Source: Escherichia phage EP75. From it: a DNA stretch of 64,000 nucleotides. The notes below the pieces were generated by a model. The model was not told the origin of the DNA. It worked only from the letters and a program-made list of their open reading frames with translations, and did no database searches. Location of the stretch: sequence record MG748547; one strand, given 5' to 3'. The translations under genes were made by a program, and so were the position numbers. Within the stretch, counting starts at the first letter, position 1. Each line of letters starts with the position of its first letter. Positions 1 through 64,000 of this stretch are shown here, piece by piece.

Positions 1-245
1 TAGAAGATACTATCGGTATGGTTAGTTCCGATGAAAGTCGTGGAAAGATGGTGGTCGGAGTATTCATTTCAGATTCAGGTGTGTTGGTACATGAACTGAG
101 CCATGCGGTAATAAACATATTTGAAGCCGTCAATATGGTAGCTAACACTCACACCACGGAAGCATTTGCCTACCTGTTAGAGAGTCTGTATAACCAATGT
201 AATCACCATCTGAACTTATGGAGTTCTTTTGATGAGCCGAGATGA
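1..245 (+). CDS. hypothetical protein, 5'-truncated at window edge
   Basis: Frame is open from the window start to the stop at 243-245 (first in-frame ATG at 18); contains an HELSH (HExxH-like) motif; no family recognised. Confidence 0.3.
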   Translation, partial: EDTIGMVSSDESRGKMVVGVFISDSGVLVHELSHAVINIFEAVNMVANTHTTEAFAYLLESLYNQCNHHLNLWSSFDEPR

Positions 246-510
246 AATTCAGATTGCTTGCGATATCGCTGTCGAGTTATGGAATCAGCGAAACAAACAT
301 TATCAGGTGACGTTGACACCAAAACGTTACCTAGAGCAAGGTGGGTTGATCGTTGTTGACGCCGTCTTGGGTTTCAACAAGTACACAGATATGCAAATCC
401 TCCAAGGGGATTTCATAGTGGCATCAAAATCAGCTTGGGATGATCCTATGGAATTTGTCTACGGTTGGTTGGAATGCATCGAGGAATCATACCATCTGAT
501 CTACGAATAA
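229..510 (+). CDS. hypothetical protein
   Basis: 93-aa ORF on the plus-strand early block; followed by a hairpin terminator. Confidence 0.4.
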   Translation: MMSRDEIQIACDIAVELWNQRNKHYQVTLTPKRYLEQGGLIVVDAVLGFNKYTDMQILQGDFIVASKSAWDDPMEFVYGWLECIEESYHLIYE

Positions 511-514
511 GGTG

Positions 515-548
515 AAGGGCACTAAATATCACGTGCCCTTTATCTTTT
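515..548 (+). terminator. intrinsic terminator
   Basis: Stem aagggcac (515-522) / gtgccctt (533-540) followed by tatctttt. Confidence 0.5.
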
Positions 549-606
549 AACCCTGTCAGGAGGCTCCAGCGAGCTGCAAGTCGACAAACACATAAGGAAC
601 GCCATC

Positions 607-1224
607 ATGACGATGACAACGTTGAAGGCCATGGCCTTGTCCGTGACCTTTACCATTGCCAGCGGGAGTGTGCACGCTTCCCAAAGTACCACCCAATGTG
701 ATTATGAGTTTTCTGATCAACAACTTTCAACCATGGCCACAGCCTATCACGTGGGCAAACAACAAGACCTTGGTTTCACCCTCGCCGCAATATCATGGAG
801 GGAAAGCCGCGCCGGAGAAGATGTTGTATCCATGCGGAATAACCTGAAATCGGCTAATATGGGGGCATTTCAAAATCGCGTCCAAACCGTCGGGAAACGG
901 GAGGGATGCAAAACACAGAAGTGTTACGCCAATGTTGCGATCAAATTACTGGTCAATCAAGAATATGCTGCCAATGCTGCCCTTGATGAAATGAATTTCT
1001 GGCTAGAATATCATAACCAAAACATCCGCAAATCCCTTTCCTCTTACAATGCTGGGTTCAATCGTAACCAGAAATCCAATTCTTATGCAGCCGACGTCGT
1101 GAAGAAGGCTAAATATCTTCAACGATGTGTGTCTTTCAAAGGCATGGCAATAAACCCAAAGGTCGACCCAGGAGTGATCGCCATGAATAAGCGCACGATT
1201 GAGAAACTCAAGAGGACCAGATAA
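607..1224 (+). CDS. SLT-domain lytic transglycosylase-like protein with N-terminal signal peptide
   Basis: Hydrophobic N-terminus (LKAMALSVTFTIASGSVHA); AISWRESR catalytic Glu-Ser motif and downstream GAFQ resemble the SLT ES...GLMQ signature. Confidence 0.5.
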   Translation: MTMTTLKAMALSVTFTIASGSVHASQSTTQCDYEFSDQQLSTMATAYHVGKQQDLGFTLAAISWRESRAGEDVVSMRNNLKSANMGAFQNRVQTVGKREGCKTQKCYANVAIKLLVNQEYAANAALDEMNFWLEYHNQNIRKSLSSYNAGFNRNQKSNSYAADVVKKAKYLQRCVSFKGMAINPKVDPGVIAMNKRTIEKLKRTR

Positions 1225-1862
1225 TGAATATCACTCCATCTCAGACCGGATATGAACACATAATGGTATTTCTGGCTATTCAGGGCGCGAAGGAAGGGAT
1301 CATTACTTCAGAATATTCCGGTACAATGCGCCTTGCGGATTATGTCGCGCCTGAAGCATTCATCAAGAAATGCATTGACGCTTGGTGCCTTTATGCGCTC
1401 GGCACGTATCCATCACCTCCTGCTGGTGAGTTATTGTTTGCCATACCGACTCCGGCAACTGGTGACACAGACGCGATATTCGCTGATATGCTGTCAAAGG
1501 GTTATCTGACATATGACAGTGCTCACGGCGTGTATGATTTTTCTGCGCTGAATCGTATCTTCGGATTCACCATAACTTCTGAAGCCAATATTCCTGATTA
1601 TGGAATACTAGCATGGGGCGTCGACGGTTTGGGGGCAACATATGCATCTTCGGATGTCGGTCCTGTGTTGATAGACCCAGGGGTGACGATGGAGCAATAC
1701 ATGTCACAATTCCCTCAACATAATGTAACCGGAAGCGATATCATTATTGTCTATCCTGGTTCTAACGCGTTGTCCCGCCTGGTGGACGGCTGGAAGCCTC
1801 AGCTGAAGGACATTGTCTCTGGAATCAGGTTCCATATTCCCGTTGTCAATCCAACACCTTAA
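1224..1862 (+). CDS. hypothetical protein
   Basis: 212-aa ORF; ATGA start/stop overlap with the upstream gene. Confidence 0.45.
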   Translation: MNITPSQTGYEHIMVFLAIQGAKEGIITSEYSGTMRLADYVAPEAFIKKCIDAWCLYALGTYPSPPAGELLFAIPTPATGDTDAIFADMLSKGYLTYDSAHGVYDFSALNRIFGFTITSEANIPDYGILAWGVDGLGATYASSDVGPVLIDPGVTMEQYMSQFPQHNVTGSDIIIVYPGSNALSRLVDGWKPQLKDIVSGIRFHIPVVNPTP

Positions 1863-1876
1863 AATATTCAATAAAA

Positions 1877-1898
1877 GGGGCAAAAGCCCCTTTACTTC
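1877..1898 (+). terminator. intrinsic terminator
   Basis: ggggc-aaaa-gcccc hairpin (1877-1890) followed by tttacttctt. Confidence 0.5.
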
Positions 1899-1918
1899 TT
1901 CAATAACCCACGTATAAT
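1891..1918 (+). promoter_or_regulatory. sigma70-type early promoter (TTTACT -35, 16-nt spacer, TATAAT -10)
   Basis: -35 tttact at 1891-1896, -10 tataat at 1913-1918; sits directly after a terminator and ~50 nt upstream of the ATG at 1967. Confidence 0.45.
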
Positions 1919-1966
1919 TCTAAACATAAGCAGTACGACACCAACTTGAAAAGCAGGAACTACATT

Positions 1967-2242
1967 ATGAAAATCATCCTCGACGCATATATCCGTTACG
2001 GCAGCAAATGGTTGATGGCCAAAGTTTACGACGGTGAAGAATTAGTCCACGCCCAAACCGCCCCTTCTGAACAATTGCGTGAAATTATGAAACGCGATTT
2101 TCCTACTGTTGAAATGATTGAACCTGCCAACCAAACCGAAGTTGACAAAGAATGGGAACGCGAATGGAGTCCGGCGGCGTTGGCACAATTTGATAAGAAT
2201 TACAACAATCGCCAAAACGCGTCTCGCCCGTTCCGTCGTTAA
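1967..2242 (+). CDS. hypothetical protein
   Basis: ATG at 1967 preceded by AGGA; the track ORF from TTG 1946 probably over-extends; start lies in a conserved 24-nt element. Confidence 0.45.
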   Translation: MKIILDAYIRYGSKWLMAKVYDGEELVHAQTAPSEQLREIMKRDFPTVEMIEPANQTEVDKEWEREWSPAALAQFDKNYNNRQNASRPFRR

Positions 2243-2246
2243 GAAT

Positions 2247-2276
2247 AAAGGGGTGTTAGCATCCCTTTCTTTTCGC
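2247..2276 (+). terminator. intrinsic terminator
   Basis: aaaggggtg / catcccttt stem with ttag loop, then cttttcgc. Confidence 0.45.
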
Positions 2277-2320
2277 TAATTAAGGGAAACCGCACCGATT
2301 TTATAATCAGGAGAATTACA

Positions 2321-4708
2321 ATGGCCATCCCATCTTTCTTGAACTTTCTTGAAGAGTCTAAACAATTAGACGAAGCGTTTAACTCATCCCCGTATGAATT
2401 GACATTCGGTAAGAAGAACGCTGGTGACATTTTCTTCACATTTGTTGATGAAGACGAAAAAGAATTCCGCATCCAATTTTATACCCCGCAGGGGCTGGGC
2501 AAGAACGTTCGTCAGGTCTTCATAGGCCAGAAACGTGGTTCGACCTATCCAGACGCAATCGGTCGTTTCAAAAACCCAATGCGTGTCATCGCATCCATGA
2601 TCGAAGCAACAAAGCAATTCATGGCGACGCCTTTGGGGAAAACCATTGACGGCTTTGCAATTAACTTCTCCAAGAAAGCATTGGAACGTGGTGTTACCCT
2701 CCTGCCGAAGATCATCCGTCAGTCCGGCCTGAAGCAGAAGCTCAATGTCATGGACCTGACGTATACCCCTATCCCTGATCGTGCATTCGTATGGGTTGTG
2801 CGTAAAGGTAAGGATCCTGCTCAGGTATTCGATGGTCCGAAAATGAAAGGCGTGACTTGGGACGACCCAGACAAAGTCGGCGACGTTCCTGACCAGGCTG
2901 CTCGTGACGCCGCACTACAAGGTGACATAGATGATTTGAGCCAAGCCATAAATGCCGATTCTCGCTGGATTCTGACCAAGGCTGATCATACTCAGCCTAT
3001 GCTGGTCTGGTCTGGTAAAGAACGTGGGCGGACTATTACCGCCAATATCGCACCTCACGCGAATGAACCTGGTGTGTATGCTGGTAGTATCATGAACGAG
3101 AAACGGATCCGCGCTCAATCCCCAGACGCTATTGTACGCCAACTGGGATTACCGCAGATCCCTGTGAATATTCTGAATGATTTCACCAAGCAGTCGTCCA
3201 TCTTCTGGAAAGAGATGACGGGAGATTCTGGAAAAATAGACATGCAGACTTTGCCAAAAACAGGATCTGTGGATGACTTACGAAATCAGGGTTATATTGC
3301 TCGCCTTCTGGGGATTGTAGACACATATGCTCCACAACAGGTCGGTATGTATGCAGGTGAAAAACTAACACGAATCGGCGCGGGCAAATATCGTACTTCG
3401 GGTGGTCTGGACATTCAGGTTTATTTCTGGGGAATTGTCAACGGAAAACTTTCTGTAGAAGTAGTATCAGATTTGTCTGGTCATTACCAACTTATGCTGG
3501 AAGGAGACGTGAAAAACGCCGCTTATGAAATAGTGGGCGCAATCTCCCGTGCAGCCGATTCTCAATTTGCGGGAGAAGTAGAATGCCGTGTGGTTCCTAT
3601 CAATGGTGCCCCATATCCGATTCAAAAAATTTCCCGTTCTCAGGGATATTCTTACGTTGATTGTGGTTCTTTCACATTGAAGATCGCTGACGCTCTGCTG
3701 AATCGGTTTACCTTGGGCAAGGCGGTCAAACTTGATCTGATGAAAGAGTTTCCTCGTACAACATTCAAAGTCCGCTATGATTGGCGTGGAAAAGATACTC
3801 TGTTGGTTCAATCTTCCGACGAGCGTACTATCTTTGGTGAAATCAACACCAATTCCAGTGAAAATGCAGTGATCACTGCAAACATCAAAGTACCAAGCAA
3901 CGCTAAATTTTTTGGTGAAACCGTTCATGGCTTCTCTGTAGCGTGGGATTTCCAGTTCCCTGCTGGTAGCAAGTTGCAAGCCGCAAGATTCGTTACCAAC
4001 GTAACTTACGATTTTGATCGAAATAAAGCCAACATCACCACCATGTTGACTGAAAATGGTCGAAATGTGGTAGACAGCAATGGATATGATATTTCGTTGT
4101 CTGTCAAATCAGTGCAAGATGCATTGGATGAGATTTCTCGACGCCTGAAAGACGCGGCTTCGCAACTGAGCCATCTCAGTTCATCAAACTATAACCCTAA
4201 CAATCTGTTCCTGAATGACATCACTGTCAGTAAATTTGGCGCGATTATGTTCCAAGACAAAGATTTGGCACAGTCCAGGAACCGCACGGCAGTCATTGAT
4301 GCTTTGGCTCGGGCTAAAGATCAGGCTGCTGGAGGTAAGAATGCAGGTGATCTGGCCACCTATGCCGAATCCATTCGTGACAGCGCTCCTAATGGACGAG
4401 ATCTGGATTGGCAGGTATACACAGCCAGTAATGGTACAGTTCTGAATGTTGCTTGGGATATCACTTTCCGTCGCAATACGACCGAAGGAGCATATCGTGA
4501 ATTCAAGGATCAGATCAACCGTGCCAACCAATACCTGCAAACGGTATACAACGACGCGAAATCTAAAGGCTATAATCCTACCGAGCCAAATCTCATGACT
4601 CTTGAACGCGCTCGCCAATCCGACGAATGGGCTATGAGTAATGGTGATAGTGCATACAGTGAATATGAACAATCGCTGGGTGGTAATCTTCAGATTAGTC
4701 TGAAATAA
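2321..4708 (+). CDS. large hypothetical protein (795 aa)
   Basis: Long uninterrupted ORF with AGGAG RBS; no catalytic motif recognised. Confidence 0.6.
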   Translation: MAIPSFLNFLEESKQLDEAFNSSPYELTFGKKNAGDIFFTFVDEDEKEFRIQFYTPQGLGKNVRQVFIGQKRGSTYPDAIGRFKNPMRVIASMIEATKQFMATPLGKTIDGFAINFSKKALERGVTLLPKIIRQSGLKQKLNVMDLTYTPIPDRAFVWVVRKGKDPAQVFDGPKMKGVTWDDPDKVGDVPDQAARDAALQGDIDDLSQAINADSRWILTKADHTQPMLVWSGKERGRTITANIAPHANEPGVYAGSIMNEKRIRAQSPDAIVRQLGLPQIPVNILNDFTKQSSIFWKEMTGDSGKIDMQTLPKTGSVDDLRNQGYIARLLGIVDTYAPQQVGMYAGEKLTRIGAGKYRTSGGLDIQVYFWGIVNGKLSVEVVSDLSGHYQLMLEGDVKNAAYEIVGAISRAADSQFAGEVECRVVPINGAPYPIQKISRSQGYSYVDCGSFTLKIADALLNRFTLGKAVKLDLMKEFPRTTFKVRYDWRGKDTLLVQSSDERTIFGEINTNSSENAVITANIKVPSNAKFFGETVHGFSVAWDFQFPAGSKLQAARFVTNVTYDFDRNKANITTMLTENGRNVVDSNGYDISLSVKSVQDALDEISRRLKDAASQLSHLSSSNYNPNNLFLNDITVSKFGAIMFQDKDLAQSRNRTAVIDALARAKDQAAGGKNAGDLATYAESIRDSAPNGRDLDWQVYTASNGTVLNVAWDITFRRNTTEGAYREFKDQINRANQYLQTVYNDAKSKGYNPTEPNLMTLERARQSDEWAMSNGDSAYSEYEQSLGGNLQISLK

Positions 4709-4713
4709 GTCAT

Positions 4714-4729
4714 AGCCCCTTCGGGGGCT
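4714..4729 (+). other. GC-rich stem-loop (agcccc-ttcg-ggggct) without U-tract
   Basis: Perfect 6-bp stem with UUCG-type tetraloop immediately after the stop of the 795-aa gene; tail is A-rich rather than U-rich. Confidence 0.4.
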
Positions 4730-4759
4730 AAATACATCAAAATCCTTAGGAGATCCACG

Positions 4760-5329
4760 ATGAAACCGTTTATAGAATATTTTAAAGAACAAGCTCAACA
4801 ACCGCAAACTCATGGCGGCATACAAGGCAAAAGTGTAACCATCACCAAACAGGCCGACGGAACCCAATGGTGTACTGGTGCCACCGTGACCCAGATCACT
4901 CCAGATAATCAGGCCGACATCTATAATCTGGAATTGACTAACGGCAACACCACCAAAGTAAAACTCACACCGGACCAGGTTCATGCAGTTTCTGTCGGTA
5001 AAGATGTGGTTGCCGTTCATGACGGTTTTGAGTTCTTCTTTGGGAAAGATGCCAGCAAAGGTCAGGTCACAGAATCCTATGCCCAAGAATTGGCGAACAT
5101 GGATAAGATGATCGGTAAAGCGCTGGGCGTTGGCAAATCTCGTAAAAGCGGTCGTACAGAGTTTGAATATTCCGGTATTCCTGGTATTGGAAAACCTGTC
5201 GCAATCGACTTCGGCGGAGAAGACGATCCATATGTAATTGTCACAGTCGCTGGCAAACAGCATGACATCAGTAAGGGAAAAACCCTAGCTGCGGACATTG
5301 CCAAATATATCGGCGTTAAACCTGTCTAA
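4760..5329 (+). CDS. hypothetical protein
   Basis: 189-aa ORF with AGGAG RBS. Confidence 0.45.
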   Translation: MKPFIEYFKEQAQQPQTHGGIQGKSVTITKQADGTQWCTGATVTQITPDNQADIYNLELTNGNTTKVKLTPDQVHAVSVGKDVVAVHDGFEFFFGKDASKGQVTESYAQELANMDKMIGKALGVGKSRKSGRTEFEYSGIPGIGKPVAIDFGGEDDPYVIVTVAGKQHDISKGKTLAADIAKYIGVKPV

Positions 5330-5338
5330 GGAGGTTGT

Positions 5339-5581
5339 ATGAAAGGATTCCAGGACTTCCTCTTGAAGGAAGCAAAGGTTGACCATCGCCGTCTTGGACA
5401 GCAGGGCATGTATGACATCACCGACGTTGGCCGCCCTAACAAAGGCGATCTGATTGATTACTATGATCGCAACGGGGATAAACATCAGGGGAAAGTGAAG
5501 TCTGTGAACGCACAGAACATTATGACCCTGACGAACACCAGCACGGGTGAAACCGTCAAGCTGACTTTGATCAAGCCTTGA
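5339..5581 (+). CDS. hypothetical protein
   Basis: 80-aa ORF with AAGGAGG RBS. Confidence 0.45.
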   Translation: MKGFQDFLLKEAKVDHRRLGQQGMYDITDVGRPNKGDLIDYYDRNGDKHQGKVKSVNAQNIMTLTNTSTGETVKLTLIKP

Positions 5582-5587
5582 TGACAA

Positions 5588-5616
5588 TCCCCCTAAATAC
5601 AGGGGGATTTCTTTTT
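5588..5616 (+). terminator. intrinsic terminator
   Basis: tccccct / aggggga stem followed by tttcttttt. Confidence 0.55.
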
Positions 5617-5630
5617 CTGAGGAAACAATC

Positions 5631-5984
5631 ATGGTTAACGCGAGTATATTCATCAACCGTGGACTGCTTGCTATAGCCCACTCTCATGCCCTCCACTTCG
5701 TTACAACGTCCTATGCCAAGCACAAGGCACTCGGGGAGTTCTACGGGAAACTGGAGGACTTGCTGGACACCTTTACGGAAGCGTATATTGGTGCGGGTGG
5801 TATATACATTCCAGGATTCGAGAACATCAAATTATACAATCCTGAACCGATATCGTATATCAACAGCGTGGTCATCGACGTTAATGGGATCTACAATCAG
5901 TGTGATAGCCATTTACAAAACACGCTTGACGAAATCAAAACTTTGTGCTATCAAACGATTTACAAACTGAAGCAATTGTCCTAA
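5631..5984 (+). CDS. hypothetical protein
   Basis: 117-aa ORF with GAGGAA RBS. Confidence 0.45.
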   Translation: MVNASIFINRGLLAIAHSHALHFVTTSYAKHKALGEFYGKLEDLLDTFTEAYIGAGGIYIPGFENIKLYNPEPISYINSVVIDVNGIYNQCDSHLQNTLDEIKTLCYQTIYKLKQLS

Positions 5985-6047
5985 CTCAATAGGATCATCA
6001 TCAGGTTATAATTTTGCCCATTCGTCATCAATAGGATACAGATAACA

Positions 6048-6665
6048 ATGGGCAAAATCTTTATACCTTCTCACTCAGAAGGTTGTCAAATCGCTGCAAA
6101 ATTTCTACACAAACAAATGAATTGTGGTGCTGTGTTCGTAGAACCAAATTCATTCGATAATCGTGAATCCCCTGACGCCATCGGGTTCAGACCTGGAGGT
6201 TGTTCTATATTAATGGAAGTTAAAGTCTCCCGCGCCGACTTCCTGACAGACAAAAAGAAACCTCATCGCATGAATCCTTCCATAGGCATGGGAGCATATC
6301 GTTTCTATGTTTGCCCAGCAGATGTTATTAAAATTGAAGACCTCCCTCCCAAGTGGGGTTTGTTGTACTTCACCCCTAGAAAATCTTTGAAGCCCGTTCA
6401 CGTTCCAAATATGCAATATTCCTCTTTGTCTTCACCGGAACATTATGCATCATATTTGTCTAAATCTTTGGACAAAAGAAGACCTACAGATATCCCTCCT
6501 TATCTATTAGGGTACAAACAGATGCTGGAAGAATTCGCCCACTTTGAACGCAATCAGGTTGCGGAACAAAATATTCTGTATGGGGCTTGGCGACAGCTTT
6601 GCATAGCTCAAAGTCGCGGGGTGGATTATAATGTGACAGAAGTGTTCCAGAGGCCAAATATCTAA
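6048..6665 (+). CDS. hypothetical protein, possible PD-(D/E)XK-type nuclease
   Basis: ESPDAIGF ... ILMEVKVSRADF resembles a D...E-x-K nuclease core; weak. Confidence 0.35.
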   Translation: MGKIFIPSHSEGCQIAAKFLHKQMNCGAVFVEPNSFDNRESPDAIGFRPGGCSILMEVKVSRADFLTDKKKPHRMNPSIGMGAYRFYVCPADVIKIEDLPPKWGLLYFTPRKSLKPVHVPNMQYSSLSSPEHYASYLSKSLDKRRPTDIPPYLLGYKQMLEEFAHFERNQVAEQNILYGAWRQLCIAQSRGVDYNVTEVFQRPNI

Positions 6666-7729
6666 TGAAATTCTTGGACGAACAATACATCAATTTTCTC
6701 GCCCCCCGACTTGATAAATTCAGTTGGGAACGTGTTGGCGCTGTCGCCAAATTTCGTTGCCCATTATGTGGGGATTCTAAGAAGAGTGCCAACAAGCGTC
6801 GTGGTCACTTCTTTTATGATCGTGATGACGATGTGTTTCGTTTCAAGTGCCACAACTGTAATGAAATGAGCGGTTGGGCGTTTGAATTCTGGTTGAAGAA
6901 GTTTGACGAGCGTCTGTATAATGAATACAACCTTGAAAAATTCAGGATCATGGGGGATACCAGTTCCCGCCCGTTACAAAAACTCAAACCATTACAGCGC
7001 CTGACCCAGACAGCACGTATCGGTTCTCAGGTCGCCAAACGGGATGAAGAGCACCTTGGGAATATGATACGCCTTGATCTTCTTGACCGTGATCATATCG
7101 CCCGTCGTTACGTTGAAGGCAGGGGAATGCCGGAGAGCGCGTTATCTCTTTTGTATTACAGCAAGAACTTCCGCGAGGATCTTTTGAATTTTGAAACAGA
7201 CGTTGAAAAACAGAAGAAGATCCCTGAAGATGAACGGTTGGTTATCCCATTCTGGACTCAAGACGGTCGCATGAAGATCGTTCAGGGGCGCGCATTCGGT
7301 GATAACCTTCCTGATAATGTGTTGCGGTACGCCACTGTCAAACCCAAAAACGAGGATACTAAAATCTATGGGGAAGAGCGCATCATATGGAATAAGACCA
7401 AATTGGTCGTTGAAGGTCCAATTGATAGCCTGTTCCTCCCGAATTGTTTAGCAACTGCGGATGCCGACCTTCTGAGCGCCAAGGGGGATATCTATATCCC
7501 TGACAACCAATATCGAAACAAACAAGTTTGTGATGGTATACAGAAAATGATAGACAGCGGAGTCAAAGTCGTTCTGTTCCCACCAGAAATTCCATGGAAG
7601 GATATCAACGATATGGTCCATCCGGATAAGGGGAACATCCCTATTCGTGATTTGCTTCAGATCATAGCCAAGAACGTGTATCAGGGGTTGGCAGCGTCCC
7701 TGAGGTTTTCAGATTTGAGGAAGATATAA
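6665..7729 (+). CDS. 61: DNA primase (T4 gene 61-like)
   Basis: N-terminal zinc-binding CPLCGDSKK...CHNC; TOPRIM-like VVEGPIDSLF...ADADL; size 354 aa. Confidence 0.65.
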   Translation: MKFLDEQYINFLAPRLDKFSWERVGAVAKFRCPLCGDSKKSANKRRGHFFYDRDDDVFRFKCHNCNEMSGWAFEFWLKKFDERLYNEYNLEKFRIMGDTSSRPLQKLKPLQRLTQTARIGSQVAKRDEEHLGNMIRLDLLDRDHIARRYVEGRGMPESALSLLYYSKNFREDLLNFETDVEKQKKIPEDERLVIPFWTQDGRMKIVQGRAFGDNLPDNVLRYATVKPKNEDTKIYGEERIIWNKTKLVVEGPIDSLFLPNCLATADADLLSAKGDIYIPDNQYRNKQVCDGIQKMIDSGVKVVLFPPEIPWKDINDMVHPDKGNIPIRDLLQIIAKNVYQGLAASLRFSDLRKI

Positions 7730-7834
7730 GAACTGACCTAAAACTTTTTAACTCAAAATATTTCCCTCCAGGCCTCGTTCTATGAGGCCTCTTAAAATAC
7801 TTCAAAAATATTTTAAAAATTTATTGAAAAAGAC

Positions 7835-7863
7835 TTTACTCTTCAATAATGACGCACTATTAT
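7835..7863 (+). promoter_or_regulatory. sigma70-type early promoter (TTTACT -35, 17-nt spacer, TATTAT -10)
   Basis: -35 7835-7840, -10 7858-7863, inside a 210-bp AT-rich intergenic region upstream of a highly codon-optimised gene. Confidence 0.4.
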
Positions 7864-7940
7864 AGTTCACATAGGGCGGTACACAACACCCCGCCGAATG
7901 AAAAGTGAAACGAACCAACTACATTATGAGGAATTACATC

Positions 7941-8429
7941 ATGGCTACTACCAAAACTCTGATCACCAACGGCACCATCTCTTTTGAACTGAACACTGAA
8001 GTTGCAAAAGTTGAAATGTTCCGCATCGCTCAGGCAGCTGGCTTCACTGGTGGCAAAACTTCCTTCATGAACCTGCTGAACGGCAAAGTCAAAGCGACCA
8101 ACGGCTTCACCCTGGTTGAGCAGGTTGTGGTTGACAAAGCAGTCGTCGCAAAAACCGCTGACAAAGTTGGCATGCTGAAAGGCCTGGGGCACGACATCCA
8201 CGTTGTTGAAGCTACGACCGAAACTTACGGCACCATCACTGTCGGAAAGGGGCGCATCCAGCTGAACCCGCTGAATAACGGAACCTTCTCTGTGATGGTA
8301 TTCCCGAAAAAAGGTTACGACAACAGCGATATCGTGAAAGCCGCTGGCGGTGAAGCAAAATCCCAATATGTCAAAATGGGTAAACTGAGCGCCGACGCCG
8401 TTGAAACTCTGGTAAGCAAACTGGCATAA
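7941..8429 (+). CDS. hypothetical protein, probably highly expressed
   Basis: ATG at 7941 with GAGGA RBS; codon usage (ctg, ggc, aac, ccg, cgc) is strongly biased compared with neighbouring genes. Confidence 0.5.
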   Translation: MATTKTLITNGTISFELNTEVAKVEMFRIAQAAGFTGGKTSFMNLLNGKVKATNGFTLVEQVVVDKAVVAKTADKVGMLKGLGHDIHVVEATTETYGTITVGKGRIQLNPLNNGTFSVMVFPKKGYDNSDIVKAAGGEAKSQYVKMGKLSADAVETLVSKLA

Positions 8430-8435
8430 GTCACA

Positions 8436-8461
8436 AGGGGAGGCAACTCCCCTCCTTATTC
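8436..8461 (+). terminator. intrinsic terminator
   Basis: aggggag-gcaa-ctcccct hairpin followed by ccttatt. Confidence 0.45.
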
Positions 8462-8483
8462 AGAATTTTGGTAGGAGATTATC

Positions 8484-8672
8484 ATGGGACGTCCGATTAT
8501 CCACGTTTCAGAAGGCGCGATTTGGGTTATGACCCGCATCCCTAATGTTCATTTTCCTCAGTTCCAAGAGGAAATCGAGCAAGCAATGCTAACGATCCTG
8601 GAAAAATACGGGTACGACACTGAAGTCCGTGAATCCTTCAACGAAATTATGCCTGTGGTGGTTGCGCGATGA
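8484..8672 (+). CDS. hypothetical protein
   Basis: 62-aa ORF with GGAG RBS. Confidence 0.35.
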   Translation: MGRPIIHVSEGAIWVMTRIPNVHFPQFQEEIEQAMLTILEKYGYDTEVRESFNEIMPVVVAR

Positions 8673-8974
8673 CCCTGACCCTCGAACAAATCGGCGAAGC
8701 AACCTGTCACCTCCTGAAGGAAAAGACAGGCAAGCAGTGGAAGCATCAGTTGTACAAAGATCACCCTGATGGCGTAGGGGCGATCATGATTGATAGCGAA
8801 GAGTCAACAGCCGTCCTCTTCTATTGGCAAGACACTGGCCGCTGGTCGGCTCAGACTTATGGTGGGAATAAGCAATCTAACTCCGTGCCTTCACCAGTGG
8901 AGGCATATGAAAGTCTGAAGAGAGGCATTCAAATGCAGATCGCTAATCTAAACACTCTCTTGTCAACTATCTAA
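8669..8974 (+). CDS. hypothetical protein
   Basis: 101-aa ORF, ATGA overlap with the upstream gene. Confidence 0.4.
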   Translation: MTLTLEQIGEATCHLLKEKTGKQWKHQLYKDHPDGVGAIMIDSEESTAVLFYWQDTGRWSAQTYGGNKQSNSVPSPVEAYESLKRGIQMQIANLNTLLSTI

Positions 8975-9044
8975 CATAGCAGTTCCTCAAGTCAGTTCAC
9001 TTTCACTTTAAATACCTCTGCAATCACTGCGGAGGTATTTTCTT

Positions 9045-9839
9045 ATGGCCATTCTAAAACTTGGCAACCGAGGTTCTGAAGTCAAATCACTTCAGCAAAG
9101 CCTCAATAAAATCGGGTTCTCTCTTATAGCTGATGGCATATTTGGTAAGGCGACCGAGAATGCTGTCAAATCCGTTCAGGCAGGTGCCGGACTGGTGATT
9201 GATGGTATTGCAGGTCCAAAAACCTTCTATGCTATCCGTAATGCCGGAGACGCTCATCAGGAACATCTTACCGAAGCCGACTTAGTTGACGCAGCGCGTG
9301 AACTTGGTGTCGAACTGGCCAGCATGAAAGCTGTTAACCAGGTCGAATCTCGGGGTACTGGTTTCACCAAAACAGGTAAGATCAAAACTCTGTTCGAGCG
9401 CCACATCATGTATAAGAAAGTGGCGGCTAAATTCGGACAAGCAAGAGCCAATGCTCTGTACCAACTTTACCCAACATTGGTTAACCCCAATTCTGGTGGC
9501 TATATCGGCGGAGACGCGGAGTTGGAACGCCTTCAGGGTGCAATCGCCCTTGATGAGGACTGCGCGTACGAGAGTGCGTCCTACGGCTTATTCCAGATCA
9601 TGGGGTTCAATTGCCAGATATGTGGTTATCCGAACGCCAAAGAAATGTTCACAGATTTTCTGACTGGTGAACGTGCACATCTTCTGGCATTTGTGAAATT
9701 CATCAAAGCTGACGCCAATATGTGGAAAGCATTGAAGAACAAAAATTGGGCTGAGTTCGCCCGTCGGTACAATGGTCCAGCATATGCCAAGAACCAGTAT
9801 GACACCAAACTAGCGGCGGCATACAAGAGTTTCTGTTAA
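9045..9839 (+). CDS. endolysin: peptidoglycan-binding domain plus N-acetylmuramidase-like domain
   Basis: N-terminal PG-binding-type repeat (GSEVKSLQQSLNKIGF...DGIFG...DGIAGPKT); C-terminal YGLFQIMG lysozyme-like motif. Confidence 0.6.
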   Translation: MAILKLGNRGSEVKSLQQSLNKIGFSLIADGIFGKATENAVKSVQAGAGLVIDGIAGPKTFYAIRNAGDAHQEHLTEADLVDAARELGVELASMKAVNQVESRGTGFTKTGKIKTLFERHIMYKKVAAKFGQARANALYQLYPTLVNPNSGGYIGGDAELERLQGAIALDEDCAYESASYGLFQIMGFNCQICGYPNAKEMFTDFLTGERAHLLAFVKFIKADANMWKALKNKNWAEFARRYNGPAYAKNQYDTKLAAAYKSFC

Positions 9840-9842
9840 CAA

Positions 9843-9867
9843 AAGGCCGGAAACGGCCTTTTTCTTT
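9843..9867 (+). terminator. intrinsic terminator
   Basis: aaggccg-gaaa-cggcctt hairpin followed by tttctttat. Confidence 0.6.
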
Positions 9868-9944
9868 ATCTAACATACAGGTATGCTGGGCACGTCGCTT
9901 AATTAAAGGTGTCGACAACCCCTGTAGATATAGGAAGGTTCAAC

Positions 9945-10784
9945 ATGCAATCTGCGTCTAAAGTTGTATCCATGAAGCCAGCGAAGACAAAATCTGCTCG
10001 TAAGAAAGACACCATCCAGAAGGAAGAAGACTGGATGAAGTTTTCCAAAGGCGATTTCAAAATTGCTCCGTTCAATGGCCTCTCAGAAAATCAGAACCTC
10101 GCATATCAATCCGCACTCAATGAACATCTCACTATCGCTATCGGTCCGGCAGGTACAGGCAAATCCTATTGTGGTGCGTCCGCTGCTGCCAAGCATCTGA
10201 TTGACAAAACCATCAACAAGATTATCATCACGCGTTCTCCTTTACCGACTGGAACCACAGCGGGGTTCCGGCCTGGTGACACATATGAAAAGCTGATGCC
10301 TTATTTGATGCCGCTCATACAGACATTCAAAAAGGTTCTCAAAACAGATACGGGTTCCGACGGTTTCTTCAACTATCTGTGGGAGAAACGCATCATAGAA
10401 ATTCAAGACCTTGAAACTGTGAAGGGGATGACTTTCGATGATTGTTTCCTGATTATCGAAGAGGCGCAGGAATGCGATATGGAGCAACTGAAAAACTTAT
10501 TGACTCGTGCTTCAGATTCTTCGTACATCTTCGTGAATGGAGATATCAAACAGTCTAACAAGCGACTGCGTGATAGTGCGTTACAGACGTATGTGGATTC
10601 CTTTAAAGACTTCAACAACAAGCTGGAAACAGGTTCTTTGCAAATTGACGGTGTAGAAATCGGAGATGAATATCCTGAGTGGGTTCAGCCATTCAGCATC
10701 ATCGAATTCGATAAGTCTGATCGTAATGGTCGCGGTAACTTCACCCGCCTGATGTTAGAAATTAACGACCTGTACAACATTTAA
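9945..10784 (+). CDS. phoH: PhoH-like ATPase
   Basis: Walker A GPAGTGKS, PhoH-like architecture; ATG 9945 with AGGAAGG RBS. Confidence 0.6.
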   Translation: MQSASKVVSMKPAKTKSARKKDTIQKEEDWMKFSKGDFKIAPFNGLSENQNLAYQSALNEHLTIAIGPAGTGKSYCGASAAAKHLIDKTINKIIITRSPLPTGTTAGFRPGDTYEKLMPYLMPLIQTFKKVLKTDTGSDGFFNYLWEKRIIEIQDLETVKGMTFDDCFLIIEEAQECDMEQLKNLLTRASDSSYIFVNGDIKQSNKRLRDSALQTYVDSFKDFNNKLETGSLQIDGVEIGDEYPEWVQPFSIIEFDKSDRNGRGNFTRLMLEINDLYNI

Positions 10785-10868
10785 ATACCACACGAACTTC
10801 CCCGTCGCCTTCAATCCATGGAGGCGACGTATAATAACAGCCTGCATTAACACAAACCGAGGATCGCT

Positions 10869-13145
10869 ATGATTAACATCATAAAGCGGGACGGATCTTC
10901 TGTCCCCTTTGACATTGAAAAACTCCACACTGTTCTTGAACGTGCCTGTGAAGGATTAGAAGGAGTTTCGGTGTCTGAGGTGGAAGCAGCATCGAAGATT
11001 CAGTTCACAGACAATATGAAAACCGAACGCATTCAGGATATTATCATCCAAGCGGCGGCTACATTGATTTCTGTAGAAAAACCCAACTACCAATATGTTG
11101 CTGCCCGCCTGAAATCGTATGACCTGCGCAAAGTCGTCTATGGGCGATACAAGCCACCTCACTTGCTTGATATATTCGCTAAAAACATCAAGCAGGGCGT
11201 TTATGATCGTGAATTCCTCGAACTCTATACGAAAGAAGAATTTGAAGAACTGAACACGGTCATCAATCACAAACGCGACAAGAATTTTACTTGGGCGGCT
11301 ATGGGCCAGCTCACGCAAAAATATCTTTTGCGCGATCGCTCAGCAGACAGCAAAGTATATTACGAAACGCCTCAAGTCATGTATATGGCGATCGCGATGG
11401 CTCTGTTCTCTGCATGGGATAAAGAAACTCGCCTGACGATGGTGAAGAAATTTTATGAATACGCCAGTACAGGTAAATTCAGTCTTCCAACACCCATCAT
11501 GTCCGGCGTTCGTACCCCAACCCGCCAATTCAGTTCTTGTGTTCTTATCAAAACCGGTGACACTTTGGACTCAATCAATGCTACAGCCAAAAGTATTGTT
11601 GATTATGTATCCAAACGCGCTGGGATCGGATTTGATGTCGGAGCAATTCGTGGCATCGGTAGCCCTATCCGAAAAGGTGAAATGGTGCACACAGGTCTGG
11701 TTCCTTTCATAAAATATCTGACTGGGGCATTAAAGTCTTGCTCTCAAGGCGGTATTCGTGGCGGATCAGCAACTTGCTATATCCCTATCTGGCATTATCA
11801 ATTTGATGATGTTGTGGTCCTGAAGAACAACCGTGGTCTTGAAGAGAACCGTGAACGCCGTATCGACTATGGTATTCAGATCAACCGCGTCATGTTCGAA
11901 CGTCTGGTGAACAAACAACCCCTGTATTTGTTCGATCCGAAAGACAACCGCGATATGTACGAAGCGTTTTTCGCAGATGTCGATAAGTTCCGTACCCTGT
12001 ACGACAACATGGTCAAAGCTGCTGATGCTGGTTTGGTTCGTGCCAAGAAGATGAATGCGGAAGAAGTATTCCAGATGTTGTTGGATCAGCGTTCAGATAC
12101 AGGCCGCATCTACATCGCGTTTGTCGACCACATGAACCAGTACAGTCCATTCAATCTAGACACAATCTATAGTTCTAATCTGTGTCTGGAGATTGCGCTT
12201 CCTACTCGTGAGTTCCAACAGTATGATGATGAAGATGGTCGCATTGCCCTGTGTACACTCGCATCATTTAACCTGACGGCGTTTGAAGATCCAACAGAAA
12301 TGGAAGATGTTGCTTTCGTTCTGGTTTCAGCTTTGGATATGTTGTTGGAATATCAGGACTACCCAGCTCGCCAAGCCCGTTTGGCTGTAGAAGAATATCG
12401 TCCTCTGGGTATCGGTATCGTCAACGTCGCGCATTTCCTGGCCAAGAACTTCACGGGTTATGGATCGCCTGTCGGATTAGAACTTCTAGACAAGTGGATG
12501 GCACATCTTCATTTCTACTTGGTCAAAGCGTCCAACCGTCTGGCCATGCGTTTCGGATCTTGTAAGAAGTCAACTATCCATGATTCTGGATTTGTGACAG
12601 CAGACCTTCAGCCTCTCCCGCTAGACATCCTACCCAATGGCAAAAAGCCTGTTGGGCAAGCCTATGGTCTTGACTGGGAAGGTCTGAAGCAGAACCTATC
12701 CGAGTATGGGATCCGTAACGCCACGTTGTTAGCCGTAGCACCAACTGAAAGCTCCTCTCAGGTGCTGAACGCAACGAACGGTATAGAACCACCAAAAGGT
12801 CTCATCAGCATCAAAGGCAGCAAGGACGGCGTCTATAAACAGATCGTTCCGGATGTAGAAACCCTTGGTCCTCTATATGACCTGAAATGGAATTTGGATT
12901 GTATTGAATACCTGAAGACGGCTGCGGTCATACAACGTTGGGTAGATCAATCTATCAGCACCAACACATGGTATGACCCAGAGAAATATCCAGAAGGCAA
13001 GATCCCGCGCTCTCTTATGATGCAGGATATTCTGTCTTTCTACATGTGGGGTGGTAAAACTCTGTATTACAACACCAACAAAGACTCCAAGGAAGACGAG
13101 GAGTTGTCTCAGGCTGTTGTTGAATGTGACACCTGTGTTGTTTGA
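10869..13145 (+). CDS. nrdA: ribonucleotide reductase class Ia large subunit
   Basis: 758 aa; N-terminal ATP-cone (IIKRDGS...FDIEKL); typical NrdA size; followed by nrdB. Confidence 0.8.
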   Translation: MINIIKRDGSSVPFDIEKLHTVLERACEGLEGVSVSEVEAASKIQFTDNMKTERIQDIIIQAAATLISVEKPNYQYVAARLKSYDLRKVVYGRYKPPHLLDIFAKNIKQGVYDREFLELYTKEEFEELNTVINHKRDKNFTWAAMGQLTQKYLLRDRSADSKVYYETPQVMYMAIAMALFSAWDKETRLTMVKKFYEYASTGKFSLPTPIMSGVRTPTRQFSSCVLIKTGDTLDSINATAKSIVDYVSKRAGIGFDVGAIRGIGSPIRKGEMVHTGLVPFIKYLTGALKSCSQGGIRGGSATCYIPIWHYQFDDVVVLKNNRGLEENRERRIDYGIQINRVMFERLVNKQPLYLFDPKDNRDMYEAFFADVDKFRTLYDNMVKAADAGLVRAKKMNAEEVFQMLLDQRSDTGRIYIAFVDHMNQYSPFNLDTIYSSNLCLEIALPTREFQQYDDEDGRIALCTLASFNLTAFEDPTEMEDVAFVLVSALDMLLEYQDYPARQARLAVEEYRPLGIGIVNVAHFLAKNFTGYGSPVGLELLDKWMAHLHFYLVKASNRLAMRFGSCKKSTIHDSGFVTADLQPLPLDILPNGKKPVGQAYGLDWEGLKQNLSEYGIRNATLLAVAPTESSSQVLNATNGIEPPKGLISIKGSKDGVYKQIVPDVETLGPLYDLKWNLDCIEYLKTAAVIQRWVDQSISTNTWYDPEKYPEGKIPRSLMMQDILSFYMWGGKTLYYNTNKDSKEDEELSQAVVECDTCVV

Positions 13146-13177
13146 TTAGGTCTATACAACACAAACGTTTAATATCA

Positions 13178-13203
13178 GGGGTGATTCGTCACCCCTTATT
13201 CAT
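13178..13203 (+). terminator. hairpin between nrdA and nrdB (attenuator or weak terminator)
   Basis: ggggtga-ttcg-tcacccc followed by ttattcat. Confidence 0.35.
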
Positions 13204-13215
13204 CAGGAAAGAAAT

Positions 13216-14319
13216 ATGAACGAACAAAAGCAATTTTCAGTATTTGACCCATCTTCAGATAATACAGGTTTACCGTTCTTTGGCGACCCTGTGAGCATCC
13301 AACGTTATGACAAAGTCGCATGGCCTTTTGTGCAGAAATGGTATGAAAAAGGTCTTAGTCAATTCTGGCGTCCGGAAGAAGTAGACGTGACTAAAGACAA
13401 AGCCGACTTTGCCACACTCTCCGCAGCAGAACAACACATTTACTTCAGCAATCTGAAACGGCAGACCATGCTGGATTCTATTCAGGGTGCCGCCCCTGAC
13501 GAGGCGTTCAAGGTGTGGACTTCAACGCCTGAAATGCAGTTCGCTGTACAGGAATGGTGTCGTCAGGAATCTATTCACTCCCTGTCGTACACGCACATCC
13601 TGCGCAATACGGTGAACGACCCTGGCATCGTGTTTGACCACCTCCTGGACGATGCCGAAATCGTAGACTGTGCCAAGCAGATCAGCACCTACTACGACGA
13701 TATGGTGCGTTATAGCGGAATGCGCATGGCGGGACGTTTGTTTACCCGTGATGATATCATGAACGCCAAGCGTGCATTCTGGCGTGCTCTATTTGCCGCC
13801 AACTCCCTCGAAGGCGTCCGTTTCTATGTTTCATTTGCGTGTTCTTGGGCTTTCATGCAATTCCTCAACAAAATGGAAGGCAACGCTAAAATCATCCGTC
13901 AGATTGCTCGTGATGAGCAAGACCATTTGATCCTCACCCAAACACTGCTGAACCGTCTACCACTGATGGACCCTGATTTTGCCATTATCAGAGAAGAACT
14001 GCGTGGCGAAATGACCCAGATGTATGTGGATGTGGTCAACCAAGAGAAAGAGTGGGCGAACTATCTGTTCAAAGACGGATCCATGCTGGGTCTGAACGCA
14101 AATATCTTACACCAAATGGTTGATTGGCTAGCAACACATCGTATGGGCGCGATTGGCCACCCGTACCCTGGGCAAGCCCGTAAAGACAATCCGGTTCCAT
14201 GGATAAATGAGTGGCTAGATAATAAAACAATGCAATACGCATTACAGGAAGCGGAAGCCCCTGATTATCTGACTGGTGTCCTTACTGGATCAGTCTCCGA
14301 CGGTCTGAAATTTGTTTAA
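13216..14319 (+). CDS. nrdB: ribonucleotide reductase class Ia small subunit
   Basis: 367 aa immediately downstream of nrdA; ferritin-like R2 size and position; ORF uninterrupted. Confidence 0.75.
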   Translation: MNEQKQFSVFDPSSDNTGLPFFGDPVSIQRYDKVAWPFVQKWYEKGLSQFWRPEEVDVTKDKADFATLSAAEQHIYFSNLKRQTMLDSIQGAAPDEAFKVWTSTPEMQFAVQEWCRQESIHSLSYTHILRNTVNDPGIVFDHLLDDAEIVDCAKQISTYYDDMVRYSGMRMAGRLFTRDDIMNAKRAFWRALFAANSLEGVRFYVSFACSWAFMQFLNKMEGNAKIIRQIARDEQDHLILTQTLLNRLPLMDPDFAIIREELRGEMTQMYVDVVNQEKEWANYLFKDGSMLGLNANILHQMVDWLATHRMGAIGHPYPGQARKDNPVPWINEWLDNKTMQYALQEAEAPDYLTGVLTGSVSDGLKFV

Positions 14320-14328
14320 AGGTGAGAA

Positions 14329-14553
14329 ATGATTACGATCTATTCCAAACAAGGTTGTGCGCAGTGTTTACAAGCCGAAAACATCTGCCGCATTCGCGGT
14401 ATTGAACACAAGATTCTGAAACTTGATAAAGATTACAAGCTGGAAGAATTACAGAAAATCACTGGTAAACAGCGCATGTCTATGCCCGTGATTGTCCTGG
14501 CTGATCAAACCGTGACCGATGTTACTGGACTCGCCGCAAGTTTAAAACGTTGA
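14329..14553 (+). CDS. NrdH/glutaredoxin-like redoxin
   Basis: 74 aa, CAQC active-site motif near N-terminus, directly downstream of nrdAB. Confidence 0.6.
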   Translation: MITIYSKQGCAQCLQAENICRIRGIEHKILKLDKDYKLEELQKITGKQRMSMPVIVLADQTVTDVTGLAASLKR

Positions 14554-14560
14554 TATTTCA

Positions 14561-14589
14561 AAGCCCCTGATCCAGGGGCTTTACTTTTG
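14561..14589 (+). terminator. intrinsic terminator
   Basis: agcccctg-atc-caggggct hairpin followed by ttacttttg. Confidence 0.55.
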
Positions 14590-14608
14590 AAACCTTCCCG
14601 CCTATACT
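14580..14608 (+). promoter_or_regulatory. sigma70-type early promoter (TTTACT -35, 17-nt spacer, TATACT -10)
   Basis: -35 14580-14585, -10 14603-14608, terminator-promoter junction as at 1877-1918. Confidence 0.4.
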
Positions 14609-14659
14609 TCCCAGTAATTCATTGGCAAACGCCACAAATTGAACAGCAGGAACTATATC

Positions 14660-14893
14660 ATGACCAATTCTGAAATATATCATGCTTCTATGCATTATCA
14701 TGACCTACGCGCCCGTCCAGGACACGCCAAACAAAAAGCATTCTGGGTAGCAGAACTCAGATTACGCCGTGCTGTCGTTAACCACCAAATAATCATGAAT
14801 CGGAAAAACGACAAATCACCGTTGTTGGCAGATTCTTATCTTGAACTCCGCACAGCCTATGAACAAGCCAAACAGCACGTAATAGGAGCATAA
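14660..14893 (+). CDS. hypothetical protein
   Basis: ATG at 14660 with AGGA RBS inside the conserved 24-nt element; the track ORF from TTG 14639 probably over-extends. Confidence 0.4.
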   Translation: MTNSEIYHASMHYHDLRARPGHAKQKAFWVAELRLRRAVVNHQIIMNRKNDKSPLLADSYLELRTAYEQAKQHVIGA

Positions 14894-14894
14894 T

Positions 14895-15356
14895 ATGTCC
14901 AACAAATTACTCACCAACCCCCGCCACAACTTTGGTTATATCCAATTACCAGAAGTGATAGACACGTTGTTTGCTGAAGACAAGGAAGAAGTTTGTTGGG
15001 CACCAACGACTCTTATTGAACGTGAAATTTTCAAATCTGAAGTGGATGTGATGTTCCGCATCGGTTCATTCGGAGACCTTCATTATTTGGGAAAAGTGAC
15101 TGAGTTAAAGACCTGTCACGCTCAAAGATTTTTGCGCATTGACACCACTCAATGTGAAGACATTTCATTCAGCATTCTGCGTGAATATGTTCAGGTCAAT
15201 CGCCCTGTGTACCAGCACCGCCCTTACCTGACGTCTATGCATATAGACAATTATATTTCTGACATTCATTTACGTGCATCAACTATCCATGAAGAAGATT
15301 CTGGTATCGCGGTTGATACAGTACTCAATATGATCGTCATTACTTTGGTGCCGTGA
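14895..15356 (+). CDS. hypothetical protein
   Basis: 153-aa ORF with AGGAG RBS. Confidence 0.45.
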   Translation: MSNKLLTNPRHNFGYIQLPEVIDTLFAEDKEEVCWAPTTLIEREIFKSEVDVMFRIGSFGDLHYLGKVTELKTCHAQRFLRIDTTQCEDISFSILREYVQVNRPVYQHRPYLTSMHIDNYISDIHLRASTIHEEDSGIAVDTVLNMIVITLVP

Positions 15357-15357
15357 T

Positions 15358-15696
15358 ATGTACAAATTCCCGATATTAGAAACGGTGTACTCTGTTCACA
15401 AAAAGGAAGGTCCATTATTTGAAAATTTGGATATTCTGTTAAAGGAAAATGTCCGTATCCCTCTGGTTCTAAAGGGAAAGCAAATAGGATATAGCCATGA
15501 CTGCCAAATAATGCGTTCTGAAGGCATCGACGTCTTACGCATCCGTCTAACATTTGTGTTGACAGGTGATCTGGACGGTATGGTGGTTAATCTGAAACCA
15601 ACCACCATAGTCCACAGAACGGGTGGGAAAATATTATATCGTTTATTAACTCATTTTGAGATAGTGACAAAATGTTCTGCCACCGACGTTCTTTGA
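15358..15696 (+). CDS. hypothetical protein
   Basis: 112-aa ORF; last gene of the plus-strand block before the strand switch. Confidence 0.4.
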   Translation: MYKFPILETVYSVHKKEGPLFENLDILLKENVRIPLVLKGKQIGYSHDCQIMRSEGIDVLRIRLTFVLTGDLDGMVVNLKPTTIVHRTGGKILYRLLTHFEIVTKCSATDVL

Positions 15697-16077
15697 TCAA
15701 TTTGTCCGTTTCAACCATATGGTATCTGTTATCGGCTCTGGGTTGTTAACCACATAAAAAGTTATGGTTACGCCCAGAGAATGATAATCGTCAGACAATG
15801 ACACATCAACTGATTGTATCTCCGCTCTCGGTTCAAATAAAGCAATCGCGTCTTCAACTTTGTTTTTAACGTCAACCTGAATTGTGGGGTTTGTATTTTC
15901 CCCCAGCATGGTATACAGCCCAGCTCCGATACTTGGGTATGTCGGCCAATCCCCAACAGTCGACATCACGATATTCCGCACGGATTGCAACACGGCATAA
16001 ACACCTGTTTTCTTAGTGACATCTTTGGTGACCGGATGCATGCCAAACTTCAGGTCAATGTCCTTGTACTCTTTCAT
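15697..16077 (-). CDS. 25: baseplate wedge protein (T4 gp25-like)
   Basis: Internal Met start at 16077; gp25/GPW-family-like core and size (~126 aa); adjacent to the gp5-like gene. Confidence 0.5.
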   Translation of the reverse strand: MKEYKDIDLKFGMHPVTKDVTKKTGVYAVLQSVRNIVMSTVGDWPTYPSIGAGLYTMLGENTNPTIQVDVKNKVEDAIALFEPRAEIQSVDVSLSDDYHSLGVTITFYVVNNPEPITDTIWLKRTN

Positions 16078-16141
16078 GTTAAACCCCTTTGGATATTGCC
16101 TCTCCGGCACGAGAGGGCAATATCTGCCCTCGCCAGTGTAA

Positions 16142-17767
16142 TCATGCGTCTTTACCACCAAAGTTGCCGCCATTATCCTCTAGTTCCGGTTTTATATCAA
16201 TTGGACCAGGACCAGAAGTAGATACTGGAGTTGCCCCAGCGCGTGATGCAGCACGACCAGCACCTTCAGCATATTTGATGTTGCCTTCAATAGTCTGCGC
16301 CACCGACAACTTATCACAAACTATTTCACTAGCCAGTATTTTAGGCACTTTCAAAGTATTGGAAACTTCCAACATCTCGCAGATGATACGCATCACGTTT
16401 TGCGCTTGAATTTCGGCCAGCTGTGAAAATTTCAACAGCGCCGTGCCAGCAACCACATTGGAATAGTTCGATGAATGTAGATGATAGACCTCACCTGTCT
16501 TGCGCTGAACTTCAGTCCCACCAATGGTCAGGTTGTGATCACGACCAACATAGTAACGTTTGTCAAACATCGTCAGATCATAGTGATCTTTAACTGATTT
16601 ATTGACCACGTCCCCGTCAGGAAGCATCTGCTTATAAGACCCCGAGGAGTGCATCCAATGGAGACGTTCCCCGCCTGGTGTGTCATCAACCTCCATAATA
16701 TGTCCCGAACGAGATGCCATGACATTGTTGTAAGGATAACGAGACCCGCCAGCAGAAGGAACCGACACCTCTCCTGTGTTATCAATATCTTGAACACGCC
16801 CAGAAGGAGGCGGAGTTTCCTGAACTTTTGGTGTACGATCAGGGATTGGCTCAGACCATTTACCATTTTGTTGTGTAGGAGCCGCCGATGCTGTCGTAGC
16901 AGGACCAGGCCAACGATAACCCAACACAGATGAGCGGCTGAAGCGACTCACCTTCACAGAATCTGATTGGTTGCCTCCAATACACCAAACATAATTGGCA
17001 TCGAATTTCTGCACGAACGCAACGTGTCCGAATGTTGGGTTGTTGCCACGCCGGAATACAACAACAGCGCCGTAGCGGGGTTCCGACAAAGGGGAACCCC
17101 ATTGCAAATATGAACGAGCCAAAGCCGAGCGCGTTGAAGTGTATCCTGCTTGGATCAACACCCATCCCACAAATGATGCACACCAGCTGACTTCATCTTC
17201 CGAAGCGCCCAAAGATGTTGTCTTGTGATATTCCAAAATCCTTGGGTTATTATTGAATTTACCAGAATATTCTTTGACACCTAATTCACCACGAGCCACT
17301 GTCATCCATTTCTCAGGATCATAACCGTCCACAGGAGGTTGAGGTTCTGGTTGAGGTTCGTCTTCAATCTTGACAGGAACATTTTCAACGGCGTTATATT
17401 TCTGCCTTTCTATAGATTGAACGACCTGGCCCAGCGCCAACGGGTTTGTGTCTGAACCATCTGTTGGTGTCGCCGCTGGCCAAACCCAGGCGATACGAAT
17501 ATTTTGGTATGCTTCATCCAAAGCAAAACCCATAACATCCGACCCGACTGTAATACCCGTTGGAGACCAGCCTAAACCTGCCGAGGAGGCGTTAGATGCT
17601 GGCATGAGCATTTTACCCCAAGGCAATAATTCGGTAGGTAAGAGAGTGGTATCTTCCGTGTGTACACCATAGATGCGCACAGCGACGCGCCCGTTCTGGT
17701 CGGGATCATTCACGTCTTCAACGCGCCCGTAAAACCAACGCAAGTTGTCTAACATATTGAAACCCAT
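16142..17767 (-). CDS. 5: baseplate hub/cell-puncturing protein (gp5-like) with central CHAP peptidase domain
   Basis: N-terminal gp5 OB-fold-like segment (NLRWFYGRVEDVNDPDQNGRVAVRIYGVH); central Cys/His pair (SWCASFVGW ... GHVAFV) typical of CHAP domains; no lysozyme motif. Confidence 0.6.
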   Translation of the reverse strand: MGFNMLDNLRWFYGRVEDVNDPDQNGRVAVRIYGVHTEDTTLLPTELLPWGKMLMPASNASSAGLGWSPTGITVGSDVMGFALDEAYQNIRIAWVWPAATPTDGSDTNPLALGQVVQSIERQKYNAVENVPVKIEDEPQPEPQPPVDGYDPEKWMTVARGELGVKEYSGKFNNNPRILEYHKTTSLGASEDEVSWCASFVGWVLIQAGYTSTRSALARSYLQWGSPLSEPRYGAVVVFRRGNNPTFGHVAFVQKFDANYVWCIGGNQSDSVKVSRFSRSSVLGYRWPGPATTASAAPTQQNGKWSEPIPDRTPKVQETPPPSGRVQDIDNTGEVSVPSAGGSRYPYNNVMASRSGHIMEVDDTPGGERLHWMHSSGSYKQMLPDGDVVNKSVKDHYDLTMFDKRYYVGRDHNLTIGGTEVQRKTGEVYHLHSSNYSNVVAGTALLKFSQLAEIQAQNVMRIICEMLEVSNTLKVPKILASEIVCDKLSVAQTIEGNIKYAEGAGRAASRAGATPVSTSGPGPIDIKPELEDNGGNFGGKDA

Positions 17768-17788
17768 TAGTCAATTAGAATCATGGGT

Positions 17789-17796
17789 TATTTATG
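17789..17796 (-). promoter_or_regulatory. candidate late promoter (CATAAATA, 7/8 match to T4 TATAAATA)
   Basis: Minus-strand CATAAATA 22 nt upstream of the gp5-like ATG at 17767. Confidence 0.35.
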
Positions 17797-18093
17797 GCGG
17801 GGATTTGAAATCTGTCGAATAGTAATATTATAGGAAGCTCTGCTTCCGTTCAACTTTATTCTTTTCATTTCTACTCGCTGAAGCTCGTAACACCGCCTTG
17901 ACAGGCAGTCCCATTCCAATGCCATGGAGGCATAAAGGCGAGGAAAATACTGTACACCTCAGAACATGCGTAGAAAAGGATTATTTTTGCTTCAAAACAA
18001 ATTCAAACCCCAATTTACACAACACTTACTTCAGCAACAACGGTTTTATAGCAATTTAAGGTTAAACGTTCCTGTCTTAACCTATAAAACAGT

Positions 18094-18123
18094 TAAGCAA
18101 AGAAAACCCCACATTACGTGGGG
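18094..18123 (-). terminator. intrinsic terminator (minus strand)
   Basis: ccccac-attac-gtgggg hairpin (18107-18123); on the minus strand it is followed by ttttctttgc. Confidence 0.5.
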
Positions 18124-18274
18124 TTGGAAGATTTCTTAGACAATCGGATCTTCAGTGTCTCTGTTAGCAAATCAAGATGCCAAGGCATCGACTCGCTTAT
18201 TTCAAATATGCTATAGCCATGTGCCTTTAATTCGTCACACATCACAAAGTAGGAGAGTAAATCAATTTCAAAAA

Positions 18275-19078
18275 TTAAATGAAAATTTCAGTGACACTGT
18301 TAAATTTGACTTCGTGTTCTTTCCCACACGAAGGACATTTAATTTTCGTCGCGTAACGGATACGAGGAATCTTTTTAAAGAAATCGTCGGATATATCTTG
18401 AACAATCTCAGATTCAATATTTTCCCCCACCCATTTAATGAATTCATCCTTGACACGTTGACGTTCTTTAGCAACATCGGGAGATATGCCAGGCTCTGCT
18501 GGATTCTCTACTTTCCAAACCTGACCATCATCGTCATACAAACAATCAATAAAGGTCGCGATCATTTGCTCCACAGATGATGCTTCGTTGAGCACTGAGG
18601 CGTCCGAGAAGGACGGTTGACGCATCTTGATGTGATAGCCACCAGGGAGGTCAAATGTTTCCCTGAAGCCTTCTGGGGACACGCATTTCACTTGGTTGAG
18701 GGGGATCGGTAAAACAAGTTCTTGACCGCATTCTTTAAGGCCAGAAACTGGTTCTTCGCCTTCATCTGTGGCAGCTGGAACTTTGTTGTTGCATTTGTAA
18801 CGTATCTTCATGATCTCACCGATAGATATACAGCGCATCTTTAAAAATACTTCTTCAGTAACACCGATCGGCAGTTTACTAAAGGGAACCCCAGCGTCAA
18901 CACAACTATCAAATAGTTGCTCCAGCGTCGCCACACGTTCACTCATAGGAGTGTTCGGATCAGCAACCTGAAGTAACATGGTCTGTTGCCCTGCTGTGAA
19001 GGCGCGGTATTTGATCACAGTCGGCCAGAAATCACTTTTATGTGTTCTCTCAGTTTTGGGCAATGATGGTAAATTCAT
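18275..19078 (-). CDS. late-expressed protein with C-terminal zinc ribbon, possible baseplate component
   Basis: 267 aa; CPSCGKEH near C-terminus; GGAG RBS; TATAAATA late-type promoter ~30 nt upstream. Confidence 0.45.
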   Translation of the reverse strand: MNLPSLPKTERTHKSDFWPTVIKYRAFTAGQQTMLLQVADPNTPMSERVATLEQLFDSCVDAGVPFSKLPIGVTEEVFLKMRCISIGEIMKIRYKCNNKVPAATDEGEEPVSGLKECGQELVLPIPLNQVKCVSPEGFRETFDLPGGYHIKMRQPSFSDASVLNEASSVEQMIATFIDCLYDDDGQVWKVENPAEPGISPDVAKERQRVKDEFIKWVGENIESEIVQDISDDFFKKIPRIRYATKIKCPSCGKEHEVKFNSVTEIFI

Positions 19079-19106
19079 AATGTATCTCCACGGTATATTG
19101 TAATTG

Positions 19107-19114
19107 TATTTATA
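19107..19114 (-). promoter_or_regulatory. late promoter (TATAAATA)
   Basis: Exact TATAAATA on the minus strand 29 nt upstream of the ATG at 19078. Confidence 0.5.
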
Positions 19115-19127
19115 ACGAGGACTGAAA

Positions 19128-19652
19128 ATGCACGCGTTCTGTTTCAGTAAAGTGGGGGAGCAACTCGCAATTAATTATCCGGATGCAAACACGGACTTTT
19201 TTGTATTACTCACAGATTTTGCAAATAAATTGGGGATAAAGAATGTCGCCATGACCGTGTCCGATATGAAATTCGGGTGGCTGGGAGTTAAAGATTTATT
19301 GAATTATGGTTTCAATGTGATTATCGTTGATCCAACGTACAGCCCAATTGAAGAGGATGATGTTATTCCGGTTTGGGTGCAACGAGATATTAACACCCTG
19401 GACAAACACTATCCGGATTGTATCATCATCGGTGAATTAATACCGTATTTTCATAAACGTCGTCGGCTTGAATCAATTAAAAGTTATTTTCAAGATAGCG
19501 ATGACGGATATAAAATGGATGTCCTTACGAGCGGTTGGGTTGTGAAGAATACCACAGGCAACGCCGACCGAATTACTTCTCGTCTTTATGAATATGTTAA
19601 AGAACGGGATTATGAACTGGAGAACAATAATGCCAAACGTAGAACGCGCTGA
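19128..19652 (+). CDS. hypothetical protein
   Basis: 174-aa ORF, first gene of a plus-strand block. Confidence 0.4.
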   Translation: MHAFCFSKVGEQLAINYPDANTDFFVLLTDFANKLGIKNVAMTVSDMKFGWLGVKDLLNYGFNVIIVDPTYSPIEEDDVIPVWVQRDINTLDKHYPDCIIIGELIPYFHKRRRLESIKSYFQDSDDGYKMDVLTSGWVVKNTTGNADRITSRLYEYVKERDYELENNNAKRRTR

Positions 19653-20115
19653 TATCCAGCAAGTACAAAAAGTTATCCTTCAACGCCTCCGTGCTGTTAT
19701 CACAAATGAAAAGGGAGAAATTGCGCCAGGGTTTGAAGGCGCATTCGACGGTTTCGTTGCCGATGATCAGGGGAACCCCGTTGTACAAACGATCGCTGGC
19801 ATGATTATGCTGAATAGCGAATTTATGGCTGATGGTAAAATCCATTATTCTCCCAATCTCAGTGTTGACGGAGAATCTTTGGCTTCCGAAGTGGTTGATT
19901 TAACGGTTGCCGTTGGTGAGTTGGGTTATGTTTTGATGGTTTGCACCGCGCATTATGTGGACGCCAACGGCCATGTGTCGTATGGTGATGAGGCGCGAGG
20001 GATCAAACGTCATGTGGACACTTCTGCATTACTGCAACAGATACGTCAGATGCAAGAAGAAATGGACTCCAAACCTCGCCTGATTTTACCGGAAAGCAAA
20101 ATCGTCACCAGATAA
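19630..20115 (+). CDS. hypothetical protein
   Basis: Internal ATG at 19630 (MPNVERADIQ...) avoids a long overlap with the upstream gene. Confidence 0.4.
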   Translation: MPNVERADIQQVQKVILQRLRAVITNEKGEIAPGFEGAFDGFVADDQGNPVVQTIAGMIMLNSEFMADGKIHYSPNLSVDGESLASEVVDLTVAVGELGYVLMVCTAHYVDANGHVSYGDEARGIKRHVDTSALLQQIRQMQEEMDSKPRLILPESKIVTR

Positions 20116-20152
20116 TCCGGTCTAAATACCCATAACACAATGAAACTTCGTT

Positions 20153-20764
20153 ATGGGTATTTTTATGAAATTTTGCGGAATCGACTATTCTTACGGCTGT
20201 CCAGCCATGTGCTTCTGGGACGACAAAGATCCTCTGGATTTTGATCATCTTCATTTCTATGCACATCATACCGTTGAGAAGCACTGTCGTCAAGTGCGAC
20301 ACAATATTCTTATTTTACGTCAACCCAAATATGAATCCCCCGAAGAACGGTTTTATAACATTTCCAAATGGGCTGAAGCCGTACTTCTTACAGAGAAGCC
20401 GGATTTCATCACCCTAGAAGGCTATGCTATGGGGAATTCAAAAAACTCCAACAACATATGCCAAACCGCCGAGAACACATCTCTATTGAAACAAGCGATG
20501 CGCCGTAACAATATGGAATTTCAGATTGTTACCCCGTCTTTTGTTAAGAAACATTTTTGTGGTAAAGGAAATGCCGACAAATTGGTCATGATAGATCACT
20601 TTGAGAAGCTGTTCAACGTTAAGATGCGTGGTATAATGGACATGTTGGACGTGAAGGATCCAAAGCCTATCGATGATCTTGTAGACTCATTCGCAAACAT
20701 GGTGTCTGGACCTTACTTCATAGAAAATTATCCCGATTTCAATAGAGGTGTAAGAAATGATTAA
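20153..20764 (+). CDS. RuvC-like Holliday junction resolvase (putative)
   Basis: FCGIDYSYG (RuvC motif I-like), ITLEGYAMG (catalytic Glu region), DDLVDSFANMV (D-x-x-D-A/S motif); start may be ATG 20165. Confidence 0.45.
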   Translation: MGIFMKFCGIDYSYGCPAMCFWDDKDPLDFDHLHFYAHHTVEKHCRQVRHNILILRQPKYESPEERFYNISKWAEAVLLTEKPDFITLEGYAMGNSKNSNNICQTAENTSLLKQAMRRNNMEFQIVTPSFVKKHFCGKGNADKLVMIDHFEKLFNVKMRGIMDMLDVKDPKPIDDLVDSFANMVSGPYFIENYPDFNRGVRND

Positions 20765-21053
20765 TTACTGGCTGTTGGCAGACATACTGCTTTTCGCCTT
20801 GCTGTTGATAACGGCATTTATTTGGGTTAAGGGATTCTTGACATTCCTTCATTCATTAAGTGCCATGGTATCTTTCTATGCGGTTTCGCCACATAGTGAC
20901 GTCAATGTAAGAGCTGCAAATCAATCTGATATGTTGGCCGAATATGTTTTGCTGCGTGACAAAGCAATCAGGATTGTCCTGTTTTCTACGCTGGTGGGAG
21001 CAGTTATTATATTTCTGCGACACGTATTGGAGGCGATTCATGCCGTTTTATGA
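20757..21053 (+). CDS. small membrane protein
   Basis: 98 aa with two or three hydrophobic helices. Confidence 0.4.
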   Translation: MINYWLLADILLFALLLITAFIWVKGFLTFLHSLSAMVSFYAVSPHSDVNVRAANQSDMLAEYVLLRDKAIRIVLFSTLVGAVIIFLRHVLEAIHAVL

Positions 21054-21285
21054 TTATGCCTGTACAGGTTGTGGAAATTCGTTTAGTGCTCGAAAATCTT
21101 GTGCTGAACGTCATACACCTGAATTAGAGCCATGTTCTGAATGTGGCGGTGAAATAAAAATGATTATTGGAGCACCAAAGATCGTATCTGGTGTTCGTGG
21201 TCCTCAGTCCGCGCCTGATGGCTTCAAAGACGTTTTGCGTCATATTAAGAAGCAATCAGGGAAGGGGAATACAATCGATGTCTGA
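21040..21285 (+). CDS. zinc-ribbon protein (FmdB-like CxxC...CxxC)
   Basis: MPFYDYACTGCG ... CSECGG; GGAGG RBS before the ATG at 21040. Confidence 0.45.
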   Translation: MPFYDYACTGCGNSFSARKSCAERHTPELEPCSECGGEIKMIIGAPKIVSGVRGPQSAPDGFKDVLRHIKKQSGKGNTIDV

Positions 21286-21520
21286 TCAACAAATAGCACA
21301 AGTGCTCACACCAGATTCTTTTTCCGAATTGGTGTTGATGAGAGCAAGCCAACGCAAGGAATCAATCCTTGAAACGATGGCCAGTGTTTGTGAAGAGTAT
21401 GACATCGAAGAAGCAAAGGTCAAAAAATTGATCACGCCTCCTCTTCTGTCAAGGCTAACAGCTGAATGTTCTGATGCTCGGTTGTTGAAGGGTGAATTGA
21501 AATCTAAAAAACTCATTTAA
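21278..21520 (+). CDS. hypothetical protein
   Basis: 80-aa ORF from ATG 21278. Confidence 0.35.
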   Translation: MSDQQIAQVLTPDSFSELVLMRASQRKESILETMASVCEEYDIEEAKVKKLITPPLLSRLTAECSDARLLKGELKSKKLI

Positions 21521-21529
21521 GGTTGTAAC

Positions 21530-21769
21530 ATGAGCAAAGAGCAAATCTATAAAATGTTGAAGGCGCAAGAGTATCTGCCAGGTTCTATCCGCTGGCGGCA
21601 CGGTAGCCTCAATGAACATGCTGATGATATGGATCGTGTACGTTACACGACGCCGGAAGGTAAATCCTATGTCATCGAATACCATACATTCTTGGAAGGG
21701 CACAAAACCTTCTCAGATGTGTACGATATTATTGAAATAGACCCAGCAAAACAAATGATTGCGGGTTAA
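21530..21769 (+). CDS. hypothetical protein
   Basis: 79-aa ORF. Confidence 0.35.
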   Translation: MSKEQIYKMLKAQEYLPGSIRWRHGSLNEHADDMDRVRYTTPEGKSYVIEYHTFLEGHKTFSDVYDIIEIDPAKQMIAG

Positions 21770-21793
21770 CTCAATAGCAAAACGCAGTATAAT
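21765..21793 (+). promoter_or_regulatory. candidate promoter upstream of the SSB gene (GTTAAC -35, TATAAT -10)
   Basis: tataat at 21788-21793 with a -35-like hexamer 17 nt upstream; ~70 nt before the gene 32-like ATG. Confidence 0.3.
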
Positions 21794-21865
21794 TACACCG
21801 TCGGAATAATTGACAAATACATTTACAGAATAGCCCGAAGGGGCGGATTATAGAGGAATATTAAA

Positions 21866-22897
21866 ATGGGTAATTTATTTGATCGTCTTAAACAATCTCG
21901 TGGCCAACAAGCCGAAGCTATGCAACAGCGACTCGCTCAGCAAGGCCAGCGTGTTGGTGGCGGTCGTGACCCACGCATCTGGAAGTGGACCTGGAATGAC
22001 AAGGGTACTTCTGAAAACATCATTCGTTTCCTGCCGATCCCTTTGGTGGACATGAAGGCTCAAGAAGAAGGCACCATCCCTGAAGATGCTGTGTTAACTC
22101 CGTGTGCCATGATCATGAAACACGCATTCCAGGGCGCTGGTGGTTGGTATATCGAAAACTCTCCACAGACTTTCGGTAACGATGATCCTGTTCGTGACCA
22201 TGACCGTCCTCTGTGGGCACAACAGAAAGAAACGAATGATGAAAAGCTGAAAACAGTTCTCAAAAAACGTCTGCCGGACACCAAATACTACGCCAACATC
22301 CTGGTGATCAAAGATGGCAACAATCCGGAAAACAACGGCAAGGTCTTCTTGCTTGAGTTCGGTAATGCCGTCAAGAAAATCCTGGATTCGGCTCAGAATC
22401 CTAAGTTCTCAACTGACCCTAAATTCGACCCGTTCGATATGTGGGAAGGCGCGAACCTGATTCTGAACCTCTTTGGCGAAGAGAAAGAGTTCGGCAACTG
22501 GAAAGGTCTGGTGGCCAACTTCACCAATGTGAAGTGGGATACTCCGGCACCTTTGGGGACAGACGAATACATTGAAGAGATCTGGGAAAAAGAGCACAGC
22601 TTGTTTGAGTTCTTTAATCCGGCCAACTTCAAATCGTACGAAGATCTGGAAAAACGTTTGCGCAAAGTTCTGGCCATCCCTGATAATCAGCCTCTGGTTG
22701 AAGGTGGTGCTTCTACTATGGCGCATGCGCCTACCCAGTCTCAGGAACCCCAGCGCCCAACAGCGCAGGAAAGTCTGAACCAACAACAATCTCAGCCTTC
22801 TAATGCACAGCAATCTGTTCCAGCCAATAATGGTGGTGCCGATGCGAAACAGACGGCTTCCATTGATGAGTTCGAGCAGTTCCTGAAGCAAGACTAA
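21866..22897 (+). CDS. 32: single-stranded DNA-binding protein (T4 gp32-like)
   Basis: IRFLP, WYIE, YYANILVIKD...PENNGKVF, WEGANL segments resemble T4 gp32 as recalled; acidic C-terminus; optimised codon usage. Confidence 0.75.
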   Translation: MGNLFDRLKQSRGQQAEAMQQRLAQQGQRVGGGRDPRIWKWTWNDKGTSENIIRFLPIPLVDMKAQEEGTIPEDAVLTPCAMIMKHAFQGAGGWYIENSPQTFGNDDPVRDHDRPLWAQQKETNDEKLKTVLKKRLPDTKYYANILVIKDGNNPENNGKVFLLEFGNAVKKILDSAQNPKFSTDPKFDPFDMWEGANLILNLFGEEKEFGNWKGLVANFTNVKWDTPAPLGTDEYIEEIWEKEHSLFEFFNPANFKSYEDLEKRLRKVLAIPDNQPLVEGGASTMAHAPTQSQEPQRPTAQESLNQQQSQPSNAQQSVPANNGGADAKQTASIDEFEQFLKQD

Positions 22898-22906
22898 TTT
22901 CGCTAA

Positions 22907-22933
22907 AGCCCCTTCGGGGGCTTTTTAGTTTTT
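22907..22933 (+). terminator. intrinsic terminator, shared by convergent genes
   Basis: agcccc-ttcg-ggggct hairpin followed by ttttagttttt; overlaps the 3' end of the convergent minus-strand gene. Confidence 0.6.
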
Positions 22934-23869
22934 GACAACATCCTGCAACAATCCGAGTAAACTACTCTTCTCAGACGCCGTCAGGTTATCATTGCCTAAT
23001 ATATCCCTCTGGATGCCGATAGAGATCCTTTCGAAATCAGCCAGGCTGATACCAGCCAGATTGTTTACAAGCTGATCGAGTTGCTTATAAGCCAGCAGGG
23101 CTTCACCTGTGAAGTTTCCTTCTTTGATCTTTTTATACAGCTGTCCGGCTTTTGACGCAGCGGTTTCCCAGTCTCCGGAAGCAAGAGCATCAGTAATACC
23201 CAAAGGAAGAAAATCGCTGGCGAGGCTGCGCGTTTCATATTCAGTCTCCGATAATACTTTGTTATAAGAAAAGGAAATGTTGTACTGATTAAATTGATCG
23301 GCGGCGCTTTTATCCAGGTCTATAGAACTGAAGTTGATGGGGTGAGCCTCAGTCACATAAACGCGATGAACAACCTGATCTTCTGTATCCATTTGTTCTA
23401 TACAAATATCGGTCACGAAATCTTCATAATAACCCATCTTGGTTGTGTATGGGTCGAATATCAGATTCTTCCATTTGTCCATGACCGACTTTTCATAATA
23501 ATCGTTGGCGAGGAGGAACGACAACTCCAGATCAATGTTCGTCTTGTTGTTCGGCATTTTAATGTGGTTGCCGTTGTTGGTCATGGGAGTAGTGTCAATC
23601 CCTGTACCAGGTAAAGATGCGACCATACACATCATTTGCAGGGAACGAGATGTTTGGTTTGTCCCTCCAAAGAATGCGTTTACAATACGGGCGCTTTGTT
23701 TGAACAGATCCCCAAATGATGAAGATGAAGGATACGCGTTCCCATCATTTGCTAGTGTTGCATTGGAATCAAATATCCCAGGCGGCAACGGAATTGTAAC
23801 ACGAAATCTGTTCTTGCGGGAAATACCCCGTTGAAGCAGTTGCGTTAGAAAATTGCGATAGTCTTCCAC
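22925..23869 (-). CDS. late-expressed hypothetical protein (probable virion component)
   Basis: Start reassigned to GTG 23869 (GGAG RBS 8 nt upstream, TATAAATA at 23904-23911); the longer ATG-24064 form would overlap the plus gene by 140 nt. Confidence 0.45.
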   Translation of the reverse strand: MEDYRNFLTQLLQRGISRKNRFRVTIPLPPGIFDSNATLANDGNAYPSSSSFGDLFKQSARIVNAFFGGTNQTSRSLQMMCMVASLPGTGIDTTPMTNNGNHIKMPNNKTNIDLELSFLLANDYYEKSVMDKWKNLIFDPYTTKMGYYEDFVTDICIEQMDTEDQVVHRVYVTEAHPINFSSIDLDKSAADQFNQYNISFSYNKVLSETEYETRSLASDFLPLGITDALASGDWETAASKAGQLYKKIKEGNFTGEALLAYKQLDQLVNNLAGISLADFERISIGIQRDILGNDNLTASEKSSLLGLLQDVVKN

Positions 23870-23903
23870 GATGAGGACTCCATTTAAATAATATATCTGT
23901 TGA

Positions 23904-23911
23904 TATTTATA
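23904..23911 (-). promoter_or_regulatory. late promoter (TATAAATA)
   Basis: Exact TATAAATA on the minus strand 35 nt upstream of the GTG at 23869. Confidence 0.45.
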
Positions 23912-23923
23912 AGGAGTTGACAA

Positions 23924-24628
23924 ATGGCTAAGAACGCTATGGGTGAAGAAGACCCGTTGTTGCTTCCCGCCGAGATGGACGCCCCAGAACTGGTCAAGCG
24001 TTACATCCGCAAATATCGTCAACATTTTGGGCCGGAAGCGAAGCGTAATATCCGTCGTTCTCATGTGTGGTTTATGGAGCGCGTGTCGAAAGATGCTAAC
24101 TTATCTCCGAATCACATGATGAAAGCATTCGCTGAAAATAAACGTCCTGTTCAGGGTGTGCGTTATATTGTTGGTCGCATGTATTATTTCAAATATGATG
24201 CGCTGACTAAAGATGAACTCCCGTATTGGGATATGTATCCTCTGGTGTTCTTCTTCAATTTTGTGAAGGGGGATGGAGTGAAATTCGGTGAACGTGGTGT
24301 AACCTATCTTTATGGCCTAAACCTCCATTATTTACCGCCTAAACTCAGATTGTTGGTATTTGAAGATCTCATTAAATTGAGAAATGAACGGGCATATCGT
24401 TCTAAAACACGTTTGAGACTTACCTGGGATGCGCTAAAGCGGTTTGCGAATCACCCTTTGTACAATCATTGTGTCAAATTATACCGCGCAGATCAATTTC
24501 GTTCACAACTTTATGAAATTGAACCGCAATATTGGGAGGTCGTTTTGTTTATGCGTACTGCTCGATTCCAGAAACAGAGTCAGATGTCTGTTTGGAAGGA
24601 CGCACGTCGTAAACACAAAAATGGTTAG
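23924..24628 (+). CDS. hypothetical protein
   Basis: 234 aa; strong AAGGAG RBS 7 nt before the ATG. Confidence 0.55.
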   Translation: MAKNAMGEEDPLLLPAEMDAPELVKRYIRKYRQHFGPEAKRNIRRSHVWFMERVSKDANLSPNHMMKAFAENKRPVQGVRYIVGRMYYFKYDALTKDELPYWDMYPLVFFFNFVKGDGVKFGERGVTYLYGLNLHYLPPKLRLLVFEDLIKLRNERAYRSKTRLRLTWDALKRFANHPLYNHCVKLYRADQFRSQLYEIEPQYWEVVLFMRTARFQKQSQMSVWKDARRKHKNG

Positions 24629-24633
24629 TTCTA

Positions 24634-24668
24634 AAAGCCGTTCTACGTGATAATTCGCGAACGGCTTT
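24634..24668 (+). terminator. hairpin, possible terminator
   Basis: aaagccgttc / gaacggcttt 10-bp stem with 15-nt loop; weak U-tract. Confidence 0.3.
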
Positions 24669-24689
24669 CTATAAACATGAGGTTATGAT

Positions 24690-25436
24690 ATGTCACAGCT
24701 ACATCGTATTTTTGGTATTGAATTCAGTTCTAATTGCGTTCGATATGATCGCACCCATAAAGATTCGGGTGGTAAAACCGGATATGAACTCGGTAGCCAG
24801 TTGGGATATTCCAAGGAACAATTGTTTAATCAGCACAGGCTGAATGAAACGGATCTTCTTAAGGTTATGGGTATTGAACTTGATTCCGAAGCCAGCTTGG
24901 ATCTGGGCGACGAAATTCGTTTTGGCAAACCAGAAGCATTGGAATTCATTGAAGACTTCGTTTCTGGTTATACCCAAGCCGCTACGAACCGCCGCGCTGC
25001 TAATGATGCAGTGGGTAAATTCTACTTTGCGGCGAAATATCTTGCCGACAAACGTATACAGATGGAAGCGGAATTCAGTAAAGAAAATCTGAAAGCGGTT
25101 TTCGGCGAAGAAGGCGATTTCCGTTTAATGCCAGAATCTGGCACTGATTCAGCTCGTGATTTCTTTGAAAAACCATTTGTGGTCAAAGGCTGTAAAATTC
25201 TTACCGACGAAGACCACGCTTTCGCAATCCATACTGAAGTCGTTTACAATGAAGAGAATTGCCTTGTTATTTCCAGATTGTTCAACAGTCTGTCATATAC
25301 AGCGTATTCTTTGATTGAACGTTGTATGGAAGAAGAGCATCGTCAGGTAGTGGTGAATAAAATTCGCTTACACGTTGAGCAGAATTTTAACGGGTTTGGT
25401 TGTGAATCCGGCGAAATCCCTAATTTCTATCTGTAG
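24690..25436 (+). CDS. hypothetical protein
   Basis: 248-aa ORF. Confidence 0.5.
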   Translation: MSQLHRIFGIEFSSNCVRYDRTHKDSGGKTGYELGSQLGYSKEQLFNQHRLNETDLLKVMGIELDSEASLDLGDEIRFGKPEALEFIEDFVSGYTQAATNRRAANDAVGKFYFAAKYLADKRIQMEAEFSKENLKAVFGEEGDFRLMPESGTDSARDFFEKPFVVKGCKILTDEDHAFAIHTEVVYNEENCLVISRLFNSLSYTAYSLIERCMEEEHRQVVVNKIRLHVEQNFNGFGCESGEIPNFYL

Positions 25437-25453
25437 CACAAGCAGGGGGCTGT

Positions 25454-25741
25454 ATGAAGAAATATGTTCGCCTGAACACGGTACTGGAATCTGTAATCGA
25501 ATATTTCATAATGCAGCACCTGAGAGCAGAAAATGAACACGTGAGCGACGCTCTGACTTATGATCACCGGATAGTGGTTCATTCCGTCGAAATAGTGGAT
25601 GACGAAATGTTGATTGCCAATGTTGAGCATGCCCTCTGGGATGAAGTGTTGGATCAGTATGTTCAACCGAAGTTCACACAGATCGAGTTATCTGCCATGT
25701 GGCCACCTGAAACAGTTTTCAATATTGATATACAAAGTTAA
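25454..25741 (+). CDS. hypothetical protein
   Basis: 95-aa ORF. Confidence 0.4.
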   Translation: MKKYVRLNTVLESVIEYFIMQHLRAENEHVSDALTYDHRIVVHSVEIVDDEMLIANVEHALWDEVLDQYVQPKFTQIELSAMWPPETVFNIDIQS

Positions 25742-25819
25742 TATTCACGTCAGTCCGCGCTATTCCAGCGTTCCGTTGTCTAACACAGAAGTGTTAACCA
25801 ACTTTTCAATAAAAAGTGG

Positions 25820-25847
25820 TTTACATCTTCTAAAAAGGCAGTATATT
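25820..25847 (+). promoter_or_regulatory. sigma70-type early promoter (TTTACA -35, 16-nt spacer, TATATT -10)
   Basis: -35 at 25820-25825 preceded by TTCAATAAAAA; -10 at 25842-25847. Confidence 0.4.
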
Positions 25848-25916
25848 AATGTTCCAGACGCACAGTTGAACATTAAAAACTGCCAAAGAAGGTTACTACA
25901 CAAAAGGGTTTTTATT

Positions 25917-26876
25917 ATGTCCTATATTCTTCATATCGAGTCCGGCCTGAAATTTGAAATTGATGGTAAAACCGCTGCTGATCTTCAAGCAGAAATCAAA
26001 GGTGCAGACCTTATCATCGGCAACGTCACGTTGCGTCGCATGATGGAAGGCGTCCTCCAGTCAGCCAACGGCTTTGAACTCATTGAAGGTCTGAGCCAGG
26101 AAGAGAAAGAAGAGACTCTCGAAGCTCTTGACCGCGCTGAAGCCGAAAAAGTTAAACCGACCGAAGATGCGGGGGTTAAACAGGGCGACGGTGAATCAAA
26201 TCCGGTGATTGACGCCGAAGAAACGGTTGAGCAACCTGTCGGTGATCAAAATTCCCAGACCGTTGAAGACGGTTCTCTTGAAGTCAACAAAGACGGCTCC
26301 ATTTCCCTGGTAGTTGAAGGCGAAGAAGTTCTTGACGAAGAAGCGCAAGCCCGTGCTGAAGAAGTTCGCCGTCGTATGCTGGGCACAACCGTTGCTGAAG
26401 CAATCGCCGACGTTGAAAATCCGAAGGATGATCAGGCTTTAGCGAACGCGAAGGCGGTTCTGGCCAAGAAATCTTCTGAAATGCGTCCTGCGTCTTCTAC
26501 TGAAGAACGCAAGCGTCGTCATAACAAACGTGAAGAAATGGTTGACGCTGCTCGTGCTTCTAACTATGGTCCAATCCTGGCGGCGGTTGAAGCAGGGGTT
26601 ACTCCTGGAGTATATTTGAGTTATGTGAACCCTGATATGCGCTGGTTCCAGTTCCCTGTTACAGAACTGGCGGATGAAGCCAATCCGCATGCCCGCACCA
26701 ATACGTATGTTGATCTGGCACCTATCGTTTCCGGCGGCTGGGGATTCAGCCTGTATGTGAACGGTAAGTCATTCACCAAGCGTCAGAAAATCAAAGAAAC
26801 TGACGCTGAGTCTCTGGTGAAGGCAATCAACGAATGGTTGCCTCAGGCGTTGGCTGAAGCGAAAGATGCTGCGTAA
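25917..26876 (+). CDS. acidic hypothetical protein
   Basis: ATG at 25917; Glu/Asp-rich central region; the track ORF from 25614 reads through the upstream intergenic region. Confidence 0.5.
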   Translation: MSYILHIESGLKFEIDGKTAADLQAEIKGADLIIGNVTLRRMMEGVLQSANGFELIEGLSQEEKEETLEALDRAEAEKVKPTEDAGVKQGDGESNPVIDAEETVEQPVGDQNSQTVEDGSLEVNKDGSISLVVEGEEVLDEEAQARAEEVRRRMLGTTVAEAIADVENPKDDQALANAKAVLAKKSSEMRPASSTEERKRRHNKREEMVDAARASNYGPILAAVEAGVTPGVYLSYVNPDMRWFQFPVTELADEANPHARTNTYVDLAPIVSGGWGFSLYVNGKSFTKRQKIKETDAESLVKAINEWLPQALAEAKDAA

Positions 26877-26905
26877 TTTAACTCAGAAGCATTCAATAGA
26901 TGAAG

Positions 26906-26938
26906 GGGCTGCTATAATAGCAGCTCCTTTTGTTTATT
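26906..26938 (+). terminator. intrinsic terminator
   Basis: gctgctat-aat-agcagc palindrome followed by ttttgtttatt. Confidence 0.5.
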
Positions 26939-26948
26939 GGAGCACACC

Positions 26949-27620
26949 ATGTCGTATTCGCTCAAAGGGTTGTTGAAGCGCCCTGTTCATCTGTTTGTAA
27001 AACCACCCGCTGTTGAAGGGGAATATCCGGCACGAGGAGAGTTGTATTACGTTAAAGGCTCCAACGGTAGCGGCAAGTCCACTGTCCCTTCCTATCTGGC
27101 GGAGAATGATCCTCAGGCATATGTCGTGGCCCGCGATAGCAAGATCATGCTCACGGTTTGCCCTTCTTATAACATTATCTGTATCGGTAAATATGACAAG
27201 TCTAAGTCTAAAGGTGTTGATTCCCTGAAAGACACCGAGCAGATGTTGTTCGCCTTGTCCATTGCGGACCAACCAGAATATCTGAAATACGACGTGATAT
27301 TTGAAGGCATCATCCCTTCAACTCTTCTCAGTTCATGGATTCCCCGCCTGACGCGCCCACCACGAGAATTGGTCGTCCTCTTCATGGATACCCCTCTTGA
27401 AACATGTATTGCCCGTGTGAAATCACGCAATGGCGGCGCAGAGTTCAATGAAAGCCTGGTGGTCGAAAAGTGGGAGAGAGTTCATGACCACCGCCAACGG
27501 CATAAAGGCTTGTTCCCTACCGTTCCCGCAGGTATGATGAAGTCTCACGGTCTAACAGTAGACCAAGCTGTAATGGCATTCCTCTGTCGTGATTTTGGGA
27601 GTATTGATTGTGGAAATTAA
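26949..27620 (+). CDS. P-loop kinase, polynucleotide-kinase-like
   Basis: Walker A GSNGSGKST followed by an ARDS segment (compare T4 Pnk GCPGSGKST ... RD); no phosphatase domain. Confidence 0.5.
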   Translation: MSYSLKGLLKRPVHLFVKPPAVEGEYPARGELYYVKGSNGSGKSTVPSYLAENDPQAYVVARDSKIMLTVCPSYNIICIGKYDKSKSKGVDSLKDTEQMLFALSIADQPEYLKYDVIFEGIIPSTLLSSWIPRLTRPPRELVVLFMDTPLETCIARVKSRNGGAEFNESLVVEKWERVHDHRQRHKGLFPTVPAGMMKSHGLTVDQAVMAFLCRDFGSIDCGN

Positions 27621-28656
27621 AGCAATAAACAACAACGACATGCTGAAACAGGCTGTCTTGGCTATCCGTGAGCACGGGATTGAATCTGATCCAGGTAACG
27701 CGGAGATCAACACCGACGGCACCCGCTTCCTCGATGGTGTGACTATTACCGTCAGTGATATTCGCGACCGCTGGCTTTCCGTTGAAGGTCGCAACTCATC
27801 AGCAATAGCAGCCATCGGCGAAACCTTCTGGGTGCTGTCGGGGCGCGATGATGTTCGCTTCCTTTCTCGTGTGTTACCCCGCGCCGCTAACTTCTCCGAT
27901 AATGGCCACACGTGGCGAGCCGCCTATGGACCACGCCTGTATGCCCATGGCCAGCTGGATAGCGTCATCAACCGCCTGCGCAAGAATCCTAACACGCGCC
28001 AGGCATACCTCACCATCTATGATCCGGCTCTAGACTCAGATTTTGGTCTGGCGAAGTTCAGCCTGAGTGGTGAAGCGAAGACCAAAGACATGGTATGCAA
28101 CCTGGCCCTGCTATTCGCTATCGTTGAAGGTCGCTTGAACCTGACAGTCATCAACCGATCGCAGGATGTTCTCTGGGGTATGAGTTCAATCAACTTCATT
28201 GAGTTCTCTATCCTTCAGGAAGTGATTGCTCAGGTGCTGGATGTTGACGTCGGCCAGTACAAGCTCTTCTCTAACAATCTTCATTACTACAACAATGAAA
28301 TGAGCCAGAAGCAGCTCGGTAAGATCACGAAGGAAACCAAAGTGGAAGCCGGGTTCATCAACTCGTTGATCTACTTCAAGAACGTGACCAACCAGAACCA
28401 TATCCGTGATCTATTCACTGGTGTTCTTCATCACTGTGATATTGGTAGCCCGTGGGAAACTGTCGTCGCCCATCTTAAGAAATACGACGCTGATCGCGGC
28501 CTGATACCACAGATGGCATACTGCTTGTACTGCAAACTGAACGACTACAAGATCAACATGGACATGATCCAAGACCACGGGTTGAACGCAGCACTGCAAC
28601 ATTCACCTGTTGACCGCAAGATCATTGACCCCAAGTTCCTGGAAGGTGTGGTATGA
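27589..28656 (+). CDS. thymidylate synthase-family pyrimidine C5-methylase/hydroxymethylase with C-terminal extension
   Basis: TS-fold motifs FWVLSGRDD, RQAYLTIYDP, catalytic Cys in KDMVCNLAL, NRSQDV (R-S-x-D), Asn in SSINF, NLHYY; start may be GTG 27610. Confidence 0.6.
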   Translation: MILGVLIVEIKAINNNDMLKQAVLAIREHGIESDPGNAEINTDGTRFLDGVTITVSDIRDRWLSVEGRNSSAIAAIGETFWVLSGRDDVRFLSRVLPRAANFSDNGHTWRAAYGPRLYAHGQLDSVINRLRKNPNTRQAYLTIYDPALDSDFGLAKFSLSGEAKTKDMVCNLALLFAIVEGRLNLTVINRSQDVLWGMSSINFIEFSILQEVIAQVLDVDVGQYKLFSNNLHYYNNEMSQKQLGKITKETKVEAGFINSLIYFKNVTNQNHIRDLFTGVLHHCDIGSPWETVVAHLKKYDADRGLIPQMAYCLYCKLNDYKINMDMIQDHGLNAALQHSPVDRKIIDPKFLEGVV

Positions 28657-29222
28657 TGTACCCGAACCTTGAATTCTTCACGGGGCGCAAGCGCTCCGGT
28701 AAGGACTTCTGTTTGGAGTCCCTGATCAGTTTTCATCATATTCAGGGTGATATGGATATTCGTCGTCTGTCTTTCTCGGATGAACTACGACGTGTCGCTA
28801 ATTTCATCTATCCATGGCTACCAGCGGAGGTGGAGGATGCTGTGAAGGACGTTCCCTTCGTACACCCTGATAACCCCAAGGGCTTATCCCCGCGCCAAAT
28901 CTGGCTTCATCTGGGCAGCGATACGGGCTTGCGTTATGTACAGCCAGACCTGTTCCTGTCATTCTTTAAACGATATCAACTTCCTTTGGTTGAACAGAAC
29001 CCCAATGTTCATTATATCGTGAGTGATTTGCGTACTCCTCAGGAATATGAATGGGCGCTGAGCACTAAATGTCCTATCACCCGCATTTCAAAGGCGGATC
29101 GTGGTGGTATCATAGAGGATGACATAGAGGCTTTCATTGATAAGATGGAAGTTGATTATGAATTTGTCAATCCGTTTGAAGGTTGGCAACCGTTCGTCAA
29201 ATTTTATAGGGATCGGAAATGA
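28653..29222 (+). CDS. 1: deoxynucleoside monophosphate kinase (T4 gp1-like)
   Basis: N-terminal GRKRSGKD P-loop variant as recalled for T4 gp1; 189 aa. Confidence 0.55.
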   Translation: MMYPNLEFFTGRKRSGKDFCLESLISFHHIQGDMDIRRLSFSDELRRVANFIYPWLPAEVEDAVKDVPFVHPDNPKGLSPRQIWLHLGSDTGLRYVQPDLFLSFFKRYQLPLVEQNPNVHYIVSDLRTPQEYEWALSTKCPITRISKADRGGIIEDDIEAFIDKMEVDYEFVNPFEGWQPFVKFYRDRK

Positions 29223-29773
29223 TCACAGCAGAGCATATTAAAAGTCTGCTCGAACTTCAAAAGGCCACCAACGTGGCCTACTTTGGGGAAGAGTGGAAGA
29301 ATGTATGGAGTCATAACGCCGTCGTCAACTCCATATATCGTGAGTGGGCAGAGTTTCTTGATGAAACGACTGCTGACTGGAAGGTTTATGGAAACGACAT
29401 CGGGTTTAACCATGCGAACGCAGTCTATGAACTGGTGGACGTGGTTCACTTCATGCTGTGCTTCGTCCTGTTGGACCGTACCAAAGGCGAGATCGAAGAA
29501 GAATTCGAAATCCTCAGTGGTCGCGAATTCACCTTATTTGCTTCGATTGCTGTCGGACATCGAGGTGTGACGTATCGCCTTGGGCAATTCATGAACGATC
29601 CTTGCGTCGAGACTCTCATGTTCTTCCTGTCGGATGCTTGCTTTTACATGGAGATTGACATTGAGACCTACATGCTGGCACACAAACGCAAAAATGATCG
29701 CAATCGGCTGCGTGCTGCTGGTGGCGCGAACTACGATAAGTCCGCAGAAACCCCTCTGACCCTGGAGTTCTAA
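29219..29773 (+). CDS. all-alpha NTP pyrophosphatase (MazG/dimeric dUTPase family; T4 gp56-like)
   Basis: EWAEFLDE and YELVDVVHF acidic motifs spaced as in the E-x2-E ... E-x2-D signature. Confidence 0.45.
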   Translation: MITAEHIKSLLELQKATNVAYFGEEWKNVWSHNAVVNSIYREWAEFLDETTADWKVYGNDIGFNHANAVYELVDVVHFMLCFVLLDRTKGEIEEEFEILSGREFTLFASIAVGHRGVTYRLGQFMNDPCVETLMFFLSDACFYMEIDIETYMLAHKRKNDRNRLRAAGGANYDKSAETPLTLEF

Positions 29774-30303
29774 TGTTTACAGTTGTCGTATCATATTATG
29801 CGGAACATGCCCCGCACATGGCAGAGAACTTCGCTGAGTTTATTAAACCAGGCGGTCATGTCGTTATTGCGACCAATTTCAAGAAAGAGCCAGATGGTGC
29901 GGCTACTGTAACACAACACATTACAACCAAAGAGCCGGAAACACTTTTTAAACGCATTGAGGATTTTGCTTTTGGCGGGGAAGAAATTCCAGAGTCATTA
30001 CAGCATATCTATTTTGAAGATGCGATATATTATATTCATGCTATACCAAAGGATGTTACGACCGAACAACTAATGTATGTTTTGAATATTGCGTTAAATT
30101 TATCGTGCGTCAACAGGGCACAGCATAATCGTTTGCGCAATATGTATTTAACAGAACGCGGGGGTTCCGAAATTAACGATGAAAAACTCCCGTCAATAAT
30201 GGCGATTCACGAAGCAATCAATATATTGTCCAAGAAAGTCTTGGGCACCGATTTATTAATTACGATCAACAAGCAAGAGGAAACGAAATGGCCGATTCAT
30301 TGA
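29773..30303 (+). CDS. hypothetical protein
   Basis: 176-aa ORF between the nucleotide cluster and uvsX. Confidence 0.45.
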   Translation: MFTVVVSYYAEHAPHMAENFAEFIKPGGHVVIATNFKKEPDGAATVTQHITTKEPETLFKRIEDFAFGGEEIPESLQHIYFEDAIYYIHAIPKDVTTEQLMYVLNIALNLSCVNRAQHNRLRNMYLTERGGSEINDEKLPSIMAIHEAINILSKKVLGTDLLITINKQEETKWPIH

Positions 30304-31373
30304 TGGCTCGCATGCTCAAGACAGCAAAGAAACTGGACCCGAATGCCGAAGTGCTGTCAAAGACCGATGCGCTGAAGCCTGACATTATTTGCAGTACGGG
30401 TATTCCTATTCTGAATTTGGCCTGGTCCGGTCGTATTGATGGTGGTCTGATATCAGGCATCAAACAGTTGGTGGGGGATTCTCGTACATTCAAAACCATG
30501 TTTGGGCTGGTGGATGTTAAGGCTTACATGGATAAGTTTCCTGATGCAATTTGTATCTTCGCGGATTCAGAAGGCGGTGCGAATGAAAACTACTGGACAT
30601 CTATGGGTATTGACATGGACCGTGTCTTGTATCTGCCGATTGAAAACGTTGAAAAGACGAAGATCAAGCTGACACAGCTTCTGAACGATGCACAGAAAGG
30701 TGACAAGATCATCGTATTCATTGACTCAATCAGCCAGTTGCCGTCTACCAAAGAAGTTGATGATGCCATCGCGGGCAAAGACACACAAGATATGACCCGC
30801 GCTCGCGCTCTCAATAGTTTTTGGCGTGTTATCACCCCGTTGGTCACTGAAAAGAAATTCGTTTTGGTATGGATCAACTCGTACTATGATGAAATCGGGA
30901 ACCAATACGCCGAGCCGAACATCAAAGGCGGTAAACAGGGGTTCCTGTCTTCTAACCAATTGTGGTTCATCACGCGTGCTCAAGTTAAAGAAGACAAAGA
31001 CCTTTTGGGATGGCAGTTTACAGTCAACATTATGAAAGGCCGCTTTGTCCGTGAAAAAGCCAAGTTCCCTGTCACTGTGTTGTATGAAGGCGGTATTGAC
31101 CGTTGGTCCGGTATGTTAGAAATTGCGCGCATGCTGGGGTATGTGGATTTGGTGAGTGGTTCTTGGTATCAACGCACTGCCAAAGGCGGGTTTGATCCAG
31201 AAAAAGAAAAGAAATATCGTAAGGCAGAGCTGGGGGATGACTTCTGGTATCCGCTGCTGGAAAACCCAGACTTTGTTGACGATGTGAACAACATGTTCGG
31301 TATCTCTCAGAGTTCGGTTATGCCTGCAGATATGCTGGAGCGCCTCGATAATGTCATCAAAACAACCGAGTAA
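30288..31373 (+). CDS. uvsX: RecA-like recombinase UvsX
   Basis: Degenerate Walker A (GDSRTFKT), Walker B-like VFIDSIS, size 361 aa, position next to the helicase gene. Confidence 0.6.
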   Translation: MADSLMARMLKTAKKLDPNAEVLSKTDALKPDIICSTGIPILNLAWSGRIDGGLISGIKQLVGDSRTFKTMFGLVDVKAYMDKFPDAICIFADSEGGANENYWTSMGIDMDRVLYLPIENVEKTKIKLTQLLNDAQKGDKIIVFIDSISQLPSTKEVDDAIAGKDTQDMTRARALNSFWRVITPLVTEKKFVLVWINSYYDEIGNQYAEPNIKGGKQGFLSSNQLWFITRAQVKEDKDLLGWQFTVNIMKGRFVREKAKFPVTVLYEGGIDRWSGMLEIARMLGYVDLVSGSWYQRTAKGGFDPEKEKKYRKAELGDDFWYPLLENPDFVDDVNNMFGISQSSVMPADMLERLDNVIKTTE

Positions 31374-31680
31374 TATTGCAGGGGGAGGAGACTCCCCCGT
31401 TAATTACAAAATCATCGACCCTGGTTCTGATCAGTTAGCAATAATCGAAATAACGGAAGGCAAATTCCGTGGCGTTCAATTTCGTATAGGGAAAGTGGGT
31501 GTCCATTTAGATAATGGAGAGCCTCGGTTATCCTTTACAACAGATATATTGAAGAAACCATGGCGTTTGTTATTTGTTAATTTGAAAGAAAATGACTTGT
31601 TCACTGTGGTGTCTGGGGATATCTTAGTTGATCTGATACAGCAAAATGCTCAGGATTACAACAAAATTTTGGTGGGGTAG
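31351..31680 (+). CDS. hypothetical protein (occupies the position of T4 gene 40)
   Basis: 109-aa ORF between uvsX and the helicase gene; synteny only. Confidence 0.35.
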   Translation: MSSKQPSNIAGGGDSPVNYKIIDPGSDQLAIIEITEGKFRGVQFRIGKVGVHLDNGEPRLSFTTDILKKPWRLLFVNLKENDLFTVVSGDILVDLIQQNAQDYNKILVG

Positions 31681-31686
31681 TTGCCA

Positions 31687-33111
31687 ATGTTACTCGAATC
31701 TGTCGTGCTTTCCCAATTAATCTATAACGAAGAATATCAAAGAAAGATCCAGCCGTATTTGAAAGCCGATTATTTCGATAACGAAGGCGAGAAAATTATA
31801 TTCGGTCTCATTGACCATTACACTTGCGAATATAATGCTCGTCCTTCGGTTGAAGCGTTGTCTATTATGCTGGAAAAGACTTCGCTCAACGAACACGTAT
31901 TTGAACAAGCTATTTCTGCTCTTGAGAATATCAATGACAACACATTCCATCAGGAATGGCTTGTAAAAGAAACAGAAAGTTGGGCGCGGCAGAAAGCTGT
32001 TCATAATGCGATCAAACACGCCGTCAACATCTATGGTGATGAGAAACGTAAAGATGAGATGAACACGATTCCAACTCTCCTACAAGAGGCGTTGGCGATA
32101 AGTTTTGATTCTTATCTTGGCCATATCTATTGGGAAATGGCTGAACAACAATACGACCACATGAACTCTAATGAAGCGAAGATTCCTTTCGCTGTAGAGA
32201 TATTCAACAAAGCGACTCGTGGTGGTGTTGGTAAGAAAACGCTGAACATCGTGACGGGTGCAATTAATGCGGGTAAGACAACAACTCTGATTGATTTGGC
32301 TGCTGGTTACTCCGAGCAAGGGTTGAACGTATTCGTATTCACCCTAGAAGTGGCTGAGAACGTCTGGCGTCACCGCCTTGATGCCCGTATGATGCGCAGG
32401 GACTTCGAGTCCTTAGAGAAGCTCTCACGACATGAATATGTCGCTACGATACAAAAGTTGCGAACTCGTCAAGACGGTTCCATGAAGGGTGATATTGTTA
32501 TCAAGGAATATCCTTCAGGCGCTGGGCATACAGGACTGTATCGCCGCGATATTCTTGATTACGCGACATCAACGGGAATTACGCCGGACGTCATTATTAT
32601 AGACTACTTGGGTGAATCAGCGTCTTCTCGTCTTCCTGCTCATTTAATGCAGAACACCAACGTGTATTATACTTCGGTGGCGCGTGAATTCCGTGCGCTT
32701 GGATTTGAATTTGATTGCCCTGTATGGACGGGTATGCAATTTAACCGTGAAAAACAATCGGCGACTGATGGTGATATTAGCGACCTGGCAGATGCTATCG
32801 GTATTCCGAAGGTTGCAGACTTCATCATGGCGTTCTATGCTCCTGATGAACTGGCGGCTGTTAAGAAAGCCAGAGCATCAATCTTGAAAAATCGTTATGC
32901 CAACAAGCAGAAACTCAAATCATTCTTGTTTGGTATGGACCAAGATAAACAGATCTTGTTCGACTTGGACTGGAATGAAGTCAAACGAGACCTGACTGAT
33001 GAAGAAGCCCGTTATGTTGAGAATGTTCATATCAAACATGACTTAAACAAAACAGGCGACTCGAATGATGTCAAGAAAGCCGAGACCGTGAATAATTGGA
33101 ATTTCGGTTAA
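31687..33111 (+). CDS. 41: replicative DNA helicase (DnaB-like, T4 gp41-like)
   Basis: Walker A GAINAGKTT, DnaB-like size; ATG at 31687 after GGTGGGG. Confidence 0.65.
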   Translation: MLLESVVLSQLIYNEEYQRKIQPYLKADYFDNEGEKIIFGLIDHYTCEYNARPSVEALSIMLEKTSLNEHVFEQAISALENINDNTFHQEWLVKETESWARQKAVHNAIKHAVNIYGDEKRKDEMNTIPTLLQEALAISFDSYLGHIYWEMAEQQYDHMNSNEAKIPFAVEIFNKATRGGVGKKTLNIVTGAINAGKTTTLIDLAAGYSEQGLNVFVFTLEVAENVWRHRLDARMMRRDFESLEKLSRHEYVATIQKLRTRQDGSMKGDIVIKEYPSGAGHTGLYRRDILDYATSTGITPDVIIIDYLGESASSRLPAHLMQNTNVYYTSVAREFRALGFEFDCPVWTGMQFNREKQSATDGDISDLADAIGIPKVADFIMAFYAPDELAAVKKARASILKNRYANKQKLKSFLFGMDQDKQILFDLDWNEVKRDLTDEEARYVENVHIKHDLNKTGDSNDVKKAETVNNWNFG

Positions 33112-33140
33112 CTTCAATAATGGTGATCATAGGGTATAAT
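33112..33140 (+). promoter_or_regulatory. candidate promoter (TTCAATAA element, TATAAT -10)
   Basis: tataat at 33135-33140, cttcaa 17 nt upstream. Confidence 0.3.
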
Positions 33141-33174
33141 CTCTATGATCTGAATATTAACCCAGGAGCACATC

Positions 33175-33507
33175 ATGTCGGATGTTGCATTTATAGCTGA
33201 CCTGATTCGGGCGGCACAACAGGTGTGCCAGTCTGGAGAAACCAGTCTCAAACTCACTACAGAGCAGACTCTAGAATTTTATAAGAATCGTCGGCATTGG
33301 GGTAAGAATGTCAAGATACATTGCGAACCAGGTGAATTGGTTCAGCTTGATCTTCCGTCTTTTCCATTGCCAGTACAGACCAACACTCAGGAATATTACA
33401 ATGTTGAAGGCGTTGATATTATTCCTAAGTTTGGTTTTCACAGTATCGTTTATTTCTTCCTGCGCCGTTTGGGAACTAGTATCGGTCCACTCGGTTCTCG
33501 TCATTAA
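33175..33507 (+). CDS. hypothetical protein
   Basis: 110-aa ORF with AGGAG RBS. Confidence 0.45.
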   Translation: MSDVAFIADLIRAAQQVCQSGETSLKLTTEQTLEFYKNRRHWGKNVKIHCEPGELVQLDLPSFPLPVQTNTQEYYNVEGVDIIPKFGFHSIVYFFLRRLGTSIGPLGSRH

Positions 33508-33519
33508 TGAGGATATATT

Positions 33520-33822
33520 ATGTCAGTTGAACAAATTGGTTTTTATCAACTCCCTTCTGATCCAAAACTGCGTCAAAAGATGATGCAGACTTTAGAAAAT
33601 TGTCGTGCCGCCCAGATCCGTATCAAGTCTGAACAGACCTTTGTTACCGAAGCCCTGGCTGAATTGGCAAAAGAAACAGGCATCAAAGCCGTTGATCTGC
33701 GCAAAGTCGTTACCGATCGCGCTGGTGGAACTTATACCAAGACCATCGAGACCAGCGCCAAATACCAAGATCTTTATGAGTCGCTGTATCCTAACGCCGC
33801 GCCTGATCGCACGGATGAATAA
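33520..33822 (+). CDS. hypothetical protein
   Basis: 100-aa ORF. Confidence 0.4.
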   Translation: MSVEQIGFYQLPSDPKLRQKMMQTLENCRAAQIRIKSEQTFVTEALAELAKETGIKAVDLRKVVTDRAGGTYTKTIETSAKYQDLYESLYPNAAPDRTDE

Positions 33823-33830
33823 TATCGGTT

Positions 33831-33857
33831 AAAGCCCAACATTTGTTGGGCTTTACT
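33831..33857 (+). terminator. intrinsic terminator
   Basis: aaagcccaac-attt-gttgggcttt 10-bp stem followed by a T-rich tail. Confidence 0.55.
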
Positions 33858-33882
33858 TCAATAAAACTTTACTTCAATAAAA
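33851..33882 (+). repeat. perfect 16-bp tandem direct repeat (CTTTACTTCAATAAAA x2)
   Basis: Copies at 33851-33866 and 33867-33882; each carries TTTACT plus TTCAATAA. Confidence 0.8.
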
Positions 33883-33896
33883 CTTGCGGCTATCAT
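33868..33896 (+). promoter_or_regulatory. sigma70-type early promoter (TTTACT -35, 17-nt spacer, TATCAT -10)
   Basis: -35 from the second repeat copy (33868-33873), -10 at 33891-33896. Confidence 0.4.
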
Positions 33897-33939
33897 TTAA
33901 CCTACATTGAAAAGTTTCACTACATCATGAGAGGCAAAA

Positions 33940-35133
33940 ATGAAAGCCAAGACCTTCAGCATCCCAATTGATAACATTGGTCGTGTCAAGGAACGTCTTG
34001 CCAAACTTGAAAGAACGGCAAACCGCCTGAAACTCGAGTTCCCTCTTGTTGAGTTCAGTGAACCATACAAAACACAACACCGCTATTCTATCACTGGCGA
34101 AAAATTTTATCGTTGGTGGCAAGATTGTACTCTAACTGGTGAAGGCATCGACCGCCCCGTTTCTTATGGTGGGTGGAGTATCATTGGACAATTCAACCAC
34201 CAGTATCCAAAAGTCATTCTGAATAAACTGTCAGATGACATCCACCAAAATTTCGTTCAAAGATTTGAAGCTGAAAACGTATCTTGGTGCGAGCATTGCA
34301 ACAAATCTGTGCGTCGTCATAACACATATGTCGTTCGTAACGAACAATCTGGCGCACAGATGCTCGTGGGTAGCAGCTGTATGCATCATTATGTCCCGCA
34401 TCAGAAATCCCTTGATGCGGTTATGTCTTATTACATGTCTATTCACGAAATGTTTACCCCCGATGAAGATGACCCAGAAGGGATTTATCGGGTTAATGAA
34501 CCAGATTATGTTGACACAGAAGGATATTTGCGTAAATGCTTTCAGGTTTTGCTGTCCGGCCTGAGCATTAAAAGTGATGATTTTGGTCGAGTTCTTGGTC
34601 ATATCTCTAGCGGTACTCGTCCAGAGAAAGGTTCTGACATTGATATATTCTATAACAAGGCTGTTAAAGCCCGTGAAGATGCTCAATCAGAAATGTACCA
34701 TATGATGCTTTTCATCTCATCGTTGTCTGAAAATAACGATTTCAACGTCCGGCTGAAACGTATGTGCGAACCTGGTTATCACCTTGTTAAAGACTCAACA
34801 ACAGTTCGTTGGGGAGCAGCAAAGTATTATGATTATATCCACACCCCCCGCCAAACGCGCACTGTATCAAATTGGGTTGGTGAAGTTGGTGAAATGTTAG
34901 AAGCACAGGTCAAATTTGAAGCAAGGATTTTCCTGTATTCATCTGATTATGGTGACACGTATCTGTATACTTTCAAAACCAAGGAAGGCAATACCATTAC
35001 ATGGAAGACTTCCTATATGGAAACCGAATTCCTGGAAGGTGATATGATCATTCGTGGTCGCGTCAAAGAATTGACCGAATTCAAAGGTGTTAAACAAACT
35101 CAGATCACAAGGGCAAAACTGAGGAAATTATGA
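33940..35133 (+). CDS. hypothetical protein with Cys/His cluster
   Basis: 397 aa; WCEHCNK ... SSCMHHY suggests metal binding. Confidence 0.5.
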   Translation: MKAKTFSIPIDNIGRVKERLAKLERTANRLKLEFPLVEFSEPYKTQHRYSITGEKFYRWWQDCTLTGEGIDRPVSYGGWSIIGQFNHQYPKVILNKLSDDIHQNFVQRFEAENVSWCEHCNKSVRRHNTYVVRNEQSGAQMLVGSSCMHHYVPHQKSLDAVMSYYMSIHEMFTPDEDDPEGIYRVNEPDYVDTEGYLRKCFQVLLSGLSIKSDDFGRVLGHISSGTRPEKGSDIDIFYNKAVKAREDAQSEMYHMMLFISSLSENNDFNVRLKRMCEPGYHLVKDSTTVRWGAAKYYDYIHTPRQTRTVSNWVGEVGEMLEAQVKFEARIFLYSSDYGDTYLYTFKTKEGNTITWKTSYMETEFLEGDMIIRGRVKELTEFKGVKQTQITRAKLRKL

Positions 35134-35245
35134 TTATTTTTCAATTTGTTTTGAAAGCATTTGCATTCGGTCTTATCGCATGCGGAGTGATCACAGCTAT
35201 GCTGTTAATCATAGCCCTGATCATCCCCTTTAAGAGGAAACGCTG

Positions 35246-35455
35246 ATGGAATGTTCATGCGGAGGGCAAGGCACAAGTGCATACTTGCCATTTAACACCG
35301 TCAAGGAAGCCGAAGACGCTGGATATGCCGTGGACAAGGCTCCCTGTGTAATTGCCACCAAGGATTGTCCGTGCTGTAAGAGGCACTCTCAGAACGTTTG
35401 GTATGCCCCAGAAGCAAAGGGTAAAATTAATTTATTGAATATGATGAGGAAGTAA
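35246..35455 (+). CDS. small Cys-rich protein
   Basis: 69 aa, CSCGG ... CPCCKRH. Confidence 0.35.
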   Translation: MECSCGGQGTSAYLPFNTVKEAEDAGYAVDKAPCVIATKDCPCCKRHSQNVWYAPEAKGKINLLNMMRK

Positions 35456-35456
35456 T

Positions 35457-35795
35457 ATGACCACACTCGTAGAAACATTATTCCCAGGATGCACCCTTGG
35501 GCGCGGCGGTAGCGAAGCCAACGGGCTGGCAATTGACGCCGAACCCCAGAACTGCGTTGTTATCGACAAATTCCATGACAATCACTATCCTTTGAGCCAT
35601 CGCCGTGATCATTATCTGGTTTCTGTTGGCGAAACATTGGTCTCTCTTCGTATTTGTGAAGCAATGCCTGGTTATGGTTACGATGCATTTGCATATATCC
35701 ATAGCGTTTCCAATGGGGAAATGGGGAAAGAATCCCTGACCGAACAATTTAAAGGATGGAAAGAATCTTTCACTTCTGTCAAGGAAAGGAGTTAG
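35457..35795 (+). CDS. hypothetical protein
   Basis: 112-aa ORF. Confidence 0.4.
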   Translation: MTTLVETLFPGCTLGRGGSEANGLAIDAEPQNCVVIDKFHDNHYPLSHRRDHYLVSVGETLVSLRICEAMPGYGYDAFAYIHSVSNGEMGKESLTEQFKGWKESFTSVKERS

Positions 35796-35817
35796 AATAA
35801 TTCTATTGAAGTCTCTG

Positions 35818-35844
35818 GGGTTATAATAGCATGACGAATAACCC
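35818..35844 (+). other. stem-loop directly upstream of the ligase RBS
   Basis: gggttat / ataaccc 7-bp stem with 13-nt loop, ending 9 nt before the ATG at 35854. Confidence 0.3.
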
Positions 35845-35853
35845 TGGAGACAC

Positions 35854-37281
35854 ATGATGCTTCCTCTTTTAGAAATAATTCAAAATCTTCGCGATACCAA
35901 AGGCACCAACGCCAAGAAAGCTGTGCTGACCGAGGCGTTCAGAACCAATCCGGAATTGGTTGATTTCCTTCAATACGTCTACGACCCGATGCGTTCTTAT
36001 TACCGCACTCAATTCAATATAAACGCATTCCCTCGCATGCTCTCGCGCGGCGTTGTTGGTAGCTGGGATCAGGTTTATGACGTTCTTGATATGATGGCCG
36101 AACGCAAGATCGGTGGGATGAAGGCAGATCAAGAACTTGCGAAGGCCGCGACCAACATCCATCCGGATTACCATACCCTGATACAAATTATACTCGACAG
36201 AGACATCAAAGCGGGAATTGCCGAGAAAGGTATAAACGCAGCATTCAACGCAGCAGGTGGTACAGGGCGTCTGATTAATATCCTTCCATATCACCGTTAT
36301 GATAACATGACGATTGACTTGCTGAAGAAGATGGACTTCAAGCGCGGCGTCTTCAGCCAGCTGAAGTCAGATGGCATGTTTGCCAACATCATCTGTCGTT
36401 ATGGAAGAGACCCAGAGATTCGTTCTCGTTCCGGTTCTCTTATTGCGGGTGGTTCCGTTGATAACCTATCATTGGTTTTCAAAGACCTGATCTACGATGC
36501 GGGGATTGGTGAAAGCGTCTTCCATGGTGAACTGCTCGTCATTGATCTGAAAACGAATACAGTGTTGCCTCGGGCTATCGGCAATGGTAAGCTCAACAGT
36601 GTTATCCAAACGGGTGAACCCCTGGAAGATCGTTACAAGGTGATCTATCGGGTATGGGACGTTGTGCCGTATGATAATTGGTTCAATGCTCAGCGTGTGG
36701 ACACCCCATATGAGCGCCGTTTTGATATCATACAACAGTTGTTCGAAGGGGATGACGGACTGGTTCAGGTTCAAGAAACCCGTGTTGTTCATTCATTTGA
36801 AGAAGCTGTCGAACACTTCAAAGACGCTTTGGCTCGTCGGGAAGAAGGCACGATTTGTAAGGCCGCAGATATGCCTTGGGAAGATGGAACATCATCTGAA
36901 GGGTTAAAGCTAAAAATGGAAGTAGAATGTGACCTTGAAATCGTTGGCTTCAACGAGGCCGATAAGAAAGGGAAGCACGCCAAGACATTTGGATCTCTCC
37001 TCTGCAAGACCTCTGATAGCCTCTTAGTTGTTGGCGTATCGGGGATCTCAGATGAGTTGAGACTACGAATGTGGGAAAACCAAGAGGACTTCATTGGTAA
37101 GATTGCCGCCGTGCTCTCTAATGGCGTACAGGATAAAACCGATGACGCCATGAAGTCTCTATTCCTTCCACGTCTCGTTGAAGTACGCACAGACAAGAAA
37201 GTCGCTAATACACTGGCTGAAGTCTATGCTATCCAGAAAGCATATATCGAAAATATTTTGGTGTTGTTGGAAGCGGCATGA
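35854..37281 (+). CDS. 30: ATP-dependent DNA ligase (T4 gene 30-like)
   Basis: Adenylation motif KSDG (QLKSDGMFANI); size 475 aa. Confidence 0.65.
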   Translation: MMLPLLEIIQNLRDTKGTNAKKAVLTEAFRTNPELVDFLQYVYDPMRSYYRTQFNINAFPRMLSRGVVGSWDQVYDVLDMMAERKIGGMKADQELAKAATNIHPDYHTLIQIILDRDIKAGIAEKGINAAFNAAGGTGRLINILPYHRYDNMTIDLLKKMDFKRGVFSQLKSDGMFANIICRYGRDPEIRSRSGSLIAGGSVDNLSLVFKDLIYDAGIGESVFHGELLVIDLKTNTVLPRAIGNGKLNSVIQTGEPLEDRYKVIYRVWDVVPYDNWFNAQRVDTPYERRFDIIQQLFEGDDGLVQVQETRVVHSFEEAVEHFKDALARREEGTICKAADMPWEDGTSSEGLKLKMEVECDLEIVGFNEADKKGKHAKTFGSLLCKTSDSLLVVGVSGISDELRLRMWENQEDFIGKIAAVLSNGVQDKTDDAMKSLFLPRLVEVRTDKKVANTLAEVYAIQKAYIENILVLLEAA

Positions 37282-37286
37282 AAATT

Positions 37287-37304
37287 GGGGTTCTTCGGAA
37301 CCCC
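37287..37304 (+). other. GC-rich stem-loop (ggggttc-ttcg-gaacccc) followed by TTCAATAA
   Basis: Perfect 7-bp stem with UUCG-type loop just after the ligase stop; no U-tract. Confidence 0.4.
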
Positions 37305-37331
37305 ATTCAATAAAGACAGTAGCAGTATAAT
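37303..37331 (+). promoter_or_regulatory. candidate promoter (TTCAATAA element, TATAAT -10)
   Basis: tataat at 37326-37331, weak -35. Confidence 0.25.
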
Positions 37332-37358
37332 TCCAAGAAATCATTACCAGGTGTTATT

Positions 37359-37622
37359 ATGAAACTTATTGATAAGAAACCAAGGAAAGACAATGATTCT
37401 CTTCACCTCATAAACATTATGAGGGAATTGGGAGTTTCTGAATTACAGATGATGAAGATGATGAATTGTTCTGACGTTGTCTATAATTGGACAAACGGTT
37501 ATCGTCTTATCCCAAAATCATTCCGTCGTTTTATTTTGGCATTGGTGTTTATTCATCGCCAAGGAAAAACAGAAGAGTTTCAACGTTTCGTTAAATCAGA
37601 GGAGAGATCACGTGGTTGGTAA
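37359..37622 (+). CDS. hypothetical protein, possible small HTH regulator
   Basis: 87 aa; LINIMRELGVSELQMMKMM segment is helix-turn-helix-like (weak). Confidence 0.35.
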   Translation: MKLIDKKPRKDNDSLHLINIMRELGVSELQMMKMMNCSDVVYNWTNGYRLIPKSFRRFILALVFIHRQGKTEEFQRFVKSEERSRGW

Positions 37623-37772
37623 AAATCCGCCGACATATGCCAAAATCGGGATCGCTTTCCGGAACGCCATGCTTTTCATTAAAGAGAAAGGCTTGGTGGC
37701 GGAGTTCAATCAGTTCTGTTCCGAACGCCGCAGATTACAGAAACAGAAACAGAAAAGCAGGGAGAAACGCCA

Positions 37773-38434
37773 TGATAACTGAGTGGGAGAAAATGCAATA
37801 TGAAAGGGCATTCAACGTTTATTGCATCTATATGGCGATCAAATTGCATTTCACCACAAAAGACTTTGATTATGGCCTGTATGGGCCGATGAACAATTAC
37901 AAGTTTGAAACGTTCTATTCTAAACAGGGCGTGGCCAAACAATTTGCTAAACTTGCTCGTCGGTTCGAATCTTCCCAAGGTGAAGTGGTGGAAAATTATA
38001 TTATTGCCAACTTTGTTAAATCACCAAAGACGTGGGTGACAACATTACTTACAAGACAGGCCCAAGAAAATTATAATGAATATCGCCGCCTGTATGACAA
38101 CTTCTCATATAATTTTCTTGAACATTTTGAGAGATATATGATCCCTGAGATAAAAGAAAGAGGCGTGAATTTTATCCAATATATCAAAGGAAATGGTAAT
38201 GGGCATCCACCTTTACTGACAGATATTATTGTTAAACGCTATCCAATTTGGTTTCTCGTTGGATTGAATAAAGTAGTGGGGTTCATCCATTTATATGATA
38301 CAATACTCAAGGATGACATCTATTGGAACTCTGAGTCTTTTTTATTAAAGAAAACCAATTCAGTTGTTCCTGATGAAAACACAGAATACACAAAAGGAAA
38401 ACTCCGTGAGCTAATCCTTGCCCACGGAATTTGA
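37773..38434 (+). CDS. possible helicase loader (T4 gp59-like)
   Basis: 220 aa from ATG 37773 (GGGAG RBS); YCIYMAIKLHF...DFDYGLY is reminiscent of the gp59 N-terminus as recalled; low certainty. Confidence 0.35.
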
Positions 38435-40375
38435 TTACCAATCCCAGAGAATGCGCCCTGTATCAGTACGGTTGGACGGCTCCAGTTGTGAACTGTTGAA
38501 GTTGTTCGTCGTACTGACTTTCTTCGAGTTGTCCACATTTTGTTGTACAGGCATTACCACACTGGCTGGCGGGTTAGCATAGGCGGATTTAACTTCTTCG
38601 ATGTTATTGGCTGCTCTTCCTTGAACCGGATAAGCCCCGCCCAGAGTACCTCCCCCGATCCCAGCATATGCATCTTTCAATTGAGAAGTGCGATCTGTTA
38701 CGTTCACAGCATCCGAAGAAACCCCAGAAGGCATTGGAGTCAGCGTGCTGATATCTGCATTAGGTTGTGCTGGCGATTGACTGTTCGGTGGTACAGAGGC
38801 ATTCTCAGGAGCCTTATCGTCTTGGCTTATCAGCATAGACTGTCTTGCTTCCACCATCTTATTCCTGGCTGCTTCACCACCCAACGCATCGGGGATAATG
38901 CTGACAAACTTATCTACGATATCAAACATCGCATTGGTGATAGCATTCAACATGTTGAAGAAAGGTTTCTTCACATTTTCAGCAAATCCTTTCTTCATGT
39001 CTTCAACGACTTTGTTTGCAGCCGCCATGCCGTCATCTATCAGGCCAGTTATTCCACCCGTTACCCAATCAACCAATTTTATCAATTGGCCTTGCAAGTT
39101 ATCTGCAAGTTTACCAGGTATTTCGGTCAGTGATGTACTCTTCCCGATACCCGCAAACAAATCGTTGGTGACCCAATCAACAATCGAGTTCAACCAACGC
39201 ACGGGCGCTTCGGTCATTTTCAGCACTTGTTCACGGAACGCCTTTCCAAACCCAGCATTGTTCCATCCGAATATTTCAGCAACCCAATCGGCGAGATCCC
39301 CGAAACTACCGACCAGCTCTGTTATCCCTGCCTGAACCCGATCAACGATCGATACTTGCGCTTTACCAAGGATTTCTTTAGCATTAAAGAACCCTTTACC
39401 GAATTCAAATACAGATGTTATCAGAGCCAAAGGTCCGACTCGAAGCATCTTGGTTGCTGCTTTCAGAGGCGCAAGCAACCCGCCGATCCCAGCACCAAAC
39501 CCCATGAATAATTTAATGAAGCCACCAACAAGTTTTAATGGGGACATCAGGAGTTTTAACGCGCCCAGTCCAAGGAGTGCCCCCAGCGCCGCGCCTAACC
39601 CAGAAGATTGACCATCTTGTTTAGGCTCAGACGGAGGGATAGAACCAGCCTCTGGGTTGTTCTTGTTTTCCTTACCTTCTTCGCCACGACGGAATTTCTC
39701 TTCTTCTCTATATTTTTGATCACTTTCATAGATACGTGTCAGAGTATCATTAAGATCTTCGTTCATGTATCCCAATTTGTCATCAATGCTGTCGAGGCGG
39801 GTAACAGTTTCGTTACTGGCATCTTTATTGAAATCCAGCGTGTCCTTATGTGTTTGAAGCATTATGTCAGTCAGGTTTACGATCTCCCCTCCGACCAACG
39901 CCAGCTTATCCTTTAATCCATCAAGGCGTTCAAGACTATCTTCGTTGGCCGCACCCAATTGATCTGATATCATGTCAAGATATTCAACTGACATGTCGTC
40001 AACCGGACCATTCGCCGCTTCACCAAATTTTTCGATCTTGGTGGCGATACGCATCAGTTCTTCATTGCCATCCTTTGTTAGACTGACGGTGTCTTTCATC
40101 CAAGTGCTGTAATCCCTTGTGAAAATAGGACTGACGCGGACAAACCCACCAACAATATCATTCACCGATGGGAATTTAATTGGCGGGACTTTCTGCTCCT
40201 GATTAGACGCCTGGCGTGTCTTCAGAGATTGCAGTTGTTTGTTGACATCGGCGAGCTGTTTATTCGTCTCGGATTGGGCGCGCAATTGCTTGCGCTCCAT
40301 CATTTCTTTTTTGATTTTATCCAAAACCTTGACGATGTCTTGCTGCCCTGGTGTCGGTTGATTGTTATCTGCCAT
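38435..40375 (-). CDS. tail tape-measure/baseplate hub protein (gp29-like)
   Basis: 646 aa; N-terminal coiled-coil-like region, central Gly-rich hydrophobic segments (GLGAALGALLGLGALKLL ... GFGAGIGGLLAPL). Confidence 0.45.
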   Translation of the reverse strand: MADNNQPTPGQQDIVKVLDKIKKEMMERKQLRAQSETNKQLADVNKQLQSLKTRQASNQEQKVPPIKFPSVNDIVGGFVRVSPIFTRDYSTWMKDTVSLTKDGNEELMRIATKIEKFGEAANGPVDDMSVEYLDMISDQLGAANEDSLERLDGLKDKLALVGGEIVNLTDIMLQTHKDTLDFNKDASNETVTRLDSIDDKLGYMNEDLNDTLTRIYESDQKYREEEKFRRGEEGKENKNNPEAGSIPPSEPKQDGQSSGLGAALGALLGLGALKLLMSPLKLVGGFIKLFMGFGAGIGGLLAPLKAATKMLRVGPLALITSVFEFGKGFFNAKEILGKAQVSIVDRVQAGITELVGSFGDLADWVAEIFGWNNAGFGKAFREQVLKMTEAPVRWLNSIVDWVTNDLFAGIGKSTSLTEIPGKLADNLQGQLIKLVDWVTGGITGLIDDGMAAANKVVEDMKKGFAENVKKPFFNMLNAITNAMFDIVDKFVSIIPDALGGEAARNKMVEARQSMLISQDDKAPENASVPPNSQSPAQPNADISTLTPMPSGVSSDAVNVTDRTSQLKDAYAGIGGGTLGGAYPVQGRAANNIEEVKSAYANPPASVVMPVQQNVDNSKKVSTTNNFNSSQLEPSNRTDTGRILWDW

Positions 40376-40385
40376 TTGTCACCTC

Positions 40386-41774
40386 TCAGACCTTCTGGGC
40401 TTGTCCTTTCTCTATTGGCGTCGGAGTTGGTGTAGAAGCCACAGTTTGACCAGTCTGAGGCGGTAAGACCTTCTGGATCATACTATCTTTGGCAATCTCG
40501 GCGACGCATTGATAATCATTTGTCAGGCGTGAAATCTTATGGCGTATCTTTGTGACGATATAATGGCCTGATGATAACTTACTTAACTCGGCAATGTTTT
40601 CATTAGATTTAGGGCGGTTCGACAAATCTTCAATATAATAAACCTGCCCAACATTCAGACGGTTATCCCCCACGACCAGCAAACGCATAACCGTTGACGC
40701 GAGGCTGAATTCTATAACGCGTCGTGCGTAATCTATTTGTTCGGCACCATCCGGTTGCGCTTCAATGTACCTAACGTTCTCGCGGTCGAATTGATCAGAG
40801 AACAAAGGGAAAGGATCAAGGTGAGCAGTGCTGTCGAACCATTCTGAATAAATGCGTTGGGTCGCTGTCGTGGATTTTGTACTAAAGTCATACACGCGCT
40901 CGTTCACTGCCAAGATATCCCGATAATTCGCCATGTACTGATCACGCGCCAGTTTCTTTTCAGCCTTGATGATAGTCCGCATGAAACGTTCTGAGTTGAA
41001 ATTGTTATCCTGCATCAACGGCGCATCTTGAGGGTCTCGGAAGAATTTCTTTTCAATAGAAGCCTCTTGCTTCTCTTCAGCAGTCATAGACTGGTTGCCC
41101 TGGTTGAACAATGTTGTCATGCTTTTGAAGTGATAACCCGTAAAGTCTTCATAGAAAACGAATGGCATGAATAATTCGTCATATGCACGGCTGGCCATAT
41201 AATCTATGGAGCGGAGTACAGGCCAAAGAGGGGTGGCGAACCTTTCTTGTATCCCATATGAAGGATCTATGTCTTCAAATTTGGTGCGTGAATTCAGTTG
41301 CTCAAAGATCTTAGCTGCCATCTCAGAATAAGAACCGCTTAATCCAAGAGATTTACGCAACATGCTATCTCGATACGCGTCTGTTGTCACCAAGTGTAAC
41401 CAGAATGCCTTTTTCGAAGAAGAGTTCGATTCATCAGCAACTCTCCCTACCCGACTGACTCGCAATGAAAGCGTAGTGTAGTCGGAAGCCGCAGGTGATT
41501 TGAACGATACCACTACTTCCTCACCTCCGAGGATTGGCATTGTATCCAATATATCCCAGCCTTCTTTGATCAGAATATTAGCTGTCAGCGACGGTGAAGC
41601 ATTCCCTTCCAGACCAAGATCCTGATATACGTTGAATTCTTGAAACAACGATGAAAGGTCATAAGGCTTGGGAGTACCGCCTTCAGGCGTGTGCGGTAAT
41701 ATCGCCATATATTTCAAATCAAATGTTGTGGACGGAGTTAAAATTCCGTCCTGGGATTCTTTATTTTCGATCAT
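40386..41774 (-). CDS. putative baseplate/tail structural protein
   Basis: 462 aa in the minus-strand late block upstream of the tape-measure-like gene; assignment by synteny only. Confidence 0.4.
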   Translation of the reverse strand: MIENKESQDGILTPSTTFDLKYMAILPHTPEGGTPKPYDLSSLFQEFNVYQDLGLEGNASPSLTANILIKEGWDILDTMPILGGEEVVVSFKSPAASDYTTLSLRVSRVGRVADESNSSSKKAFWLHLVTTDAYRDSMLRKSLGLSGSYSEMAAKIFEQLNSRTKFEDIDPSYGIQERFATPLWPVLRSIDYMASRAYDELFMPFVFYEDFTGYHFKSMTTLFNQGNQSMTAEEKQEASIEKKFFRDPQDAPLMQDNNFNSERFMRTIIKAEKKLARDQYMANYRDILAVNERVYDFSTKSTTATQRIYSEWFDSTAHLDPFPLFSDQFDRENVRYIEAQPDGAEQIDYARRVIEFSLASTVMRLLVVGDNRLNVGQVYYIEDLSNRPKSNENIAELSKLSSGHYIVTKIRHKISRLTNDYQCVAEIAKDSMIQKVLPPQTGQTVASTPTPTPIEKGQAQKV

Positions 41775-42328
41775 TTGGTCAGCTCCTGTTCCAGCTGATT
41801 AACAAAGGAAGAAACATAATCTGGGTCTAGAACCTGAATATTCCGTTTGGCTTCGTTTTTGTTTATAGCATCATCATGATATGTAATACCTGTCAGACCA
41901 TAGTTGGCGATAATCGTGGAATCATCCATAGAACCAAGGCCATATGCTAAACGTATTGCTCTAGGATCTGTTTCATGACCGAATTCGTCAACATAGTATT
42001 TCACATCCCACATTCCGTCAAGGCCGTATCGAGCCGTCAGTTCTTCAATGATACGGCGCTCTGGTTTTGGCCAGTCCTCTGTGATGTCCATGATACCATT
42101 GATAAGACATGGGATCCAAAACAGCTCGAAGGAACCGTAGACGCGTTCGGCAAAAGACCTTGGGGTTTCCCCATCGAAAACAGTATACGGCAGGAGAAGC
42201 CCTTCTATGTCCCTAATTTTCTTAACAACCATAACCCGTCGTGTTAAGTTCTGCAACAGGACTTGGTCATCCTCTTTGACACCAATTAATTGATGCCACA
42301 CGAGTGGAAATTTCTCAAAATATTTCAT
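41771..42328 (-). CDS. putative baseplate/tail structural protein
   Basis: 185 aa, ATGA overlap with the downstream gene in the same late block. Confidence 0.4.
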   Translation of the reverse strand: MKYFEKFPLVWHQLIGVKEDDQVLLQNLTRRVMVVKKIRDIEGLLLPYTVFDGETPRSFAERVYGSFELFWIPCLINGIMDITEDWPKPERRIIEELTARYGLDGMWDVKYYVDEFGHETDPRAIRLAYGLGSMDDSTIIANYGLTGITYHDDAINKNEAKRNIQVLDPDYVSSFVNQLEQELTK

Positions 42329-42340
42329 GGCATCTTCTCC

Positions 42341-43309
42341 TTAGAAGCTGTCGCCTTCGGTATCAAAGCGGCCTTTGTGCAACGGTTCTAGTTCTATAAA
42401 CGTCATGTCGATTTGTGTCGACACGATGCTGTCATCTTTGTGTACAGCATATGAAGAGTCAGGCGTCTCGTTGACAAACATATTTGATAGGACGCAAGTC
42501 GATATCCGATGCAACCATTTGTTGCGTTCTCCCTGGACCATGAACGTGATATCAAACGTGGATGGGTGAAGATAGAATGCGCTGGAATTCTTGTTGTATT
42601 TGTATTCTGGATACATGTGCATCTTGAATAAACGGATAATCTCCCGCACCATTTTCGCCTCTTTTTGCGATCTTGGAGTGAATTTGAATGTGAACGGGAT
42701 TTCTCGGTTGCGCACCCCTTGGAAAATCATCTCCACATACGGGTTGGTCATCGTACCTGTAAACAATTCTAATGTATCATGAGCATTAATTGTCGGCAAG
42801 AAAGGAATTGCTTCCGAAGCAGATTGGATGGCCTTTGTCGCCGCAAATCTCCCCATTTCTTTCCCAACATTCAAAGCATCCCCAAGTTTGAATTGACTCA
42901 TATCTTGGGCGGCGCGTGATAAAAATTGGGCACCCATACCTGCTAATCCCAACTCGGAGCCGTTCCAGCCAACGCCATAGTTGGTTGTAATGGATTCGGG
43001 CATACACAACACAATTGACTCGTTAGAGCGGACATGACGCGCCCAAGCATATTTGCTAATAGACCCCGATTTAGAACCATAAACCACAGGAGTCTTACCC
43101 AATGGATTTTGTATCGGATTTTCGACGGTTTGGGTTGTGGTGTCTCCATATGAAGAACCAGATATTCGGTTGATGTTGAATAGAACATAATGGCCGAGGG
43201 TTTTACCCCCTGTTATGTCTAATGGATAGACCAATTGCTTCTGAGACTTGGCCAAGCCTTTTGTGTTCAGAACTTTGATCTTATCGATGGTCGTCTTGAA
43301 ATTCGCCAT
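42341..43309 (-). CDS. putative baseplate/tail-tube associated protein
   Basis: 322 aa, first gene of the minus-strand late block. Confidence 0.4.
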   Translation of the reverse strand: MANFKTTIDKIKVLNTKGLAKSQKQLVYPLDITGGKTLGHYVLFNINRISGSSYGDTTTQTVENPIQNPLGKTPVVYGSKSGSISKYAWARHVRSNESIVLCMPESITTNYGVGWNGSELGLAGMGAQFLSRAAQDMSQFKLGDALNVGKEMGRFAATKAIQSASEAIPFLPTINAHDTLELFTGTMTNPYVEMIFQGVRNREIPFTFKFTPRSQKEAKMVREIIRLFKMHMYPEYKYNKNSSAFYLHPSTFDITFMVQGERNKWLHRISTCVLSNMFVNETPDSSYAVHKDDSIVSTQIDMTFIELEPLHKGRFDTEGDSF

Positions 43310-43362
43310 GGTCTGAAGCCCTTTAATTAGAATAGAGTGATGACACTATTTAGGACTAGAAT

Positions 43363-44103
43363 ATGGCTATGTATCTCGTATACCAAATTACCAATCTGAT
43401 AAACAATAAAATATATGTTGGGGTTCATAAAGGAACTCCAGATGATGGTTATATGGGTTCTGGCCGAGTTATAACAAGAGCGATATTGAAATATGGTGTT
43501 GAGAATTTTCGCAAAGATATATTGAAAGTTTGTAAAACATCAGAAGAAATGTATGAAGAAGAATTCAGGATAGTGAATCAAGAATTTATAGATAGAGATG
43601 ACACATATAATTTAACATGCGGTGGGCGTGGTTCATTTACGCACATAAATTCGGATCCATTAATCAGGGCCAACGCTTCGGAGAAGGCTCTCAAAACCCT
43701 AAGTTTAAAATCAAAAGACGAATTACAAAGAATTTACAAATCTAGGGGATTTCCTGGAGAAAGAAATTTTTGGTTTGGTAAAAACAGGTCCGGTGAAAAT
43801 AACTCAAGATTTGGCTATGTAATGGAACAAGAAACAAAGGACAAAATAAGAAATTCCAACAAGAAAAGAGTGGAATCCGGCCTCGTGGATTATTCTAATT
43901 GCAAAGGACCAATCACAAAAGAAGGGAAGAACGCAATATCCCAAGCGAACTCCAGAGAATTCAAATTTGTTAATCCAGAAGGAAATTTGGTCACAGTTAT
44001 CAACCTTTCCAAATTCTGTAAAGAAAATGAATTGAGCGAAGGATCTATGAGACATGTCCATAACGGCCGAAACATACAACATAAAGGTTGGAGGAAAGCA
44101 TAA
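43363..44103 (+). CDS. GIY-YIG homing endonuclease
   Basis: N-terminal YLVYQITNLINNKIYVGVH ... GSG matches the GIY-YIG signature; basic C-terminal DNA-binding-like region. Confidence 0.75.
   Translation: MAMYLVYQITNLINNKIYVGVHKGTPDDGYMGSGRVITRAILKYGVENFRKDILKVCKTSEEMYEEEFRIVNQEFIDRDDTYNLTCGGRGSFTHINSDPLIRANASEKALKTLSLKSKDELQRIYKSRGFPGERNFWFGKNRSGENNSRFGYVMEQETKDKIRNSNKKRVESGLVDYSNCKGPITKEGKNAISQANSREFKFVNPEGNLVTVINLSKFCKENELSEGSMRHVHNGRNIQHKGWRKA
43363..44103 (+). mobile_element. free-standing homing endonuclease gene
   Basis: GIY-YIG ORF at a strand-switch point between the late tail block and a nuclease-like gene. Confidence 0.55.
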
Positions 44104-44723
44104 TGGCATCGTATTTACAAGGAAAATTTATTCCCAACAATCCTCAAAAATATGTCGGAGACGTAAAAGATATTGTGTTTCGATCCTCTTTAGAATTGGT
44201 TGCATTCAAATTCTGTGACATGAATCCTGCTATCGTGAAGTGGGGTTCGGAAACTTGTGTAATCCCTTACATATCTCCGGTTGATGGCCGCGCCCATCGT
44301 TATTTCATGGATTTGAAGGTTTGGACTCGTCGGCAGGATTCCGATGAATTACAAATTACTCTTATTGAAATAAAACCCAAAGACCAGATTAAAGAACCTC
44401 GCAAAACTAAAACGATGAAGGAATCAACATTCAATAATTCAATGCGCACTTGGTTGGTAAATCAGGCAAAGTGGACAGCAACTAAAGAACATTGTGCAAA
44501 GGTAGGTTGGAAATTCATTATCTGGACAGAAGAACATTTGGTGCCAGGTGAAGACCCAGAAGTTAAAAAACAATTTGCTCTTCGTTCTAAGAAAAAGCGC
44601 GAAGTCGAAATGGAAGATCGACGCCGCGCTCAAAGGATTAATGCGTTGAAAGAGCAAATGAAGAAGGAAACTGCTAATAAACAACCAACGCAATCGGAAG
44701 ATGATGGTTTGTTATTACCCTGA
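44103..44723 (+). CDS. putative PD-(D/E)XK-type nuclease (possibly head-completion nuclease-like)
   Basis: ATG 44103 overlaps the upstream stop (TAATG); FMDL ... LIEIKPK resembles a D ... E-x-K core. Confidence 0.35.
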   Translation: MASYLQGKFIPNNPQKYVGDVKDIVFRSSLELVAFKFCDMNPAIVKWGSETCVIPYISPVDGRAHRYFMDLKVWTRRQDSDELQITLIEIKPKDQIKEPRKTKTMKESTFNNSMRTWLVNQAKWTATKEHCAKVGWKFIIWTEEHLVPGEDPEVKKQFALRSKKKREVEMEDRRRAQRINALKEQMKKETANKQPTQSEDDGLLLP

Positions 44724-44933
44724 TTTCCTTGGATGTCCAGGGGCAAAGCAAGTTTGTTTGTCCCTGCATATCATCCATCCATCAGCACGGGCTTGTCTAG
44801 CACAGTCTCCCCAAGATTCACCAGCATAAGACTTCATCCCACATCTGGGGTGATGTTCTTGCCAAGCCCAATTACAAGATTTGCATTCAACACACTCACA
44901 ATACAAATCGACGGTGTATCCTGCAGTAATCAT
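44715..44933 (-). CDS. small Cys-rich protein
   Basis: 72 aa with nine Cys (CECVECKSC ... C ... C). Confidence 0.3.
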   Translation of the reverse strand: MITAGYTVDLYCECVECKSCNWAWQEHHPRCGMKSYAGESWGDCARQARADGWMICRDKQTCFAPGHPRKSG

Positions 44934-45341
44934 TTAGTCACCCAGATGATCATAAATTTTTTGACGGAATTCGTTCCCTTTAGCACAACCTGTAGCCAAC
45001 AGGCGAGTACCGCCCGTACCAATAACACTGATGGTCGAAAACTTCAGGATACGGCCTGTAATAGACTGGTCCACCTTAATGGTTTCTACTTTACCAAGAC
45101 GGAGTTCATCAGCATCACGACGAATAAATCCCCGTTTGACAATAACACGCTTGTTGGTGACTGCGAATTCAGTTGTCAATACATTTAAAATTGTTGGTAT
45201 CAGAAATAACAAGCTGAATCCAAATGTTGGGATAATCGTTAAAATAACCAGAACATAAATCCAAAAACCGCTCCACCAAGTCGGGCGGGTGAAAGCGATG
45301 ACATGTTCATTTTCGCCGAGCATGCGGTCTACATAACGCAT
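44934..45341 (-). CDS. membrane protein with bacterial PH (YdbT-like) domain
   Basis: Two N-terminal hydrophobic helices followed by EFAVTNKRVIVKRGFIRR...ISV. Confidence 0.45.
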   Translation of the reverse strand: MRYVDRMLGENEHVIAFTRPTWWSGFWIYVLVILTIIPTFGFSLLFLIPTILNVLTTEFAVTNKRVIVKRGFIRRDADELRLGKVETIKVDQSITGRILKFSTISVIGTGGTRLLATGCAKGNEFRQKIYDHLGD

Positions 45342-45342
45342 T

Positions 45343-45864
45343 TTAATTCCTTACTTTGTCTGGGTTGGATAAGATTTGTTCGTATCCGACTTCGCCTTGA
45401 TCGTCGAAAACATGCTGAAGAATCGCCATATCGTCTACCATCCGATAAACTTCAATTCCAGCGTTCATCAATTTTTTGATTCCATCCATGATACGATATG
45501 GCTCTTGATAATATACTTTATCGATCTTGCCGTTGTCGATGATCTTCTGAGTGCAATCAGGGCATGGGCTATGTGTCACAAACATAACCAACCCTGTGAA
45601 ATCATCTGCATTTTCGGGGATACGCATTAGAGCATTTTCCTCCGCATGAATGACACACGGGTTTGTAACAATTTGCCCGTGTTGTTCCATCTCACAAACA
45701 TTCGGCATGCCAGGAGGCGTTCCGTTCCATCCGATAGCCACAGGCTGATCAGTTTCAGGGTTTACGATAACACAACCGACTTGCAGACGCCGAGCATAAC
45801 TGGTTACACCATATGCTGCAGCTGATCGCATATGGGCGAACATCATTCGTGGTTTGATAGCCAT
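45343..45864 (-). CDS. cd: dCMP deaminase
   Basis: Zinc-binding cytidine/dCMP deaminase motifs HAEENAL and PCPDC; 173 aa. Confidence 0.75.
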   Translation of the reverse strand: MAIKPRMMFAHMRSAAAYGVTSYARRLQVGCVIVNPETDQPVAIGWNGTPPGMPNVCEMEQHGQIVTNPCVIHAEENALMRIPENADDFTGLVMFVTHSPCPDCTQKIIDNGKIDKVYYQEPYRIMDGIKKLMNAGIEVYRMVDDMAILQHVFDDQGEVGYEQILSNPDKVRN

Positions 45865-46181
45865 TATTTTACCAGAGCCTTTTCAAGTAAAAAGATCATG
45901 TCATCCTGGTCGGCGCGGCCAAAGATCTGACCGAGGGACACCATGGAATGAACCTCTTTGACAATCAGGTCTTTGCCTGTTACACCGCTGTTGTCCAATT
46001 CGAGAATTGTAGACATGCGCTCAACCATATGAGGTGGATGATTGATATAACGTTGAAGATACTTTTCACGCAACGCAATTTTTTCGATAAGATCTGACAT
46101 TTCTGCATTCTCTTCTGAATACAGACGTTCTTTAGATTTCAGTTCTTCGAGGCGTTCGTACATTTCTTTTAATGAAATCAT
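45864..46181 (-). CDS. hypothetical protein
   Basis: Start moved to the internal ATG at 46181 (GGGAGAG RBS) because the track's N-terminal extension translates the terminator hairpin. Confidence 0.4.
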   Translation of the reverse strand: MISLKEMYERLEELKSKERLYSEENAEMSDLIEKIALREKYLQRYINHPPHMVERMSTILELDNSGVTGKDLIVKEVHSMVSLGQIFGRADQDDMIFLLEKALVK

Positions 46182-46198
46182 GTTTGTCTCTCCCAATA

Positions 46199-46225
46199 AA
46201 TTAAGGGGAAGTATACCTTCCCCTT
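46199..46225 (-). terminator. intrinsic terminator (minus strand)
   Basis: aaggggaag-tatac-cttcccctt hairpin; T-rich tail on the minus strand. Confidence 0.45.
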
Positions 46226-46244
46226 TCTTCAATAACCTAAAATA

Positions 46245-46595
46245 TTATTCAGTACATGCTTTACCGAGGTCTGTAAGCCTATAGAATGTTACTTCAGACT
46301 TCGGCCAATGCTTATACTCTTCAGAGTTGTCATGAACCATTGTAAACGCAGGTTCTATCAGACCTTTAGACAACAAGGATTGACCTGAACGCGTATCCCA
46401 TGGATCACCCTTTACAGAACGAAACCCGCCAGATATCGGTGGCGCATGAAAAGTCCAAACCGTTTTCCCTTTATCGTTCGTCCAAGATTTGGGATTGAAA
46501 TACCAATGACAAAGGCGTCTGGCTTCACCTTTTTCAAAATTCAACATTCCTAAAAGGACGCAGAGTTGATGTCCTGTGATTCTTGGCTTTTTCAT
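46245..46595 (-). CDS. hypothetical protein
   Basis: 116-aa ORF. Confidence 0.45.
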   Translation of the reverse strand: MKKPRITGHQLCVLLGMLNFEKGEARRLCHWYFNPKSWTNDKGKTVWTFHAPPISGGFRSVKGDPWDTRSGQSLLSKGLIEPAFTMVHDNSEEYKHWPKSEVTFYRLTDLGKACTE

Positions 46596-46963
46596 AATAT
46601 ATCTCTCTTCTTCAACATGCGTTCCACCTCTGGCCAGTTCACGCAGGGGCGATTGGAAACTTCATCCCATACCAGAGGGCAGCCAAGAGCGGCGTCGTCG
46701 ATGTAAACCTGGGCATATGCCTTTGGAGACTCCGTCCAAGTCTTCTGTGATGGGTTTGTATTAACTCCATACAGAGGGATGCCACGGACATGGAACCAGG
46801 TTTTCGCTTGCTCCAATTCCGCACCAGAACGCATCGTGAACAAAATCAGCTGATGCCCTTTGGCAACGAGCCTCTTCAGGCAGGCATCAGCACCGATGTC
46901 CCGCCCGACCTTTGGGTATTCGTGGGTCACACAAGTCCCGTCAAAATCCACTGCAATGATCAT
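46592..46963 (-). CDS. HAD-superfamily phosphatase (small)
   Basis: N-terminal IIAVDFDGT (DxDGT nucleophile motif); 123 aa. Confidence 0.5.
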   Translation of the reverse strand: MIIAVDFDGTCVTHEYPKVGRDIGADACLKRLVAKGHQLILFTMRSGAELEQAKTWFHVRGIPLYGVNTNPSQKTWTESPKAYAQVYIDDAALGCPLVWDEVSNRPCVNWPEVERMLKKRDIL

Positions 46964-47292
46964 AAGATCCCCAAGTCAGTAAGGTAACGATAAAACAAGA
47001 TTATAGACAGAAATCCAATTAACACCCAAGACGACAGGATGGGCTTGCAATTTAGCGTAGTCTTTCCATTGGGTATGTTGGGACTTCCAGTAATAACAAC
47101 CGAATCCGTTTTAGCTCTCAGCGTCATGACAGAACCCATGAGGATGATTGGGCGCACATAATGCCCTTCATGATTGCGCTTCACGATACATGGTGAAGAA
47201 AATCGCAGGAACGGATCACCGCTTTTATAACCAAATAACTCGACCTTTTGTATTTCTTCGGGTACTTTCTGACCAGGAAAGAATATTTTCAT
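46960..47292 (-). CDS. hypothetical protein
   Basis: 110-aa ORF, ATGA overlaps on both sides. Confidence 0.4.
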
Positions 47293-47867
47293 AGCACAAT
47301 TCCTAAATTTGTGTATAACAACTCAGCCAGGGTTACAGGACGCTTGAATTGTTCCCAACTGCAGTTCAGGTATTCGCGCTCTTCGCGAATATTTTCGTGA
47401 AGATGACCATGGATATTATACGCCCAACGGTCTAATTGATAAGGAACATGTGTTGTCAACACACGGCCAACAGGCGTGTCACGTTCATACATAGCGCCGA
47501 AGGAGCTAATCCAGCCGTCCAGATACAGAGACAACAACATCTTAAAGCTGTCATGGTTGCCTTGTGCCACCCTGATGATAAAGTTCGGACGCCAGTCATC
47601 GGGAACGGGGCGGCGTTTGAACTCATCAATGTTTCGCTTGGCACCCTCTCGCATCAGGCGAATGAACCCTTCAGCCCCGATGAAGCATATATCACCAGCC
47701 AGTTCAAGAACGTCCCGAGACTTCAACCCCTGAAAGATACTGTCAATGACCGCAGCGTCATGGGCTTCCTGTGTATCAAATCCACGCGGTTTAAAGACCT
47801 TCTTATGCCCAAGATGAGTGTCACCAAGGTGCTTTACAATTCCCGCCATTATGGTTTCCTCAGCCAT
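47289..47867 (-). CDS. calcineurin-like metallophosphoesterase
   Basis: GDTHLG, GDICF, GNHD, GHLH motifs; start may be the ATG at 47849. Confidence 0.6.
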
Positions 47868-48190
47868 TCTAAAATCGGCACTTTCACAAACCCTTTATGC
47901 CAACGATGCGGTTTGTGACCTCTATTATATTCGAGCAAACACGTGTCTGGTGGGACACTGAAGTGGATGCCTTCGATGTCGTAGTAATGTCCGTCAATCA
48001 GAGTATACACATGACCTTCGATCTGGCTGTAATGGATCTCTGCTTGAGGATACACATGCTTCAGAACCAGAGCAACCTGATAGCACTTTCCGTTCTTCCC
48101 AACATACTCAACATCCACCTGTTGTGGGAAGACGTCTTTGATAAGATTTATCAATCTCGTGATGTCATTTACAACAACTGAACGTTTCAT
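47849..48190 (-). CDS. hypothetical protein
   Basis: 113-aa ORF. Confidence 0.4.
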
Positions 48191-48192
48191 CT

Positions 48193-48855
48193 CTATGATA
48201 ACTCATGGCGATGTCGAACACACGCAGGACAATCACAATTCTTTTTCAAAATTGGCAATTCACACCATGTCATTAAGTCATGTATTGGGGACATGTGATG
48301 ATAGAACCAAGATTTCTTGAGACTAATCAATGGATATAAAATTTCAATAGATCTTTCCCCGTCTCTGGTCATCATGTTGTATCCTTCAATAACTTTATTA
48401 AAGGCGGGTATCCAGTGTATTGCGTCATCGCCGTTAACATATGCCAAGATATACGTGGAAGGCAAGCCACTGCCTTTAAATTGCGTGTTTAATAACCATA
48501 TCGGGGCTTGTGCTAAACAAGCGCGAAAACCACCGTTCGGGACGTTGATGCTACTGATAGGTTCTTGATGATGTGTCCAACGATACATGAGAAGTGGGGC
48601 ATTTTTATTAATCCAGTTGTATATTTTATTCCTCGCCCAATTTTCGCGTTTAGATTTAAATTTATTATTTTCGAGGTGGCAATACACAGTATGAACTGAA
48701 TATCCTTTCGATAGCAACCAAATCAACATGTATGTGCTATCCACCCCACCAGACCAGAACAACGTCACTTCTTGATTATTCTGCGGCAATGGAGCATCCC
48801 CTTGAAGAACACGGTATACAAAATCACAATCAGATATTGAGACAACAATTTCCAT
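48193..48855 (-). CDS. PP-loop ATP pyrophosphatase, QueC-like
   Basis: N-terminal SGGVDST (SGGxDS); C-terminal cysteine cluster C-x8-C-x-C-PAC resembling the QueC zinc site. Confidence 0.5.
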   Translation of the reverse strand: MEIVVSISDCDFVYRVLQGDAPLPQNNQEVTLFWSGGVDSTYMLIWLLSKGYSVHTVYCHLENNKFKSKRENWARNKIYNWINKNAPLLMYRWTHHQEPISSINVPNGGFRACLAQAPIWLLNTQFKGSGLPSTYILAYVNGDDAIHWIPAFNKVIEGYNMMTRDGERSIEILYPLISLKKSWFYHHMSPIHDLMTWCELPILKKNCDCPACVRHRHELS

Positions 48856-49151
48856 TAAAATATTCCTCTTAAAGAATCATTTATCCTGCGCAATTCGTTT
48901 TCCACTTTTATCTTCATATTTTTATCGTCGTTCACGAAAATCATTTTATCTAAATCTTCGCCATTAATCTTTGTATAAAAATAAATGTCATGCTCAAAGA
49001 AAATCGTTTTTCCAACAGAACGCATGGCAAAGAACGTTGCAATAGTTCTTGGTAAAGGTTTGAATTTAATGGCATTGAAACGCAAAGCCTGATAGAGAGG
49101 TTTTAATGTTCCTAAGCGAATACAATGCTGGATAATTTCTTGCTCTTTCAT
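48855..49151 (-). CDS. hypothetical protein
   Basis: 98-aa ORF. Confidence 0.4.
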   Translation of the reverse strand: MKEQEIIQHCIRLGTLKPLYQALRFNAIKFKPLPRTIATFFAMRSVGKTIFFEHDIYFYTKINGEDLDKMIFVNDDKNMKIKVENELRRINDSLRGIF

Positions 49152-49194
49152 TTGTTGTGCGCCATAAAGATATGATGGTACAATGATAATACAT

Positions 49195-49226
49195 TATACA
49201 AATAGAAAAGCCCCTTTCGGGGCTTA
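49195..49226 (-). terminator. intrinsic terminator (minus strand)
   Basis: aagcccc-tttc-ggggctt hairpin with T-rich tail on the minus strand. Confidence 0.45.
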
Positions 49227-49514
49227 TTTGTCTTCAGATTCGTATAAACGCCAATTGCCGATGCTAAACCACTCCCCCACATTATTTGAATATCTGGTTG
49301 TTCGGACTCCTCCGACTTCATACGCCCATTTGAAGAATTTCCATTTGGACGATAAAGAAGGACATTCGCTTCCGGATTTCAAAGAACACGCTGTGAGCCA
49401 ACGCGTAATACTGAGAGCCTGAAAAATCGGATGGATAAATGAAGAATACAATATCCAAAGCGTTATGGCAACAAAAACAATGGTCGTGATCACCCCGACA
49501 ATTTGAAAGAACAT
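49224..49514 (-). CDS. small membrane protein (putative)
   Basis: 96 aa with N-terminal hydrophobic helix; frame choice uncertain. Confidence 0.3.
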   Translation of the reverse strand: MFFQIVGVITTIVFVAITLWILYSSFIHPIFQALSITRWLTACSLKSGSECPSLSSKWKFFKWAYEVGGVRTTRYSNNVGEWFSIGNWRLYESEDK

Positions 49515-49590
49515 TTAAGAACCTCCAAAATATTGAACACAGACTATGAAGAAAACTATGATTGTAAACAACCATGAAACAAGGAAAGAT

Positions 49591-50223
49591 TCATCCTTCC
49601 ACCTTCAGCCCCATCAGGTCTTCCATGGTTTTCTGAATGCGTAGCCAGTCAAGCGCCGCATCATAACGAGGGTCATGATAGATCATACCTTCCAGTTCCC
49701 ACGCCTTGATACCAGCATATCGATCCTGCTGCCCAATACCCTTCAGCCAGCTTACGATGTCAAATGTGTGGTGATAGTCCCAAGGTTCGTTGGAATCTTG
49801 CTTACACGTCACCTCAATGATGTGCTGAGCCTTGCGTAGGTCAAACAGATTCCTATCACACCAGTCAACCGATCGCGGGTCGATCCCAAGGCGATGGCAT
49901 CCCTTGCGAATTTCATCGGCCAATTTGAAAATAGAAATATCCTTGTCGGTCGGATATAGACTGATAGCTCGGGCGGCGTCGCACGGGTTGCGTTTACCTG
50001 TACCCAGCCACCATTCCACAGTGCCCTGGTCTTTCACACGGCCAAGTTCAATCTGTTCTTTGACATCCAGTTTGATAAATGTCGTGCGCTCTACAACAAG
50101 CTGCTGAAGAGTATAACGCTTGGTCAGGTCGGCGATAGTCTGTGCCCAAGACAACATGACAGCATCATCCCAACGACCGAGAGTTTCGCTATCAGCGACG
50201 GCCAAGAAATTAGATTTATACAT
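49591..50223 (-). CDS. DEDDh 3'-5' exonuclease (DnaQ/DexA-like)
   Basis: Exo I motif AVADSETLG (D-x-E) and exo III motif YHDPRYDA. Confidence 0.55.
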   Translation of the reverse strand: MYKSNFLAVADSETLGRWDDAVMLSWAQTIADLTKRYTLQQLVVERTTFIKLDVKEQIELGRVKDQGTVEWWLGTGKRNPCDAARAISLYPTDKDISIFKLADEIRKGCHRLGIDPRSVDWCDRNLFDLRKAQHIIEVTCKQDSNEPWDYHHTFDIVSWLKGIGQQDRYAGIKAWELEGMIYHDPRYDAALDWLRIQKTMEDLMGLKVEG

Positions 50224-50560
50224 CAGTTTCCCCTGCTTTCTCTAAAAGGAGTTTCAAAGGATATGTCCCACAAGCGGTGGCATACTCGACTTTGAAATAT
50301 GAATTATCGTTCATGGCGAAATTGCGATGTGGGAAATATTCCCCGTCATCCAACCCGCCTAATCCCCCGCCGACGCGATATTGTTTTAACTCGACTTCGC
50401 CGCCATAACGGAGTTGGGCATATAGGCCGATAGGAGCGCGAACGTAATGCTCCAGCCATACCCAATTTCCATCGTGTAAACGTGTAGGGATAAATGCAAA
50501 ACGCACCTTGGGATGAAGAACGGCTTTGGCGAGCATCTCTTCTGTTATTTCACGCTTCAT
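50216..50560 (-). CDS. hypothetical protein
   Basis: 114-aa ORF. Confidence 0.4.
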   Translation of the reverse strand: MKREITEEMLAKAVLHPKVRFAFIPTRLHDGNWVWLEHYVRAPIGLYAQLRYGGEVELKQYRVGGGLGGLDDGEYFPHRNFAMNDNSYFKVEYATACGTYPLKLLLEKAGETDV

Positions 50561-51177
50561 CCAATACCTTCCTCTTCGATGATATCTTCTTCACTAGCGA
50601 CGACAGAGATTCCGTAGTCTACCATCTGGGAAAGTTCTTGTAAATCTTGTTCAAACCCGTCACCCTGTCGGATATAAAAGACGGGTACGACACGACGCCT
50701 GGTATCTTCGAAGATAGTCTCCGCGATTTTATTAATCTGACTCACCACGTGAAACAGTTTTAATCCACCGATGCCACAGCCGATGGCGGGTAAACCAACA
50801 TAGACTGTTTCGTCAGTTTTTGCCTCAATGATATCGTGAACTTGTTCAAACATAATCTGAACTGAACTGATAATGGAAGGCATGCGTGCGTTAGGACCAG
50901 GGTAGAACTGAGTATACAAATTGAATCCCCAGACACCAGTGTCATGATCAAACGCATAGGACATGTTCCCCAAACGTTGTTCCGGACCACGTTCATCTAA
51001 TTGGTCGGCTCGGTAAATTTCTGGGAAATCTAATCGAACATGGTTGGCGATACCTGCGCCCATCACAGACCAACAATTTGCTCCATGAGCGAAAGCATTG
51101 ATGAGATTAAAACTCGTAGCGGCTTTCAGTAAATCGCCGTTTGTGATAACATATGTGGTCATGCGTAACGTCTCCAT
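50557..51177 (-). CDS. macro-domain protein (ADP-ribose binding/hydrolase-like)
   Basis: INAFAHGANCWSVMGAGIA and GLPAIGCGIGGL resemble the two glycine-rich loops of macro domains. Confidence 0.5.
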   Translation of the reverse strand: METLRMTTYVITNGDLLKAATSFNLINAFAHGANCWSVMGAGIANHVRLDFPEIYRADQLDERGPEQRLGNMSYAFDHDTGVWGFNLYTQFYPGPNARMPSIISSVQIMFEQVHDIIEAKTDETVYVGLPAIGCGIGGLKLFHVVSQINKIAETIFEDTRRRVVPVFYIRQGDGFEQDLQELSQMVDYGISVVASEEDIIEEEGIG

Positions 51178-51395
51178 TGTATAATTTCGTTGTTGACACA
51201 GCTAACCTGGATGATACACATATTCTGGCGATGGTCAGTGAGTGTCATAATAAAACTGTCTGTCTGTGCCATAACACAATTGACAGATATTCCTCGCATT
51301 ATCAAACGAACACAGATTTCTTGATATAATCGTTTCATGTATCCTGAAACTGAAGCGGACTCATACACGCGTTCAAATTCATATAACTCGTTCAT
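51159..51395 (-). CDS. hypothetical protein
   Basis: 78-aa ORF. Confidence 0.3.
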   Translation of the reverse strand: MNELYEFERVYESASVSGYMKRLYQEICVRLIMRGISVNCVMAQTDSFIMTLTDHRQNMCIIQVSCVNNEIIQWRRYA

Positions 51396-51616
51396 TTATT
51401 CAGACCATCAATAGCGTGTTCAGAAATATATTCAACGAATTGGTTATCAGCTGCCATCTTTAAAAGTTCAAATAATTCCGTTCCAACGGTACTCCCAAAC
51501 ATCCCTTCCAATACACCCTGAACATCTTCATCTATTTCTTCGATGACGAGTCCATACGATTTCAGGCGGCGTGAAATAGCACGGAACTGGGCAATATCAC
51601 CAATTTCATTTGCCAT
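51392..51616 (-). CDS. hypothetical protein
   Basis: 74-aa ORF. Confidence 0.35.
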   Translation of the reverse strand: MANEIGDIAQFRAISRRLKSYGLVIEEIDEDVQGVLEGMFGSTVGTELFELLKMAADNQFVEYISEHAIDGLNK

Positions 51617-51665
51617 GTTATTTGTCTCATTATGGGGTTAGGCGGCAATTATACCGCCAATTTAT

Positions 51666-52079
51666 TCAATAGAGGTCTTCGGAAAAGAGTTCTTTGAAAG
51701 GAGTGTTCTTCAAACGGACCTGATTAGTTTGTCCGGCTTCACGAGCGACCACAGCAGCCTCTTCACGGGACATCCATTGCCCATAGTTATCAATAAACCC
51801 TTGTTCACGAGTGTGGGTGGTTTCGATAATACCTGCTTCCTTCAATCGTTTGAGTTGCGTGTTCATCAATTTGTCGTGATGTCGGGCGCTTACAACGATC
51901 ACATCACCATATTTGTTGGCAGCAGCCACAACACGCCGATCAAACTTGGTTGGGTCAGGTATATCACGAGTATACAAGGCGATGTGAGTGTCGTCCACGT
52001 CCCCTTTCACCTCAGAATATAACTGACACCCATTAGGAGATCCAGTAGGTAAAGAACGAAAATATCCAAGTAATTTCAT
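51666..52079 (-). CDS. hypothetical protein
   Basis: 137-aa ORF. Confidence 0.45.
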   Translation of the reverse strand: MKLLGYFRSLPTGSPNGCQLYSEVKGDVDDTHIALYTRDIPDPTKFDRRVVAAANKYGDVIVVSARHHDKLMNTQLKRLKEAGIIETTHTREQGFIDNYGQWMSREEAAVVAREAGQTNQVRLKNTPFKELFSEDLY

Positions 52080-52082
52080 AAT

Positions 52083-52394
52083 CTAATCTATCCATATTTC
52101 AGGTTCGGGGATATCAACCATCTCCACCGTTTGATTCTTTAATTCGTGGAAACAGTCACCAAGGAATTGTAATTTACCATCAGTCAAGAACAAATGACAA
52201 CGACTCGCCGGATCAGAATGATTCACCAACAGACTAGGAGTGAAAGTCGGTGATTCGAGATCGTGATTCCATTGCCATATTGGGCCAGGCGTTTGCCCTG
52301 AAATGCGATAAGGATGAAGCATATTACATCCAGGACAATGAAAATATATGGAACCACCCATTGATAATAATTTTGGAGTCAATAATTTTGACAT
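52083..52394 (-). CDS. hypothetical Cys/His-rich protein
   Basis: Internal start MSKLLTPK; CPGCNMLHPY ... RCHLF ... GDCFH. Confidence 0.4.
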   Translation of the reverse strand: MSKLLTPKLLSMGGSIYFHCPGCNMLHPYRISGQTPGPIWQWNHDLESPTFTPSLLVNHSDPASRCHLFLTDGKLQFLGDCFHELKNQTVEMVDIPEPEIWID

Positions 52395-52395
52395 A

Positions 52396-52674
52396 TCACG
52401 CCTCCACTTCTTCATCAGGATTGTATGGGCGTAATTCTCCAATTAACTTAGGGAAGAGGGCAAACCCGAACAGATTAAAAGAACGCATGGTCCCAACCAT
52501 ACCAACATCATCCAATTCGGTAACGTCAGAAAGGGCACACAACGGTATCCACACGTCTTCTTGTCCTTCGTAATTTACGAAGGCAACTTCCTCTTTAATA
52601 AAACGAGGGCATAAGATATCGAACAACCAATAGAAGAAAGTCAGCAATGAGAGACTGCGGAAATATACAAACAT
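52396..52674 (-). CDS. hypothetical protein
   Basis: Internal ATG at 52674 preceded by AAGGGG; the track's GTG at 52707 has no spacing to its RBS. Confidence 0.35.
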   Translation of the reverse strand: MFVYFRSLSLLTFFYWLFDILCPRFIKEEVAFVNYEGQEDVWIPLCALSDVTELDDVGMVGTMRSFNLFGFALFPKLIGELRPYNPDEEVEA

Positions 52675-52716
52675 GGTGAACCCCTTGCTTGTTTGGAGGG
52701 AATTCACCCTCCGGAT

Positions 52717-54042
52717 TTATAGGCCCAATGCCTTTTCAAGATCATCTAAATCTTCAGTATAAAGATCGATGTCTTGCTTATTATTTAATTCTTCTCGTTG
52801 AACTTCTAAATTCTTTATCTGGTTCAACAAACGTTCACGTGCGTCTAACGTAATTGATGATAAAGACATCTTGAATAAATCATCGAGATCGCCATCAAAA
52901 TCAGGATAGTCTGTCTGGAATAACGCTTTCAGTTCCGTGAGGCTCCGGCGCATATCTGTAACGACAGCCCACCCAATGAATATGGCACGATTGTTCAAAC
53001 GGTGTATTTTGTCGGTCAATTCCTTGATAAGATACTGACGTCTATCTTCATAGCGACTCAGGCGATAATTGAAAAATGGAAGCAACATGTCTTTCCAACC
53101 ATCATAACGGTGAATAACACCATCTTCATCCCAAGCTGTCCACACGGGCTTATTAGCTGAGTAGAGACGGAACATCTGTTCAACCTGTTCGTCATTCAAC
53201 TTAGACAATTCACCCCGCTTGAATACAACAGTGATATCCCAACCATCTTCGGTCGTATCGTTGGCGTACTCAGTGAGGACACCCGCCTTGTACAGGGGCA
53301 ACAGCACTTTGGTCTCATAGGTTTTAGAGAACCAACCAATAGGAACCTCGGTGATGTTCAAAGTGGTTGCATTAACGCGGGTGAACAAACCACGGCTGTA
53401 TGCTCTTCCTTCCTCAGTATAGCCCGTTTCTCCTTTGAAACCATTCCAGTACGGTTTTAAGTCTTTCGGGTCTTCGCCACGGAGAAGCGCTCTCAGGGCA
53501 CTGAGCACGGACTTAACGGAATGGCATGGGGTGTCGGTGGCATAACCGGAGCCGATACCATTGATACCATTCACGAGAAACATGGGCAGGATGGGTAAAA
53601 AGAATTTCGGCTCTAGTTTCTCTTCCCCAAGATAATTGTATTCCAATATCCCATCGTCCTCCTTTCGGAAGATTTTACGGATAACTTCAGACACTGCCAC
53701 TGAAATATAACGAGCGGAAGACGCTTCGCGCCCCATGATTGAACCAAACTGTCCGTCGCGGTCAAAGTATGGGATGTTATTCGTACCTGGGAACCCCTGA
53801 GCCATGTTCACAATAGTGCCGCTCATGTTCTCGCCACCAGATTTGTAGTTGGTGCGGGCGGCGGCGAACATGCCAAGGCGGTCAACGATCTCCTCCTTGT
53901 TGTACTCAAGAGCAGCAAAGAGGATCTTGCGCTGGCTGGGCTTGAGGCTGTCGATCAGTTGAGGGATTTGACGGATGCTGTTGACCACAGAGAACTCCTT
54001 GTGGTCACCATTTATGAAATCCGTCACGGTAATAGTCGTCAT
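52717..54042 (-). CDS. 52: DNA topoisomerase II medium subunit (T4 gp52-like, GyrA-type)
   Basis: 441 aa; SSARYIS region consistent with the catalytic-Tyr segment; adjacent to the gp39-like gene. Confidence 0.6.
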   Translation of the reverse strand: MTTITVTDFINGDHKEFSVVNSIRQIPQLIDSLKPSQRKILFAALEYNKEEIVDRLGMFAAARTNYKSGGENMSGTIVNMAQGFPGTNNIPYFDRDGQFGSIMGREASSARYISVAVSEVIRKIFRKEDDGILEYNYLGEEKLEPKFFLPILPMFLVNGINGIGSGYATDTPCHSVKSVLSALRALLRGEDPKDLKPYWNGFKGETGYTEEGRAYSRGLFTRVNATTLNITEVPIGWFSKTYETKVLLPLYKAGVLTEYANDTTEDGWDITVVFKRGELSKLNDEQVEQMFRLYSANKPVWTAWDEDGVIHRYDGWKDMLLPFFNYRLSRYEDRRQYLIKELTDKIHRLNNRAIFIGWAVVTDMRRSLTELKALFQTDYPDFDGDLDDLFKMSLSSITLDARERLLNQIKNLEVQREELNNKQDIDLYTEDLDDLEKALGL

Positions 54043-54488
54043 TTATCGTATCCCCCTAAATTAAATACGTCCACTTGGTAATCGACCAACCAAGATACCA
54101 GTTTAATCGCTTGTTCCGATTCATCTGATTCATCAAGAGTGTAATATGGTTTACCCGTCCCTTTAAGCGGGTCATACACCACCAATTTACCATCTCGAGT
54201 GTCCAACAATATCTGATGTAATATGCCAGGGGAAGTCAGGGAAGGGGCGACCAGGACATAAACATAATCGTGATAAATCGTTATATTTTGATTAGCCCCA
54301 CGCCCAGCTATAAATGGCACACCATTGAGATGCAGTGCGTCACCAATAGTCATCTCAAATGATTCGAATGAATCATGGAATTCGTCAATAACATTCTGTA
54401 CAGGGCGGTCGAGAATCATGGCCAAACACGCAGACATACAAGTGTTGCCTGTCGGTTGTTTTTGGTGTACTAATGGATTCAAAACCAT
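54039..54488 (-). CDS. papain-like cysteine peptidase-like protein (C39-like)
   Basis: Q-x5-C (QPTGNTCMSACLAMIL) with downstream His (HQILL) and Asp (VYDP); internal start MVLNP. Confidence 0.35.
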   Translation of the reverse strand: MVLNPLVHQKQPTGNTCMSACLAMILDRPVQNVIDEFHDSFESFEMTIGDALHLNGVPFIAGRGANQNITIYHDYVYVLVAPSLTSPGILHQILLDTRDGKLVVYDPLKGTGKPYYTLDESDESEQAIKLVSWLVDYQVDVFNLGGYDK

Positions 54489-54489
54489 C

Positions 54490-56403
54490 TTATTCCCCTT
54501 CCGTTTCAAATAGGCAAACGTCGCTAAACCAGGTTTTGCGGTAGTCGGCGGCCTCATCACCGAAGCCATTCTTCAGTGACTGTTGATAGCCATCGTCCAG
54601 CGTGACCGTCGTAGTATACGCATCCAGGTTGTTTAGAATACGCTTGAAGTCTTCAGTGCTGTTACCGCCAAGACCTTTCAGATATTTATTCTTCGTGATC
54701 TTCTTGGCGTCAGGTGTCTTCAGGAACTCCTCATACTCGGTGTTGTTCATGAACTCATGCATCACCTTACCACACCACACGCGCATGTATGGAGTACGAA
54801 GGAGCTTCAGCCTACCCTGACGAACGTATTCAGGCCAGAACGTACAATACAGAGTTATTAACAACCCACGGATATGAATGCCGTCGTCATCCGCGTCTGT
54901 TGCCACGACGGTCTGTGGATAGCGACTGATATCAAGCGGCTGGCCTGGCACAGCACCGCCGTGAATGGTGCATAAATTCTTGAATTCTTCGTTCGCCATC
55001 ACCTTTGAGCGCGGGGCGTTCAGGCAGTTGATGAACTTACCACGAAGCGGGAACAAACCAATTTTCTTGGTATCACGAGCGTTCAGGATAGGGTTGGATG
55101 CGCTATCACCTTCTGTCAGTAGCAGCGAACACCCACTGCGGTCGCCTCTGGCGGTCGCCGGATAATACTTCTCAATCTCACGATAATCCCGTTTGCTGAT
55201 ATCCTTCTTCGCCTTTTCAAATTCGGCATCTTCTTGTTCATTGCGTAATGAAGCCAGTTCTTTACTCAGCCCTGCTGTCACGAACTCAAGCGCCTTGCGA
55301 ATCAGTTTATCGCTGGGCTTGTAGGACGTACCAAACTGGCTCACAGGAGTCGTCATGCGCTCCTTGGTCTGGCTGTCAAAGCGAGGGTTGTTGATGTCGG
55401 CGGCGATGAACAATGACATGTGGTTCTTGATCATCGCTGGCTTCAGTTCGGTCTTGAACTTCTTAACCAGCTGAGGGCGTATAGCCGCCACGATCTGGTC
55501 AGCAACATAATCAACGTGAGGTCCACCGATGTGCGTGGCGATTGAGTTCACGTATGATGCATGCATGAACGCACCAGATGAGGGAGTGATAGCAACAGAC
55601 CAATCATCCGTTTCATCAACAGCCGAGCCAGCGTAGAAGTAATCAACGAAATGACCAAATCGATCAATGCGGATTTGCTTGCCGTTGAGAACAACCTTCA
55701 GGCGCGGGTTGCATGCCGCCACTTCGAATGCACGACGGTAAATCATGAGCAGGTTGTTCTGGTCAAGCCCCTTAACACCCAGGCGCGCATAATCAGGGAT
55801 CCAGGCAATAGTGGTGCCGAACTCTTTCGGTGTATTGCCGATGACCGGATTGGACTTCTTGCTCATGTTGTCTTCAAACAGCTGAGTATAAGACTTCTTG
55901 CCGTCACTGGTAGCAACGCGGAACCACTTTGAGAACACGTTGACGAGCGAAGCCCCTTCACCGTTCTGGCCGCCGGACTTCTGGTTGTTGTACTCCTCGT
56001 CCTCATCGTTGAAGTTGCTGCCCGCATAGAGCGAGCCAAACAACATCTCAGGGAGCCACTCATTGGTGACGCCATGCTTGACCACAGGGATACCCCCGTT
56101 GTCAGAAACGATGATTTGACCGTTCATAGGGGAGACCGTGACGGTGATTTCCGTCAAGCCTTTACCCTCAGGGGTCTTGCTGTGGTCAACACAGTTGGTG
56201 ATGATTTCATCAAACTGTTTGATCAGCGCAGGGGAGTACTCAAAGTTGTCACGGAAGATGACTTTGTCTTTGGTTGGGTCATACACCCACACCGTCCCCA
56301 CAGACGAACGGATACTGCCCAGATGACGCTCTGGGCGAAGTAGGATATGCTCTATGTGAGTGAGCTTTTTGTATTTGCGTTCAATATCAATTTTGTTGGA
56401 CAT
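54490..56403 (-). CDS. 39: DNA topoisomerase II large subunit (T4 gp39-like, GyrB-type, contiguous)
   Basis: 637 aa; TOPRIM EGDSA motif (SLLLTEGDSASN); GHKL-ATPase-like N-terminal half. Confidence 0.75.
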   Translation of the reverse strand: MSNKIDIERKYKKLTHIEHILLRPERHLGSIRSSVGTVWVYDPTKDKVIFRDNFEYSPALIKQFDEIITNCVDHSKTPEGKGLTEITVTVSPMNGQIIVSDNGGIPVVKHGVTNEWLPEMLFGSLYAGSNFNDEDEEYNNQKSGGQNGEGASLVNVFSKWFRVATSDGKKSYTQLFEDNMSKKSNPVIGNTPKEFGTTIAWIPDYARLGVKGLDQNNLLMIYRRAFEVAACNPRLKVVLNGKQIRIDRFGHFVDYFYAGSAVDETDDWSVAITPSSGAFMHASYVNSIATHIGGPHVDYVADQIVAAIRPQLVKKFKTELKPAMIKNHMSLFIAADINNPRFDSQTKERMTTPVSQFGTSYKPSDKLIRKALEFVTAGLSKELASLRNEQEDAEFEKAKKDISKRDYREIEKYYPATARGDRSGCSLLLTEGDSASNPILNARDTKKIGLFPLRGKFINCLNAPRSKVMANEEFKNLCTIHGGAVPGQPLDISRYPQTVVATDADDDGIHIRGLLITLYCTFWPEYVRQGRLKLLRTPYMRVWCGKVMHEFMNNTEYEEFLKTPDAKKITKNKYLKGLGGNSTEDFKRILNNLDAYTTTVTLDDGYQQSLKNGFGDEAADYRKTWFSDVCLFETEGE

Positions 56404-56452
56404 CGGCCTATCCCGTCAATGGTAAACACACAAGATTATGTATGGGGTTGGC

Positions 56453-57031
56453 TTATAGACCAAATTTAGTGCGCCATTTTTCCACTTTGTGTTCTATGGC
56501 ATGTTCCACTTTAACGATCGTGTTGATATGGTTTTGATTATATCCACACGCCAATTTGGCAGTATTGCGTATCAGATTTGAAACCAGGTCCACCATATTA
56601 TCTTCTGAACGTTGAGGTTGGTTCAGTAAACGAGTGATGCGGCCTTTGTAATGATTAACCATCGCAAGATATTTGTCTATAGTTTCAACACCACTGCAGA
56701 ACCAATAATCCTCCAACGTATGTTGGCTGAGATCAGTTGTGTGATTGGCCGTAGCCAAAGCAAACACCATGGAGTCAAAGATTTCTTCTTTGGTCATAGA
56801 CCCATGTTGTTGAACTTGTTGATAATCCACAACATATAATAGATCCAGAGCCGAGATGATAACGTCCGCCACTTCACCGTTCAGGGGTTCGGATGCAGCG
56901 ATTCCATAAAGCACATCTGATAGTTCACAAGACTCTTCCACGAGTTTGCAATATACAAACACAGGAGAACGATTAGGATCGCGCTGGCTGAGTTCATATG
57001 ATGTGTTGAAGATAGTTTTTAGAAAATTCAT
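56453..57031 (-). CDS. MazG-like nucleotide pyrophosphohydrolase (putative)
   Basis: LVEESCELSDVLYG ... NGEVADVIISALDLL fits E-E-x2-E ... E-x2-D spacing. Confidence 0.35.
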   Translation of the reverse strand: MNFLKTIFNTSYELSQRDPNRSPVFVYCKLVEESCELSDVLYGIAASEPLNGEVADVIISALDLLYVVDYQQVQQHGSMTKEEIFDSMVFALATANHTTDLSQHTLEDYWFCSGVETIDKYLAMVNHYKGRITRLLNQPQRSEDNMVDLVSNLIRNTAKLACGYNQNHINTIVKVEHAIEHKVEKWRTKFGL

Positions 57032-57528
57032 TTCAAATATCCTTCTAGACGGAAGCGGTTAATATGCTGTATGATAAAATCCATAGAGTTTTGAAAACTG
57101 TATTTCCCCTGATGCTCATATGCATGAATAAGGGGAAGACGGCTGTGGGCCAATTGGAATCTCAACTTGGATGGCATTGTCAGCAATTTTTGACTCGTCG
57201 CTGCGATAATGTCTCGTTTAAATTTGGGATCATCAGGGGACAATACAACGATGCGTGACTTGGCCAGGGTTTGTCCAAATTGCTTGGCGTCGTTCCCGTA
57301 AAGACTACGCAAGTCGTCGTGGCGATATTTTAGCCAATACCAGTAGCCTTCTATTGAGTTGAAATTACCATCAACAGTATCCATGGGATGGTATGCAAAA
57401 TGGGAAAGGAATCTGCCTAGTTCTGTGCGACTTCGACTGTATATGTTGTAATGGGTCTTACCTTCACTATCCGGCGTCATACGTTCTTTTGGAACATTGA
57501 GTAATGGGAGCATGATATAGGGTCTCAA
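57028..57528 (-). CDS. hypothetical protein
   Basis: 166-aa ORF. Confidence 0.45.
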   Translation of the reverse strand: MRPYIMLPLLNVPKERMTPDSEGKTHYNIYSRSRTELGRFLSHFAYHPMDTVDGNFNSIEGYWYWLKYRHDDLRSLYGNDAKQFGQTLAKSRIVVLSPDDPKFKRDIIAATSQKLLTMPSKLRFQLAHSRLPLIHAYEHQGKYSFQNSMDFIIQHINRFRLEGYLK

Positions 57529-57556
57529 ATCAAAATTGCTGTGTGTGTGTGTTAAA

Positions 57557-57748
57557 TCAGATCTTTTTGTACGCTTTCAAAGCACTAATAACCGAGACGC
57601 CGCCAAATAGAACTAACAATATGAATCGTTCCATCCTGAAATCAGGAAGGGAAAGCAGTCCCACAAGGCTGTCTAAAGCAATCATGAACGTTACTCCAGT
57701 CAGCATGCCCAACTTAAAGGAGTTGGAACCTCTTTTGCAACGTAGCAT
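57557..57748 (-). CDS. small membrane protein
   Basis: 63 aa, two hydrophobic segments. Confidence 0.35.
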   Translation of the reverse strand: MLRCKRGSNSFKLGMLTGVTFMIALDSLVGLLSLPDFRMERFILLVLFGGVSVISALKAYKKI

Positions 57749-57794
57749 AAATCACCTCCGATTCAAATGGGGAGTTCTCTCCCCACACAGATAT

Positions 57795-58304
57795 CTAGCC
57801 CAGAAACACTACTAAAGTCAAATTTGTGAGACTGGTCCGAGCATCCTGCAACATTTCACGGGCAGCGGCTAAACGTTTTACATCATGTAGAGTGTCAGAG
57901 AACACGATTATGTTAGCCTTATCGATCCTGGTCCCCATGAAATGGGTGATTGTCGTCGTGCTCTCTTTCTTGTCGACATCAGGGATAAGTAATTCTTCGC
58001 CCGTCTGAGGGTTGCGGGAAGGATAGAAGAATGCATCACGTTCACGAGAAGTATGGAAGACGCCAAACACATATGCATCGTTTTCGACCTGAAACTTTTT
58101 AGAAAGTAGTTTCTTCAGAGCGGCTGTATGTCCGGTCTGGCGGAGCATTCTGTAGTAGAGCATGTTGCCGGAGCAAATAGGGTCTATCACTCCCCTAATT
58201 TGACGTTCCTTTTGTATCTCATACGCATCTGCCACAAGCTGCTGGATCATATCGACATGGGCATTCATGGAGATTTCTATTTTACGTTTGATCATAGATT
58301 GCAT
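57795..58304 (-). CDS. hypothetical protein
   Basis: 169-aa ORF. Confidence 0.45.
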   Translation of the reverse strand: MQSMIKRKIEISMNAHVDMIQQLVADAYEIQKERQIRGVIDPICSGNMLYYRMLRQTGHTAALKKLLSKKFQVENDAYVFGVFHTSRERDAFFYPSRNPQTGEELLIPDVDKKESTTTITHFMGTRIDKANIIVFSDTLHDVKRLAAAREMLQDARTSLTNLTLVVFLG

Positions 58305-58391
58305 TTGGTATATCCTCAGTTAGGTTCCGCTCATGGGGAACGGGTCCATTATACACCCAATGCTGGAAATGAAAAAGAGGCCGAAGCCTCT

Positions 58392-58613
58392 TTAATCGTC
58401 GTATTGGCCTGTCCTGAAATTCCATTTTCGCGCCTTGGATAAATCCAAATCTTTGAAAATGCTGCCAAAGATCTTTTTAAAATCAGACTCTTCTTCAAGA
58501 TCTTTTGGTTTTTTGACAGGCTCCTTAACCATACCGCCTTCGGGTTTCCCCACATCGGCGGTCGTGGTTGCCGGAGCAGAAGAGTCTTCAAGGAAATCCT
58601 GGAAGCTCTTCAT
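58392..58613 (-). CDS. hypothetical protein
   Basis: 73-aa charged ORF. Confidence 0.35.
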   Translation of the reverse strand: MKSFQDFLEDSSAPATTTADVGKPEGGMVKEPVKKPKDLEEESDFKKIFGSIFKDLDLSKARKWNFRTGQYDD

Positions 58614-58616
58614 AAA

Positions 58617-59438
58617 TTACACCACAGCCATTTCACAACGAGTAGACGTGACAGAATGGCCATCTGCATCAGAAACAACACACCAATATTCGCCTTCATT
58701 TGCGGCTTCAACTGCTGTGATAACCAGGTTAGCAGTGGCGGCGGTGGCATTAGTGCCAGCATCGATAACTGACCCCGCACCCCCAGGAGTATCAGAGAAA
58801 TGCCACACATAAGTGTATGGAGTTGTACCGCCCGCAGCAACAACACTAAAGGTTCCGTCTTGTCCAGAAGTCACGTCTTTGGTGGCAGGTAAATCAGTCG
58901 ACAGCGATAGAGCGCCTGCAACTGTAATAACCGTAGAATCTGTGTGATTCCCTTCAACCGTGACACCATAAACCGTTACAGTTCCTGAAGCCAGCAATTT
59001 GAATTTACCACCACCGACATGTACAGCTTTCGTAATATCACCAGAATACCAATTAACGCCTTGATATGTGGCATTGGCAGGGGATACCGTCGCTAGCAAT
59101 TCAACAAATTGTCCGACCTCTCCGCTGGCTGTAGCTGGAGTAATCACAAGTCCGGTGGTTAAAATGGCATTCGGATCGTGGATTTCATAAGATACTTGAA
59201 AGCCGATAGGCTTGGTGGGATCCACTTTGGTGACACCGTCCGCTTGTAAATTGCTCTTGGTGAGCAGAGCGTCAAGACCTTTACATTCGGTCAGGATCTC
59301 ATCAGGATCTTGGTTGAGGCTGGTCTTTTGCCAACCCTTTGCAACACCCGTCACGACATGATTGCGTTCGGTTTCGGGTTTGTTGCGGACAACTTCCGGT
59401 GCGACTAATACTGTGATTGTTGGCATGGTTTCCTCCAC
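58617..59438 (-). CDS. Ig-like domain protein (Big_2/Ig-fold, Hoc-like)
   Basis: ATVSPANATYQGVNWYSGD (Big_2-like) and YTYVWHF ... GEYWCVVSDADG (Ig-fold Y-x-C signature). Confidence 0.5.
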   Translation of the reverse strand: MEETMPTITVLVAPEVVRNKPETERNHVVTGVAKGWQKTSLNQDPDEILTECKGLDALLTKSNLQADGVTKVDPTKPIGFQVSYEIHDPNAILTTGLVITPATASGEVGQFVELLATVSPANATYQGVNWYSGDITKAVHVGGGKFKLLASGTVTVYGVTVEGNHTDSTVITVAGALSLSTDLPATKDVTSGQDGTFSVVAAGGTTPYTYVWHFSDTPGGAGSVIDAGTNATAATANLVITAVEAANEGEYWCVVSDADGHSVTSTRCEMAVV

Positions 59439-59797
59439 TCATCCAAATCGTTGTTCAGAGCCATCATCAGCTCATTATCTGGTTCGTATGAACCGGAACA
59501 TAAATCATCTCGCCAAACTCCTAACGTCAACAGCGCTGCTTTAAGACGAGGATGTTGGTTCTTATCCGTTTTCAACACCAACATTCGGCACACGGCTTCG
59601 GTTTCAAAGGTATTGAAAAGAATAATCAATTGGTTGATAAGTACGCGAGGACTTTTCCCTGGCACAAATCTTTTCAATGATTGATTAATTAGCGAAATTC
59701 GCTGAATGTCTACCATCAAATCATCTCTTGAGACACCAGGGGTGATATAATGTCTTAGAGCGTACTCCATCAAATTGCTTTCGTCAACGATAGCCAT
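59405..59797 (-). CDS. hypothetical protein
   Basis: 130-aa ORF. Confidence 0.4.
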   Translation of the reverse strand: MAIVDESNLMEYALRHYITPGVSRDDLMVDIQRISLINQSLKRFVPGKSPRVLINQLIILFNTFETEAVCRMLVLKTDKNQHPRLKAALLTLGVWRDDLCSGSYEPDNELMMALNNDLDEWRKPCQQSQY

Positions 59798-59829
59798 ATT
59801 GAATTATAATCAGCAGTTATACACTGGGA

Positions 59830-60243
59830 TTATTTAATCTGCAGTTTTTCAGTCAATTGCGAGATTATTTCATTACGGTCAGTCGCGTCGATACCCAGGG
59901 GTTCCGCAAGTGTCTTAAGATCATTGATATCAAGCAAAAGAAGAACTTCAACTGTAATATCGGTTGATACCACAGTACCTGGTTTCATAGGTTTACCGAA
60001 TTTATCTAACCCATAACGGCGCAAAGTTCCGGCAAGTCCGGTGAGTTCCTCTAGAAGCTCCTTAGAGCCGTCTTTATATTCACACACCCAACCGTAGTCA
60101 CCAGCGTAGACAATACCGCCGTCGCCGCCCTGAGGCACGTTATCCACCACGCGTTGCAGATAACTGGGAAGTTTATTTTCTTCCTGTGCAGTGATTTCTT
60201 GAATGGTTTGAGTGTTTTCAATTTTCTTTTGTGTCTTCGCCAT
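59830..60243 (-). CDS. hypothetical protein
   Basis: Internal start MAKTQKK; 137 aa. Confidence 0.4.
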   Translation of the reverse strand: MAKTQKKIENTQTIQEITAQEENKLPSYLQRVVDNVPQGGDGGIVYAGDYGWVCEYKDGSKELLEELTGLAGTLRRYGLDKFGKPMKPGTVVSTDITVEVLLLLDINDLKTLAEPLGIDATDRNEIISQLTEKLQIK

Positions 60244-60523
60244 GATCAGTTCTCCTATAGACTGTAATATATTTACCACAACAATTGCAGCAATAAACAT
60301 GCATGGAATATCCGTCGTCGTTAAAGTCACAGCCGCCACAACGACAAAATAATTTCACGAACTGGTCGCCTATGACTTCTCTCGGAGGAAAATTCCTGAA
60401 CGAGTATTCCTTGAGTTCTCCATCAAATTGGAATGAATCAACAAGGAATTTTGTTTTCCGGCGTAATGAACCAAATGCTTGTTGTTCATACACGAAGTAA
60501 ACATCTCTAGTTTCCATATTCAC
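60218..60523 (-). CDS. small Cys-rich protein
   Basis: 101 aa, CRCGGCDF ... CCNCCGKY. Confidence 0.35.
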   Translation of the reverse strand: MNMETRDVYFVYEQQAFGSLRRKTKFLVDSFQFDGELKEYSFRNFPPREVIGDQFVKLFCRCGGCDFNDDGYSMHVYCCNCCGKYITVYRRTDHGEDTKEN

Positions 60524-60569
60524 CTCAAAGAAAAGGAGGCCGAAGCCTCCCTTTTATATCCATTTACAC

Positions 60570-62153
60570 TTACTTGTATAGACCTTCAACATCAATGGAT
60601 TTATGTTGGCGGTTGTATTCCGTGGTGTAATCGTCTAATACCAGATATTCACAGCAGCGGATTTTACTGGAGCCATAATCATCAGTGATAGACACGATAT
60701 CTTTCGGGTTCAGTTTGCAACGGACAACGCGTTGTCCCAGGCTACCAAAACATTGTTTCAGATAAGCCAGAGAACAAACGTGAAGACCGTAAGAGCACAG
60801 ATCTTTGTTGTTATCGTTCACGAATGAGCGAGCCATCCGAACAATGGTGCCAGGAGCATTACTAACTTTTCCTGTGCGCTTGTCCATGTAGTTACCGCGA
60901 ACGGATTTATACAGGATGATATCACCGTCTTCATGAATTTCGATATCCGAATATGCCATGAATTCATAGATTCGACCGGACTGAACCAGCGCGGCGCTCG
61001 GGTTTTGGAACATTTTGTCCAGAAAACGACCCAAGCGTTCTAAGTTCGGATAATCGCCTTTTAATGCCAGTGCCAAAATGCGTTTGGCGACGGAAGTTCC
61101 CGTGATGTCATAGCCACCCCAGCGAACACGATTGTCTGAAAGGTCAACCATGCCTGTGGTGAATTTGCTGATGGCTTCACGCGGTTTCATCAGAGTGTAC
61201 GCTGTTTTGACGTCACGATTTTTAATCGCTTCAACAATACGATCATACGCCTGATGGCTTGTGGTTATCGTTTCCGGTTTGCCATCCATAACGATAACGA
61301 TGCTTTCCGGTAAAATCATGATCTGGTGCTCATTCAAGAACACTGACAGATCTTTTTCTTTAAATGAGTTTTGAGTTTGTTTGTCGCCAGACTCTTCCTC
61401 AACAGCCGTTGTCTTAACCGAGAAAACAACAGACGACAACGCCAGTCGAAGTGTACGCCCCAGAATTGCGTCAAAGTATCCCACACGCCGACGGGCATCA
61501 AGGGAACCGCGCATCGGGTATGTTTCGCCGTCATGTTGTACACTGATTACCACGCCGTCATTGACTTTGGTAACGCCATCAACCAGTGCTGTCGCCAATT
61601 CGGCCAACGGAGAAATGTTTTCTTCATTGAAGCGGCTTGACCGAGTTTCTAACGGTTTCAGTTCTTCGCTTCTGAAAAGTTTGGCCTGAATAGCAGCAGA
61701 GCTATCGTAACGCATACAGATAAACACTGTTTGGTTTTCCAGGAAACGGCCAACATACCATTCTTCGCCTTCAGAATCGACAGACACCGAACCTTCCAGA
61801 ACTTCATAGGTGTCGGGGATTTTCCCTTCTTCAGTCAATTCTTTAATTGGCGAAATCACGACCACGTTATTAGATTCTTTGATGATACGAACCATCAGGG
61901 CGCGGGCAATTGTTTTGGCACTGACGCCATAAACTGATGCCAGAGAAGAATTGCTTTCACCTTTGCTGCTCTTGGTTTGTATTTCTTGAATCTGTTCAGT
62001 GGTCAGAGACTTAATCGAAGCTGGATCCACTCCCAGTTCTTTATCCGACACGCGTTGTATCATTGAGCGCGGTACGCCCAATTCACTGGCTATTGAACTT
62101 TGACTTCTGTTCTCATTCAACAGCTTGAGAATACGTTTTTCTATAGCATTCAT
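60570..62153 (-). CDS. hypothetical protein with N-terminal helix-turn-helix-like segments
   Basis: 527 aa; SQSSIASELGVPRSMIQRV and SLASVYGVSAKTIARAL resemble HTH motifs. Confidence 0.5.
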   Translation of the reverse strand: MNAIEKRILKLLNENRSQSSIASELGVPRSMIQRVSDKELGVDPASIKSLTTEQIQEIQTKSSKGESNSSLASVYGVSAKTIARALMVRIIKESNNVVVISPIKELTEEGKIPDTYEVLEGSVSVDSEGEEWYVGRFLENQTVFICMRYDSSAAIQAKLFRSEELKPLETRSSRFNEENISPLAELATALVDGVTKVNDGVVISVQHDGETYPMRGSLDARRRVGYFDAILGRTLRLALSSVVFSVKTTAVEEESGDKQTQNSFKEKDLSVFLNEHQIMILPESIVIVMDGKPETITTSHQAYDRIVEAIKNRDVKTAYTLMKPREAISKFTTGMVDLSDNRVRWGGYDITGTSVAKRILALALKGDYPNLERLGRFLDKMFQNPSAALVQSGRIYEFMAYSDIEIHEDGDIILYKSVRGNYMDKRTGKVSNAPGTIVRMARSFVNDNNKDLCSYGLHVCSLAYLKQCFGSLGQRVVRCKLNPKDIVSITDDYGSSKIRCCEYLVLDDYTTEYNRQHKSIDVEGLYK

Positions 62154-62185
62154 CTTGTAGTTCTCACTGTGGGGTAATGGGGCTA

Positions 62186-64000
62186 TTATGCCCCGAGAAT
62201 ACGTTTTGAAATAGCCTTCACAAATCTAGTGGCATCTTCAATCGCGTTGTGTGCCGAAGGCTGATATGTTGACATCATGAATTTCACCAAACGATGACAT
62301 TCAACTCGGTATCGGTTTTTGGCCTTTTGCTTTTGAGATATAGTGCTAGTGACCTTTATCTCATCAAATCCTTCAGCAGTTAATTTTTCATTCAATAAAT
62401 CAACAACTTGAGTTAACTGGTTACAGGCGCGGAAAAATCTCGTAGTTGAGAAAGGCATTTCTATATGATAATGTAATTCCTCAACAGCCTTGCGGAAATA
62501 ACCGTACCCCGATCCAGACGGATTTCGTTTGGCCAGCATACGAACAATCTTCCATTCTTCTTCAGTGATTTGTTGTTTCGCATAACCGATGATTGCTTTT
62601 GCCCTGTGTTGATGATGGGCATAGCCATCCGTAACTTTTCCATGGGAATCAATCAACAGCTTGGCACCATAATCAATGCGATGAGACATGATGTTTATGC
62701 CCTTGCGAAGTTTCAGGAGTTTCTTAGATTCAAGCGCCTGAAATTCATCTTTATAATGCTCAAGCAACATATCAAACACTGCGTCAATGGGGATGAATAC
62801 TTCAGGAAATTTCTTCATCATCGGAACAGATTTACGACGCGCAAGAACGATTGTTGGATGTGCTCCCAGCAAATCAAACAGGTTTTCGTTTCCATTCTCG
62901 CCGAACTTCGTTCTTTCCATCGCTTCACGCAAATGTCCAGCCGTGGATTGTCGTAAGGTATTACCATGAATTTTATGGATACCTTCTCGGCCAGATACTT
63001 CGATATATACGATCTTTTTGCCCGAATCAATAATATCTGAAACGGTTTTTCCATCTAATTCATAAACGCTGTCGAAGTTAAATGAATTGTAATGGAAACT
63101 AAACATCCCAGGATCTTTTTCAACGGTCGGGCGAACATATTCCATTTCATGCATGAAATAGACTTCATCCGGATTGAATAAATCGCCAAAGACCTCGATC
63201 AGTTTATCGGCAAAGACCAGGTAGTCCGGCGTTGTTTCTTGTACACCGATCCATGATTCAAAATAAGACTTCAATTCCTCATGGTTGGTAAATGATTCTT
63301 TATGTGCCGCCAGCTGATTCCGATTACTGAAATAATTTTCATTCGGTTTGACGACGATAACGACATTGAAGTTATTGCGTGCTGTTTGTATCTTCAGGTT
63401 TCGAGCACGATTCGAGTTATCAATAATAACAGCAATTTTTGATTTAGATTTCAACCAATTTCCGACAGAGTTCACATAAATGCTGTCGTGTACTACACCG
63501 TTGTCGTGTACTTCAATTTCGTAAGGACTACCAATAGACCGGAAAGGTGCATCCAAAGAGTAATCGCGCACGACGTCCGGCGCTCCGATATAACGGAACG
63601 TGCCTTTGTAGAAACGGTTATCTGCAGGAAATTCTCGCTCCACTAATTTACGGAAACCGCTACCGAACATATCAGTCAGCTGAGTCTTTTTCATATACAA
63701 CATAAGAGGACCCATTGACTCCGCTTGGCGAAGTTCATACATCTTCGCTTGCATGATATTTTCGGCCACATGCTTGAACACGCGGTTCAGGCTTTCACGA
63801 GTGAATTCGTCGTATGACAAGTCTTCGCGTGACGGCGGTACATTCAGTTCTCCAAGTTCGAAGAAGGTATAGGAACTCGGGAATTTTTCCAGCACGGTGC
63901 ATATTTCAGAGTCCAATTGGTCGAGATCTATCGGGTAAGAAACCCCGCCCATGACAGCATAGTGGATGTTGTCGGAATCTGACTTCGGTTGGATATATGT
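62186..64000 (-). CDS. large hypothetical protein, probably truncated by the window end
   Basis: Frame remains open upstream of the first Met (63952) to the window edge. Confidence 0.5.
   Translation of the reverse strand, partial: TYIQPKSDSDNIHYAVMGGVSYPIDLDQLDSEICTVLEKFPSSYTFFELGELNVPPSREDLSYDEFTRESLNRVFKHVAENIMQAKMYELRQAESMGPLMLYMKKTQLTDMFGSGFRKLVEREFPADNRFYKGTFRYIGAPDVVRDYSLDAPFRSIGSPYEIEVHDNGVVHDSIYVNSVGNWLKSKSKIAVIIDNSNRARNLKIQTARNNFNVVIVVKPNENYFSNRNQLAAHKESFTNHEELKSYFESWIGVQETTPDYLVFADKLIEVFGDLFNPDEVYFMHEMEYVRPTVEKDPGMFSFHYNSFNFDSVYELDGKTVSDIIDSGKKIVYIEVSGREGIHKIHGNTLRQSTAGHLREAMERTKFGENGNENLFDLLGAHPTIVLARRKSVPMMKKFPEVFIPIDAVFDMLLEHYKDEFQALESKKLLKLRKGINIMSHRIDYGAKLLIDSHGKVTDGYAHHQHRAKAIIGYAKQQITEEEWKIVRMLAKRNPSGSGYGYFRKAVEELHYHIEMPFSTTRFFRACNQLTQVVDLLNEKLTAEGFDEIKVTSTISQKQKAKNRYRVECHRLVKFMMSTYQPSAHNAIEDATRFVKAISKRILGA

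Follow-up and report, generated by a model that had tools for sequence, protein, structure and literature searches.

We find that four consecutive genes on the plus strand of Escherichia phage EP75, at positions 26949–29773 of the window (the whole 64,000-nucleotide stretch analysed, from sequence record MG748547), very probably represent part of the thymidine hypermodification pathway of the ViI type, namely its conserved nucleotide-pool steps and the first half at the DNA level, a reading that we hold at a probability of about 0.9. An earlier note, made from the sequence letters, had proposed a base-hypermodification module here. The proposal is supported by a kinase of the PF18748 family, by the orthology of this kinase to gp67 of Salmonella phage ViI and by a thymidylate synthase (TS)-fold enzyme that is not of the ThyA type. 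As the window contains neither the transferase nor the decarboxylase gene, the block would account for no more than the pathway's first half.

Sequence reading and the list of open reading frames (ORFs) gave an overlap of 11 nt between the kinase and TS-fold genes and one of 4 nt at each of the two later junctions, both of which read ATGA; the four genes are translationally coupled. The partly overlapping arrangement that had been described is therefore present as proposed, with all four genes on the plus strand. The kinase ORF (26949–27620) encodes 223 aa from an ATG preceded by GGAG, the TS-fold ORF (27610–28656) 348 aa, the dNMP kinase ORF (28653–29222) 189 aa and the NTP pyrophosphatase ORF (29219–29773) 184 aa. 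For the TS-fold gene, the GTG at 27610, with GGGAG ahead of it, is most likely the true start, in agreement with the annotation of phage Marshall; the mechanical ORF start is at 27589. An intrinsic-terminator-like hairpin on the plus strand (26902–26930), consisting of a 13-bp stem and then a T-rich tail, was detected by a terminator scan and by reading of the sequence, and is also annotated there in Marshall; it closes the upstream gene 18 nt ahead of the kinase start codon. No sigma-70-like promoter was found between this terminator and the kinase start, and a TATAAT in the terminator loop, which has no usable −35 element, was dismissed as chance. Two minus-strand ORFs across the block (112 and 119 aa) were rejected as genes, as they are antisense to strongly conserved coding sequence, and the Marshall and ViI annotations contain no minus-strand CDS at their position. 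The four plus-strand ORFs are not chance, given their strong family matches in Pfam and PHROGs and the occurrence of the same block in 271 phage records. Searches of the PADLOC defence-system library with the four block proteins and the ACT-like protein encoded downstream gave no matches, and a tRNA search of the 64-kb window found none.

The window belongs to a Kuttervirus (ViI-like, Ackermannviridae): it is ~94% identical to Kuttervirus genomes and colinear with phage ViI, from 65.6 kb to 0.9 kb of the latter. Gene order within the block is conserved in the 271 records and is also kept in the distant Serratia phage KNP4 and Vibrio phage K446, at 34–57% identity. In ViI (Vi01), the block corresponds to orf67–orf66–orf65–orf63, encoding gp67 (5-HMUDK, the DNA kinase for 5-hydroxymethyl-dU, or 5-hmdU), the dUMP hydroxymethylase 'thyA', 'dnk' and 'dUTPase', which are part of the pathway to 5-NeOmdU (Lee et al. 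2018, 2021). The two phages agree in gene order, orientation and neighbours, with a gene of unknown function upstream and the ACT-like, UvsX and DnaB genes downstream. Identities to ViI across the four proteins are 93.6%, 76%, 98% and 64.5%; relative to ViI, the window carries alternative alleles of the hydroxymethylase and of the pyrophosphatase centre, and its kinase has 3 extra residues at the C terminus. The block in Marshall (NC_022772), one of the 5-HMUDK-encoding ViI-like phages listed in Lee et al. 2018, is 96.4% identical at the nucleotide level. Its hydroxymethylase and dNMP kinase proteins are 100% identical to those of the window, the pyrophosphatase centre is replaced (66.7% protein identity), and an HNH homing endonuclease ahead of the Marshall helicase is missing from the window.

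The first gene (26949–27620, plus strand) is a predicted 5-hmdU DNA kinase, identified as the orthologue of ViI gp67 by Pfam match, identity and synteny. Its product matched Pfam PF18748 (HMUDK_HMUD1, "5-hmdU DNA kinase") with E = 8.7e-114 and 378.3 bits against a cut-off of 27, over profile positions 1–195 of 196, which amounts to the full length. The Walker A motif GSNGSGKST occupies residues 37–45, and five family members carry this P-loop unchanged (the window protein, ViI gp67, its paralogue ViI gp243, and the KNP4 and K446 proteins). Identity to gp67 (YP_004327432) extends over 220 aa at the same genomic position, and the Marshall protein is 96.4% identical. ViI gp67 has been experimentally shown to phosphorylate 5-hmdU in DNA (PMC8989533). 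The guess that the extra kinase in this cluster is a 5-hmdU DNA kinase was accordingly well founded, and the protein is not a tRNA-repair polynucleotide kinase (PNK). The description 'PNK-like' fared less well: the protein is a P-loop kinase, but the match to PHROG 505 polynucleotide kinase (E = 1.9e-4) was exceeded by that to thymidylate kinase PHROG 761 (E = 3.3e-5), and T4 Pnk was not among the PDB matches at E up to 1 in sequence and profile searches. What the protein has in common with T4 Pnk is that both are P-loop kinases with a polynucleotide substrate; whereas T4 Pnk acts on the 5′-OH end, the kinase here is predicted to act on the hydroxymethyl group of the base, and it has no phosphatase domain. 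Sequence and profile searches of the PDB returned generic P-loop matches only and no solved structure of the 5-hmdU DNA kinase family, and a single-sequence AlphaFold2 model of the kinase (mean pLDDT of 38) was unusable.

The second gene (27610–28656, plus strand) encodes a TS-fold enzyme that we read as a dUMP 5-hydroxymethyltransferase from PF00303, PHROG 3676 and the similarity ranking. The match to PF00303 (E = 3.8e-16, 59.5 bits, cut-off 24.3) leaves ~100 C-terminal residues outside; that to PHROG 3676 reached 605 bits (E = 8.5e-182). The key residues are Cys163, Arg183, Ser184, Asp186, Asn195, His225 and Tyr227, of which Cys163 aligns with the TS 'pCH' cysteine and Arg183, Ser184 and Asp186 with the TS R-S-x-D motif. 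Asn195 corresponds to the conserved, uracil-type Asn of TS; in the CMP hydroxymethylase MilA an Asp lies beside that position. Asn, as opposed to Asp, is a base-specificity residue in TS and T4 gp42. We know of no decisive sequence signature that separates hydroxymethylase from methylase activity, and the reading as a dUMP hydroxymethylase is based on the similarity ranking together with the DNA chemistry of relatives. MilA is the best solved relative (E = 1.3e-16, compared with 1e-7 to 2e-9 for ThyA), and against seven NCBIfam ThyA equivalog models the protein scored 20–56 bits, below every cut-off (108–427). This sets it apart from an ordinary Td or ThyA enzyme. Among the matches listed, the nearest outside the family is a homologue in phage M6 (31.5% identity, E = 8e-27), and T4-like-phage proteins annotated as thymidylate synthase matched weakly (~1e-4 to 7e-6). 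As for the chemistry of relatives, the orthologue in phage CBA120 groups with dUMP hydroxymethylases in a phylogeny, and CBA120 itself showed no 3H-thymidine incorporation (PMC3184105).

These data bear on a different reading of the block, as an ordinary thymidylate-supply cluster (Td-type TS, nucleotide kinase and dUTPase) beside a small terminase subunit. The RefSeq and PHROG labels for the block, 'thymidylate synthase' and 'terminase small subunit', would agree with such a cluster, as would the catalytic Cys and uracil-type Asn of the TS-fold protein. However, the supposed terminase is the very protein with the Pfam 5-hmdU DNA kinase match and the Walker A motif of a kinase, and ViI has a separate small terminase that adjoins its large terminase. 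The TS-fold protein falls short of the ThyA models and is nearer to a hydroxymethylase, CBA120 does not incorporate thymidine and ViI DNA carries 5-NeOmdU. We consider a thymidylate-supply cluster extremely unlikely and retain the hypermodification reading.

The third gene (28653–29222, plus strand) encodes a T4 gp1-like dNMP kinase that we read as a 5-hmdUMP kinase on the basis of PHROG 139, its P-loop and a profile match. PHROG 139 (dNMP kinase) was matched with E = 7.4e-48, and the P-loop GRKRSGKD (residues 11–18) aligns with GVKRSGKD of gp1. A profile of four orthologues matched T4 gp1 (1DEK) weakly (E = 0.0057), over the P-loop and a second stretch. The label 'gp1-like' is based on PHROG 139 and this weak profile match; the Pfam DNMK model (PF21448) was hit below its cut-off (E = 0.037, 14.1 bits, cut-off 27.1). 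The protein is 98% identical to ViI 'dnk'. A comparison with the 5-hmC pathway of T4, in which gp42 is a dCMP hydroxymethylase, gp1 a dNMP kinase and gp56 a dCTPase/dUTPase, had also been drawn. It holds for the scheme, as both systems would replace a pyrimidine at the pool level with the same three enzymes and the two dNMP kinases have the P-loop GxKRSGKD in common. It does not hold for the base: with Asn195 in place of Asp, uracil/thymine is predicted here instead of cytosine. The genes also sit together here, unlike in T4, and the DNA-level step would be phosphorylation, whereas T4 uses glucosylation.

The fourth gene (29219–29773, plus strand) encodes an all-alpha NTP pyrophosphatase, assigned to the dimeric dUTPase family through PF08761, PHROG 173 and 1W2Y. 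It matched Pfam PF08761 (dUTPase_2) with E = 1e-7 and 32.8 bits (cut-off 22.9) and PHROG 173 with E = 2.7e-39; the C. jejuni dUTPase 1W2Y was matched at E = 0.001 with the metal-binding motifs aligned. These motifs begin at residue 42 (E-x-x-E-x-x-D) and at residue 71 (E-x-x-D-x-x-H-F). The NCBIfam dUTPase equivalog NF049964 scored 29.8 bits, under its cut-off of 300. The designation 'MazG-type' is correct only for the wider all-alpha NTP pyrophosphatase superfamily; the family itself is that of dimeric dUTPases, and the MazG model (Pfam PF03819) gave no match at E up to 0.1. A second, MazG-like pyrophosphatase is encoded at 56453–57031. We read the block protein as a dUTPase and probably also a dTTPase, a role that has been proposed for CBA120 (PMC3184105).

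The central ~70 residues of the pyrophosphatase form a variable cassette, which is strongly unlike that of the ViI and Marshall alleles; the allele of Ag3 and SKML-39 is ~90% identical at the nucleotide level. Both the pyrophosphatase centre and the TS-fold gene occur in two allele groups, and within the block GC3 is highest in these two genes. Such variation, with a hydroxymethylase at 76% and a pyrophosphatase at ~65% identity to ViI, the latter with its central cassette replaced, would be in line with a completed pathway that has an end product other than 5-NeOmdU or a different nucleotide-pool specificity. We regard this as very unlikely: it is the transferase and decarboxylase, and not the genes with alternative alleles, that determine the final chemistry; the catalytic residues and metal-binding motifs are retained; and Marshall, Ag3 and Dickeya phages, members of a family reported to share its modification genes, carry these alleles too.

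Beyond the block, the next gene (29773–30303, plus strand) encodes a 176-aa protein with a phage ACT-like domain (Pfam PF24021, E = 1.3e-88; PHROG 3839, unknown function) and is translationally coupled to the pyrophosphatase gene through a 1-nt overlap. It was found in 272 records, of Ackermannviridae-type phages only, and always between the pyrophosphatase and UvsX. The same slot holds a 26% identical protein in KNP4 and a protein without detectable similarity in K446. A literature search on the ACT_phage family found no papers. The ACT-like protein could act as a regulator that senses a small molecule, or could take part in the conversion of non-hypermodified 5-hmdU to thymine, and the swappable cassette of the pyrophosphatase could tune which dNTPs are kept out of the pool. 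Taken jointly, we judge these two ideas to be speculative and very unlikely, as they draw on synteny within one phage family and on allelic variation, and on nothing else.

By homology and from biochemistry on relatives, the steps before replication may be outlined as follows. The pyrophosphatase and a dCMP deaminase encoded outside the block (45343–45864, minus strand) would provide dUMP. This deaminase (Pfam PF00383, E = 5.2e-17; PHROG 174, E = 4.2e-64) is 97% identical to that of ViI, and we infer that it supplies dUMP to the hydroxymethylase; the role of dCMP deaminase in hmU phages has been described (PMC8989533). The TS-fold enzyme would then transfer a hydroxymethyl group from methylene-tetrahydrofolate onto dUMP, yielding 5-hmdUMP, which the dNMP kinase would convert to 5-hmdUDP and the host NDP kinase to 5-hmdUTP. 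With dUTP, and probably dTTP, cleared by the pyrophosphatase, the phage polymerase would insert 5-hmdU instead of T. After replication, the 5-hmdU DNA kinase would move the γ-phosphate of ATP onto the 5-hydroxymethyl group of 5-hmdU in DNA. An aGPT-Pplase2 of the gp247 type would exchange the phosphate for serine, and a gp226-type PLP decarboxylase would produce 5-(2-aminoethoxy)methyl-dU (5-NeOmdU) at ~40% of T positions, both enzymes being encoded outside the window. Leftover 5-hmdU would be turned into thymine by a step without an assigned enzyme, and the modified DNA would resist many restriction endonucleases. The activity of gp67 and the reconstitution of 5-NeOmdU have been reported (PMC5889632, PMC8989533).

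In ViI, the later steps need gp247 (serine transferase), gp226 (decarboxylase), gp243 and gp160. Searches of the 64-kb window by tblastn with ViI gp160, gp226, gp243, gp247 and DNA polymerase gave no match; with orthologues of these four later-step proteins absent from the window, the case for a completed pathway comes from relatives. The lack of aGPT-Pplase and PLP-enzyme genes here might be taken to mean that EP75 lacks the transferase and decarboxylase or has inactive forms of them, leaving DNA with 5-hmdU only, as in SPO1, or with phosphorylated 5-hmdU as the last stage. Against this, the ViI later-step genes are located at 87–152 kb, beyond the segment homologous to the window, and a gp247 orthologue at a minimum of 80% identity is present in ~273 phage records whose host genera are the same as those of the 271 block records. 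Moreover, an intact, conserved DNA kinase would be purposeless without a later step, and ViI virions contain no 5-hmdU. Arrest at such a stage appears highly improbable, and a review describes all modification genes as conserved across Ackermannviridae. Therefore, a complete ViI-type pathway remains the preferred reading, and the product in virion DNA is expected to be 5-(2-aminoethoxy)methyl-dU.

The 5-NedU cluster of Pseudomonas phage M6 (gp51–gp55 and the TS homologue) follows the same logic: a 5-hmdU DNA kinase with a dUMP hydroxymethylase nearby, then a transferase of the amino-acid:DNA type and a PLP decarboxylase. M6 keeps its post-replicative genes together with the kinase, whereas in ViI-like phages they are dispersed; it also employs glycine and a radical SAM isomerase, and its end product is a C–C linked base.

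In PHROG 800 and many RefSeq records, the 5-hmdU DNA kinase goes under the name 'terminase small subunit' and the hydroxymethylase under that of 'thymidylate synthase', and because of these mislabels automated annotation hides the pathway. The pathway is already known for the ViI-like family (Kutter 2011, Lee 2018, Lee 2021), and our result adds little to it: it confirms that EP75 is a ViI-like phage whose DNA is expected to contain 5-(2-aminoethoxy)methyl-dU. The expected modification bears on restriction digestion, sequencing and cloning of the phage DNA, as well as on predicting the host-nuclease resistance of phage-therapy candidates.

Checking of open reading frames (ORFs) confirmed that the four genes placed by the earlier note at 26949–29773 on the + strand are real. 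The kinase (26949–27620, 223 amino acids (aa)) starts with ATG after GGAG, and the thymidylate synthase (TS)-family enzyme (27610–28656, 348 aa) starts with GTG after GGGAG, following the annotation of Salmonella phage Marshall (NC_022772; the mechanical ORF start is 27589). The dNMP kinase (28653–29222, 189 aa) and the NTP pyrophosphatase (29219–29773, 184 aa) both start with ATG. As read from the sequence, the three junctions within the block are overlaps of 11, 4 and 4 nt; the final base of the pyrophosphatase stop codon is also the first base of the downstream gene. A strong terminator-like hairpin with a 13-bp stem (26902–26930) lies 18 nt 5′ of the kinase start; a promoter search for the block was negative. 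Downstream, the coding run continues through genes for an ACT-like protein, UvsX, a 109-aa ORF and a DnaB-type helicase. The tRNA search of the window returned zero, and a PADLOC search with the block proteins and the ACT-like protein gave no matches.

The kinase covers the whole Pfam model PF18748, '5-hmdU DNA kinase' (E = 8.7e-114, 378 bits). Its Walker A motif, GSNGSGKST (residues 37–45), is unchanged in gp67 of Salmonella phage ViI (NC_015296), in the ViI paralogue gp243 and in the homologues from Serratia phage KNP4 and Vibrio phage K446. It is gp67 (YP_004327432) that is encoded at the kinase's position in ViI, and this enzyme moves the ATP γ-phosphate onto 5-hmdU within DNA (PMC8989533). 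The earlier description of the kinase as 'PNK-like' found no specific support: the polynucleotide kinase PHROG matched at E = 1.9e-4, weaker than thymidylate kinase (3.3e-5), and sequence and profile searches up to E = 1 returned no polynucleotide kinase among the matching solved structures. A structure model of the kinase predicted from its sequence alone was unusable (mean pLDDT 38). PHROG 800 and RefSeq label the protein 'terminase small subunit', as would suit an ordinary dTMP cluster beside a small terminase. In ViI the small terminase is a different gene, adjoining that of the large terminase, so this label is a propagated annotation error. The dTMP-cluster explanation is contradicted by that separate terminase and the PF18748 match and, at the second gene, by failed ThyA equivalog cut-offs and proximity to the CMP hydroxymethylase MilA. 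The same mislabel stands in many RefSeq/GenBank records, including ViI Vi01_061c, Marshall_146 and Vibrio phage K446 gene 0184.

The TS-fold enzyme carries the thymidylate synthase domain PF00303 (E = 3.8e-16) and retains Cys163, Arg183-Ser184-x-Asp186, Asn195, His225 and Tyr227, aligned with the TS catalytic residues. Asn195, where cytosine-specific hydroxymethylases have Asp, points to a uracil substrate; this Asn/Asp rule of base specificity is established for TS and T4 gp42. By its sequence the enzyme is not an ordinary ThyA, and it scored 20–56 bits against seven NCBIfam ThyA equivalog models with cut-offs of 108–427 bits. The closest solved structure is MilA (E = 1.3e-16), with thymidylate synthases at 1e-7 to 2e-9, and the enzyme and MilA have in common a YGPR region where TS has folate-binding tryptophans. 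Outside the family, the matches listed included a TS homologue from the hypermodifying phage M6 (E = 8e-27); T4-like phage proteins annotated as thymidylate synthase matched weakly (E about 1e-4 to 7e-6). In the related phage CBA120, thymidine is not incorporated, and the orthologue clusters with the dUMP hydroxymethylases of SPO1 and phiW-14 (PMC3184105). Together, the domain and residues, the ThyA cut-offs and the MilA, M6 and CBA120 evidence therefore make hydroxymethylase activity a strong inference. Hydroxymethylase alleles in Ackermannviridae form two groups (90 records at 90–95% and 166 at 60–80% protein identity); the window has the Marshall/Dickeya allele and ViI, of the same genus, the other (76%). 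Within the block, GC3 is highest in the hydroxymethylase (0.62) and the pyrophosphatase (0.58); GC of the window is 0.447.

The 'gp1-like' description of the dNMP kinase draws on a match to PHROG 139, dNMP kinase (E = 7.4e-48), a P-loop of the gp1 type (GRKRSGKD) and a weak match of a four-orthologue profile to T4 gp1 (1DEK, E = 0.0057), but the Pfam DNMK score is under the cut-off. The pyrophosphatase had been called 'MazG-type'; instead, with zero MazG-family matches in Pfam, it passes the dimeric dUTPase model PF08761 (32.8 bits versus a cut-off of 22.9) and matches PHROG 173. Alignment with Campylobacter dUTPase 1W2Y places its ExxExxD and ExxDxxHF motifs in register, and its score is far under the dUTPase equivalog cut-off. 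Kutter et al. proposed that this enzyme removes dTTP too (PMC3184105). Over the central ~70 residues of the pyrophosphatase (29470–29663) the gene has an alternative allele: at nucleotide level this stretch matches neither ViI nor Marshall (overall protein identity 65–67%) but is ~90% identical to its counterparts in Shigella phage Ag3, SKML-39 and Dickeya phages. Conservation extends over both motif-bearing terminal regions. The pattern suggests intragenic recombination between Ackermannviridae genera. A second, unrelated MazG-like pyrophosphatase lies 27 kb off at 56453–57031 on the − strand (PHROG 1247, E = 1.3e-40; without a Pfam match; 73% identical to ViI orf11) and is another candidate for clearing dTTP/dUTP from the pool.

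The window is colinear with ViI in reverse (ViI ~65.6 kb down to 0.9 kb) and shares ~94% identity with a number of Kuttervirus genomes, among them 4HA11, Det7 and Marshall. In ViI the block genes correspond, in order, to orf67, orf66 ('thyA'), orf65 ('dnk') and orf63 ('dUTPase'), with protein identities of 93.6%, 76%, 98% and 64.5%; those to Marshall are 96.4%, 100%, 100% and 66.7%. KNP4 and K446 keep the same order (kinase, TS-fold enzyme, dNMP kinase, pyrophosphatase, small gene, UvsX, small gene, helicase), with the four block proteins only 34–57% identical. The first of these small genes in the window (29773–30303), in translational coupling with the gene for the pyrophosphatase, has a 176-aa product that matches the 'phage ACT-like domain' (PF24021) at E = 1.3e-88. 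This protein was found in Ackermannviridae-type phages only, always between pyrophosphatase and UvsX, and diverges quickly between genera (40–57% identity); a literature search for the family found no papers. The 109-aa ORF directly abuts the helicase gene in the window (31680/31681) and in ViI, whereas in Marshall an HNH homing endonuclease (L001 11191–11673) separates the two. Elsewhere, a 246-aa GIY-YIG/SegE-like homing endonuclease (43363–44103, + strand; PF19835 above cut-off, NUMOD3 motif, PHROG 314 at E = 6e-48) lies between the tail-tube-cap and head-completion genes, in a segment without counterpart in ViI. A variable region adjoining the DNA ligase gene (35395–35796) spans ~400 bp, including a 112-aa ORF without a Pfam match, versus ~2.2 kb with five small genes in ViI (28.2–30.4 kb).

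The finding is correct and already known, because publications on this phage family cover each element, and Lee 2018 (PMC5889632) lists Marshall, whose gene 2 and 3 proteins are identical to those of the window. The hydroxymethylase, dNMP kinase and dUTPase/dTTPase come from Kutter 2011 (PMC3184105), the modified base and reconstitution from Lee 2018 (PMC5889632) and the enzymology from Lee 2021 (PMC8989533); the DNA kinase was predicted by Aravind and coworkers, as cited in the latter two papers. The pathway proposed here is built from that literature and from homologies, and for EP75 we infer all of it. dCMP deaminase (45343–45864) and the pyrophosphatase would supply dUMP to the hydroxymethylase, and the dNMP kinase and host NDP kinase would yield 5-hmdUTP, with dUTP, and probably dTTP as well, being hydrolysed. 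The phage polymerase would then put 5-hmdU in place of T, and the DNA kinase would phosphorylate the hydroxymethyl group in DNA. A gp247-type transferase would replace the phosphate with serine, and a gp226-type PLP enzyme would decarboxylate the product to 5-(2-aminoethoxy)methyl-dU; leftover 5-hmdU would become thymine in a step without an assigned enzyme. The kinase, transferase and decarboxylase steps have been demonstrated with ViI proteins (PMC5889632, PMC8989533).

No orthologue of ViI gp160, gp226, gp243 or gp247 was found in the 64-kb window by tblastn; in ViI their genes lie at 87, 140, 149 and 151 kb, beyond the window-homologous segment. The block occurs in 271 phage records, with Salmonella, Klebsiella, Escherichia, Dickeya and related hosts, in agreement in number and host genera with the ~273 records that carry a gp247 orthologue (identity at least 80%). 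Against this family-wide conservation of modification genes, an outcome limited to 5-hmdU or a different end product is unlikely. The idea of a base-hypermodification module, reached by the earlier note from sequence alone, was right, but only half of the pathway is in the window: because the gp160, gp226, gp243 and gp247 genes lie elsewhere in ViI, the block is half of a dispersed pathway and not a self-contained module.

Follow-up and report, generated by a model that had tools for sequence, protein, structure and literature searches.

The window analysed here, a stretch of 64 000 nucleotides from Escherichia phage EP75 (MG748547), carries a gene of the thymidylate synthase (TS) family next to a gene for a 5-hydroxymethyl-dU (5-hmdU) DNA kinase, and the locus raises the question of which nucleotide the enzyme makes. 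Nucleotide identity amounts to 96.8% with Salmonella phage Marshall and to about 85% with some 200 further Ackermannviridae, which makes the window part of a Kuttervirus (ViI-like phage) genome. The gene very probably encodes a dUMP hydroxymethylase with a classical TS fold, responsible for the first, pre-replicative step of the ViI-like hypermodification of thymidine. This class of enzyme has already been described in ViI-like phages (Kutter 2011; Lee 2018; Lee 2021). A literature search for a published enzyme assay or structure of an Ackermannviridae dUMP hydroxymethylase, either this protein or its orthologues, found none.

An earlier, sequence-only reading had placed the gene at 27589–28656. 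An open reading frame (ORF) of 355 aa is indeed present there on the plus strand in the six-frame listing; the GTG that opens this longest ORF, at 27589, is however probably unused. Translation more likely begins at the GTG at 27610, which gives a protein of 348 aa. This choice follows from the GGGAG motif upstream of the second GTG (Table 1), from the N-termini and lengths of the homologues and from the annotated length of the Marshall orthologue (1047 nt). All of the approximately 60 homologues begin with MEI(K/F)A.NNND, and those of the close clade measure 342–352 aa. Residue numbers given below refer to the 348-aa protein; numbering on the 355-aa ORF is obtained by adding 7. The gene overlaps the end of the upstream kinase gene, stop codon included, by 11 nt and the start of the dNMP kinase gene by 4 nt. 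Direct translation places KTKDMVCNLA at 28078–28107 and NRSQDVLWGMSSINFIE at 28153–28203, and all the motifs cited in the earlier reading are there.

Table 1. Features of the hydroxymethylase locus and of a functionally related gene in the window.
Feature	Coordinates	Strand	Remarks
Terminator-like hairpin	26902..26930	+	13-bp stem followed by a T-rich tail; terminator annotated at the same place in Marshall, Magnus and KWBSE43-6
5-hydroxymethyl-dU DNA kinase (5-HMUDK), orthologue of ViI gp67	26949..27620	+	PF18748, 9.2e-114; 94% identical to Vi01_061c = YP_004327432
Probable dUMP hydroxymethylase CDS	27610..28656	+	348 aa + stop; GTG at 27610; RBS GGGAG at 27597-27601; PF00303, 3.8e-16; PHROG 3676, 8.5e-182
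Catalytic TS-fold core	27610..28329	+	aa 1-240
Active-site motif D160-M-V-C163-N164	28087..28101	+	catalytic Cys = C146; Asp at the L143 position; Asn at the H147 position
R183-S184-Q-D186 ... G190 ... N195	28156..28194	+	phosphate/deoxyribose-type Arg/Ser; Asp169 equivalent; predicted uracil-specifying Asn177 equivalent
C-terminal, mostly helical domain	28330..28653	+	aa 241-348; five predicted helices; takes the place of the C-terminal strands and lid tail of ThyA
dNMP kinase	28653..29222	+	PHROG 139, 7.4e-48; annotated dnk in ViI; would convert 5-hmdUMP to 5-hmdUDP
All-alpha dimeric-type dUTPase/NTP pyrophosphohydrolase	29219..29773	+	PF08761, 1e-07; PHROG 173, 2.7e-39
dCMP deaminase, putative dUMP supplier	45343..45864	-	PF00383, 5.2e-17; Marshall orthologue annotated dCMP deaminase

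The profile matches indicate that membership of the TS family is not a chance result: ORF residues 74–242 match PF00303 with 59.5 bits, where the Pfam gathering score is 24.3, and the match to PHROG 3676 covers the full length of the protein, tail included. The protein has the TS fold. Its active site was mapped by two independent alignments, which concur: one by HMMER against PDB chains of Escherichia coli TS, the other by MAFFT with ThyA and T4 gp42. The reference sequences of ThyA and gp42 were 100% identical to PDB chains 1aob_A and 1b49_A, respectively, whereas those of SPO1 gene 29 and PaMx11 gp51 were taken from X60728 and from the GenBank record of the latter phage. In the MAFFT alignment, E58, Y94 and R126 of ThyA correspond to E71, Y106 and R130, C146 and H147 to C163 and N164, R166/S167 and D169 to R183/S184 and D186, G173 and N177 to G190 and N195, and H207 and Y209 to H225 and Y227. 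Thus, the catalytic Cys that had been proposed in KDMVCNLAL is confirmed as Cys163 by both alignments, and the R-S-x-D motif sought in NRSQDV is R183-S184-Q185-D186 (R166-S167-C168-D169 of ThyA). The catalytic set shared with ThyA and T4 gp42, namely C163, E71, Y106, R183, D186, H225 and Y227, is complete and invariant among the homologues. An alignment of 29 sequences that reaches down to 26% identity shows no variation at the motif residues Cys, Arg, Ser, Asp, Gly, Asn, His and Tyr, and both D160 and C163 are found in 29 of 29 homologues.

The base recognized by the enzyme can be predicted from the residue at the ThyA N177 position, which is Asn in TS and in dUMP hydroxymethylases and Asp in the cytosine enzymes (PMC5175136). 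It is D179 in T4 gp42 and D186 in MilA, the CMP 5-hydroxymethylase of mildiomycin biosynthesis (PDB 5jnh/5b6d). The earlier prediction of a dUMP-type rather than a dCMP-type enzyme had been based on an Asn at this position, and it is supported by Asn195, which proved invariant in the entire set of 29 homologues; aligned with ThyA, T4 gp42 and the SPO1 enzyme, the protein has Asn there and not the Asp that would have spoken against the prediction. Very little credence is accordingly given to a hydroxymethylase of the cytosine type, with dCMP or CMP as its substrate, like T4 gp42 or MilA. Its Asp, which is shared by MilA, BcmA and T4 gp42 (PMC5175136), is absent from every homologue; R130 and S184 are of the deoxyribose type, whereas MilA has Lys133 and Ala176; T4 gp42 gave no match in BLASTP; and hmdC does not stand in for cytosine in the DNA of the related phage CBA120 (Kutter 2011, PMC3184105). 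Counting against a dUMP enzyme, the solved structure closest to the protein by both sequence and fold is that of a CMP hydroxymethylase. At approximately 20% identity, this bacterial enzyme of secondary metabolism differs from the phage protein by the Asp at the N177 position and by the Lys/Ala pair replacing Arg/Ser, which correspond to a substrate with cytosine and ribose, and it also carries Thr, not Asn, after the catalytic Cys.

A uracil-type Asn fits a genuine TS equally well, and the sequence-only reading had left the choice between TS and dUMP hydroxymethylase undecided. Most GenBank/RefSeq records adopt the former, that is, conversion of dUMP to dTMP with hydride transfer from tetrahydrofolate (THF); PF00303 and the PHROG family are both labelled thymidylate synthase and the orthologues are so annotated. 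Much of the T in ViI DNA is moreover unmodified thymidine: about 60% of the T positions stay thymidine, a figure attributed to Lee 2018. The signature residues, the equivalog cut-offs, the neighbouring 5-hmdU DNA kinase and the literature nevertheless favour a dUMP hydroxymethylase, and we regard a true TS as quite improbable. All seven NCBIfam TS equivalog models scored the protein below their cut-offs, with 20–56 bits against 108–427 (56.5 bits at best, for a model that requires 327), so that each threshold was missed by 50–400 bits. Similarity to dUMP hydroxymethylases far exceeds that to ThyA, as BLASTP gave E-values of 5e-42 for PaMx11 gp51, 6e-31 for SPO1 gp29 and 2e-14 for ThyA.

The residues that set hydroxymethylases apart point in the same direction. 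Twelve ThyA residues lie within 6 Å of C5 of dUMP according to a recent list, and among them L143 tracks the methyl or hydroxymethyl nature of the product, being acidic in hydroxymethylases (PMC13326640, 2026 NAR). In the phage protein Asp160 takes the place of L143, W80 is missing, and Phe and Asn stand where ThyA has W83 and H147. SPO1 gp29 and PaMx11 gp51 show each of these states, and both also agree with the protein at the C146, R166/S167, D169 and N177 positions. The first two features, together with a helical domain in place of the C-terminal lid of ThyA, are at odds with a bona fide TS. T4 gp42 shares the Asp at the L143 position. The replacement of the His that follows the catalytic Cys, noticed earlier, is verified as Asn164 and is a trait of the clade.

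Data on the phages themselves agree with a dUMP hydroxymethylase and disagree with a TS. CBA120 incorporates no 3H-thymidine, and in a phylogeny the ‘TS’ of CBA120, ViI and AG3 groups with the dUMP hydroxymethylases of SPO1, phiW-14 and YuA (Kutter 2011, PMC3184105); the modified base in the DNA of ViI and CBA120 derives from 5-hmdU (PMC3184105, PMC5889632). In ViI DNA, this base was identified as 5-NeOmdU, and the gene adjoining 5-HMUDK was labelled dUMP hydroxymethyltransferase (Fig. 2 of Lee 2018, PMC5889632). A tblastn search of Marshall, which covered sequences similar to this protein, detected one homologous locus only, and consequently no second TS-family source of 5-hmdUMP is apparent. 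Sequence relationships, the signature residues, the gene neighbourhood and the base found in virion DNA together make 5-hmdUMP a very well-supported predicted product.

Another activity of the TS fold is hydroxylation at C5, as by the flavin-dependent 5-hydroxy-dCMP synthases; such an enzyme, or one with an undescribed C5 product, has hardly any chance of being encoded here. The mark of 5-hydroxy-dCMP synthases is D169N (PMC13326640), known from the RB69 gp48 type, whereas Asp186 is retained and invariant in the phage family, and Asn rather than Asp occupies the N177 position. Furthermore, the base of ViI keeps at C5 the methylene carbon that CH2-THF would supply, and the adjoining kinase works on 5-hydroxymethyl-dU.

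Among phage enzymes of the presumed activity, SPO1 gp29 is the biochemically characterized reference. Wilhelm & Rueger reportedly identified it in 1992 as the deoxyuridylate hydroxymethylase of this Bacillus phage. The twelve first-shell positions match between the two proteins except for Q185, which is Asn in SPO1, and both have K-D-x-x-C-N, N-R-S-x-D, G-x4-N, R-Q at the positions of ThyA residues 126 and 127 and the W80 deletion. SPO1 gp29 is likewise long (383 aa), but the identity of 34% concerns the core only (aa 58–241), and the tails are without detectable sequence similarity. The best pairwise match among the references was gp51 of Pseudomonas phage PaMx11, a dUMP hydroxymethylase of the M6/YuA type (35.5% identity, 5e-42). 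This protein also has 348 aa and is clustered with a 5-HMUDK; it differs in its tail, unrelated by sequence search, and in the other final hypermodification of its phage. The closest known kind is, however, the dUMP hydroxymethyltransferase of ViI-like phages themselves, represented by CBA120 orf073 (Kutter 2011; Lee 2018). The ViI orthologue, Vi01_060c (‘thyA’, orf00066), is 77% identical over 341 aa and has 346 aa against 348. Its neighbours occur in the same order as in the window: 5-HMUDK, dNMP kinase, dUTPase, an ACT-like protein and UvsX.

The genomic context is that of a compact nucleotide-modification operon. The hairpin upstream of the kinase gene ends the preceding transcription unit, so that the kinase–hydroxymethylase operon begins directly after it. 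The order 5-hmdU DNA kinase, TS homologue, dNMP kinase and dimeric-type dUTPase is the same in ViI, SFP10, Dickeya phage Kamild, Klebsiella phage Magnus, KWBSE43-6 and Serratia phage IME250, and the operon is thereby conserved across three genera, Kuttervirus, Limestonevirus and Taipeivirus. The downstream dNMP kinase and dUTPase genes are joined by 4-nt start/stop overlaps. The upstream kinase is the orthologue of an assayed enzyme, ViI gp67, which phosphorylates 5-hmdU in DNA (PMC8989533), and the dNMP kinase has been linked to hmdUMP (Kutter 2011, PMC3184105). The dUTPase-family enzyme is presumed to be a dUTPase/dTTPase that clears competing nucleotides, a role deduced from Kutter 2011. 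Ten hypothetical ORFs of the window were scanned with Pfam, and none matched the other hypermodification genes (aGPT-Pplase, PLP decarboxylase, second kinase). In ViI, these three genes lie far from the hydroxymethylase locus.

By analogy with TS, T4 dCH and SPO1 gp29, we propose that Cys163 of a homodimeric enzyme would attack C6 of dUMP, whereupon C5 would attack the N5-iminium form of 5,10-methylene-THF and the departure of THF would leave an exocyclic methylene. Water, rather than a hydride from THF, would then add to the methylene, yielding 5-hmdUMP and THF. Admission or activation of this water could result from Asp160 in place of the hydrophobic L143, from the missing W80 and from the replacement of the ThyA C-terminal lid. 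Asn195 would select uracil, and R130 and S184 would suit a 2'-deoxy substrate. The adjacent dNMP kinase and the NDP kinase of the host would convert the product to 5-hmdUTP for the phage polymerase, while the composition of the nucleotide pool would be influenced by the dCMP deaminase and by the dUTPase-family enzyme encoded next door. Once the DNA has been replicated, 5-hmdU in it would be phosphorylated by the neighbouring 5-HMUDK, leading via O-serinyl-T to 5-NeOmdU. The steps from 5-hmdU onward have been reconstituted (Lee 2021, PMC8989533). The route through O-serinyl-T has been shown in the literature for ViI; its genes lie outside the window.

The enzyme would thus provide the non-canonical nucleotide for the 5-NeOmdU of ViI-like phages. 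This base blocks many restriction enzymes, and ViI-like phages find use in typing, biocontrol and therapy; none of this is new to the literature. Practical value lies rather in annotation hygiene, as the labels in most database records are misleading: ‘thymidylate synthase’ for the hydroxymethylase and ‘terminase small subunit’ for the 5-hmdU DNA kinase. To the published picture our analysis makes small additions concerning the constraint acting on the MilA-like extension, the mosaic origin of the allele and the loss of one phosphate ligand in the Ackermannviridae clade.

The extension is the most variable part of the protein. The protein had been described earlier as longer than typical TS or T4 gp42, with a C-terminal extension of about 100 aa, and this holds: it has 348 aa against 264 for ThyA and 246 for gp42, both of which are 85–100 aa shorter, and gp42 is devoid of the C-terminal domain. 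However, neither the extension nor the Cys-Asn pair is an oddity of this protein, since both occur in SPO1 gp29 and PaMx11 gp51 as well. After the HxY motif, 121 residues follow here, 55 in ThyA, about 28 in gp42, 157 in SPO1 gp29 and 132 in PaMx11 gp51; no retrieved homologue has fewer than 110, and a long tail is therefore normal for the clade. An AF2 model derived from the alignment of 29 sequences (pLDDT 92.8, pTM 0.93) contains five tail helices at pLDDT 92–98. In fold comparison, MilA was the best match, with its C-terminal domain included (300 residues aligned, as against at most 243 for short TS), and BFVD entries for further long TS homologues of phages matched over the full length, e.g. 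that of Aeromonas phage phiA8-29 (TMq 0.88). The model thus predicts that the five-helix tail is a MilA-like accessory domain. The C-terminal domain of MilA has been described (PMC5175136), and the extension is an already known feature of MilA-type long TS homologues. When the tails of the Ackermannviridae clade were compared by hhalign with those of SPO1, PaMx11 and further long homologues, no significant similarity emerged (E 0.61), so the case for homology of the extension across clades is a structural one.

Within the Ackermannviridae, the tail diverges much faster than the core. It is 52% identical to that of ViI, compared with 87% for the core, and positions conserved at 90% or more make up about 13% of the tail against 53% of the core. 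By the Nei–Gojobori method, dN/dS in unsaturated pairs is 0.125–0.13 for the tail and 0.029 for the core. Constraint on the tail is consequently relaxed, yet clearly purifying; it fits a structural or scaffolding domain and speaks against an arms-race surface. Diversifying selection on the domain was rejected on the basis of the same unsaturated comparisons. A simple swap between two types of domain was rejected too, since tail identities scatter between 35% and 60% among cores that are 85–97% identical, without discrete classes. The domain probably lies at a distance from the catalytic centre, and a structural role is the most likely one. It might instead be a docking module for phage partners (the dNMP kinase, a dNTP-synthesizing complex or the replisome) that channels 5-hmdUMP into DNA, which we consider unlikely. 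If it were, the rapid divergence of the tail and the exchange of alleles among Ackermannviridae would reflect co-evolution with these partners or with a host factor directed against the domain.

Such exchange is visible at the locus itself. Relative to ViI, dS is 0.28 in the flanking kinase gene and 0.20 in the dNMP kinase gene, but 1.9 in the hydroxymethylase core and 1.0 in the dUTPase gene. These unequal values across neighbouring genes show that the locus is mosaic, the hydroxymethylase allele being old in comparison with its flanks (0.2–0.28). Its nearest alleles are those of Marshall (99.7%), SFP10 and, across subfamilies, the Dickeya Limestonevirus phages (91–94%).

The Arg residues that bind the phosphate are partly conserved. 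R130 and R183 (R126 and R166 of ThyA) are present and R127 is replaced by Gln, as in SPO1, whereas PaMx11 gp51 keeps the Arg. A fourth ligand, R21 of ThyA, is Arg in SPO1 gp29 and PaMx11 gp51, Lys in gp42 and Gly29 here, a point against the assignment as a dUMP hydroxymethylase. Gly29 adjoins an insertion of 4–5 aa specific to the Ackermannviridae-type clade.

The locus spanning positions 26949-29773 is mosaic relative to phage ViI, the source of the assayed 5-hmdU DNA kinase gp67. Measured against ViI across this interval, the 5-hmdU DNA kinase and dNMP kinase genes show dS values of 0.28 and 0.20, respectively, but dS reaches 1.9 in the core (aa 1-240) of the predicted dUMP hydroxymethylase and 1.0 in the dUTPase. 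The hydroxymethylase allele shares 91-94% amino acid identity with those of SFP10 and of Dickeya phages of the genus Limestonevirus, versus 77% with that of ViI. ViI belongs to the same genus as the phage studied here, but its allele is more distant than those of SFP10 and the Dickeya phages.

The same enzyme departs from characterized relatives in the region of the phosphate site. In E. coli ThyA, R21 is a phosphate-binding arginine. The equivalent arginine is kept in the dUMP hydroxymethylases SPO1 gp29 and PaMx11 gp51, whereas the enzyme of EP75 carries Gly29 at this position (348-aa numbering; aa 23-42 correspond to 27676-27735). Gly29 is adjoined by an insertion of 4-5 residues, PGNAEINTDGTR, which is confined to the Ackermannviridae-type clade, and the confidence of the structural model is lower around both (aa 23-42, pLDDT about 78).

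Features of the window and their family matches
Feature	Position	Strand	Match
DUF7270 protein	1224-1862	+	PF23934, full-length, 1.3e-119
5-hmdU DNA kinase gene	26949-27620	+	PF18748, 9e-114; 94% identity to assayed ViI gp67
Dimeric-type dUTPase / NTP pyrophosphohydrolase	29219-29773	+	
176-aa protein	29773-30303	+	'Phage ACT-like domain' PF24021, full-length, 1.3e-88
220-aa protein	48193-48855	-	Weak Pfam matches: QueC 4e-05, ThiI 3e-04 (PP-loop ATPase)

The dUTPase is unusually divergent among close relatives, with 66-67% amino acid identity to its ViI and SFP10 counterparts and the highest dN/dS of the operon (0.18-0.31). Between it and UvsX, within the same translationally coupled gene string, lies the gene of the ACT-like protein. 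With a small-molecule-binding fold of this type beside nucleotide-pool enzymes, the protein could have a regulatory role.

RefSeq annotates the 5-hmdU DNA kinase gene as 'terminase small subunit' in the entries for Marshall, ViI, SFP10, Magnus and other phages, and PHROG 800 carries the same label. This looks like a propagated mis-annotation.

In the related Salmonella phage Marshall, a hypothetical gene and an HNH homing endonuclease (Marshall_152/153) separate UvsX from the DnaB-like helicase. In the window the corresponding interval measures only some 308 nt (31373-31681); judging from ORF coordinates alone, it therefore seems to lack the homing endonuclease.

Pfam returned no matches for several large ORFs neighbouring the DUF7270 gene: 2321-4708 (795 aa), 33940-35133 (397 aa) and 38435-40375 (minus strand, 646 aa). 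The Marshall orthologue of the 220-aa protein is annotated as 'QueC-like queuosine biosynthesis', and such an enzyme is odd in a phage with a known DNA modification on thymine.

Follow-up and report, generated by a model that had tools for sequence, protein, structure and literature searches.

Positions 44715–52707 of the window (the whole 64,000-nucleotide stretch analyzed, from Escherichia phage EP75, sequence record MG748547) hold 20 minus-strand genes, all co-oriented, with a coding share of approximately 97% as counted from ORF coordinates and with only four intergenic gaps, of 49–76 nt. The EP75 genome is that of a Kuttervirus (Ackermannviridae), and is T4-related only, not strictly T4-like; the label "T4-like," used in a sequence-only reading of this DNA, is loose because the family is Ackermannviridae. 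Kuttervirus is a well-known type of Salmonella and E. coli phage, and the block is an ordinary one that hundreds of public genomes already contain: of 226 matching records, 159 cover 80% or more of its length. The closest match to the region is Salmonella phage aagejoakim (99.7% identity), and the gene order is that of CBA120. A homing endonuclease had been named as the left neighbor of the block, but the gene that actually adjoins it codes for gp4 (head completion) and runs convergently to the block, with the GIY-YIG endonuclease gene lying further out. On the other side, the gp52 homolog lies upstream of the block and on its strand. The features are as follows.

43363–44103: GIY-YIG endonuclease, beyond gp4 as seen from the block
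44103–44723, plus: gp4 head-completion gene (left boundary); phrog_218 "head closure," 3.5e-57; so named in aagejoakim and CBA120
44715–44933, minus: g01, Cys-rich, 72 aa; phrog_926, 2.2e-26; dN/dS 0.10
44934–45341, minus: g02, bPH_2 membrane protein, backbone gene; Pfam PF03703, 1.7e-12; phrog_3707
45343–45864, minus: g03, dCMP deaminase (cd), backbone gene; Pfam PF00383 dCMP_cyt_deam_1, 5e-17; phrog_174, 4e-64
45864–46181, minus: g04, 105 aa; phrog_4059, 8e-58; 318 nt as annotated in aagejoakim
46245–46595, minus: g05, 116 aa; phrog_4677, 1.3e-65
46592–46963, minus: g06, small cap-less HAD-type phosphatase, BT0820-like; NCBIfam NF046079, 3.4e-25; PDB 2obb, 5.8e-15
46960–47292, minus: g07, DUF7618, C-terminal hydrophobic helix (residues 82–100); Pfam PF24594, 7.8e-53
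47289–47867, minus: g08, predicted metallophosphoesterase; phrog_547 "phosphoesterase," 2.6e-43; alternative start 47849
47849–48190, minus: g09, phage YunG-like; Pfam PF24591, 1.1e-42
48193–48855, minus: g10, QueC-like PP-loop ATPase with C-terminal Cys cluster; phrog_1550, 9e-82
48855–49151, minus: g11, 98 aa, present/absent slot; phrog_9302, 1.1e-67
49224–49514, minus: g12, 96 aa, N-terminal hydrophobic helix (residues 1–19); phrog_2531, 3e-38
49591–50223, minus: g13, DexA-type 3'-5' exonuclease, backbone gene; phrog_255, 1.1e-53; PDB 8kel, 1.4e-5
50216–50560, minus: g14, 114 aa; phrog_5613, 2.7e-71
50557–51177, minus: g15, stand-alone macrodomain, T4 Tk.4 (AdfM) homolog, from AF2, Foldseek, profiles, and BLASTP; annotated start 51162
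51159–51395, minus: g16, DUF7234; Pfam PF23881, 2.6e-40
51392–51616, minus: g17, acidic, 74 aa; phrog_5924, 1.1e-51
51666–52079, minus: g18, T4 Arn.3 homolog, backbone gene
52083–52442, minus: g19, stand-alone DUF6527/BubE family; Pfam PF20137, 1.4e-13 (51 bits against a cut-off of 23.6); annotated start 52394
52396–52707, minus: g20, approximately 92–103 aa; phrog_2241, 3.8e-39
52717–54042, minus: topoisomerase II medium subunit, gp52 homolog (right boundary); phrog_551, 6e-176; aagejoakim and CBA120 annotation

The earlier count of about 20 short minus-strand genes was confirmed at 20, each matching a PHROG family (E between 2e-26 and 9e-82), with orthologs kept between genera at 38–90% identity. 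Every dN/dS estimate with at least 10 substitutions (versus the relatives L012, L009, and Ag3) was 0.21 or lower, with values of up to 0.27 where the estimate rests on 2–4 differences only, and purifying selection on all 20 genes is indicated by these comparisons. All of this makes it extremely improbable that most of the short ORFs are non-genes and the "20 genes" an ORF-calling artifact of AT-rich DNA, a view that could appeal to several ORFs being shorter than 100 aa, to g01 being without annotation in the nearest GenBank records (aagejoakim and CBA120), and to two overlapping ORFs of the region (49148–49321 and 49318–49575) that are truly spurious and were rejected as genes for lack of a family match. 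With respect to gene starts, the open frame of g04 runs on to 46232, with residue 18 of this longer ORF being the first one covered by the PHROG match, and g20 has a GTG start at 52707 with a Shine-Dalgarno-like GGAGG upstream.

All seven domain calls of the sequence-only reading—dCMP deaminase, bPH, HAD, metallophosphoesterase, QueC-like, DexA, and macrodomain—were supported. The translation of g03 carries HAE and PCxxC zinc motifs, and g02 has two N-terminal hydrophobic segments (residues 22–40 and 42–60). The exonuclease g13 matches PDB 8kel, a 227-residue "Exodeoxyribonuclease" that from its length we take to be T4 DexA, over its full length (g13 residues 9–207). A DFDGT motif was seen in g06, whose NF046079 score is under the equivalog cut-off. 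For g08, the call is carried by phrog_547 and by all five metallophosphoesterase motifs (GDTH, GD, GNHD, H, and GHLH), with a weak NCBIfam PdeM match (0.0019) and without a match in Pfam or the PDB; its GenBank label is Ser/Thr phosphatase. Like members of the QueC/Cap9/QatC family, g10 combines an SGGxDS PP-loop (SGGVDS) with a C-terminal Cys cluster, and its profile matches are weak: Pfam QueC at 4e-05 over the PP-loop only, PADLOC QueC at 1.1e-6, and, with a profile of four orthologs, Cap9 (9nto_B) as best match at 9e-4 and QueC (3bl5) at 0.02, near full length. Unlike QueC, g10 falls far below the equivalog cut-off (17.8 bits versus 150) and was rejected as an equivalog, and no other deazaguanine-pathway gene was found in the block or its immediate flanks. 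The QueC family includes Cap9 of type IV CBASS and QatC of QatABCD (PMC13329287).

About half of the block genes (at least 10 of 20) are without inferable function. The g01 gene was found in Kuttervirus, Agtrevirus, Limestonevirus, and Taipeivirus, and g20 in five of six genera; g07 is restricted to Kuttervirus and two of four Agtrevirus loci, g14 is patchy among genera, and g17 is absent from Agtrevirus. The GenBank label of g17, "calcium-binding hemolysin," was rejected as unsupported, the Pfam search giving no match. Between-genus identity of 38–60% marks g12 as fast evolving, and one Kuttervirus locus (L011) carries a divergent g16 allele at 50% identity.

In a presence/absence matrix of 28 Ackermannviridae loci, including 11 of Kuttervirus and four of Agtrevirus, 16 of the 20 genes were present in all 11 Kuttervirus loci, with g11 in six of them and the HAD gene g06, the most variable slot of the genus, in two. 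Outside Limestonevirus, only five of the 20 (bPH, cd, DexA, Tk.4, and Arn.3-like) are kept in every genus; the bPH and cd genes occur in all six genera, and DexA is 72–93% identical over the five genera carrying it. The same slots are filled by unrelated ORFs in Miltonvirus, Nezavisimistyvirus, and Taipeivirus. The block is thus not conserved gene for gene, with orthologs of known function, in all relatives. It is much more stable inside Kuttervirus than this family-level variability would suggest; since it is almost invariant there, the description "accessory island" holds at the family level only.

Limestonevirus has lost 13 genes through a single deletion, these genes being dispensable in that genus. 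In LIMEstone1, the interval measures 2.2 kb and the junction joins g19 residues 17–83 to g05 residues 49–113; the C-terminal half of g05 is kept there (tblastn, residues 49–113 at L005 11724–11539), and no homologs of g06–g18 were found in the examined 98% of the LIMEstone1 genome. Within one pairwise comparison, genes separated by a few slots differed widely in dS, with values under 0.07 for some and over 1.1 for others; versus L009, for example, it was 0.047 for g10 and 1.24 for g08. Against Agtrevirus Ag3, g06 shows 95% amino acid identity and a dS of 0.30, with neighboring genes saturated. Synonymous divergence thus points to gene-by-gene recombination, with exchange between genera, and g06 appears to have been exchanged between genera recently. 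Such exchange, together with the nearby homing endonuclease and the 67–72% DNA identity of g09 and g19 with genes of phages under other names (Av-05 and 19-1-2 for g09; Av-05, 19-1-2, and 9NA for the two as a set), could be taken as signs of a mobile genomic island, that is, foreign DNA inserted as one unit. This is very unlikely, because the block is not set between direct or inverted repeats of any note and does not stand out in composition, with a GC content of approximately 0.43 versus 0.43–0.46 in the flanks. Furthermore, neither an integrase nor a tRNA was found, an Rfam search was empty, exchange proceeds gene by gene rather than en bloc, and synteny already contradicts insertion as a unit, flanks and backbone order being identical in all six genera.

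The macrodomain assignment of g15 is borne out by an AF2 model (pLDDT 95.6) with TARG1, Poa1p, and DarG as top Foldseek matches, and by profile comparison, in which the best PDB match is the Mtb DarG macrodomain (3.9e-13). The similarity to DarG, the antitoxin of DarTG2, extends to a PADLOC match of 2.8e-10, confined to the macro part (positions 4–136 of a 329-position model); unlike DarG, g15 has no C-terminal DarT-binding domain, no adjoining darT, and no catalytic lysine. Comparison with AdfM was made against the T4 Tk.4 sequence. Like T4 Tk.4, the g15 protein is a macrodomain standing by itself; it falls in the TARG1/DarG structural class and carries all invariant motifs of the Tk.4 family (AHGxNC, NLYTQ-PGPN, and IGxGIxG), matching T4 Tk.4 at 1e-18 in BLASTP and ime09 Tk.4 at 99.9% in hhalign; it differs from T4 Tk.4 in having approximately 45 additional C-terminal residues and only 38% identity. 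Both proteins have the invariant glutamine of the Tk.4 family where TARG1 and DarG have the catalytic lysine, and their chemistry may therefore differ from that of DarG. A T4 tk.4 (adfM) knockout was sensitized to DarTG2 (preprint, bioRxiv 10.1101/2025.11.20.689424), and the chimallivirus macrodomain AdfM (PhiKZ gp104) strips DarT2 ADP-ribose from DNA (PMC13309987). Thus, g15 is a candidate enzyme for taking ADP-ribose off DNA, with a Poa1p-type ADP-ribose-1''-phosphatase activity being, on the model, an equally good structural match.

The serine protease BubE (DUF6527) is known from Bub operons, the ubiquitination-like systems of bacteria (bioRxiv 10.1101/2024.11.21.623953). In an alignment of 31 sequences of the g19 family, C20, C23, S54, C66, H67, and H83 are invariant and C81 nearly so; the family thus has four Cys, one Ser, and two His conserved, like BubE with its C4 zinc site and Ser-His dyad (S92/H102), the likeness being seen at the level of the residue set. 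Unlike BubE, members of the family occur by themselves, in phages and in prophage-like DNA, and their first Cys pair is CxxC, not CxCxC. In five contexts of g19 homologs, where many neighbors had no Pfam match, no recognized match to E1, E2, or Ubl families was found. As a stand-alone BubE/DUF6527 protein, g19 is therefore a candidate counter-defense enzyme.

With the gene content of the block and its homologies established, and likewise its variability, its mosaicism through recombination, and its dispensability in one genus, the best explanation, to which we give a probability of roughly 0.7, is a non-structural minus-strand block combining a family backbone with recombining lineage-restricted genes, some of them candidates for counter-defense. 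The backbone kept across Ackermannviridae would consist of the bPH protein, dCMP deaminase, DexA, Tk.4-type macrodomain, and Arn.3-like protein, usually with the metallophosphoesterase, PP-loop ATPase, and g20 retained alongside, and approximately a dozen small lineage-restricted genes between them would be gained, lost, and swapped through recombination. The block would probably be expressed pre-replicatively; as points against, sigma-70-like promoter matches are at chance level (33 observed versus 29.9 ± 4.4 expected), and the CBA120 study reports a failure to identify early promoters in ViI-like phages (PMC3184105). The deaminase would supply dUMP to the phage thymidine-replacement pathway, DexA may trim DNA, and g15, judging from its T4 homolog, may strip the ADP-ribose that host DarT2-type toxins attach to phage DNA, with the other genes being candidates for host-interaction or counter-defense roles.

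It is also conceivable, but rather unlikely, that the block is a nucleotide-precursor module for modified-thymidine DNA, with the small ORFs auxiliary and defense not involved. In this view, the dNTP pool would be fed or shaped by the deaminase, the exonuclease, the HAD and metallophosphoesterase phosphatases, and the PP-loop ATPase alike. The cd and DexA genes belong to the classical T4 genes of nucleotide metabolism and DNA turnover, HAD and metallophosphoesterase folds often act on nucleotides, the block adjoins the genes for topoisomerase and for a MazG-like pyrophosphatase, and in CBA120 the dCMP deaminase is on the nucleotide-metabolism list and labeled thymidine is not incorporated (PMC3184105). 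However, Limestonevirus is viable although, of these enzymes, it has retained cd and lost DexA, the PP-loop ATPase, and the two phosphatases; the HAD gene is rare even within Kuttervirus; the T4 homolog of the macrodomain has an anti-DarTG2 genetic phenotype; and four predicted membrane proteins have no obvious role in nucleotide metabolism.

The preferred reading, a backbone with exchangeable genes, has a parallel in T4, where gene 52 is directly followed by an interval containing motA, arn.4, arn.3, arn.2, arn.1, arn, and asiA; T4-related genomes have plastic early regions, described as a "plastic periphery" by Comeau et al. (2007). Like this T4 interval, the block consists of co-oriented, mostly non-essential small genes among replication genes, lies downstream of the topoisomerase gp52 gene, and includes an Arn.3 homolog (g18) in the same relative position as T4 arn.3. 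Both combine metabolic, host-takeover, and anti-restriction genes, and both turn over via insertion, deletion, and recombination. Unlike the T4 interval, the block has no MotA, AsiA, or Arn homologs, which were likewise found lacking in the CBA120 study (PMC3184105). The suggestion that this is an anti-defense and host-takeover region stands in part, agreeing with the tk.4/adfM homolog, the share of genes of no inferable function, and the Arn.3 homolog sited as in T4, but not with cd and DexA, which are ordinary phage nucleotide-metabolism genes. T4 homologs exist for cd, dexA, tk.4, and arn.3, and these genes, scattered in T4, are gathered in the block.

Over its full length, the block of minus-strand genes (7,993 bases) is 99.7% identical to Salmonella phage aagejoakim, and it is 95-99% identical to well over 100 further Salmonella and E. 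coli phages. The records of aagejoakim, CBA120, Det7, and PhiSH19 belong to Kuttervirus (family Ackermannviridae), the former "ViI-like" phages, which have replication and morphogenesis genes in common with T4 yet constitute a family of their own; the term "T4-like" in the sequence-only reading was therefore loose, though not absurd. The block is already public and annotated in hundreds of genomes, and its novelty is low. The features concerned are as follows.

43363-44103, plus strand: GIY-YIG/NUMOD3 homing endonuclease gene, between the gp48 and gp4 genes
44103-44723, plus strand: gp4 gene
44715-52707, minus strand: the block, genes g01 to g20
44715-44933, minus strand: g01, the leftmost gene of the block
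54039-54569, minus strand: variable ORF (orf176) between two topoisomerase II subunit genes

An ORF listing combined with a PHROG scan gave 20 genes in the block, all matched to a family with per-gene E values of 2e-26 to 9e-82, in agreement with the earlier estimate of about 20 short minus-strand genes. Per-gene dN/dS, calculated by the Nei-Gojobori method in comparisons with two divergent Kuttervirus loci and with Shigella phage Ag3, was at most 0.21 in every estimate with at least 10 substitutions (mostly 0.01-0.15), and reached 0.27 where the estimate rested on 2-4 differences only. These low ratios indicate that all 20 are real coding genes, with g01 being counted among them and carrying no annotation in the closest GenBank records. 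Two further ORFs (49148-49321 and 49318-49575) were rejected as genes, since they overlap g12 in other frames and matched no family in the PHROG scan. From the ORF coordinates, approximately 97% of the block is coding, with four intergenic gaps of more than a few bases (63, 72, 76, and 49 nt). The block had been described as lying between the homing endonuclease and topoisomerase genes; the topoisomerase side is correct, but on the left side it is gp4 that abuts the block, with the endonuclease located one gene beyond. Overall, the observation stands after minor corrections, and its accessory and anti-defence interpretation is partly supported.

Presence and absence were scored by tblastn of all 20 proteins against 28 Ackermannviridae gp4-to-topoisomerase intervals—7 taken from annotated records and 21 located in IMG/VR by gp4 alignment—and the tblastn matrix was taken as the reliable source. 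Within Kuttervirus, 16 of the 20 genes are present in all 11 loci, the variable slots being those of the HAD gene (2/11), g11 (6/11), g17 (10/11), and g19 (10/11), and three loci carry an extra 134-aa gene inserted after cd and before g04. Across the family, only the genes for the bPH protein, the dCMP deaminase (cd), DexA, Tk.4, and the Arn.3-like protein occur in all genera other than Limestonevirus; those for the metallophosphoesterase, the PP-loop ATPase, and g20 are usually found as well, and each of the remainder is limited to between one and four genera. Unrelated ORFs, including one for a 500-aa adhesin-like protein, take the place of the restricted genes in Miltonvirus and Nezavisimistyvirus. 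Ten such cargo ORFs of the relatives had no significant Pfam family, with one weak helix-turn-helix match. Because genes are restricted or replaced across genera, gene-for-gene conservation in all relatives, which had been named as evidence against the accessory reading, was not found. Thus, "accessory" holds at the family level, where five genes persist outside Limestonevirus, but hardly within the genus, where the block is near-core.

The corresponding interval of Dickeya phage LIMEstone1 (locus L005) is only 2.2 kb long. In tblastn, residues 17-83 of g19 (11873-11676 of the locus) run straight into residues 49-113 of g05 (11724-11539), a junction that is the scar of one deletion of approximately 5.5 kb in which g06 through g18 were lost. 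The 13 missing genes have no homologue at E ≤1e-3 in LIMEstone1 (98% of the genome covered); Limestonevirus, as represented by this one near-complete genome, therefore dispenses with DexA, the macrodomain, both phosphatases, the PP-loop ATPase, and the Arn.3-like protein, and this natural 13-gene loss shows the central block to be dispensable. The scar (11539-11873 of the locus) corresponds to 13456-13790 of the LIMEstone1 record, where a truncated DUF6527 gene (ORF017, 79 aa) is joined to what is left of the g05 homologue, a remnant that carries no annotation.

When a single pair of loci is compared, synonymous divergence (dS) changes abruptly from one gene to another only a few slots away. 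Against one Kuttervirus locus (L009), dS is at most 0.05 for g10, g12, g16, and g17 and 0.07 for g18, but 1.1-1.7 for g02, g08, and g14. In the comparison with Ag3, the HAD gene shows 95% identity and a dS of 0.30, with its neighbours saturated. This mosaic points to frequent gene-sized allelic exchange, including exchange between genera. The genes for the HAD protein, the metallophosphoesterase, the YunG-like protein, and DexA (46592-48190 and 49591-50223) are 92-95% identical to those of Ag3 at the protein level, with dS of 0.3-1.0. In the genes flanking these segments, identity falls to 60-74% and dS is saturated, which indicates recent exchange of the segments between genera.

The block is deletable and variable at the family level, but it is not an island in the sense of a mobile element. 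A mobile genomic island was rejected on these grounds: the repeat search found only short, chance-level matches and no boundary repeats; the GC content of the block (~0.43) matches that of its flanks; the block holds no integrase or tRNA, with Rfam empty over 43000-57500; and the locus is syntenic in six genera.

The homing endonuclease gene, the 3′ end of which abuts the start of gp4, is missing in both aagejoakim, the closest genome, and CBA120. Copies at this position were found in three of the 11 Kuttervirus loci (99% identity), a Taipeivirus locus (84%), LIMEstone1, where the gene is named F-LimII (72%), and an Agtrevirus locus (64%), a sporadic spread across genera that is typical of homing.

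All seven domain assignments of the sequence-only reading—deaminase, bPH, HAD, metallophosphoesterase, QueC-like, exonuclease, and macrodomain—were backed by matches in Pfam, PHROG, NCBIfam, or the PDB or by motifs. The dCMP deaminase, of the T4 Cd type, matches Pfam PF00383 above threshold (62 bits), and the zinc motifs of the CDA fold (H-A-E and P-C-x-x-C) are readable in its translation as VIHAEENA and SPCPDC; the bPH_2 domain of g02 is likewise above the Pfam threshold. The HAD protein (g06) has no Pfam match; it matches the NCBIfam model of BT0820-type HAD phosphatases at 3.4e-25, its 89 bits falling short of the 165 set for equivalogs, and the BT0820 protein of known structure (PDB 2obb) at 5.8e-15, with DFDGT at residues 6-10 as HAD motif I and YIDD as the acidic pair of motif IV. 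For the metallophosphoesterase (g08), phmmer found no match in the PDB and Pfam gave none even at an E of 10; its annotation as a "Ser/Thr protein phosphatase" is a label, and superfamily membership rests on a match to phrog_547 ("phosphoesterase," 2.6e-43) and on the full set of calcineurin-like motifs (DxH, GD, GNH[DE], H, and GHxH), which occur in order as GDTH, AGD, GNHD, THV, and HGHLH. The DexA-type exonuclease (g13) matches phrog_255 at 1.1e-53 and, along its full length (residues 9-207), PDB 8kel, an "Exodeoxyribonuclease" of 227 aa (1.4e-5), which we infer from its length to be T4 DexA. In Miltonvirus (L006, 6235-7170) and Nezavisimistyvirus (L007, 4741-5682), the deaminase gene has approximately 311 codons, compared with 173 here, and therefore carries an extra domain fused to Cd (cf. 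phrog_20648).

Although g15 has no above-threshold Pfam match, its AF2 model (48 homologues, pLDDT 95.6) has TARG1 (4e-9), Poa1p (1e-8), and DarG (2e-8) as best structural neighbours in Foldseek, and its profile matches the Mycobacterium tuberculosis DarG macrodomain in the PDB (3.9e-13), placing it in the TARG1/DarG class of the macrodomain fold. The resemblance to DarG is partial: the PADLOC DarG model is matched only at positions 4-136 of 329, and g15 has neither the C-terminal DarT-binding domain nor an adjacent darT, its neighbours g14 and g16 being small proteins. In the profile alignment, the invariant Gln90 of g15 (in NLYTQ) is paired with the catalytic lysine (K80 in Thermus DarG, K84 in TARG1), which belongs to FPTK in DarG and to LITK in TARG1, and T4 Tk.4 carries the same Gln. 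A true DarG-type hydrolase acting through this lysine was rejected, the Gln being invariant in the family, and the chemistry of g15 is therefore not simply DarG-like; Poa1p, an ADP-ribose-1″-phosphatase, is structurally as close.

The name "Tk.4" was given to g15 by the annotators of Ag3 and CBA120. The protein is 38% identical to T4 Tk.4 (BLASTP, 1e-18), with the AHGxNC, NLYTQ-PGPN, and IGxGIxG motifs in common; hhalign of its family profile with Tk.4 of the T4-like phage ime09 gave a probability of 99.9% (E 1.9e-35), and tblastn found Tk.4-like genes in 2,724 phage records. Protection from DarTG2 by removal of the ADP-ribose added by DarT2 is known for two proteins only. For T4 Tk.4, the support is genetic: according to a 2025 preprint, no T4 gene other than tk.4 was depleted from a transposon library on a DarTG2 host, and a clean knockout was DarTG2-sensitive, the gene being named adfM (bioRxiv 10.1101/2025.11.20.689424). 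For a chimallivirus macrodomain, AdfM, it is supported by both biochemistry and genetics in an independent 2026 study, in which the protein stripped DarT2 ADP-ribose from DNA (PMC13309987). These results give the family a demonstrated counter-defence role, and g15 is a member of it. The suggestion of anti-defence content is partly supported by g15, a homologue of a proven counter-defence gene, but part of the block is plain nucleotide metabolism.

A second counter-defence candidate, g19, had not been flagged previously. It matches Pfam PF20137 (DUF6527) with 51 bits (gathering cut-off 23.6; E 1.4e-13), a domain carried by 105 of the 106 g19 homologues found. A 2024 preprint identifies DUF6527 as BubE, a serine protease of the Bub operons (suspected defence systems) that cuts ubiquitin-like conjugates and has a C4 zinc site (C57/C59/C61/C99) and an S92 and H102 dyad (bioRxiv 10.1101/2024.11.21.623953). 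In the g19 family alignment, C20, C23, C66, S54, H67, and H83 are invariant and C81 nearly so; these four Cys, one Ser, and two His may include a comparable site and dyad. Unlike BubE, which lies in an operon with Ubl, E2, and E1 genes (BubA, B, C, D), g19 is flanked by g18 and g20. All five inspected contexts of g19 homologues are phage-like or prophage-like, with no recognised E1, E2, or Ubl family beside them, many neighbours having no Pfam match on record. This context fits g19 as an "orphan off-switch" co-opted by phages, which is speculation. A literature search for BubE with phage returned only unrelated papers.

On a 2.57-Mb bacterial contig (L058), a BubE-family gene (6001-6675) lies directly upstream of an Acb2/Tad1 hairpin-domain gene (PF24729), in surroundings that are prophage-like (DUF932, DUF2786, and a phage Dam-like methyltransferase). 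Acb2 is an anti-CBASS protein and Tad1 an anti-Thoeris protein, and the two genes may form an anti-defence pair.

The PP-loop protein g10 carries WSGGVDST at residues 34-41, in which G36, G37, D39, S40, and T41 are invariant in four orthologues, and thereby belongs to the PP-loop ATP pyrophosphatase superfamily, defined by SGGxDS at the N-terminus of a Rossmann-like domain. Matches to QueC, ThiI, MnmA, and argininosuccinate synthase span this region, to which the Pfam QueC match is confined, and a C-terminal Cys cluster is conserved. The protein falls short of the QueC (7-cyano-7-deazaguanine synthase) equivalog, with 17.8 bits for TIGR00364 against a cut-off of 150.3, and the block and its flanks contain no deazaguanine-pathway genes. 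A profile of the four orthologues matched Cap9 weakly (9e-4) and QueC along most of its length (0.02). The closest resemblance of g10, a weak one, is to the QueC-family proteins found in type IV CBASS and in Qat systems. The terms "phage-encoded," "viral," and "phage genomes" do not occur in one paper on that family (PMC13329287).

Together, the DarG-like g15, BubE-type g19, and Cap9/QatC-like g10 raise the idea that the block collects "orphan" enzymes from the off-switch or accessory parts of defence systems, which we consider unlikely (a probability of roughly 15%). If it were true, g19 could strip ubiquitin-like conjugates placed on phage proteins by Bub or Bil-type systems, and g10 could disrupt CBASS or Qat immunity that depends on deazaguanylation. 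The proposal for g19 is the most novel part, with no counter-defence by stripping of ubiquitin-like conjugates found in a literature search. PADLOC matched g15 (DarG) and g10 (QueC) and nothing else.

Ackermannviridae are widely used in biocontrol and in typing of Salmonella, E. coli O157, Klebsiella, and Dickeya. The outcome here is a gene-by-gene map of backbone and cargo, and such a map of dispensable and candidate defence-neutralising genes bears on host-range prediction and phage engineering. Two candidates are directly testable, namely the Tk.4/AdfM homologue g15 against DarTG2 and the BubE-like g19 against ubiquitin-like conjugation systems; interest lies mainly in these two, and the current understanding of these phages is unchanged.

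Among the remaining small proteins, g18 is clearly homologous to T4 Arn.3 (2e-19), the gene for which likewise lies just downstream of gene 52 in T4, among motA, arn, and asiA. The g18 model (pLDDT 85.5) has no structural neighbour in the PDB, and the GenBank label "C-N hydrolase" is therefore unsupported. Beyond the block, orf176 (phrog_4049) encodes 176 aa from the longest start and 132 aa as annotated in aagejoakim. Its N-terminal "QKQPTGNTCMSACLAMIL" resembles, by eye only, a C39-type papain-like peptidase motif, with no Pfam, PADLOC, or PDB match backing this likeness. Five of the 11 Kuttervirus loci carry the ORF at full length, and CBA120 lacks it.

The genes of the block run in the same direction as the topoisomerase genes and would be expressed before replication, a timing proposed solely because of gene order and the non-structural nature of the products. 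The deaminase would be expected to supply dUMP; in these phages, thymidine is replaced through a dUMP hydroxymethylase route. CBA120 is reported not to incorporate thymidine (PMC3184105). DexA would trim DNA, the macrodomain protein g15 would probably clean ADP-ribose off phage DNA, and the small cargo genes would probably tune host interactions. The literature searched contained no activity assay of any block protein in an Ackermannviridae phage and no Kuttervirus or CBA120 transcriptome, and a review of the family had nothing on the block region. The published analysis of CBA120 recognised no early promoters (PMC3184105), and sigma-70-like sites occur at chance level (33, with 29.9 ± 4.4 expected) and are uninformative. 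Terminator-like hairpins are mildly enriched (20, with 12.2 ± 3.7 expected). The two cleanest, each G+C-rich and with a T-run after it, are at 46203-46225 (in the gap at 46182-46244) and 49208-49225 (in the gap at 49152-49223), the latter being symmetric and followed by a TATAAT-like sequence, and both are candidates for terminator or promoter punctuation within the block.
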